Assembly (NCBI RefSeq): GCF_001194135.2
Contig: NC_068981.1
Span: 88,002,978-88,044,899 of the forward strand
Source of the DNA: Octopus bimaculoides
Taxonomy: Eukaryota
Length of the DNA: 41,922 bases
Direction: 5' to 3'
The notes under the pieces are model-generated. The model was not told where the DNA came from and did no database searches. It saw nothing but the letters and a program-made list of their open reading frames with translations. Shown piece after piece: positions 1 to 41,922 of the stretch; within the stretch, counting starts at the first letter, position 1, and each line of letters begins with the position of its first letter. The translations under genes were made by a program, and so were the position numbers.

Positions 1-79
1 AAACGGATGGCGATATCTATGGCACACATAGAACAAAAAACCGGAGGGAAAAGCGTAAACAAAACAAGTCTTTAGTTAA

Positions 80-142
80 TTGGATACGAATCGTTTCATG
101 GTTAAGTGAATGAAAATTTCACTATTCCAATCTTCAGCCCAA
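80..142 (-). ncRNA. candidate minimal type I hammerhead ribozyme in a CpG-rich small element (about 1-271, abutting (TA)n)
   Basis: minus strand: ttggg CTGAAGA t-tgg..agtgaa..ttcact..cca-t GAAA cga-t-tcg TA tccaa. Intact core, 5-bp stem I (ttggg/tccaa), extended stem II with a U-U first pair, 3-bp stem III with a 1-nt loop, GUA cleavage triplet. Folded by eye. Confidence 0.55.
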
Positions 143-268
143 ATATTCTGATAAATTTGAAAGTGTCTCTAAAAAAAATTCACGGTAATTTTTGGCCATG
201 CGACACCAAAAATCAACGATAAGAAAGGCACTTACGAATTCATCGGCTAGTGAGTTCAGGCATCTCAC

Positions 269-271
<3 letters not shown>

Positions 272-302
<31 letters not shown>
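272..302. repeat. (TA)n microsatellite
   Basis: direct reading. Confidence 0.95.
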
Positions 303-307
<5 letters not shown>

Positions 308-454
308 TTACAGACAGGAAACCAAAAGATGGGGAGAAAATAGTGTAGAGAAGAGTCGCATCAAAAAGATTAAGATAAACTTACTTGGAACTGGACGTTC
401 ATCATCATCATCATTGTCAATCAAATAATAATATAAATACATACATATATATAA

Positions 455-680
455 TATGTGTGTGTGAGTGAGTCTGCGTCTTTGTCTCCTTGTCTTGATA
501 GTGTGATAGTTGTAAATGAGTGTCACTGTCATACAAGCAGTGTCATTCACTTCCAACATTCTGCAAAAATGTCTTGCCATGAGGAAATATTACCTTGCAT
601 GGAAACAAGAAAGGCATCCAGGTGTTGAAAATCTGCCTCAAACTGTCCCACCCATGCAAGTTTGGAAAATTAGACTAAAA
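455..680 (+). mobile_element. 3' part of tRNA-derived SINE with RTE-type tail
   Basis: ends ...ggcatccaggtgttgaaaatctgcc...cccatgcaagtttggaaaattagac, similar to the 3' end of the RTE LINE at 36700-36890 and the SINE at 22320-22680. Confidence 0.6.
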
Positions 681-863
681 TAATGACATTGATAACATTA
701 ATGAGAACGATACTGGAGTTGATTCAATCACTAAATTCTCTCCCTCACAAAATTGTTTTGGATAATATGGTTAAAATGTCCTACACAGTTGTGCCACAGG
801 TTAAAAATCAAAAGATTCCTAGTGATATCTGTATATATATATATACATAGTAAAAATACTTAC

Positions 864-968
864 ACAATTTCATTTTTGGTTAACATTTTGCCTTCAGCCA
901 TAATCTCAGCTACTTTTGCTACAATTGGATCGTGATTCAAACTTGCAACTGCCAATATCTCTTCTCCT
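864..968 (-). CDS. AIFM3: AIFM3-like exon (GEEILAVASLNHDPIVAKVAEIMAEGKMLTKNEIV), last exon identified
   Basis: acceptor ttttctttgtag, donor gtaagt; phase 2/2; matches the AVASxNxDPIVxKVAE C-terminal motif. Confidence 0.94.
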
Positions 969-3900
969 CTACAAAGAAAAGCAGAACAATTACTTTGAAG
1001 GAGGTTGAGTTTAAGTGAGAACATGAATGAAATATATCTTTAAAAAACTCCTTCAATTAACAAAGCACCCAAACAATAAAATAAGTCGCAAAAATTTCAA
1101 TATTTAAAGATATTATGTCTGTGAGATTAAGTTACGGACTACTGACTAATCATCTGCCCAAATTTTACTATAGCTGTTATGTAATGCAAAGCTTACAACT
1201 GATTTCTTTGGTTTTCCTATTCTGCTCTTACTTCACAGCTGAATGGTTAAGTGCTGAGAATAATATATCAAGTCATCCCATAAGTTCTGTCCGATTTTAC
1301 CTTTTTTAAAATTGAATGAAATTTAATAGTATTTTAGAATGTCTAATGGAATTAAAAATTATTTTTATGCATTTGTGTACATTGAAACTAATTAAATATT
1401 ATTTCACAGAATAATACAATTAAAATTTCTTTGATTAAAACCCTTTCTAACATGGAAGTATACAAAGAGCATTTAAGGCACATAATGCTTTATGAGTACA
1501 AAAAAGGAAACTCTGCAAACAAAGCGACTCGAAACATACACTCAGTTTATGGGAAAGAATGCTTGAATGAAAGAACTTGAAGAAGCTGGTTTGCAAAATT
1601 CAGAAGTGGAGATTTCAGCCTTGAAGATGAAGATCGAACAGGAAGTCCAGTTGAGTTTGATGATAAGCTCCTTGAGGCATTACTTGAAGAAAATCCTGCA
1701 TTATCAGTTGAAGAATTGGCAATAAAGCTTAGTTCAAACCATACAACTGTTCATTGTCATCTTCAACAACTTGGAAAGGTTCCTAAACTTGGAAAATGGG
1801 TGCCTCATGAATTGTCCGAAAGCAACTGCAAATCCCAAGTTGACATCCGCCCTTCTCTCCAATCTCGCAAACTCATTTCATCCTTTTTGAATAGACTTGT
1901 GACTGGTGATGAAAAATGAATCTTCTATCGAAATGTTAAACGTCGTAAACAGTGTCTTGGTAAAAGGGAAAACGCTCAACCACAACGGAAAAATGGTTCT
2001 TCTCTCTAGCTGGTTGGATTGCAAAGGAGTAATTCACTTTGAATTCTTACCACCTAATGCAACAATCAATGCTCAAGTCTACTGTCAGCAATTAGAGCGT
2101 TTGAACCAGCTTTGAAGAAAAAAAGACCAGCTTTAGTAAATCGAAAAGGTGTGATGCTTCATCAGGACAATGCGTGACTCCACACTGCAAAGATCACATC
2201 ACAGAAGATCGAAGAGCTTGGTTGGGAAAAAATTCCTCATCCACCTTATTCTCTCGACCTTGCTTCTTCAGACTACCATTTGTTTCGTAGTTTACAGAAT
2301 CATTTGGGGGACATAACTTTCGCAAGCCAGGGGGAGGTCGAAACTGACATTTCAGAGTTTTTCGCTTTGAAACAGAAAGAGTTTTACATTGATGGGATTA
2401 AAAAGCTTGTAAATAGATGGAAGGAAGTCATAGATAATCAGGAAAAGTACATTAATGATTAAATTTCAATTAAATATAACATTTGATCACTTGTTTTCTT
2501 TATTCAAAATTCGGACAGAACTTATGGGATGACCTGATACAATTTGAGGTCAATTGGTCTAACAAAAATCTAACCTTGTATGCTAGCACAGAAAAATAGA
2601 TGTGAAACAACAAAAAATATATATACATAATGCAATAATATTAGGTATTTAAGAAAAAAAAGAGAAATTTGAAGCAAGGTTATTAATCATCCAACTCACT
2701 TTGTGTAGAAGCAAGCTATTTTCTCATCATCTCCATGGACAACAATATCATTATAATCCTTTCCATAACCTGCAGATTAAAATAAATTTGGATCTAATCT
2801 GAGCAACTTAATATTCATTGAATTTATTGTAAAACAATTGTCAAAAAACATAGCAAAAAAAAAGAAAAGAAAGTTTAGGAGATAATTGTAGAGTTTTCAT
2901 TTAATCAGAGGCAATGTCTTTCTGAGTCAATTGATTTGTCTCTTTCAAAGAGTATTGTCTAACTTTTTCTAACTGTTTATTTAACCTGATGAAGTCAGTT
3001 TAGTTGATACATAGAAATTTTTAAGGCAGATAAGAGTTTCAGAGAATTAGGAAGGATTAGGAGAAGATTGGAGCATTATTTGTAAATGAGACAATCATAT
3101 CAGGAGTGATAGAGCTTGCTAATCAAACCAAATAAATGTATAGTTCTTTGAAATACTTTGCCAATTTTCTTTTTAATCAAAAATCAGAAAACTTTATGCA
3201 TTTAATAAAAATCGAGGTTATTTGTATATGTAGTGAACTGATAAATTTTACATAGATTTGATACAAAACGGTTTGGTACTTTGGAAAGTTATACAATTAA
3301 CCAAATTATGCAATTATCTGTTTTGCAATAAGTGGAATAGTGTGTGTATATATATAATATATAGCTATAGTTAAAGTTAAGAATGCAAATGTTCAATTCT
3401 GTTTCACTCTATAGTGCTCATTATAATTATTATTGTTATTCATTTAGCTATCTATTTAGCAGTATGTTATAGGAAAGTTAAGAAATCCAATTGTTCAACT
3501 CTTATAGCCCGGAATTTATGATAAATGTTCTTAAACTTGCTTTAAAATATTCCCAATTTAACATAAACACACTGTAATTTTTCTTTCACTTCACATGTAA
3601 AGTAGATGGGACGATATTAAACAGAGATGTTACATTCATATTAGATAGAAATTTTCATTAATCTTATGAAACTCCAAAAGACAAACCTGCATAGCGGATA
3701 CTTTTACCAAACATCATCGTCCAAAAACAGGGCACACTTCTGATTTTGATATTCTTTCCCAGCATGTTAAGTGCTGCATTCTTTCCTACAAAAATTTCAA
3801 AGAAATATCTAACTTGAAGCAGAATATGATAGATTTAGAATATCAGATATAGTATAAAATACAGAACACATACTAGCTATTCCTAATAGAATGTACTTCA

Positions 3901-6900
3901 CTTCTGACCTGTCAGAGATAGCTAAATAGGTAACTGAAATTATCCTTTTATACAATATTGTTGTCTTAATTTGTTTATGCTTTTGTATTAGGTGAAACTG
4001 TATTGAGGTAGATTTTTCCATAGTCAGATGTTATTCCTATCACCAAACTACACTGGTTTCTAAATATGGTGATATTCAGTCTTTTAAGTAACAACAGCTA
4101 GAACATGCTTTTGTGGAGGACTGTAAAAAACTGACAATGCATGCACAATGGCTTTCATTTACAATCAATGTACACATATCAAGAGAAGGGGAATACATAC
4201 AGATATAACGTGTAGCCTTCAATTGCAAGTATGACCTGGTAGCCTTTCACTAATTGCTATAGGTGTTAATGTGAGTAGATATAGAGACTGTCTCATCTTG
4301 ACTCACTCTTCACTCAGCAGAACATTGAGAGTGTGACAGATGGAAGGAGTGACAGCTGTACCAATAGTTCGGTGGTACTTATTTTCAGCTGAGTAAACTG
4401 AAGCAATGTGAAATGAGTGTCTTGCTCAAGGACACAATGTATTAGCTGTTCCAGGAACCAAACTCACTACCTTATGATCATGAGCCCAACATTCTAACTA
4501 CGAGATCGTGCATTGTCAAACAATCCCCTGCCTCCCTTCCATCAACCACTCTTTCACAATCTCATGAACTCACCCACTCACTCTCTCCAATCTCTGGCCC
4601 ACTCACCATCATTACCATCTTCTCTGTTTCATCACTCTTCTCTCTTGAGGCAGCATGATTCCCCTCCAATACAAGACTCTTTTTTCTTCTCTCTTACTTT
4701 CCCCCACTCCAGTTGAGAGCAACCTCTAAACTTGAATGACATGTCACTACAAACATTAAATCTCACTCTCACTGAGGCCCCTGGCTTAGCAAAGGCTGCA
4801 TCACAAAGATTGATCTGTTTCTTTAGGGACAGGAAATATTTCAATCCCCAACATCTATTAATCCTTTACGTAGCTCAGGTGAAACCCACAATGAAATACT
4901 GCTTCTACTCATACTGGCATCTTAGACTACATCTGTAAAAAGGTCATGCAACTGACAGCTTCAAAGTCACTCACCAACATACTCGAGTCTCTGCTTCACA
5001 GATTTGTCATATATATATATCTATCTCTCTTTCTCACTTTCTGTCATTTCTACTGATGGCACAATTCTGAATTGACCATAAACTGATTGAATTTATGATC
5101 AATTTAATCGATTTTAAAATTGACTGAAGAACTTGTTACAAAAGTAACAAGGACTTACCTGGGAACTTGTGTAACAAGTTCTGAGCAAAGACACTATAAG
5201 TTGTTTTTGTATCGACCAGTTTATGTGAACCAGTACTCTATAATTAGCCCTTATAACATTAGGTCAATATATCAGATATAATAAGATAGCCAAAACATTA
5301 CAGGGCAGTATATTAGTCTAAAAATGCAACCCACTTCTATTGTTTTCTGACCAAATAAGCTTAATTTCAATGTTCACTTTTCTATGCTTGCATGGGTTGG
5401 ATGGGTATTTTTTATTGAAGTAGATTTACTATGGTCAAATGTCCTTCCTAGCACCAACTTTTAAGGTAATGTTAGAAATGAATGACACAGTTAGTATGAC
5501 AATGTCAATCACTCTATGACTGTCATGCAATGCCAATACAAAGACACACACACATACACACAGTGTTTTCTTTAAGTTTCCATCTACCAAATCCCATTGA
5601 CAAAGATTTGGTTATTCTGGGGTTATAATAGGCACTTGCCCAAAGTGTCACACAATGGCATTGAACCTGAAACATTGTGGTTGGGAAGCAAACTTCTTAA
5701 CCACATAGTTATACCTGCAACTCTGTGTAGTTAAACAATGCCATTGTGCTAAAAGAGATAAGAAGGACTTACCTTGAGCATGAGCCATCTGCCAATGTTG
5801 CACATTGGAACCATTGTTAGATCTCAGAAACAATGGAAACTCAGTGATGTCTCCAGCAGCATAGATTCCTTCTACATTGGTTTGCATGTACTGAAAAATG
5901 AGAAGGAAAAATGTTAGTATTTTACAGACTTTGTTTTCTTTGAAGAACTGGACATTACAAGTTATAGTAATGCAAATGTGTAGTTATTGTTCCTCCACTA
6001 CAATAATAATAACAAGGATAATCTTTTCTGGTATAGGCAGAGGGGCTGAAATTTTTGTGGGAGGGGCTAGTCAATTTCATTAACCATAGTGGTCAATTGG
6101 TTCTTATTTTATCAACCCCATTCCCAAAGGATGAAAGGTGAAGTTGACTTCAGTGGAATTTGAACTCTGAACATAAAGCCAAAAGAAATTCTAAGCATTT
6201 TTCCTGGTTTGCCAACAATTCTGCCATGTCACCATCATAATAATTGTAATAATAATGACGACGACGACGACGACAACAACAACGAGGACTCAGCACAAAC
6301 CTCTGCCAAGGCAACACCAACGTCTTCTCAACGATTAGCCAGAGATGATTTTTAAAATGAGAATATCTGAAATAAACTCAACTGCTCTCACAAATGAGAA
6401 TACTAAAAATGAACCCGGCCACACTCAAAAGTTAAGTAAAAGAACAGGAAAAATAATCCAGAATTCTGGTCTAGTACCAGATTGATCCCAAAATCTAATC
6501 AGTTTGTGCCAGTCACGAGGCCAAACATCCCTGAAAGTTTCATCTGAACCCATCCAGTGGTTCTTGAGATATTTGTCCACAGACAAACAAACACAACTGA
6601 AAACAATACCTCCACCTTTGCTAAGGTGGAGGTAATAATCCTTTTTACTATAGGTACAAGGCCTGAAATTTGTGGGAGGGTGATAGTAGATTACATCAAC
6701 ACCAGTGCATAACTGGTACTTAGTTTATTGACCCCCAAAAGGATGAAAAGCAAAGTCAACTTTGGCGGAATTTGAACTCCTAATGTAAAGNNNNNNNNNN
6801 GGAGGTAATAATCCTTTTTACTATAGGTACAAGGCCTGAAATTTGTGGGAGGGTGATAGTAGATTACATCAACACCAGTGCATAACTGGTACTTAGTTTA

Positions 6901-7025
6901 TTGACCCCCAAAAGGATGAAAAGCAAAGTCAACTTTGGCGGAATTTGAACTCCTAATGTAAAGGTGGATGAAATGCTGCTAAGCATTTTGCCCAGTGCAC
7001 TAATGATTCTGTCAATTTGCCACCT

Positions 7026-7061
<36 letters not shown>

Positions 7062-9871
7062 AACTACTAATAATAATAATAATAATAGTTTCAAATTTTG
7101 TCACAAGGACGGCAGTTTAGTGGAAGGGAATGTGTTGATTACACTGACTCTGGAAGGATGAAAGGCAAAGTCGACCCTGGTGGCATTTGAACTCAGAATG
7201 TAAAGTTCGTCGAAATACTGCTAAGCATTTTGCCCAGTGTGCTAATGATTCTGCCAGCTTGCCACCCTAATGATAATAATAATGGTTTCAAGTTTAGTCA
7301 CAATGGCCTGCAATTTTAGTAATAGGAGATTTGTTAATTACATCAAACTAATAATACTAACAATAATCATAATATGAAAGGTTTCTGATTTAGGCACAGG
7401 GCCAGCAATTTTGAGGGTAGCAGTAGACAATATCATTGACAAGTCCTTAATTGGTACTTTGCTTTTCATGCCAACAGGGCTGCTTAAACAAAGTTGATCT
7501 CAGTGGGATTTGAACACAGAATGTAAAGAGCCAGAACAAATGCTACAAGGCATTTTGCCTGACAATAAAATTCTGCCAATCCACCAATATATTTATTGTT
7601 TGTTTACTGTGATTTTTAATTCTGGCAAAAATCAGACTGAATCAACCCAATAACAGGTATGTTATCAACCCTGGTAAGGTCCTAGCAATCTACGATTACA
7701 TTTTACCAGTGATTTCTGACAATAGTCAATACCCTGGAGAAGGATGAACTTTGCTACAGTTTGTACATAGCACTTGCACCAATTTTTCAATACGAAAAAC
7801 AAATATGTAGTGACAGATTTTTTTTTTCTCAATAATTACTTTTTAAAATATTCACTAATGTTTTTAATTAACTTACTTCATTAACACAAACGAACCCATA
7901 TGAATTTTTTTGCAAAGGTGTACCTTCGAGATATGCTGTTGCTGGTGTAACTCCTTTTAAAGAAAACAAAAAGAGAAAAAAATTCAAGCAACAAGAAAAA
8001 TTTGAATGGGTACAATTTAAATATTAATTTGAGTGTTATCCTTGGGGGGGGGGGGATAGAGCAGTCTAGTAAAGAATGCTTTTGTTTTTTATAGGTTCAG
8101 ATCACCAGATATCATAAGACCGTGAAAGCCATACTTTCTCAAAAATATTAGCAATGTAAGCAAAATGAAGTTCTTACATTATTTGATGGCATAAAAGATG
8201 GATGGATCAACAAAACAGATATTTGATGTATCATCATATAAGTACTATCGTTAATAACATTAGGAAACTGAATTTCTCGTCAACAGAACTCTAAATACTT
8301 TTGCCTAACGCTTTAGTATTTATATATAGTATCTCTCAGACATATATCTGATAGTTAAGCCATTCTCCATCTGTTGTGGTCCTACTGAATCTGTCTTGAA
8401 TGCTTTTAATCATAGGTTTACTCAGGGCCAAATACGAGCTAAATAACAATAGATCTACAAGAGCAAGCAAAACAGGGATCCTGTGATTTACAGATGCTTC
8501 CCTCAATTTTATACATATAGCTTTTTTGGAAAAAAGTGCATCTTATATGCCATAGAATTTTAGAACCTCAGTTTACAAAGAACTTACCTCAACTCAACAT
8601 TGATCATGTTTGTAACTGATTGAGGAACTCCATGAAATAAATATTGCTACTGCGATACTTGAGTGTCGTCAAAGGCAGGACAGAGTTCAATAGTTGGCCA
8701 ATAGTGATGGGAAGAGTTATTATGCCATGAATGTTATCAGTCTAACTACATGGTGAAGTTCACAGAACCAATACTCTAAATATACCATGTTCTCATCTAG
8801 TTCAGGACCTCATTGCACATTGACATGCAGTGGTTTATAGTATTGAGTGCAATGTAGAATTGTCACATTGCACTTGAACTGAGGTTCTAAGATTTAATGA
8901 CATATAAGATGCACTTTTTCCAAAAACATGTCTCAAAAAAGCCATATGTATAAAATTGAGGGAAGCATCTATAAATCACTGGATCCTTGTTTTGACTGGT
9001 CTTGTAGATCTATTGCTATTCAGTCCTGAGTTGGCTCTGATTAAGTAAACTTACAATTAAAAGCATTCAAGACAGATTGAATAAGACCACAACAGATGAT
9101 GGAGAATGGCTTAACCATCAAATATATACCTGAGAGTTACTATATATAAATACTAAAGCATTAGGCTTAAGTATTTAGAATTCTCTTAACAAGAAACTCA
9201 GAGTTTCCTCAGTGTTATTAATGATAGTACTTCTATGATGATATATCAAAATAACTGTTTTGCTGATCTAAATCCATGAACACAGAAAGACAGAGCATCT
9301 TCACTATCAAATGAGCCGCTGATTCTATGACTTCCTTTCTATTATAAATTTCATATTAACTATGTTGAGCTGTATGTATATCTCTGTATTTCAGACAAGA
9401 ATGGTATTACAATATTAGAAATAGTATGGGTAAATGCTGAAGACGGACCATCCACTTGGGTCAGCTTTGCATGGATACACACATATAACCAAGTAATTAT
9501 TTAACACCAATTCATAGGTCAACTACTTTGGATATGCCATGTTATAATCTAGTCTGGAGGATCATACTGCACTCTGCCATATTCTGCTGCTAACAGCATT
9601 GTACACCTATCTTGCTATCTACTCTATTTACATATAATAAAAGACTCAAGTGATGGCTATTTTTGAGGAGTTAGTCAGCAAAAAAGTCAATTCAAGGAGC
9701 TTCTCATACAGTAGCAGCAACACATACTCCTGAGGAAGTGCGGGATTTTTTTTATCTCAGAAGTGGCAAGTGAGATTAGAATGCCTAGTATAGACTTTGA
9801 GAAGATAGAGAACTGTTTTGGTAAGAGCGAATAGATGAATAAAAGTGATCTTTAAAAAGTAGAACAAGATG

Positions 9872-9922
<51 letters not shown>

Positions 9923-12900
9923 TAGAAAGAGAGAGAGTTCATAAACGAAAGAAATATTATTTAAAACTGGTTTCAAGATAGGCTGGGTACAACCAAAAAT
10001 TTCAAAGAAACAGTTCACTGTAGTTTCAAAAAGAGTAAAAAAAAAAACAATAAGCCCTACAGTGGATCATGTTCTGACAGCTAGACAAAGCTTATCTTCC
10101 TTCAGTATGTTAAAATAAGTACAAAACTGTAACGATAAAGAATATTAATGAATAGTTACCAATTCCAACAACACAAACATCAGCTGGTAGTTCCTCACCA
10201 TTGGCTAAAACAACAGATACCAACTTGCCATCCTTTCCTTTAAGTTCTGCTGCTGAGGTGTTGAACTGGAATTTCACACCTTTATCTATATGTAACTGTG
10301 AAAGAAACATTATGCAAAGAAACTTCATATATTTATGGCAGTTGATTTCATTTTTGTTTTCATGTTTAGTTGCATGTAATTCATTACCTCTATCATGTAT
10401 GCACATCTCATTTTCAACCAACGAGGGTCAAGTGTTCACATGATAATTCTGAAAAATTCCTGCTTTATAAGAAGCTGATTTAGGTGCAATATTTCAGAGA
10501 AAATTCAGACTCTCTTTGCTCAGTCCTAGATAAATTCTGCTCTCAAAAGCTGTTTTCACAGCTACATACTCAAACCAGTGTGATTTTCCAAATAGCTTTT
10601 TTCACAGTCAATTACCAACTCGGAGATGGTGAAGAATCAATACCATATGTTTTTGCAGCAATGTGCCTGTCAGTTAGTCATTAAGATTTCAACACCTGTA
10701 AATATGATTTTGATAATTTGACACTGTCTGTTTTCATGAAGCCCTGTACAACTGTAGCAATAAATATGCATATAAACTGCCACCAAGTCTTGTCACACCA
10801 CACACAACATATCCATACATGTATGTACCTTAATTAGTATTAATACCACTGCATATTGCCAAAGACTGGAACTTCATATTTGGTTCGTTTTTTTCATTAT
10901 ATGTTCCTGTTTGTTAATTTCTTTCCAGGTTTTCTTCTCACTTCAATATGGCCTCTTAAAATAGTAAGTTTTTCTCTAATCATATCTGTAACATCAGACT
11001 ATTTGGTTTGTTGACAGAATAAAAATCTGTGTGTAGTTCAAATACAAAAATATTTAATTATTCACAGAAAAATACTGTTGTTGCAACAATCACTGAAAAG
11101 ATATATTTGCACTAAAAGAATCAATTTGTGAGTGTCTGGGCAAGATGTTTGCATCAGTAATGATAGAGGATTGTCGAAGTCACTGAATCTCATAGCTGAA
11201 GTGAGTGGTATAAGTTCCTGCAGGAAGTTGACTTTAGCTGTATCAGTTACCAAACAAATGATCTGCATACACATGCACGTAATGGTCTGTCAAAGAAAGG
11301 GCATCAAAGACAAAATTGTTAATGTCATTCCAGTGTTATTTACTTCTGAGATTCTAACAAGTTAAGCCTTTGCTGGATTGATTGTGTTCTTGCTGGTCAA
11401 CCCAGCTCCTGATAAAAACAAGTTCTTAATGTGACAACCAAAGATGTGAATGGCTAGCTGCTTGCTGATGTCAAAACCCTGTTTTGGTATTTACATTTGG
11501 TTTCTGTTTGAACACAGTGATTCAGGTTCAATTCATATGCATTGAGTTGATGTTGGGACTCTGCTAATATTCCTGCTACATATCTATTGAGATATGAAGA
11601 AGACACTGCCAGAAAGGTGTCAACTGTTACAACCAAATAAAACATATACACTCTCATATATATCAAAACAATTGCAGTTTTTTTATCTACCATCCTAACT
11701 GGAATGAAAAGAAATGGTTAACTTAGGAATTAAACTAACCCTCGCCAATTTACAAAGATGTGTAATACCATTGTTCAGCTCCAGTTTCTAGAGCATTTAG
11801 CCTTAACTGACTACTGGATAGGATGCTGATCCATTACAGGTAGGTATTTTTACAGAATAAATTGAGCTCAAAACTGCAAACAAACAAAATACTGGTCAAT
11901 TCTTCACTGCTGTTGATGCTTACATATCTGGTGTATATAGCTTGCAATGATGTCAGTGTTTGACAAAAATATACTAGAATGATTTCCCATCACCTTCTGC
12001 ATGGAGATGAAGCTGGAGATTTTTATGTGGCAAGTTAATTACAGGCATGACCTTTTGTGCAAGTATTATTAATAGATATGAATTAAAACACTTCTGGCTG
12101 TGATCAAAAGCCAGTGATGAATGTAACTCAATGAGCTTTTGTGTTATTATTCTATGGGACCTTTTCCTAAACATCATGTTTATCTGAGTGAGGAAGCTTA
12201 TCTAGTCATCTTTAAAGATGACTGATGACTTGTGCGGTGACTTAATTTGAAATGAAGCATTGCACACCACCAACTTCACTCTCATCTGTGACCATCTTTG
12301 ATCCAATGGCAAGACCAGGTGAAGATACTTGGGGAAAGAGATGGATGTAGTGGATGACCAAGTTGTCTTGCTTGCCTCATCTTGCTCTCTGCACTCCACA
12401 ATGCATTACTGCAGCCACTTTCCCCTCTGTTGAGCCATGAAGGTTTCTTCAACAGAGTGAGCCAAATCCAGTCTTCATATGCATAAGTAGGCAAGCCCTG
12501 ATATGCTAATTAACCATAGCACCTTGACAGGTGCTACTACTCCAGGTCAAAGTAAACCTGAGAACAATAGAGACTAAGAGGTGGTTCCAGACTCTTCAAA
12601 ACCCTGGAACTCTCAAACGAGTCTCACTACAAGATGTAGCTTGAAGTCATACCTAGGATCCTACACATACACACACATCAACACATTGCATCTCAGATGA
12701 TGAAGATGATAATGATTACAATAACAACAAATACAAGGATGACATACTTGCAGTATTTTTTCAGCCAAATGATTCCCCAAAACAGTCTTGAATGGTAAAT
12801 TTTCTAGACAGATCACAGTGACAGACTTGGCTTGCTCCAAAATTGCAGCAGCGACTTCCATACCTAGTGGGAAGAAACCAAAAACAGCCAATTAGTAATT

Positions 12901-15900
12901 AAGTGTGGAATGGGTGGGGCACTTTTTAAAAATTTCTTTTGAAAATACAACTATAATATGCTTGAATCAATTGGGCTAAACAAGCAATCTTTAGTCTCAA
13001 ACAATTATGATGAAATTAAGTGAAAAAGGAACAAAGGAAGAGAGAGAGAAAAAAAAAACGAAAAGATGTGTGTGTATATAATTCTTAGTATTATGCTGTA
13101 AGGAGGAAATGTACATTAAACTCTCTGTTCATTTCTTCCTTACAGTGTAAAAATAAATACTACGAAATTTTATTCTTTCATCAGGATATTTTTTTGCTGG
13201 ATTACTACATTGATGCAAACTATAATCTAGGTTATCAGATTACACTCATTTATTATTATTATTGAGTGAAAGAGCAGTGCATGCCATCAAAGTGACACTG
13301 GGGTACAAATATACAAAGCCCAATATACCCATCACAACTACTCGTCTGATAAGGGAACATCAGGCACATGCATCACAACCATATGTGCATGACTTGGTGA
13401 TTTCATATCAAGATTAGCAGTGTATGACCTTGCAGGTGGGGCCCAGTTAGATTTTTTTTCAGGACAAGTAGCTCATCCAGCTTAAAAGGTCCTTGAATAA
13501 GATTTGTTTAAAGATGTTAAAATGAAACACCCATGTTTCCAGAGGTGTTTTATTCAAACCCAAAAGAATTTCTCTCAACACAAGGCTATGAAGCTCCCCC
13601 ACTACTTCTGCTCATGATCAGAGATGCACATATCATCAGTCACCAAGGGACATGCTCAACAGTTATGGTCAAACAGCTGACAAGCAAATCTGTGGTATTG
13701 AGCAGAATATTTCCTGTAGTCCATCTCTTATACTAAAACAAAACATGTACATGATAACACTTTCAATCAGTTAAGATCAGAAGCCATGAGAGCCAGTGCC
13801 TGGTACTGCATCATATTATTATGGCAGCAAGCAAGCACGATTGTTACCTTGCCAGACAAAATAATAAGCAACATTTCTTCTGGCTTTACGTTCTGAGTTG
13901 AAATGCTGCTGTGGTTGACTTTGCCTTGCAGAGTCAATAAAATAAGTACCAGTTGAACACTGGGTCAATGTAATCGACTTACCCCTTACCCTAAAATTGC
14001 TGGCCTTGTGCCAAAATTTGAAGCCATTATTATTAAGTGGGCAAAACTATTAGCTGTTACACAGAAATGCTTTGTAGTACTTCTTGCGGCTCTTTACATT
14101 CTGGCTTCAAATTCCATAAGGTTGACTTTGCCTTTCATCCTTTCAGGGTCAATAAAATAAATACCAGTGGAGTTGTGGGGTCGATGTAATCAATTAACCT
14201 CCACTCCACAAAATTTCAGGCCTTGTGCCTATAGTAGAAAGAATTATTATAGTGCATCTATGTCTGTTGAACTTAGAGAACATGTTGCTCAACAGAATGC
14301 TTAAGTCTCTGACAACACTTCAAATTTCAGGTGCCAATCTTTGATTGCTACTTAATAACCTATGGATATATGGCTTCAGGAAGGTGAACTTAACATTTAG
14401 ACCATACATCCTGATTACAGGGCTAGTGGAACCAATGCTCATATAAAACATTTAAAAAAATGTGGTTTCTATGTAAAACTACTGGAGTAGATTACACTTA
14501 AAATTAATCCCCTGTAACAATGTTTGATCACTGATTTCATTTTATCTACAAAATCTATTGAGTGCATTTAATCCACCATCCTCCAATAGTCCGTTGCTAG
14601 GATTCATTTCTCTTTCTTTCTCTGATTCATCAATAATGCTTTATTAACCACTTCTGTTGGGGTGGTAAAAAAGTTTGTAGCGTATTTTAAGTAAAATTTA
14701 TTAGCAATATTTAGATAGTTGTACATACCTTTACTCAACCACATATTTCCTATTTTGTTCCACTACCTTTCACAATATTTGAGGCAGCTTCATGATCTCA
14801 TCCTTCCAGAAAATTCTGGGTCATGAACTGGTATAAGTAGTTTTTATACCCTTTTAAAGAATCGAAGTTCTTTCTATTAAGAGAATTTTGCAGGGATTGA
14901 AATAAATGAAAATCTAAAAGCGCAAGGTCAGGTGGGTGGGTTAGGACATCCCACACAAGCTGTACCAATTTCTGCCTAGTCGGCAAAGAAATGTGCAGTT
15001 TAGCATTGTTCTGATGTCTGGTTGCAGTCTAGCATTGTCCAGTTGCCCAATTCTGGATGTTTTTCATCAATCACCTCCTTTAATCGGTCTAATTGGGAAC
15101 AATAATAGTTTGAATTTAACATCTGATTTTGTGGAAATAATACACAATGCCCTTCTAGTCCCACCAGATGTAGAGCATCACCTTCTTCAGAAACAAACCA
15201 GCTTTTGTTGAGATTGAAGGTGGTTCATTTTGTTTTCCCCAAGACCTTTTTTCATGTAATGTAAATAATCCAATTCACATGAGATATATGGAGAATCTCC
15301 ATGTTGTCTTGCGTAGTCTGACATGGATTATTTTTATTAAAGTCCTGACTGTAAGCCTGTTGGAACATTCACAATCTTCCAGATCAAAATTTTCAGTTCT
15401 AAACCAAGCGAACCACTTACAAACAGTACTTTCAGCTATGACACCGTCTTTGTAAACAGCACATATTTTCTTTGTTATTTGTGCAGCATTTTTGCCTTTC
15501 CGGAAATAAAAGAGCATTAACTGACGAAAATGTATTTCATTTCTTTCATTTTCAATTTCATAAGAACAGTAGAAGTTAATAATCCACACAAAATTCAAAT
15601 AAAAAAATGTGTTGAGATCTCCTCTTTCAGAAAATATATATATGTCATATGTTTCTGTCATGTGATAAAACAGATCACATGATTAAACATCACCAATTGA
15701 AAAACGCTACAAACTTTTTTACCAACCCAATAATTCCATGTATTCATATATTAGTTGCACATCATTAATCAAGCCAAAGCTGGATCCTCTATATAGTCCT
15801 TCAAAATGCAAGAAATAGTAGCCAGATTTCCCTCAAAATGCACCTACCAAATTAACAAAGAAAGAATACATTGGATAATGTAGCATTAAATACACTAAGC

Positions 15901-18900
15901 CTAATGAACAAGACAAAGTAGTCAAGATGAGAATGCTAAACCAGAGATTCCTGGCTAAACAACAACTTTAAATTTCCCATTATCTTTCATATACTTTCTG
16001 ATAACTGCTATTATGAATAGTTCTAGTTAGGTATTGACTTCTTTCTTCAATGAAAATGTTCACCATATTTTCTAACATCTTTATAATCAAGTAGCAATTA
16101 AGGACTCTGAAATGATAGGAAGAAGAATCACACCAAACCCTGCTTTATATGAGGTAATCTCAAATTAAAGGTTTATTTTTAATACTGTTTATTAATAAAC
16201 TTCACACTCTACCTTACTATAGAACAGTGTCTTGCATCTTATATCACTAAAACAAAACCTGTTCTTTAGACTTTTTGGTTACCACTTATTTCCATTCAAA
16301 ACTTCCAAAAGAATTAACACTACTCCCAATTCATACTATCTCATTCATTAATTTCAATAACAATGTTACCATTAAAAGCTCTCTTTCATTCATGAAATTA
16401 TATTGTATAATTTTTACCCACAAAAAAGACCACAACATCAAGTCTTCTAGTTTCATATTTATAACATTTCCTCTCATTTCTAACAGAGAGGTTTCTTATT
16501 TGAATAATCCATCAGTTTATGACTTCTTAGATCTGAAAAAGTTACATGTGAAACAACCACATCATTAACATGTTCTTGTTAAAGGTCTTCGGTTGTTCAG
16601 AGAATTGGAGTTACCCACATAATCCACTGGAAAATACAAGCTAGACATTGCAAGACAATGAAGTTGTATGAGGACACAACATAATTTGCATGTGTGCACA
16701 TACACACACAAATATATAAGAAAAAAGAAGCATGAAGAAAGAAACTAGTGTTTACCAATAAAAGATGATCCAATAATTACAACATTCTTCCTTTTGCTCT
16801 CTGTTGCAATATAATTAGCTTCACTTGGAGTTCTTAGGAAACAAACATTCTGCAAATCATTTCCAGGAATCTCTAATGATCTTGGACTGAAGGGAAATCA
16901 AAAGTGAGCAAGCATTAAATTATCTGATAATTTTATATATGACAATAGTCAAAGAAAAGTGACTACATACCTTCTAATAGTTCAGGTCAGACTGGTACTA
17001 AATAACTAATGAAGATACACACAGGTGCATATATGTCCTGTATTACAGAAATACGATTGCATACATTTACAAATGATTACAAAAGTTCTGACACACTGAA
17101 TCCTGACAATATCTTTAATAAAGAATGCTAAAATCTCTTCTTTAGTAACTTAACTGGAATTGTCTTCTGTCTTTTACCTGTTTCAGTCATTAAACTGTGG
17201 CCATGCTGGGGCACCACCTTGAAGACTTTTTAGTCTAAGTGACCCCACTATTTATTTTTTTTTAAAACTTGGTACTTATTTCATTGGTCTCCTTTTTGCT
17301 GAACCACTAAGTTACAGGGATATAAACAAATCAATACCACTTGTCAAGCAGTGGTGAGGAACAAACACAAAGACACAATATGACGGGTCTCTTTCAATTT
17401 CTGTCTGCCAAATCCTAGAACCATGTGTCTAGTAAGAAGCTTGCTTCTTACTAGACAACTATATCTATGTATTGTATGTCATTTTTTTAGGATGTCATCT
17501 TGGGTCTTTACTAGACTAGCTTTCAATTGCTTTCTCTAGGTAAGCATCGATTACGAGATAGCTAGAAAGCAGAGGAGGGGAGAGGGAATTATTTTTGACT
17601 TTATATACAGTATCTAATGTAATTTCTTTTGTTTTTTTGCTACTAGAACATTGGTGAACAAGCTTTCAACATGAGTTTCTTCTAAAAATCTTTAGAAATT
17701 CATCAGATTCTTCAATTTTATGTGTATTGAGAGGTCACAGCTCCACATTGAGAGATCACAGCTTCAGTACTGTAGACATGTGATTAGAATGTTGTAGAAA
17801 AGAATTGCAAGATGGATTCTTCAAACTGAGCCAACTGGCGGGAAACTTAGAAGTAGGCCAAAAGTGAGATGTTTGGATAATATCCAGTCTCAGTTGATCA
17901 TGCTTGGGAATCCAGTAAGAAAGTCTAAAGATGGTTGCTTCTGATAGGATCTTAAGGCAGAAATGTGAGAGGATTCCATCCCACTGACTCACCCAAGAAT
18001 AGAAGATGAATGGATAGGTGGCATAAAAGTGACAAAAGTAACATGATTTGCCTCAGTCATAATTATAAATAGAGATCCAGCAAGATAATAATCAACTAAT
18101 CAAAAATCAAACTAAACAAACTAATTAAATGTGATAAATTAACAAACAGGAACTGCTTATTTTTCCATCATCAAAAGGGAATACCCTGTATCAAGTACAT
18201 GTACACACACACATACATACAGCATGCTGAAAGTGCACAAACAAAGCAATTTCCTCCAACCTATATCATCACAAATTTATATGCGTCTACAAATAAAATC
18301 ACCAAACAATTGGATAGCATTATCAAAAATTATGCCTTTTACCTTTTACTTGTTTAAGTCACTGGACTATGGCCATGCTGGGGCATCACCTTGAAGTGTT
18401 TTAGTTGAATAAATTGACACCAGTACTTACACTTTTTTTTTTTTTTCAAGTCTGGTACTTATTCTATCGGTCTCTTTTGCCAAACTGCTAGGTTGCCACT
18501 TGGCAAGTGGTGGAGGAGTGATAAACACACACACAAAGACACACACATGCATATATATATACATATATATATATATAAATTCAATAATAGGACGAATTCT
18601 TTTACAAGAATTTATCAAGTAGCTAGCATGAAAAAACCTCATAAGGGAAAAAATCCATCATTTATTCCCGAAATATATATTTATATTTATATAAGGGCAT
18701 TACTATACGATAACGCCTCACGCCATGAGGGACTCTAAGGTCAGACTACTATAAAAAGCACATTTTTNNNNNNNNNNNNNNNNNNNNNNNNNNNNNNNNN
18801 NNNNNNNNNNNNNNNNNNNNNNNNNNNNNNNNNNNNNNNNNNNNNNNNNNNNNNNNNNNNNNNNNNNNNNNNNNNNNNNNNNNNNNNNNNNNNNNNNNNN

Positions 18901-21900
18901 NNNNNNNNNNNNNNNNNNNNNNNNNNNNNNNNNNNNNNNNNNNNNNNNNNNNNNNNNNNNNNNNNNNNNNNNNNNNNNNNNNNNNNNNNNNNNNNNNNNN
19001 NNNNNNNNNNNNNNNNNNNNNNNNNNNNNNNNNNNNNNNNNNNNNNNNNNNNNNNNNNNNNNNNNNNNNNNNNNNNNNNNNNNNNNNNNNNNNNNNNNNN
19101 NNNNNNNNNNNNNNNNNNNNATTGACACCAGTACTTACACTTTTTTTTTTTTTTCAAGTCTGGTACTTATTCTATCGGTCTCTTTTGCCAAACTGCTAGG
19201 TTGCCACTTGGCAAGTGGTGGAGGAGTGATAAACACACACACAAAGACACACACATGCATATATATATACATATATATATATATAAAACTGTCTGATGAA
19301 CAGGAATATGAAACTCTGAGTAACAGTTTTTGTGATATTTTTGCTGCTTTTTAATAATATATATATATTTGGGAGAATTTACGAAAAAAACAACAATAGA
19401 CGAGGACAGGTGGTGTAAACAACAAAAGGATGTATTAGTTTAACGCTTGGGAATAGAGAACGTTTCGAGCTACGCTCTTCAACAGAAAGAAATAAGGAGA
19501 AAAATAGATAGATAAGGCTTCCACACAGTTTCTGAATACCAAATTCATGCATATGACAATTAGTCAATCAGGGTTGTAGTAGAAGACACTTGCTCAAAGT
19601 GCCATACAGTGTTATTGAATGTGAAACCACTTGGTTGCAAAGTGAGCTTCTTAACCACACAATTAATATGCAGTCATTAGAAGAAACAAAAAGTGTAGGC
19701 ACCACCTCAACTTTATGTAAAAAAGTTTGTTCACGAAAGTTTCAGTAGCAAATCATACTGGATAATATATTTATTGTTTCTGCCATGATATTAGATTTTA
19801 TGGTATCAAATAATATCATATCTGTTTCTGCCTTTATTGCTGCTAGTGATATTAAGTAATGTATAGTATTGTGGGGAAGTTATTATACACCATTAGGTAT
19901 ATACCGCTTCCGCACATTAAATTTCTTGAAGAAACAACGGAATGCAGATTCTGAACAACACAACAATATTTATTTACAGTGGAATTCGGCTCACGCTTGG
20001 AGGGAATTCGGTAGCTCGTCGCCATTGGTTACTGAGACGCCTTCTGAATGAAGTTCGTGGTTATTTGTGAAGCTCTGGTGCTGAGATGTGAGAGAGCTCT
20101 GTTGGACGTCTTGGCTCGACGGAGATCAGTGAACGAAGAGGCTGAGAAGAGGCGCGAAAGCTTGGGTGTCGAACTCTACGCATGCGCATGAGACTCTTCC
20201 TGAACTAGTCCCTGCACATGCGTGGATAAAACTCCGGACATTGAACATATAACAGTCGTCTGCTATAAAAGCGTCACTACAGTATCATCCAAAATAAAGC
20301 TAGTTGTGATACCAGCCAATTCATTGAAGAAAGTATTAGAGATATGTACATGGCCACAATAGGGAACAAAGCAGTACCAAAGCACAAACAAATTGCATGC
20401 ATAACATATTTGGTGGATATACCCCTTGTGATGGATACTGAGAACAAGCATGACCAATATGATATACAAACTAGATTGTAAAAGCAAAAGTTGTAAACTT
20501 CCTAACTCCTACTGTTGCACTGGTTATACAAATACAACATTCTCTCATAATCTCATTGTAATGAAAAACAATTGTAGCACTATACCATAACAAATTAAAA
20601 TAGGCAGGAAAACATTAGTGGACAATATATCCATACTATAGTGTACAGAATTCCTCATAAAAACAGATGGTTACTAATGGAAACATTACTCATAAGACAG
20701 CACAATGCTACAATAAACACATAAAACACAAATACATTATAAACAAAATAAACAGGAGACTAATGATGTATAAATCTAATGGTTAAATTTCAAATTGTCA
20801 ATGTCTCCACAAATTTGGATGATAAACTCTATAGAAATCCCATTTACCTTCCATAAAAGAGGCAATTACACAAACCAACAACTTCACATCTTGATGATGA
20901 GGCTATTAAAGTTTAGAAATGTTGATGAATTCAGCTCCTTAATTGTTTTAAATTAAGATCAAGGGACTTAAACAATAATATTAAAATGTATTAATAAAAA
21001 AGTTAAAACTTGAACATGGTTATATTTTTAGTATAATATACAAGTATCTATCTATTTGTGTGCATGTATTACATGTATATATTTTATAACACAAAGGCAG
21101 TTTCTCAGAATCCTTCAACAGCCACAATGGCATCAAACAAGGTTGTGTCTTGGCCCACACACTATTTGGAGTTTCCCTTGCTGTGCTGTTGAAACAGACT
21201 TTTGTCAATGCAACAGTGGGGATCTATCTGTATACTAGATCAAGTGACAGGCACTTCAATCTGTCCCACCCCAAACCCAAGACAAAAATATATTACTTAT
21301 ACATAAAGCCTATAATAAGGTTGTTTGGCTGGTACAAACGAACACCATGTATCCAGCATAGCATATGGACGACTGTTCATCGCTATTTCCCTATGTAAGT
21401 GGAGGGAAATAGCGATGAACAGTCGTCTATATGCTATGCTGGATACATGGTGTTCGTTTGGTATGTTGATTCACTGTTTATTTCTATTTTTCTGGACCAT
21501 ATTATACTGACAAGTAGAAGTTGTATAATACTACAATAACTACGAAATCATGATCTATAATTTAGTCCGTTTTTAAGGGGTTGGCTTTGAGAGTTGCATT
21601 TCCTCGCATTCGGTAAAAATGTGCTTTTTATAGTAGTCTGACCTTAGAGTCCCTCATGAGATAAAGAGGGGCCTGTGACTATCTTTNNNNNNNNNNCGAT
21701 GAACAGTCGTCTATATGCTATGCTGGATACATGGTGTTCGTTTGGTATGTTGATTCACTGTTTATTTCTATTTTTCTGGACCATATTATACTGACAAGTA
21801 GAAGTTGTATAATACTACAATAACTACGAAATCATGATCTATAATTTAGTCCGTTTTTAAGGGGTTGGCTTTGAGAGTTGCATTTCCTCGCATTCGGTAA

Positions 21901-24900
21901 AAATGTGCTTTTTATAGTAGTCTGACCTTAGAGTCCCTCATGAGATAAAGAGGGGCCTGTGACTATCTTTTGGATCTTTCTCTAAGATAAAAAGCCTTAC
22001 CCCCACCTTTGAATTTTGAAAAGACTTTTACTTCCAAAATCTGTTTTGCCTTCTCAAATTACTCAGCAGCAGCTGCACACGCACACACACACGTGTCACT
22101 AAATCTGATAATAATAAAATAAGGAACTGACTGTGACTTACTTGCCTCCTGTGGCTAATAACAGCTTGGTGTAACTTATCTCTGTCCCATCTTTAAATAT
22201 TGCTATTTTCTTTTCGCTGTCAATATTAACAAGCTGAATAATAAAACAAACAAAATACAGTTCCTAATAAGAAAAGTGCATATGGATAAAGATTTCTTAA
22301 TTGAAGGTTAACTGAGTCATCATTGTTGTCGTCACTGTTTAATGTCCACTTTTCCAAACTTGCATGGGTCGGATGGAATTCATTGAGGCAGATTTTCTAT
22401 AGCTGGATGCTCTTCCTGTCATCAATGTTTTACCTTTTTCTAAGCAAAGTAATATTTCCCCATAACTATACATGGAAGACTGAGAACAAGCAATATTGCT
22501 TGTATGATGGTGATGCTCACCTTCTCACGTCAAGATAACGGTACACACAAACATATACAAATATATGTATATTGGGCTTCTTCCAGTTTCCATCTACCAA
22601 ATCTACTTCCAAGTCATAATTGGTGTCTATAAGGGTTAATGACAAGAAGGGCATCTGTTCATAAAACACTCCCTCAGAAAAACCATCCAAACTATGGCAG
22701 TATGGAAAAGTGGATGTAAAATGATAATAACAAGAGCACTCAGAGAGTGCGAAACTCTGCCAAGGCAACACCAATGTCCTCTCAACAATTAACCAGAGAT
22801 GATTTTTAAAATGAGAATATCTGAAATAAACTCGACTGCTCTCACAAACAAGAATACTAAAAATGAACCTGACTGCTCTCAAAATCTAATCAGTTCGTGC
22901 CAGTCACGAGGCCAAATATCCCTGAAAGTTTCATCTGAATCCATTCAGCGGTTCTTGAGATATCTTGTTCATGGACAAACAAACAAACAAATGGGTGCAC
23001 AGAGCTTTGTATATTTGTATCCCAGTGTCACTTTGATGGCATGCACTGCTTTCTCGTTCAATAATAATGATTTCTTTATTAACCACAAGGGTTTACACAA
23101 ATAAAAATATTATGGACAGCACAGGACAAAACAAACAATGTGTATGTGTGTGTGTTGTGAGGGTTTTGTGTGTAAACAAGACTAACAAAATTAAAGGAAA
23201 AAGAAATTAAAAATGTGTAATCCTCAATAGGGAGGAGACATTTGAGGGCTGCTCATGGAAAATCCCCATAAAAAAAATCATGGGTACCCTGACTTTTGGG
23301 GCAGGTGCTTTTTCCTTTCCTTTTTTTTCCAATTATAGGCATATGCTCAGGGCAAGCCCATTCACTTGTACCATTCTCGTCACTTTCATCCACCTTTCAG
23401 CACACTGGTTAGAAGACAACACTTCCCTCTCTACCCTTATTTTCCTTTTCAAGTGAAACTTAAAGTTCATCAGGGATTGGCCAAAGAGAAAAGTGTTTGT
23501 CGTCATCCCCTTCAATCTTGTCCACCAGGCATATAAAAACAGTCTTTTCTTTCCAGTTAAAGGAAGGTGGTGGGAAGATCTTCACGATGGATTCAGTTGA
23601 CAGCCATATCTGTCCCACAAGCGACAGCAAGTATTCATCATAAACCCATAAGTCAACAATGTTCGGGCACTGGACAAGAGCATGCAGGACTGTCTCGTTG
23701 TCCTGCACGCATCTTGGACATGCTCGGCTGACCGTACTTCTGTGCCTGTAAAGTTTATCTTAAACAGGCAAAGCTCCCCAGTAGCACTGCGCGGCCAGAG
23801 ATTTTTGGAAATTATTCATTAGTCCTGGCCCGAAAATTCTCTGGAAAAGAGCAACTAGCTGACCTTCAATGCCCAACATCTCCCCGTTGCACTTTTCCTC
23901 CACTAATCCTCTATAAAAAGTTGAAGTGGACATTCCACCTATTGCACTGTCCGATTGGCTGAGGGCTGTGAGTGCTTGAAGACATTCCACTTTCCAAATG
24001 TTCTCCCTCGGTCTCTGTTTTGCTCAGGACTGTAGTTCCATCAAGGAAACTAGCTGTGGAAATACATGTCTGGCAAACGGTGACCACACCTGTTCACCAT
24101 CTAGGAAGCACTGAAGATGTAGCTTCAGCGCATGTCTGCACATCATCAACCATGGCATGCTCAGGCCACCACACAGTGGGTGTTGACAGCAGATAGACCG
24201 CCTGACCATCGGGATGCATCCTTTCCACAAAAAGCTGAAGAGAATACGTTCAAGCATAATCAGATGGTGACCAGGACAAGGCATGACGGTCAAGCAATAG
24301 TAGATAATGGATGTGATGTACACGTTAGCCACCTCTCTCCAACCTTTCAGGGATAACTTTCTCTCGGCCCATTTCTGGGCGAGAGTAGTCACCCTGTTCA
24401 TTACTTCATCTTAGTCTTTGTCCATCTGGAGGTCCAGACCAAACCAGACCCTGAGCAATTTAACCAGTCCGTCTGTCCAGCACCCAATGATGCAGTTGGA
24501 CAGCATGGACCTGCTTCTCCAGGTGCCAAGCCACAAGCCCACTGATTTTTCCTGGTTAATTATCACTCCTGAAATCGCCTCATAGTCCCTGAGTGTAGTG
24601 CCAATCATTTCTATGTGTTTATGATCCGACACCACTGTGGTGATGTCATCGGCATATGCCGACACACATCTCCCACATCCTAGGTCATGTGGGATGCCAC
24701 TCAAAACCTCCAGTTTGTGCAGTAGTGGCTCAAAAGTCAGTATGTACAAGTGTGTGTGTTTTGTGTCGTTTGAATGATTTGTATGTGTGCATGTAAGGAG
24801 ACTGTGGGTGTGACAAAATCGTCTGTTGTAATGTTTGTGTGTGTTATGTACTTCATGAATTCATTGTTTTTTTGTGCTTATTGCCATGTAGTTTGTAATG

Positions 24901-27428
24901 TTAGTGTCTTTAATTTGTTTGTTGTTGTGGTTGTGTGTGTGGGATAGCTTGTGTTTCAGGTGTTAGAGGTGGTGGTGTCGATGCAGTGTTTGTTTTGAGT
25001 GTATTTTTGTTGTTTTGATTTTTTCTTTCTACTTCTTGTGTGGATAAGGCTTGTTGTTGTTTGTCCATATGCTTGTTTTTCCTTCTGTCTCTTTTCCATT
25101 TTTTTTGTTTTTATCTTTCATGCAGTCTGACTCTTCACCTGTGATGTCCATCTGCTCTGCATCAGGAAGTGGAGTATCTTCGGATGCTGAGAAGTGTTTG
25201 GGGAAACTCAGTGTTGGTGGTGCCATGGCTGAATCTGATGATGGTGATGGTGCTGCTGCTGTTGTTGCCGGAGTTTTGGTGGCCGTTGTTGGTGTAGGGA
25301 AGAGAGGTGCTAGTCTCTCATTTTCCTTCAGTCTAGGGCAGCGGGTTTTTAAATGGTTAGTTGAAAAGCAGGCGTGGCACTTTGCTTTCCTTCGAACTAC
25401 CCTGACTGGAATTAATCTGTCTCCAGAAAGAACGATATGGTCCGGGATGAGATCCACATTCTTTTGTGTTGTTTGAATAAGGAGTTCCATGGTCATCCTA
25501 GACCAGTTCTCCTTTTTGGTCTGATAGGCTTCGAAGATTTTCAAGTTTTCCTCGATGTCTACTGTCACTGCAGTAATTAGCCAAGGAATGGTTATTTCTG
25601 GCAGCACCTGTTGAATTATTATTTTGGCCAGTCTCTGACCACAGTAGAAAGAAACTAACAACAGCTTCTCGCTTATGAGGGATGAGAGTGATGTTTGGCT
25701 TCTTCCTTGGTGTGGAATTTAATGTCCACCATTCTATAGGCCCTTCCTCACTGTATATATTCCTTTAAATTCCAGATGGAACCTAAAGCTTTTTGTATTT
25801 GAGCCTCTGTGACTCTTTGCACACTCCTTGATTTTAACCTGATTGTATGGTACGTCCCTGTATTGTGAATTGTATCCTGGATTGTCTCAGGTGGGGTATT
25901 CAACTTTACAGCTATTCTGTCTCTCTCGACTAGCTGTCTAGCATATTTAAGTTCCTCTTCAGAGAATTGTATTCTCTGAAGAGATGATTTGGTTACTCCA
26001 GCAAAAGAAGGTTTTGAAGAGCTGTTCCAAGCCGTTGCACCAGTTTGTGTCTCAGCTCCTTCATTACCGTTGTCATTGTTGCTTTTGTTGTGGTCGTTGA
26101 TGGTGCTGCTGATGTTGTTGCTGTTGTTGTTACTTGTACTGAACTTGATCGTTGCTTTGCTCATGAAAGGGCTCTCGTCTACGTTTTCGAAATTGTTATA
26201 TTCATTTCGAAACATGTCAAAAATAGAGCTTTTGCTTTTCTGAAGATCTTCTAAGAGATCCTTCTTGAAAACATTGGCTGTGTTAGCCTTTTTGTTTTTT
26301 TTTTCAACAAAAATACTGCCACTTTCTGTTGTGTTTTTCCAGCCCCAAGTTGCTTTACATGCAGTCTCTCTCATTGATGTCTTGTGACACTCCTCACTCC
26401 CCACCTCTCACATATAAGCCTCACCATGTTTTGTATCAGAAAGCATCATGGGGAATATAAAGGAAATTCGAATAGAGCACCCAGTAGAGCTGTTACAAAA
26501 GGTTTGCTTCCTTGGCACGGCCAGAATAATCAGGAAAGCATTAGATAGCCGAAAAGAACGGCAAATTTTGGCACAAGGCCAACAGTTTTGAGGAGGGGGT
26601 TAGTCGATTACATTGACCCCAGTGCTAGACTTGTACTATTTTACTGATCCTGAAAGGATGAAAGGCAAAGTCAATCTTGGCAGAATTTGAACTCAGAATG
26701 TGAAGACAGATGAAATGTTGCTAAACATTTTGCCTGGTGTGCTAACAATTCTACCAGCTCACTGTCTTTAATAACAACAGCAACAACAATAATAGTGGAG
26801 GTGATGGTTATTATGATGGTGATGGCATAATTATAAAAAGCTAAGTTGGTTTTAAAAAGGGATGTTGACTAAAGAATTTGCTTCTGGCAAGAATCATGTT
26901 CTGTGTTCTTACTGTTAAAAGACAATGGAAATGATATTTTTTTTCTTTTAACAAATTTTTAAATATTTTCGTGGGTTAAATGAATGTTTGAATTTAGAAA
27001 TTTTACCGTGATTATGGGTACACTTATTCTTCAGACATCTTTCTTCAATGGGATCTTCTACTGTAGAGTAAAAATAAACTATCTATTTTTCACTTACATA
27101 GATTGAGTGTTAGGGTGAAATTTAACCATTTAGCACTTAAACCAGCCATATCCGGCCAAAATATTCTACCTGTTTTATGTTCAAACTGACCAGATCTGGC
27201 CTTCTTATGCCAACCCTATGATATCATTCTAAAAATTAATAGTTACCTCATCAACATCTCAAACCTACAACATAATGCATGATTAATTCAAATCAATGTG
27301 AATAAACAAACATAATATTTGACAGAGTAATCTGAATGCTAAAGGGTTAAATTGAGTAATGAGGGCTGCGCGAGAATAAACAAAATACTTGAAGCAATAT
27401 ATGGACATGATGAAATGAAATAATAATT

Positions 27429-27475
<47 letters not shown>

Positions 27476-27603
27476 NNNNNNNNNNNNNNNNNNNNNNNNN
27501 NNNNNNNNNNNNNNNNNNNNNNNNNNNNNNNNNNNNNNNNNNNNNNNNNNNNNNNNNNNNNNNNNNNNNNNNNNNNNNNNNNNNNNNNNNNNNNNNNNNN
27601 NNN

Positions 27604-27671
<68 letters not shown>

Positions 27672-30600
27672 TGTTATAGTACAGTGATAAGAAAACTGCA
27701 TTTCTTGAAGCACAAGATGAGTGTCATTAATTTTCTGGAGTGATATTCAATAGGTGTCAACCATCACAACACATTATATACACACTTCAGAATCAATACA
27801 TTATTATTTAAATCAATGTCGAAACTTTTAACAGTTTACAAATTAAAATTCAGAAACTTTCAGACCACTCACCTTTGATAATTTCGGTCTGTCATAAGGA
27901 ATACACTCTTCTTTTGAAGCTAGTATAATTTTACCTGTAAAACCTTCTTGCCTCAGAGTTTCAGCACAAATCAAAGAAGCTGGACCTTAAATAAATAAAC
28001 ATACATATACATGTATACACAAATATAAACAGTAACCAGGGGAACATTCTTAACTCAATAGATTTATAAATATATTTAGTAATACAAAATCAGGAGAGGT
28101 AGGAGATAAATATGCAAAAATGCATGTAATTAATCAATTAACTCATCAATAAAGATGGATAGCTATATAAAGAAAGAAAGAGATCAATGCATGGAGAGGG
28201 ACTGAGAGAGAGAGATAAAGAGAAAGGAGGTTCTATGTGATCCTTGGACACATTAAATCTAGCAGCTAAAACTTAAAGATGGTAGAATACAATTTGAAGA
28301 AGCTTTATTTGCAAGTTCTGGGTGAAGGGGTCATGTAGAGGTTTTTTTAGTGGTGTGATGATGTTTTAACAATGTTGGGTAGATGTGATTGTAGATGTTT
28401 AGGGGTTAGAGTGTGCTGTGAGCAAAAACTGGGTCGCTCACATGATTTTTCATTTTTAAGTGTTTTTGATTGGTTAGGTCAGTGATCTGTGTGTAACAGG
28501 TAATAATGCGAAATATGCTGTTTTGTATTCTTTGTTGATTATAATTTGTTCAGGAGATGATGTTGGAGAACCAGGCAAAACTGACAAAATTCACAATGGA
28601 TCTAATGCATTGTTTGTACACTTACATCATCCTAAAATGGTTGAATATGAGACAACTGTAATATGCAAAAGGACAGGATGGTCACATTTAGATTGCCAGT
28701 TGAACAATGAAAATTCAATACATAGAAATGCATATTGACAGAAGTAGATGAAGGGAGAGAAAGGATCAACAACTACCAAAGAGAGACAAGAAATGAAGAC
28801 CCAAAAGTCTCAAAATATAGGTTGAATGAGATGAGAGACTAAGACTGACCTCCACCAACTAAGAGGTTAACCTCATTTGTTGCACTGGAATATTTCACCA
28901 TTGGTTTCACTCTCCGGAATTCTTTCAGTTTATCTTGGGGAACAGTCAATTTTACTATAGCATCCTCAACTGTCACCTGAAATATAAAACATAGTAAACT
29001 CACATTTAACACATCTTTGGATAGAAAGGTTCAGGAATTAACATGGCTTATACATTGATGCCAATATTGATAAACACAATGTGTGTGTGTGTGTGTATAT
29101 ACACACACACACACACACACACACAGTATATACAGATGTAACAATCACATGTCTAAAACAACAAATCAAAGAAGTTTGGCAGCCATTGTTCTATGGTAAC
29201 TGGCTGCCATTTCAATGGTTTCAAATTCTGGCACAAGGCCAACAATATTGGGAGGAGGATAGTTGATTACATCAACCCCAGTGTTCAACTGGTACTTATT
29301 TTATTGACCCTGAAAGGATGAAAGGCAAAGTTGAGATCAGCGGAATTTTAACTCAGACTGTATAGATGAATGAAATGCCGCTAAGCATTTTGCCTGGCAT
29401 GCTAACAATTCTGCCAGCTTGCTACCTTCATTTCAACAGTAACTTTCCACTTTGATTGTCTTTATGCAACTGCCTCTAAATAAAGTGAAGACCTGACCTT
29501 GAATAGCATGGTAATATACACCAGAATACAATACATACGAGGGGGTGCTGAAAAGTTCCTGGCATTAAGGGTATTGCAAAAGGCCTGGTTGGAGGCCCAA
29601 CCTTCTGAGTTCTTTTACAGGGCTTAGAAAAACTGAAAGACTGCTGCAAAAAGTATGTGGATCTGAGAGGGGAATATGTTGAAAAAAATCATAATTAACT
29701 GACCCTCTATTTTCTTTTATCCAAAGAACATGTCAGCACTCCTTCATATATTATAGAGCTGCTAGAAATAGTCAGATTCTCTTAAATCCCACCCCTACCG
29801 TTTTAAGAGAGGAAAGACACATTAGACAGTATAGTCGTAGATAATTCTAAAATGACAGGGTAGTCAAGGACAGAATGCATTTGATGATGGGTTTTTTCAA
29901 TCAGGGCTAACATGGGACTGAGTGACAACAATGTAACCAAGAATAAAAGAAAGAAAAGTTCTAATGTTAAGAATAAAAGGAAAGGGTTAAACCAGATCAG
30001 TGGTTCTCAACCAGGGTCCACATCAGATGCTCATGCATCTTCTTCTCCAGATACGTTGACGACATACTTATCATCACGTCCTCCAGGAATGAGGCCATTA
30101 ACATACACCGGGCCTTCAATAACACCGACATAAACATCAAATTCGAGATTGAACACCCAGATGAATCCGGAACCTTCTCTCTACTCAACTTTCAACTCAA
30201 GATCACAGAGGAAGGCTCCATATTTACCAAATTCTACAGAAAAGTTGCTAATAGAAAACTTTTTGTCCACTACTAATCAGCCTTACCCACCAGAGCCAAA
30301 GCTGCATACGTGAGAAACAAGATTGCACATATAAACAACAATTGCAGCAACGTGACCAACAAAGTCGTCAGCACCAAACTCTGAATGGCTACCCACCATC
30401 TTTAGCTAAACAACAGCACCTAAAGAACATCAAGGTCAATAAACCCTGGACGAACCATCATACTTACAAGTCCAACACCTGCTTCCTAAAGCTACCACAC
30501 CTTGACGACAGAACTACTGCAGTGATACAACACACAGTCTGCAGGGAAGGACTCTACATACAGATAGTGCACACTGGCCCTTCCCTGAAAAAAACTCCGT

Positions 30601-33600
30601 CCAAGAACAACACCTCTCACTACTCTGAGGAGTGTACATTGTCGAACTACCCCATCAATGACCCTGAATTGTGCCAGAGGACCTATGTTGTATATGAGAT
30701 CATCTGTGGCAAATGTGGTGCATCCTACAGAAGAAGCACGACAAGGAAACTGCATATATGCATTAAGGAACACATGCAGGCAGACATTTTCATGAAGAAA
30801 CACCTACAGAAATGTCAGACCCAGGAATTCACAGTGCACATCAAGGCAACACAGTGGAACGGGGGCAACCTTAGAATCTCTGAGGCCATCCTCATACACC
30901 AAAAGAAACCTAAGATCAACAACAGAAGAGAGTTACAGGAAGCTAGCTGGTTGCTATAGCAACACCTTTCCGCGCGTGTCCACTCCACACACGCTCACAC
31001 ATTGGCAACATTCATCTATTTCTTGAAAATGGGATCATAACCTCGAAACATTAAATACAAAGTAAGTCTACATTAATTCACATATTTGTTTTCTTTTGAT
31101 TTACCTTGCATTCACTTCGCATTGTTTTGGCCTTACCCACTATCCTTTATAATATATATTCTACATAATGCTTCATAGTAATTATCCCATACACATACAT
31201 ATTATAATTATCCTGCAGGTTTCTTTCAGTTTCCATCTTCCAAATCTACAAACAAAGCTTTGGACAGCCTGGGGCTATAGTAGAAGACACTTGCCCAAGG
31301 TACTGTACAATGGGACTGACCACAAGACCACATGATTGGGAAGTAAGCTCTTACCCACACGGCCATGTTTGGGCTTCTACACAGTTTGCACCTACCAAAT
31401 TCACTCATAAGGGGTTGGTTGGCCCAGGGCTATAGTAGAAGACACTTGCCCAATATGCTGCACAGTAGGACTGAACTAGTTGCAAAGTGAGAGCTTCTTA
31501 ACCACACAACCAACCCACCAATTCCAAATGGTAGTTGGAAGGGTTAGGGAGAGAATGGGACACAATATAGCATGTGAAGGCTGAAGATAATTTCAGATAA
31601 TGTCAGCTGTGGTAAAGTAAGGTAAAATTACCTTTTTTGAGTTATGCCGACTGATAAGGGCCAGTTTCCCAGTTTCATGGTGTATATATTCCCCACCTGG
31701 ATGGGACGTTGGTCCGTTGCAGTATTACTCATTTCTGCCAGCTGAATGGATTAGAGCAACGTGAAATGAAGTGTTTTGCTGAAGAACACAATGTGTTGCC
31801 CGGTTGTGCTCAAGAACACAGTGCATTGTTTGTTCCAGGAATCGAAACCACATTCTTACAATCATGAGTCCAAAACCCCAACCACTAAGCCATGCACCTC
31901 TACAACTCAGCTGTGAGAAACAAATGGAGTATCATCATAATCATCATTAACAGCAGCATTATCAAAATATGTTATATGAAATGAGTTTATGTAGCGTTTT
32001 AGGCATACAAAAAAGCAATACTTACTTTGAATGTGTGCAGACTGTCTAGTCCTGGGAAGTCTTCAATATCACCAGTTTTCACATCAAAGCAAGCACCATG
32101 AAAAGGACATCGAATCCTTCCATTGCAATAGGCACCTGAGAAATGGAACAATTCAAGGGTGTAAGTTAAATAATGATGCTGAATTAAAAATTGCACAAAT
32201 TTGGTTGACAAATTGGTAACTAATGGCTACAAGAGAGCAGCAGTAAGTTGAAAAAAAACTCCAAATACTTAGTGATTCTTTACCTCATCAATTTCATTAC
32301 CATCATCATCATTGTAAATTGTGTCAATTATCTGTACTGACATAGGCTTTCTTGGTTACTATACTGCTGGCTTCAACAGACTGCATTATCTACAAATTCA
32401 TCTATGATGCATAGCTCATTCTAGTGGCAGTGAAACCCATACCCAATGTATCATTGAGATACCATTGAGGATTTTTGACCTTACATAGTGTATTTGAAAC
32501 AACTCAGTTTGGGAAACTTAATTCATCTCAAAATTTACTCATGAGAAAAGTTGCACCCAATATTGTAAACCCAGCGAAATGTCAATTGTTCTGTACCCCA
32601 ACTACTCAGCAGTGAGCTATACTTTCACATGTTAAGTATTTACAATGACCTATTAAGTATAATGAGAGATAATATTTATCCCCACTCAAATGTGGATGTT
32701 TTGTTTGAACAAACTATACAACAGTAGATACCATGAGAGAAACTCTCACATAGGCTTTTGGTGCAAAATGCATGCCTGTTTATATCGCTATCGGGGAAAT
32801 AAATCCCCGTCATCTCCAGTACTGAGACCACTAGATCATATGATTTCGACCTTCCTTGGTCTTGACAATGCTGGGTGCTCAACCGCTAGAGATAAAAGAG
32901 GATCATCTCCCCTCAGTGACATATAGAGAGACAGTGCTTGAACAGGTGCTGGTGTTGCGATTAGCTAGTGAGCTTGCTGAAAAATATATATATTAATTAA
33001 GTATATTGTTACAGACATATTGTTGTCTCCAATAGATTCAGCCAACTGTGACACTTTCAAATCAGTTTTGAGGATTCATCAAACAATACACACAATATAA
33101 TTGGCAACATGCAAATTGGCTTTAAAGTATAAATCTGCTGATATTAATGAGGGGAATAAATTTTGACTTTAATAACAACAACAACAATCATGTGGTGAGA
33201 AACCCATGACAGCAGTAGAAATAATAATCATACAAAGATTAAGTTATAACTAAGACAACAACAACAACAACAAAACAAATGAATGAAAGCAACATTTATA
33301 ACAAGAACTACTTGAAAACTCATTTCTAAGAACCACAGCAATCTACTTTAAGACAATAACCATAAAACATTTAAAATATGATAAAGGAATTCATTTATAA
33401 GTGAAATTCTTTATTCTTCCTTTAACTAAGATCCTTGCTGAAAGTTTCAATATTTTTATGTTAAAACAGTTTTGAGAACTCTTGGGTAGGATGTCAATCC
33501 AATTCAGAAGATATGGTAACTGTCCTAACAGTTGGGTGAAATGATGTATATAAATTATTAAGCCTGTAACAAAAAAAAATTTCCGGTGAGTTTGAACTTA

Positions 33601-34709
33601 AGGGTTTGGATATTTGGTTTCTACGCACAAACTGTAAAAAATAGTCATTCAAGCTTTAAAAAAAAAAAAAAAAACTTTTTGTAGCAATTATTGAAGTTGT
33701 AATGGTTCATGTGTGTTTGGCTAGTATGTAAACAAAAACAACTGAAATGTTACCATTGGCCAGTGGTAATCCATAGTGAGTACATTTTGATCCAAAAGCA
33801 AAAACTCCATTTTTTTCTTTAACAACCAGCACTTTTTGGTCTCCAACAGCAACTTCTTTGACCCTTAAAATTTAAAAACAAAAATGAGGAAATATAAACA
33901 GACAATGAAATTTTACAACAGTTCACTTTCTTCTAAAGTTTTAATATATGAATATCATGGTCAACTTTCTGAAGCGCCATCAATTTTTAAGCAACTAAAT
34001 AGGTGGATGAATGTAATTTCTTGCATTAGTTTGAAATCTCATGTTTTCAGATACACTTCTTGTATCTCTTTAGTTTTTGTAGCAGATGAGAATAGAAACA
34101 AAATACCACCCCCATCCCTCAAAAATTCCTTTTGACAGGATTTCACTCTATTGCAGATACATTTTCTTTTGGAAAGAATTGAACTCAGCAGGTTAATGTC
34201 AATCTTTCAATGCATCTGCTACCTACAATAGTAAATTACACCAGCTTTCAATATATACTTGGAGCTTATTATTGACTTGTAGAGACAACATATTTTGTTA
34301 TGCAACCACAATATACTACAAAGTATATTAAATGCTTTTATAAGTTAATACTGTGTTATAATTTCTATAGAAAATCTGTTGAGATAACTTTAAGCTATTT
34401 AGAGCTATGTGTACTTGGCAATGGTAACTTAGTCACCTGCATAAGAATGCCAGAAGTTTTCATCCTCCAACAATTTTGGTGAACGTAATATTATTGAATT
34501 TTTTTCATTTGAGATGCCTGCTTCAGGTTCCATTAATCTTTTCGATCAGAAATGTTCTGTAAGTCCTTTTCTTTGCGATGTATTCAGCATATTCACAACA
34601 ACTCACCAAAACACTTCAAACACTAACTCACAGATGTCCAGTTTTTTTGTCTCAGATTCTTCTACAGTTAATACAAAAGAATCTTACCTCCTAAAGTGTT
34701 AACCATTGA

Positions 34710-34740
<31 letters not shown>

Positions 34741-36935
34741 GAATTACTTTTCAGACACACCCTGGCCTACCACCTGATATATGCCCAAAGCTAAGAAACA
34801 GAATTACCTTTTGGACACGCTCTGGTCTACCACCTGATGTACGCCCAAAGCTAAGAACTGTAGCTTCCCTAAATCGCAACTCTATGCCACAGGAAAGCTT
34901 TAGCCTACGCGACGATGGGCAAATATGGAAATTCGTCAAGTCTGGTGAGTCATGGATAAGGGATATCAGTTGGTCTGAGCATACTGCACCCATAATAACT
35001 GGCACTACAAAAATAATGGGAAACTAAACAAGAACAATCAGCCATCCCCTGTATATCATCATCTGAAATCCAGATACAAACTCTTTATGCAACAAGATAC
35101 ATCTTTTTGACTCTTACGTCAAAAGTATCGACCCAGATTTCATCACAGTCACAGAAACATGGGCACATTCTGCACTCTGTGATGGGGTTTTCAGCATAGC
35201 CGGCTACAACCTGTTCCACAAAGACTGCATTAATCGCTGTGGTAGGGGTGTGATGGTCTACGTTCTTCTTTTATATTGGTGTAATTGACCATCATTGCTT
35301 CTGTTTTTATATCTGCAGTGGTAAAAAAGTCAGTTGGATTGCTGACTTGAAAGTGCCCTAGGGGTGGAGTGAAAACACTTTTGAATTGCTCATTTAGCTC
35401 TGGGGTTAGATTTTATATTGTCTATAGCCCAGGCTTCTTTGTCTGCTCTTTCTTTTTCGTGGGAGAGTTGCAGATTTTTTTCAATCTCCAGCAGTTGTCT
35501 TTTCATGCAGGACTTTTCACTGCTTTCAATTTGTTTGTTTAGGCAATTTGAAACTTTTGTACGCCGTCTCTTAAGAATTTTCCTCTCCCTGCGGATTTTG
35601 TTCTTGTGTACAGTGGCCTTTCTCTCCAGGACACATTTGTAGGATATGGCTTGCATTACAGACATGAATTGTTTAAGCTTCATGTCGATGTCCGGTGAGG
35701 AGAGACATTTAGGCCAGTTTTGATTGAGGATCTATTTCTCAATTTGTTTCCAGTTCGCCTTATGGAAGTTCAAATTGGAAAGATTCTGAGAGTTTCTTGT
35801 AGGCTGCATGTCCATGGTTTCCTTTGGTCCGTATATATATATATAGATAGATACACATGCGTAAGCTTGCAAGGAATGAAGCCAGTATACTCCGATGGAT
35901 GTGTAATGTCAGTGTGCATACTAGACAGAGTGTAAGTACCTTGAGAGAAAAGNNNNNNNNNNTGTCAGTGTGCATACTAGACAGAGTGTAAGTACCTTGA
36001 GAGAAAAGTTGAACCTAAGAAGCATGAGTTGTGGTGTGCAAGAGAGACGATTGCACTGGTATAGTCATGTGGCAAGAATGGATGAGGATAGCTGTGTGAA
36101 AAAATGCCACACTCTAGCAGTTGAGGGAACCTGTGGAAGAGGTAGGTCCAGGTAGACCTGGGATGAGGTGGTGAGGAACGACCTTCGAACATTGGGCCTC
36201 ACCGAGGCAATGACTTCTGACCGAGACCTTTGGAAATATGTTGTGCATGAGAAGACCCGGCAAGCCAAGTGAGATCTAAATCCAAGGCCTCTGTCAGGGG
36301 TGTAGCCAGCCCACTTATGCGTACCTTCCTTCATCGGACACTAAACTCTGCTTGTGAAGACCTGTTGAGGCAAGTGAAATCGAGCTAAATTCGACGACTG
36401 GCACCCATGCCTACGTCGTCTCCTTCATTGGACACTAAACTCGGCTTGCGAAGACATGTTGGGGCAAGTGAAAGCGAAATTGTGATCGCACCTGTGCCCA
36501 GCGTTGCCTTCCTAGCACTTCTACCGGTGGCACATGTAAAGACATTCGAGCGAGATTGTTGCCAGTGCCGCTGGACTGGTTCCTGTGCAGGTGGCACGTA
36601 AAATACACCATTTTGAGCGTGGCCATTGCCTGTACTGCCTGCCAGGCCTTCGTGCTGGTGGCACTTAAACGCACCCACTACACTCTCGGAGTGGTTGGCG
36701 TTAGGAAGGGCATCCAGCTGTAGAAACTCTGCCAAATCAGATTGGAGCCTGGTGTAGCCNNNNNNNNNNGCTGTAGAAACTCTGCCAAATCAGATTGGAG
36801 CCTGGTGTAGCCATCTGGTTCACCAGTCCTCAGTCAAGTCATCCAACTCATGCTAGCATGGAAAGCGGACGTTAAACAATGATGATGATATACATACACA
36901 CACATGTAGATATACATACATGAACACATACATGT

Positions 36936-36974
<39 letters not shown>

Positions 36975-38681
36975 CATACATACATATACATGTAGATATG
37001 TATATATATATGCAGGAACAGGAGATATGGCAAGTATTTAACATGCTTCTGACCCACAGTGAAGAAAAATAGACGCTAGTCCTAACATCTCTAGAATTGA
37101 TGCAAAGAGTAACTCTATGGAAAGGCAATGTTTACTGCCACTCAACATAACTGTTTCGTATGGAAGAATGTTATTACTCTTTTTAGATCCCAGGAGAACA
37201 CCTCCTCCAGCTGGTTAATGACAACCTGTATCTGATATATTGCAAGGAGGGGAGAAAACCTCCATCATCTTAGTAGAGTTACTACTTGCATCTCTTATAG
37301 AGATTTTAGAACTAGCTACTTTGCTTGTTGCAAGATCAGCAACAGAATGTCGCTTATTCTTCTATATATATTGCACTACAGGGTGAATGACTGCCATCTC
37401 TAGCGGACAGTACTAAGGAAGGGCAAATACCCTGAAACCAGGCTGGTCTACTGGTTCTGTCAAATTGCTAGATGGTGGGTGTTTGCTTCTCTGTTTGCAA
37501 TATATCAGAGACTGGTTGTGTTGCTAACCAGTTGGAGGAGGTGTTTTCTTGGGATTAAAAAAGAATAGTAATGTTCCATACGGAACAGCCATGTTGAAGT
37601 GGCAACAAACATTACTAGATGAATATTATCTGTAAAACGAACAAGGCATGAGATCAGCTCCACTAATTCTATTTCAGGGAAGTTTCAGATCAAGTGGCTG
37701 TAGTAAAAAATTTTTGAAAAAATGTCAAAAATATCTGTTCAGTTTTGGCACAGATTTATTTAGCTACAGAGATGCCATATTATGCAGCAACTCCTATCTC
37801 ATTTGATTTTGCGTGACAACCAACACAATCAACTTCAAATATATATTTTGTGGCAATTATTTACCAATAGAGAAAAAAAAAACAAACAGAAAAACACTAA
37901 CAAGATAATATCTATAATTTCCAAGTCAACATCCACCCCCATACATATATACATACATGCATACATACATACATACATGCATACATACATACGTACACAT
38001 ATACATTTATGTGTCATCTACTAAACATCATCAACAAAGCATTACTTCCATCCACAGAACACACATAGTAACAGTATAACAACAGGTGTGATAGATGACG
38101 TGTATTATTATGCCACAGCACATCTGTCATAACAATTATTTTTTGATCCATCTATACCATTAATCTTTTCCCTTGTATTACTTTTAAACTGTAGAAGGCC
38201 AGCTGTGCAAGAGAAATGCCATTGCTTTTATTGTATTTTTATGTAGCCTACTTTGTTGTAACTTTAGATAGATTGAAAATTAATCATTTTAAAAATCAAA
38301 AAGGCCCTGAAAGTTGCTAGGAGTGTATAAGAGCCAATACTTCAGCAAACAGAAGATAGATTTTTTTCCTTAATAAGATGACAGTCTATCACAAATGTGA
38401 GTACTAGAAGATCTGGTATTTTTGATAAGTGAGCAATTGTGTGCTTAATAAGTTTGTTTCCAAACCATGTAGTCTTGGGTTCAGTTCCACTAAGCATCAC
38501 CTTGGGCAAGTGTTTTTTACTATAACACCAGGCTGACTAAATCCTTGTGAGTAGATTTGGTAGATGGAAACTGAAAGGACCTATGTGTGTGTGTATATGT
38601 ATGTGTGCATGCACCCTTATTTAGATGCCACATGATGCTTGTAAATGAGCATCATCATACAAGTGATAGTCATTTTCAGTC

Positions 38682-38715
<34 letters not shown>

Positions 38716-41023
38716 TCACTGCTTGGTAACTGGTGTTGGTTTATGCCCCTATAACATAGCAATATGGCAAAAAAGACCAACAGAATAAGTACTGCACTAA
38801 AACAAGAAAGAAAAAAACTGAGGTTGATTTATTTGACTAAAATTCTTCAAGGCAGTGTTCAAGCATGGCCACAGTCTGATGACTGAAACAAATAAAAGCT
38901 ATATATATCAGAAGATATTCAAAACAAAATAGCAAAGATAGCTTTAGAAACATAAAAATGAAATTGTCACAAAATAAAAATTTTGTACATTAAATACTAA
39001 AGAAACTTTTGAATATTAATCATTCCTATTATATACTGATATAGTCAACTCGCTGCCAAAACAACGATAAAAAGTTTGAGAAGGTTTCCTTTAAAAATAC
39101 AAAGAAAGAAAACAAAAATAAACAAATAAAAACAAAAAGGTTAGGAAATGTCACATATGACTTACAGTCCAAGCTGGAGATCCTCAATAGGTCCAACAAT
39201 CACCTCCATTTCACTGAGCTGTGAAGGTGATGGGCTCAAAGATGGCTCTTCACTCACAGCTGCTGTAGGTTTATAACTCAAGCCTGTAACTAATAAATAA
39301 AATACAATAGCTGTTAGAAAGAAACGCCTGTGAAAGACATCTAGAGAAAGACACAACAGATAAGATAGTCACTCATTCAATTATTACATAGTGTTGTCAT
39401 TTCTGTGGAAAGCAGCTATTATCTTCTTAGAAACCAATGGCATATCTTACACTTTAGATATACTTTGTTGTGTGGTTCTAGACTGTATCGAAACATAAAT
39501 GTACATAGATAAGTATAAAAGTCACATTCCAAGAAAACCACAAATTCATATTTGTGTCAGCTAATTAAGAATTGAGAGGCCCTAGCCCTACCACAACAGA
39601 AAAGCTTCTGCTTTTCTGAAAATTGTTAACTATATTCATCTCTACATCTAAAAGCCATTTGAAGCTCACACACACACCTCAGTTCTTCATCTCATTCTCA
39701 TTGTATTTTACCAACTCAGATTATAGATTATTATATGTATAGTCTTTTTCTTGATCTTTTTTCCTCTATAACTCTGTCTCTTATATTTACCCTCCAGTGT
39801 GCCATAACATCTCTTACATTAGTAGTGGATACACTGTGGGAAAATAAAGATGTAAACCAATAGAATAGGATAGATAATCTTGCCTCCTTCAAAAGCACAT
39901 GATGAGGCATTCACTGAGCTAATCAAAGTAACAAGCTTCTGACTTGTATTTTATAATCTTGGACAATATTCACTTAAAATCTTCAAATTATCTAGAAATA
40001 TTAACCTCACCATCACTTATGATCTTTTCTGGTGAGTTTTATAAAATTAAAACCATAAGCCAAAGCAAAACACTAAATCTGATCAATATCAAACTCTCCA
40101 CAAATTCAAATAAGGTGTACAACAGAATATGACTCAAACATCTGGGACAGTATTGCTGCCACACACACACACACACACAAATATCCTGGACTGAAAAAAA
40201 AAAGCTAGTCAATGGATTGGCAATGATCCACTAACTGACACAGTCCAACCTCTAACCCATAGATGTGCAGGCTCTTCACTCCACTTTTCAATTGCTACTA
40301 CAACAGTGGACTTTGCTCCTCAGAGTAAACATTTCCACCTCTTCTAATCATTCATTCCATGCCTTTCTTCATAGGTCCCCCATGCTAACCACTTTGGTCA
40401 ATCCTTCTTTCCCATAACATCAAACTGCTCAGATTTCCTCTCTAACATTTTTCCCTCTACAATTGTTGATTTACAACTGTTGTTCAAACTATGTTGTGAC
40501 ATCTCCAGTGGCAACCTGGTGTCTTCAGCTGCCAGCCCAGGCTTCACTGCTCATCAAGTCAAGAAGGGCAAAATGTCAAAGTATCAGTCACTCTGTGACA
40601 GATTTGAAGTCAAGCCTGTGGCAGTGGAAACCTCATTCTTGGCCCTCAGACTATATTTCTGCTGACTGCTGTCAGGGCAGAGTTGGCTATCTGCAAATGT
40701 GAGCCTCACGAGTCGGAGTAGTTGTTCCAATGCATCTCTCTAGCCATCCTCTGGGACAACACCTTTTCCATTTTGTTCATGGGGACAATGAGGTGAACTG
40801 ACAAGTCTTTTTAGTTATAGCTGTTGTATCTCTTAAGAGATAAATAAAATATATCAAAATATATTAAAACAAAATCACTGTAACCACTCTCAGAGGATCT
40901 GTGAAGGCAATGCTTACAAGCTTTTTATCCTATCTAAAACCATAAAAAAACAAAAAAAACAAAACCACTTACCAGCATCTTCTTTGTCAGTAGAATATTT
41001 ATTCACACTGATACTTGCTTGAC
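864..41023 (-). CDS. AIFM3: AIFM3-like (apoptosis-inducing factor 3 / Rieske-ferredoxin reductase fusion), multi-exon, 5' and 3' ends not identified in window
   Basis: 15 minus-strand exons with canonical AG/GT ends and matching phases give GQASISVNKYSTDKEDAGLSYKPT...LQLGLVKEVAVG...SKCTHYGLPLANGAYCNGRIRCPFHGACFDVKTGDIEDFPGLD...LLVGGGPASLICAETLRQEGF...PYDRPKLSK[gap]LVNID...LLLATGGNPRSL...VIIGSSFIGMEVAAA...GIYAAGDITEFP...HWQMAHAQG...FWTMMFGKSIRYAGYG...KNEIV. Rieske CxH/CxxH ligands, two dinucleotide-binding motifs, and PYDRPKLSK, ATG and GD motifs match the AIFM3 family as I recall it. Confidence 0.95.
1268..2537 (+). mobile_element. mariner (Tc1/mariner) DNA transposon, full length, transposase pseudogene about 1452-2462
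   Basis: ~30-bp TIRs (tcaagtcatcccataagttctgtccga / tcggacagaacttatgggatgacctga), TA on both sides, 1270 bp; motifs WVPHEL, VTGDEK, HQDNA, HPPYSxDLAxSDYHLF; internal stops and frameshifts. Confidence 0.95.
2700..2769 (-). CDS. AIFM3: AIFM3-like exon (GYGKDYNDIVVHGDDEKIACFYTK)
   Basis: acceptor ttaatctgcag, donor gtgagt; phase 1/2. Confidence 0.94.
3687..3785 (-). CDS. AIFM3: AIFM3-like exon (GKNAALNML...VPCFWTMMFGKSIRYAG)
   Basis: VPxFWTxxFGKSIRYAG motif; acceptor aatttttgtag, donor gtttgt; phase 1/1. Confidence 0.96.
4200..4505 (-). mobile_element. tRNA-derived SINE with CORE-like box (family C)
   Basis: minus strand: tRNA-like head then tgtgtccttgagcaagacact; related copy at 31600-31910. 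Confidence 0.6.
4760..5000 (+). mobile_element. degenerate CR1/L2-group LINE fragment (region C-terminal to RT)
   Basis: AKAASQRL..FFRDRKYFNPQHLLILYVAQVKPTMKYC resembles LLxLYKAQIRPxLEYC; downstream ltdslxsl segment is similar to 40180-40470. Confidence 0.6.
5380..5720 (-). mobile_element. tRNA-derived CORE-type SINE (family B, OR2-like)
   Basis: reverse complement of head ...aagaagtttgcttcccaacc...ttgggcaagtg...gatttggtagatggaaac; similar to the plus copy at 38430-38898. Confidence 0.65.
5773..5890 (-). CDS. AIFM3: AIFM3-like exon (YMQTNVEGIYAAGDITEFP...HWQMAHAQG)
   Basis: second FAD-binding AGD motif and HWQ motif; acceptor catttttcag, donor gtaagt; phase 0/1. Confidence 0.97.
6020..6238 (-). 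mobile_element. tRNA-derived SINE family A
   Basis: shared box ggatgaaaggc/tgaagt(c/t)gac...ggaatttgaactc found in all family A copies; (AAT)n flank. Confidence 0.75.
6278..6638 (-). mobile_element. Helentron/Helitron2-associated non-autonomous element (HINE/DINE-1-like)
   Basis: terminal hairpin tacctccacctt-tgct-aaggtggaggta (6607-6634), related subterminal acctctgccaagg at the other end, (CAAA)n near the hairpin, gaaagtttcatc..cagtggttcttgagat segment; second copy at 22726-22990. Confidence 0.65.
6639..7026 (-). mobile_element. SINE family A copy, partly duplicated by contig overlap (6628-6790 = 6801-6963)
   Basis: family A box; identical 163-bp sequence on both sides of a 10-N gap. Confidence 0.75.
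7026..7088. repeat. (ACT)n/(AAT)n microsatellite
   Basis: direct reading. Confidence 0.95.
7088..7590 (-). mobile_element. two further SINE family A copies (about 7088-7268 and 7385-7590)
   Basis: ggatgaaaggcaaagtcgaccctggtggcatttgaactcagaatgtaaag in the first; the second is more diverged. Confidence 0.7.
7877..7953 (-). CDS. AIFM3: AIFM3-like exon (GVTPATAYL...GFVCVNE)
   Basis: long polypyrimidine acceptor ...ttttctttaaaag, donor gtaagt; phase 1/0. Confidence 0.93.
8197..9277. repeat. long inverted repeat / foldback element (arms about 8197-8575 and 8877-9277, ~300-bp spacer)
   Basis: arms align by eye along their length, e.g. gttaagccattctccatctgttgtggtc vs gaccacaacagatgatggagaatggcttaac, and gatgcttccctcaattttatacatat vs atatgtataaaattgagggaagcatc. 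Confidence 0.9.
9876..9937. repeat. (GA)n microsatellite
   Basis: direct reading. Confidence 0.95.
10160..10295 (-). CDS. AIFM3: AIFM3-like exon (LHIDKGVKF...ADVCVVGIG)
   Basis: acceptor ttctttcacag, donor gtaact; phase 0/1. Confidence 0.95.
12748..12863 (-). CDS. AIFM3: AIFM3-like exon (GMEVAAAIL...AEKILQ)
   Basis: acceptor cttcccactag, donor gtatgt; phase 1/0; GMEVAA motif. Confidence 0.95.
13250..13812 (-). mobile_element. interspersed repeat (~550 bp) with (AAT)n tail, unclassified retroposon
   Basis: attattattgagtgaaagagcagtgcatgccatcaaagtgacactggg..acaaatatacaaagc recurs inverted at about 22997-23060; ends in an (ATT)n run. Confidence 0.5.
13812..14245 (+). mobile_element. two tandem SINE family A copies in plus orientation
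   Basis: gttgactttgcctttcatcctttcagggtcaataaaataaatacc box and tail ggccttgtgcctatagtagaaagaatt. Confidence 0.75.
14657..15730 (-). mobile_element. mariner DNA transposon, degenerate/internally deleted (mellifera-like N-terminus)
   Basis: TIRs ttggggtggtaaaaaagtttgtagcgt / acgctacaaactttttttaccaacccaa, TA on the right; minus-strand IHFRQLMLFYFRKGKNAAQ...KWFAWFR and WDVLTHPPDLALLDFHLFQSLQNSL. Confidence 0.9.
16756..16886 (-). CDS. AIFM3: AIFM3-like exon (NPRSLEIPG...LRTPSEAN...VVIIGSSFIG)
   Basis: NAD(P)H-binding motif IGSSFIG; acceptor ttcccttcag, donor gtaaac; phase 2/1. Confidence 0.96.
17160..17450 (-). mobile_element. SINE family B copy (tail ...ggccatgctggggcaccaccttgaag on + strand)
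   Basis: similar to 18330-18580 and the reverse complement of 38720-38898. Confidence 0.7.
17740..17960 (+). mobile_element. degenerate LINE ORF2 C-terminal fragment (RTE-like)
   Basis: HVIRM..KRIARWILQTEPTGGKLRSRPKVRCLDNI resembles GHVxRM...R..GRPxxRWxDxI. Confidence 0.5.
18768..19120. other. assembly gap (353 N); other gaps at 6791-6800, 21687-21696, 27476-27603, 35953-35962, 36760-36769
   Basis: runs of n. Confidence 1.
19285..19330 (+). ncRNA. hammerhead-ribozyme-like motif (minimal type I, stem II degenerate)
   Basis: aaaactgt CTGATGA acaggaatat GAAA ctc-t-gag TA acagtttt: perfect core, 8-bp stem I, 3-bp stem III with a 1-nt loop, GUA triplet; stem II poorly paired. Confidence 0.55.
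19371..19510 (-). mobile_element. Penelope-like terminal fragment with degenerate hammerhead-like motif (19459-19485)
   Basis: minus strand CTGTTGA a GAGC gta GCTC GAAACGTT; GAAACGTH with palindromic ACGT is typical of PLE minimal hammerheads; abuts (TA)n. Confidence 0.45.
19870..20281. mobile_element. solo LTR (Gypsy-like)
   Basis: 412 bp, TGTgG...CTACA termini, 4-bp TSD gtat (19866-19869 and 20282-20285), CpG-rich relative to flanks, AATAAA on the minus strand near 19970. Confidence 0.8.
21095..21290 (+). mobile_element. RTE (BovB-like) reverse transcriptase fragment
   Basis: NGIKQGCVLAHTLFGVSLAVLLKQTF...GIYLYTRSSDRHFNLSHPKPKTK matches the RTE GVKQGCVLAPTLF...RxDGxLFNLxRLxAKTK pattern. 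Confidence 0.8.
21335..21460. repeat. near-perfect palindrome: 58-bp stem, 10-nt loop
   Basis: 21335-21392 is the reverse complement of 21403-21460 with one mismatch (G-T); loop atgtaagtgg. Confidence 0.97.
22142..22233 (-). CDS. AIFM3: AIFM3-like exon (LVNIDSEKK...YTKLLLATGG)
   Basis: ATG motif; acceptor ttattattcag, donor gtaagt; phase 0/2. Confidence 0.95.
22320..22680 (-). mobile_element. SINE family B head with RTE-derived tail
   Basis: minus-strand tail ggaagagcatccagctatagaaaatctgcc...catgcaagtttggaaaagtggacattaaac matches the LINE 3' end at 36705-36890. Confidence 0.7.
22726..22990 (-). mobile_element. second Helentron/HINE-like copy, internally deleted, hairpin end missing
   Basis: aligns with 6278-6600 (ctctgccaaggcaacacc...gatttttaaaatgagaatatctgaaataaactc...ccagtcacgaggccaaa). 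Confidence 0.65.
23340..24749 (-). pseudogene. L1/Tx1 ORF2 3' half (RT subdomains 4-7 to C-terminal zinc finger)
   Basis: AYADDIT motif, WKG...CCQHPLCGGLSMP, HALVQCP; several stops and frameshifts. Confidence 0.88.
25029..26404 (-). pseudogene. L1/Tx1 ORF1 (gag-like, zinc knuckle), disrupted by a stop at 25748-25750 and a frameshift near 25680
   Basis: ORF track segments of 218 aa and 210 aa are collinear; C-x2-C-x4-H-x4-C motif. Confidence 0.8.
26432..26550 (+). mobile_element. short 3' fragment of a restriction-like-endonuclease retroelement (R4/Dong-like)
   Basis: ELLQKVCFLGTARIIRKAL resembles the LQKxxLLGTAxILRKVL C-terminus; only ~40 codons. Confidence 0.5.
26560..26770 (-). mobile_element. 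SINE family A copy
   Basis: gaaaggatgaaaggcaaagtcaatcttggcagaatttgaactcagaatg. Confidence 0.75.
27126..27346. mobile_element. piggyBac-like MITE
   Basis: TTAA on both sides (27122-27125, 27347-27350); termini ccatttagca / tgctaaaggg. Confidence 0.75.
27431..27669. repeat. (TA)n and (GA)n microsatellites flanking a 128-N gap (27476-27603)
   Basis: direct reading. Confidence 0.95.
27873..27985 (-). CDS. AIFM3: AIFM3-like exon (GPASLICAETLRQEGF...PYDRPKLSK)
   Basis: family-diagnostic CAETLRQEGF and PYDRPKLSK; acceptor ttatttaag, donor gtgagt; phase 1/0. Confidence 0.97.
28850..28976 (-). CDS. AIFM3: AIFM3-like exon (VTVEDAIVK...NLLVGGG)
   Basis: acceptor ttatatttcag, donor gtcagt; ends in the first GxG FAD-binding motif; phase 0/1. 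Confidence 0.92.
29220..29428 (-). mobile_element. SINE family A copy
   Basis: family A box and ggcacaaggcc tail. Confidence 0.75.
29538..29746 (+). mobile_element. mariner-derived MITE (deletion derivative)
   Basis: TA flanks; TIRs cgagggggtgctgaaaagttc / gaacatgtcagcactccttca; retains transposase tail GLEKL..CCKKYVDLRGEYVEK. Confidence 0.75.
30019..31060 (+). mobile_element. Penelope-like element, 5'-truncated (RT C-terminal part + GIY-YIG endonuclease)
   Basis: frame not in ORF track: FFSRYVDDILII...NIKFEIEHP...FYRK...HY*SALP (RYVDD at 30049-30063); then VVYEIICGKCGASY..STTRKLHICIKEH...SEAILIHQKKPKINNRRE; degenerate hammerhead-like end at 31017-31057. Confidence 0.9.
31215..31510 (-). 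mobile_element. two tandem SINE family B heads
   Basis: gggctatagtagaagacacttgccc occurs twice (about 31272 and 31427). Confidence 0.7.
31600..31910 (-). mobile_element. SINE family C copy with short internal duplication
   Basis: gcaacgtgaaatgaagtgttttgctgaagaacacaat...gctcaagaacacagt...ccaggaatcgaaacc. Confidence 0.6.
32026..32135 (-). CDS. AIFM3: AIFM3-like exon (GAYCNGRIRCPFHGACFDVKTGDIEDFPGLDSLHTFK)
   Basis: Rieske box 2 CPFHG; acceptor catttctcag, donor gtaagt; phase 1/0. Confidence 0.97.
33754..33863 (-). CDS. AIFM3: AIFM3-like exon (VKEVAVG...SKCTHYGLPLANG)
   Basis: Rieske box 1 CTHYG; acceptor aaattttaag, donor gtaaca; phase 2/1. Confidence 0.95.
34753..34860 (+). repeat. two-copy ~60-bp tandem repeat
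   Basis: gacacaccctggcctaccacctgatatatgcccaaagctaagaa / gacacgctctggtctaccacctgatgtacgcccaaagctaagaa. Confidence 0.85.
35040..35270 (+). mobile_element. LINE apurinic-endonuclease N-terminal fragment (CR1/L2/Jockey group)
   Basis: DPDFITVTETWAHS...FSIAGYNLFHKDCINRCGRGVMVYV matches PDIIxITETW...GYxLFRxDR...GGGVxxYV. Confidence 0.7.
35390..35830 (-). mobile_element. LINE ORF2 post-endonuclease linker fragment (CR1/L2 group)
   Basis: LNFHKANWKQI...NWPKCL...AWAIDNIKSNPR; lysine/arginine-rich linker. Confidence 0.65.
35858..36890 (+). mobile_element. RTE-clade LINE, 5'-truncated 3' end with ~600-bp 3' UTR and (GAT)n tail
   Basis: RNEASILRWMC...RRLHWYSHVARM...GRGRSR*TWDEVVRNDL...DRDLWK; stop at 36270-36272; ends gcggacgttaaacaatgatgatgat; two 10-N gaps with duplicated ends. 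Confidence 0.88.
36890..37012. repeat. compound (TA)/(CA)/(CATA) microsatellite
   Basis: direct reading. Confidence 0.9.
37125..37617. mobile_element. MITE/foldback element with ~125-150-bp terminal inverted arms
   Basis: e.g. acacctcctccagctggtta vs taaccagttggaggaggtgt, and tctgatatattgcaa vs ttgcaatatatcaga; arms diverged. Confidence 0.8.
37940..38005. repeat. (CATA)n microsatellite
   Basis: direct reading. Confidence 0.9.
38430..38898 (+). mobile_element. near full-length SINE family B copy (tRNA head, CORE-like box, internal (TG)n)
   Basis: ggttcagttccac..caccttgggcaagtg..tttggtagatggaaactgaaag...catggccacagtctgatgactgaaacaaataaaag. Confidence 0.75.
39166..39283 (-). CDS. AIFM3: AIFM3-like exon (GLSYKPT...EVIVGPIEDLQLGL), start of Rieske domain
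   Basis: acceptor ttagttacag, donor gtaagt, phase 1/2; resembles the AIFM3 V..V.DL..G Rieske start. Confidence 0.85.
40180..40470 (+). mobile_element. degenerate CR1/L2-group LINE C-terminal fragment
   Basis: ..DPLTDTVQPLTHR...YYNSGLCSSE...SFFP remnants; same family as 4760-5000. Confidence 0.5.
40480..40790 (+). mobile_element. CRE-clade-like retroelement fragment (restriction-like endonuclease C-terminus)
   Basis: AASPGFTAHQVKKGKMSKYQSLCDRFEVKPVAVETS..GP...E..E..LFQCISLAI resembles K..KY..L......PVAVET.G..GP...FQRISLAIQRGN. Confidence 0.7.
40973..41023 (-). CDS. AIFM3: AIFM3-like exon (GQASISVNKYSTDKEDAG), phase 1/1
   Basis: T-rich acceptor ttttatttatag, donor gtaagt, 51 nt, open and in phase with the next exon; sequence not conserved enough to confirm by motif. 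Confidence 0.7.
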
Positions 41024-41922
41024 CTATAAATAAAAAAAAAACATGATTATCATCATCACCATTATTGTGATCATTATTACAGACAGAGAAACAATACCCA
41101 CTTTTATATTATAATGGAATCATCAATAGGATTATCCCTTGCTGGTACTACAACCATCATCATCAGCACGAACATAATTATTCATACAATCATTACCTCT
41201 ACTAACATTACAATATTACCAATCATCATTATCATCATAATTGAACCACAAACATCCTTATTAACTCAATCAGTGACCAAGCCATCATCATTATCTTCAT
41301 TTACCAGACACCATCAAGATCTAGCTGGCAAGAAATAACAGCCAAATTTTACCTCAAATCACACCTTACTGTCTTAGAAAAGGATACATTGGATAATGTG
41401 TTGAGCAAAAAGGTGGTATGGTCACAATAGGAAATCCTTTCACGATAAGTATGTTTAATCAGAATTGGTTAGGGGTTAAACAACAACAAAAGTTGTAACA
41501 GTTTCCTCAAGACCCAACTTCATGGGCTCCAGTGAAAGAGCCCCAACATAGTTGATCAACCTGTCAGAAATAATCAAAGTCTCCTTCAAATCAAACCTCA
41601 TTATTTTAAACAAACAAGAACACAAATTAATCCAAAAAATAATAGTTTGCTTTGTCAAATGCCAAATAATTGTAATTCGATATAATACCAAAGTTTATAC
41701 TAAATCCTTAAGAAGTTGGTTGTTCTAAAATATAGACATTTGTGTATGCACAATTGAGGCAGTATCAAATTAAAATAGCCAGCTATGTATTATACTCAAT
41801 GTATATACACTGTTAGCTCCCTCTGTCAACCCATCTTCCCAGCAACCCTTCATTGTACCACCCATGATCACCACTCTCTCCTATGTGCCTATCCACACAC
41901 TCTCCATACCCTCACATATCTA

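Follow-up and report, generated by a model that had tools for sequence, protein, structure and literature searches.

Does the minus strand at positions 142-80 of this Octopus bimaculoides DNA carry a hammerhead ribozyme, and, if so, where did it come from and what would it do to the transcript that contains it? The window, that is, the whole stretch of 41,922 nucleotides analysed here, had been described in an initial annotation as containing a hammerhead-like motif with an intact core on the transcript strand of AIFM3. Read directly from the sequence, the motif is UUGGG-CUGAAGA-(33-nt helix II)-GAAA-CGAUUCG-UA-UCCAA. Its parts are as follows.

138-142, minus strand: 5' strand of helix I, UUGGG, which pairs with 84-80 (G.U, G-C, G-C, U-A, U-A)
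131-137, minus strand: core box C3-A9, CUGAAGA, from the sequence reading and a descriptor match
98-130, minus strand: helix II, 33 nt, with U.U at 10.1/11.1, 3 bp, a 3x3 internal loop, 6 bp and a 7-nt loop
95-97, minus strand: core G12-A13-A14 (GAA), from the sequence reading
86-94, minus strand: helix III, quasi-palindromic ACGAUUCGU, made of A15.1-C-G, an AUU loop and C-G-U16.1
85, minus strand: A17, with the GUA triplet at 87-85 and the predicted scissile bond at 85|84
80-84, minus strand: 3' strand of helix I, UCCAA, which pairs with UUGGG

The conserved core is complete: CUGAAGA is at 137-131, GAA at 97-95, A94 faces U86, and position 17 is A85, an H residue and not G. The helices are arranged as in type I, with helix I open and helices II and III closed as hairpins, and they contain 5 bp, 3+6 bp, and 3 bp, respectively. 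The G.U pair of the 5-bp helix I adjoins the core. The letters of helix II between CUGAAGA and GAAA (minus strand 130-98) are UUGGAAUAGUGAAAUUUUCAUUCACUUAACCAU, and its elements follow in the order U.U, U-A, G-C, G-C, the 3x3 internal loop, AGUGAA/UUCACU and the 7-nt loop. In helix III, A15.1 (94) pairs with U16.1 (86), and the three pairs A-U, C-G, and G-C enclose the AUU loop. The sequence and coordinates, the full core, the 5-bp stem I, the quasi-palindromic stem III, the GUA triplet, and the cut site at 85|84 are all as the initial annotation had given them, and so is the U-U first pair of stem II, at 130/98. The latter means that a Watson-Crick pair is absent at 10.1-11.1. This pair is G-C in nearly all natural hammerheads. 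No loop-loop tertiary contacts between helices I and II are evident in the motif. Two copies of the quasi-palindromic helix III could form an intermolecular helix of 9 bp with one U.U.

The energy of the hammerhead-constrained fold is -8.9 kcal/mol, versus -11.1 kcal/mol for the unconstrained fold of the 71-nt RNA, which leaves a gap of 2.2 kcal/mol. The minimum-energy fold preserves helix I and, in helix II, both the 3-bp base and the distal hairpin of 6 bp, but it gives up helix III for an alternative helix in which part of the CUGA box is paired. With folding z-scores of -0.58 for 71 nt and -1.28 for 270 nt, the RNA does not stand out. The latter value also gives no support to a rod-like, viroid-type structure of the longer RNA. 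The U.U at the base of helix II, the interruption of this helix, the 3-bp helix III, and the lack of evident tertiary contacts together lead to the expectation of slow cleavage or none.

Recognition by covariance models, which the initial annotation had proposed as a check, did not come about. The hammerhead families of Rfam (RF00163, RF00008, and RF02275-7) gave no match at the gathering score in the window, and no match at E <= 10 in 1-400 or in the 91-nt piece 66-156. A control bears on this result: a textbook mini-hammerhead of a Penelope-like element (PLE), at 304-342 of the PLE contig L006, was missed by Rfam as well. This means that the Rfam models cannot decide on PLE-type variants, of which even a genuine-looking example escapes them, and that the null result does not exclude a hammerhead of the PLE type.

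The position of the motif relative to the host gene can be fixed by comparison with two congeners. Exons of the AIFM3 orthologue lie on the minus strand of the window; their best protein matches are AIFM3 of O. sinensis and O. vulgaris, with about 95% identity within the exons, and the orthologous segments share about 90-93% nucleotide identity with those of the two species. The annotated genes of both species identify the exon that ends at 864 as the last but one. It is followed by a splice donor.

858-863, minus strand: GTAAGT splice donor of the last AIFM3 intron, identical to the donor in the O. sinensis locus (L001)

In the O. sinensis and O. vulgaris proteins (P0001 and P0121), the sequence "...KNEVV" is continued by NKSNKWLFN*, which is encoded by a terminal mini-exon at 84756-84785 of L001, 1.19 kb downstream. 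This terminal exon was not found in 1-1100 of the window; therefore, AIFM3 runs off the window start. Because of the conserved GTAAGT donor and the terminal exon of the two congeners, the motif is placed 721 nt into the last intron, in the sense orientation. The distance of about 720 nt past the last identified exon, as first estimated, is thus borne out by the measurement from the exon end at 864. Sense orientation within the last intron, one of the two locations that the initial annotation had offered, also stood, and the other, the 3' UTR, did not, since the exon that encodes NKSNKWLFN* in the proteins of both congeners has been mapped. Neither AATAAA nor ATTAAA occurs on the minus strand of 1-870. 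A placement in the 3' UTR drawn from the missing AATAAA/ATTAAA was dropped in view of the conserved donor and the terminal exon in the two species.

Several other features of the AIFM3 loci should be mentioned. In O. sinensis, an upstream intron contains, at 52231-52368 of L001, a 77.5%-identical copy of the penultimate exon region (window 990-853), which may be a duplicated or alternative AIFM3 exon. Another AIFM3 intron of the same locus gives a full-length match to 5S rRNA at 22005-22123 on the minus strand (Rfam, 91.6 bits); it could be a 5S gene, a 5S pseudogene, or the head of a 5S-derived SINE. The window itself contains N-run assembly gaps at 6791-6800, 18768-19120, 21687-21696, 27476-27603, 35953-35962, and 36760-36769. 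Between 27.8 kb and 16.9 kb, at least one exon that AIFM3 should have could not be located, and it may be hidden in such a gap.

The motif is located in a short segment with a composition of its own, next to a microsatellite.

1-270, no strand assigned: unique CpG-undepleted segment bearing the motif, cut by the window edge, defined by CpG content, absence from the orthologues, and copy and protein searches
272-303, no strand assigned: (AT)16 microsatellite that bounds the segment, from the sequence and repeat searches

The segment contains 11 CpG dinucleotides, with an observed/expected ratio of 1.21 versus 0.28 in the whole window, and its GC content is 37%. Only 1.8% of 270-nt stretches have 11 or more CpG. 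The CpG-rich element anchored on (TA)n of the initial annotation is therefore really there. The remaining CpG-rich patches of the window mostly overlap transposon-like sequences. The second strongly CpG-undepleted patch is at 19846-20385, with an observed/expected ratio of about 1.0 and GC up to 0.51, about 500 nt upstream of a mutated mini-hammerhead (20887-20927) that is described below. The motif is 128 nt from the (AT)16 boundary. The (AT)16 is itself preceded by a unique piece of 117 nt, by a tract rich in TA and CA, and by a SINE at about 431-608. The alignment with O. sinensis and O. vulgaris breaks off at window position 558, and nothing like 1-557 is present in the last AIFM3 introns of these species or anywhere in the whole loci of 95 kb and 74 kb; the motif is accordingly not conserved in the orthologous introns. 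The undepleted CpG, the adjoining (TA)16, and the absence from both orthologous introns suggest a young insertion. On these grounds, segment 1-270 is probably a lineage-specific insertion whose far end is outside the window: the window ends 79 nt past the motif, and the 3' boundary of the segment is not seen within it.

The relatives of this segment were looked for in several ways. Self-BLAST and nhmmer found no second copy of 1-270, either within the window or across some 300 kb of DNA from Octopus and Argonauta. With zero copies in about 300 kb, the bound on the copy number is loose, less than a few tens of thousands. Repeat searches showed no tandem unit or internal repeat within 1-270, and there is no second motif in the window. 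Further copies and tandem units of 1-271, whose presence the initial annotation had made a matter of interest, were thus not found in the window or in the roughly 300 kb of cephalopod DNA. No homologue of the motif was detected in the window, in six cephalopod loci, in metagenome and viral contigs (exact-pattern scans), or in phage and plasmid collections (BLAST). Protein searches with 1-330, covering all open six-frame pieces, found nothing at E <= 10, and a profile of the PLE endonuclease and linker (EN/linker) gave no match to any of the six frames of 1-420. A reading frame that starts with an ATG at 31-29 is still open where the window ends. By eye, the plus-strand frames at 1-110 and 200-270 had suggested the C-terminus and core of a PLE GIY-YIG domain; this candidate was rejected, as the order is wrong, the tblastn E values are 0.1-0.5, and a profile of 155 sequences scores at most 0.7 bits. 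An origin from a tRNA or SINE was also rejected after ARAGORN found nothing. A protein search with a putative TTL exon, aimed at the neighbouring gene in other octopus genomes, gave no candidates.

Penelope-like elements are present in the same gene, and so are mini-hammerheads of the PLE type.

30031-30935, plus strand: remnant of a 5'-truncated, canonical Penelope-like element, antisense to AIFM3, comprising the C-terminal part of the reverse transcriptase and GIY-YIG, from tblastn

The open reading frame at 30342-30959 on the plus strand has 453 relatives at E <= 0.001, of which the long ones consist of RVT_1 followed by a C-terminal GIY-YIG domain; Pfam did not recognise the frame itself. 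No intact hammerhead core is present within 28000-33000. L006 is a related full-length PLE contig, which has TA repeats on its flanks and ends in (TA)n. Its mini-hammerhead at 304-342, UCUU CUGAGGA U GGGAU UUUUU AUCCC GAAA UAU U AAGA, lies about 250 nt inward from the TA repeats at the 5' end, with the ATG a further 100 nt on. A mini-hammerhead of the same architecture, CAUC CUGAUGA U UAGGUU..GUUUA GAAA UGU U GAUG, occurs in intact form within one AIFM3 intron of both O. sinensis (L001 70034-69994, minus strand) and O. vulgaris (L003 49251-49211, minus strand). The orthologue in the window, at 20887-20927 on the plus strand, has C3 changed to U plus two changes in helix II. AIFM3 exons lie between 20887-20927 and the 30-kb PLE remnant, which means that these two are separate insertions. 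The chance expectation of PLE-type mini-hammerheads is 0.007 sites per window. Hammerhead-bearing elements are common in this DNA. A motif as good as the candidate arises by chance far less often than real motifs of hammerhead lineage are to be expected here a priori.

Transposons of other types were also observed in the window. Remnants of a Mariner/Mos1-type transposase are at 1431-2462 (plus strand) and 15275-15661 (minus strand), the latter with an HTH_48 match at E = 3e-18. A retroelement remnant at 24024-26404 on the minus strand has a YADD reverse-transcriptase reading frame with a weak RVT_1 match and two upstream reading frames of 210 and 218 aa that have no Pfam match; this element is probably of the non-LTR type.

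How often a motif like the present one would occur by accident was estimated by descriptors and by folding energy. In a descriptor scan, the motif is the sole site with a full core and three helices in the window, and at the same stringency no other such site is present in about 211 kb of Octopus DNA. The descriptor fitted to the candidate matches a fraction of 0.0007 of first-order Markov windows, and a relaxed descriptor 0.03. A statistic less closely fitted to the candidate was the lowest folding energy that any complete-core site attains under the hammerhead constraint. The observed -8.9 kcal/mol was reached in 1 of 1500 simulated windows, and refinement with 400,000 simulated core contexts gave about 3 x 10^-4 sites this good per 42-kb window. 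This corresponds to about 20 sites of such quality per 2.7-Gb genome. A look-alike with a full core, a 4-bp helix I, and a 1-bp helix III is present at 17656-17710 on the minus strand; it passes the loosest descriptor only and is taken as noise.

In the explanation that we favour, tentatively and at slightly short of an even chance, the motif is a hammerhead copy borne by a retroelement on a young insertion and is a slow or inactive passenger in the AIFM3 pre-mRNA. A Penelope-like or retrozyme-type retroelement would have inserted into the (TA)n tract of the last AIFM3 intron, and segment 1-270 would most likely be a fragment, or the 5' part, of that element. The insertion would have carried along a solitary motif of the type I hammerhead family. 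Owing to its sense orientation, this motif would be transcribed within the AIFM3 pre-mRNA, where the lone monomer might cleave slowly or not at all. It would then be a mobile-element passenger and not a selected regulator of AIFM3. The complete core with three helices, to be expected by chance at only about 3 x 10^-4 per window, points in this direction, as does the comparable placement of the L006 hammerhead, about 250 nt inside its 5' TA boundary against 128 nt in the octopus motif. Against it, no other copy was found in about 300 kb, which leaves neither a family nor covariation in its favour. It should be mentioned that a plus-strand retroposon whose 3' tail is the (TA)16 would explain the boundary equally well; the motif would then be antisense to the element and accidental. 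An accident is also the substance of a rival explanation that has a considerable probability, if one that stays below even: an AT-rich, non-conserved intron happens to contain CUGANGA and GAAA, suitably spaced, between short complementary flanks, with neither ribozyme ancestry nor activity. About 20 sites of equal quality are expected in a 2.7-Gb genome, and the finding stems from a scan of many windows. The absence of a family, of conservation, and of an Rfam match agrees with this, as do the deviation of the most conserved non-core pair (10.1-11.1), the interrupted helix II, and the ordinary thermodynamics; the look-alike at 17710-17656 illustrates that loose descriptors catch noise. However, chance has to account for a probability of only about 3 x 10^-4 per window and for the location of the motif: it sits beside a (TA)n boundary, within the 270-nt stretch of the window found to be least depleted in CpG, and this is the kind of site where hammerhead-bearing retroelements are expected. 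Real PLE-type hammerheads in the same gene also stand against it.

Other explanations assume more activity or more sequence than is seen here. The segment might belong to a non-LTR retrozyme array as one of its units, or to a full PLE as its 5' pseudo-LTR, and continue past position 1, where a second hammerhead would allow dimeric cleavage and the production of linear or circular RNA. The end of the window 79 nt after the motif, without a 3' boundary of the segment, leaves space for this, and so does the ATG frame from 31-29 that runs off the edge. A GC content of 37%, the ACG...CGU stem of helix III resembling that of the mussel retrozyme, and the possible 9-bp intermolecular helix III with one U.U would also fit. 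Nevertheless, no repeated unit occurs within 1-270, the RNA of 270 nt shows no unusual degree of structure (z = -1.28), there are no copies in 300 kb, and vertebrate retrozymes are reported to be depleted from introns (bioRxiv 10.64898/2026.07.22.740005); we regard this explanation as unlikely. The release of a circular RNA, which had been suggested at the outset, finds no basis within the window, where a second copy, a tandem unit, and a family member are all absent. Marginally less likely still is an active sense hammerhead from a recent retroelement insertion that cuts the AIFM3 pre-mRNA before the terminal exon is spliced on. The lowest probability, a very small one, is given to an exapted host ribozyme that cuts the AIFM3 pre-mRNA and thereby controls the use of the terminal exon or the stability of the transcript, in the manner of HH9/HH10 or CLEC2. 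An intact core would suit such a function, and so would a sense position in the last intron, 721 nt from the preceding exon and with a short coding exon still to follow. However, neither O. sinensis nor O. vulgaris has the motif in the orthologous intron, its helices are sub-optimally built and show no stabilising tertiary loops, and the segment looks recently inserted. A selected role in AIFM3 expression is unlikely because the motif is not conserved, and a role in AIFM3 regulation is unsupported.

The consequences differ between these explanations. If the motif is real, as in the favoured one of a retroelement passenger, it would be a transposon-associated type I hammerhead and would document hammerhead-bearing retroelements in octopus. 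It would also show, in nature, a ribozyme that has only recently come to lie in sense orientation within a host intron, and would help to gauge how frequently such insertions perturb genes. If it were active as well, which has only a slim chance, it would be a recently arisen, lineage-specific change in how a cephalopod processes the 3' end of AIFM3, mediated by a ribozyme. If it is a product of chance, it serves as a calibration: a complete core with three helices arises at about 20 accidental sites in a genome of this size.

Among cephalopods, 235 hits of Rfam Hammerhead_1 were counted in the giant squid genome (PMC6962438). This is the only cephalopod figure that a literature search returned, and the search found no report of hammerheads in octopus. 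Two groups of mobile elements offer themselves for comparison. Minimal hammerheads are reported in PLEs (Cervera and de la Pena 2014, PMC4209133; Lunse et al. 2016). PLEs insert into microsatellites, (TA)n in the case of Naiads (PMC8557442). The emergent features of their hammerheads are an extra base after A9 and a highly conserved G10.1-C11.1, together with a large continuous helix II of 5-8 bp and a palindromic 15.2-16.2 with loop 3 (PMC4209133). The octopus motif is like these minimal hammerheads in its helix I, for which 4-5 bp are typical, in a helix II larger than usual, in the weak quasi-palindromic helix III with possible action as a dimer, and in adjoining a (TA)n boundary. Unlike them, it has no G10.1-C11.1, no bulged base can be demonstrated before 10.1, and the run of pairs in helix II is broken. 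In helix III, three true base pairs close a triloop that is not palindromic, and the motif has neither a visible adjacent RT/GIY-YIG reading frame in the window nor a family. The PLE mini-hammerhead consensus of extra base, G10.1-C11.1, continuous helix II, and palindromic helix III therefore does not describe the octopus motif, whose architecture also differs from the PLE-type examples at L006 304-342 and L001 70034-69994. Of the link to PLEs or retrozymes made in the initial annotation, the plausibility is upheld by the undepleted CpG, the (TA)n, the absence in two congeners, and the presence of a PLE and a mini-hammerhead in the gene. The fit is not, in view of the missing G10.1-C11.1 and the interrupted helix II.

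Hammerheads that reside in host genes share another property with the motif. The amniote intronic HH9/HH10 and the discontinuous 3'-UTR hammerheads of rodent CLEC2 are likewise in sense orientation inside a protein-coding transcription unit. However, HH9/HH10 and CLEC2 are conserved across species and fit canonical models, whereas the octopus motif is lineage-specific and unconserved, and its helix II is non-canonical.

The non-LTR retrozymes of metazoans form the second group of mobile elements. They are head-to-tail repeats of 150-450 bp, each bearing a type I hammerhead, whereas the octopus motif was found as a single copy with no visible tandem repeat. Its helix II of 33 nt with a 3x3 internal loop contrasts with theirs of about 4 bp, and it has no recognisable contacts between loops 1 and 2 and no match to Rfam Hammerhead_1. 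On the other hand, the type I topology, the complete core, and the low-GC element are shared with the retrozymes of coral, mussel, and axolotl. The mussel retrozyme hammerhead reads ACGCGCGU at helix III (PMC7229834 supplement), and the octopus motif resembles it in a short helix III that starts A-C-G...C-G-U; the two ribozymes may be compared as GAAACGCGCGUC for mussel and GAAACGAUUCGUA for octopus. The U.U mismatch at the base of helix II is also known from a working ribozyme. Axolotl HHR_Amex2 has U.U at this position, is present in about 60,000 copies, and is active: its monomer is cleaved to 22% within 1 h, and its dimer far more efficiently (Cervera and de la Pena 2020, PMC7229834). The octopus motif resembles the hammerheads of invertebrate retrozymes a little more than those of the PLE class.
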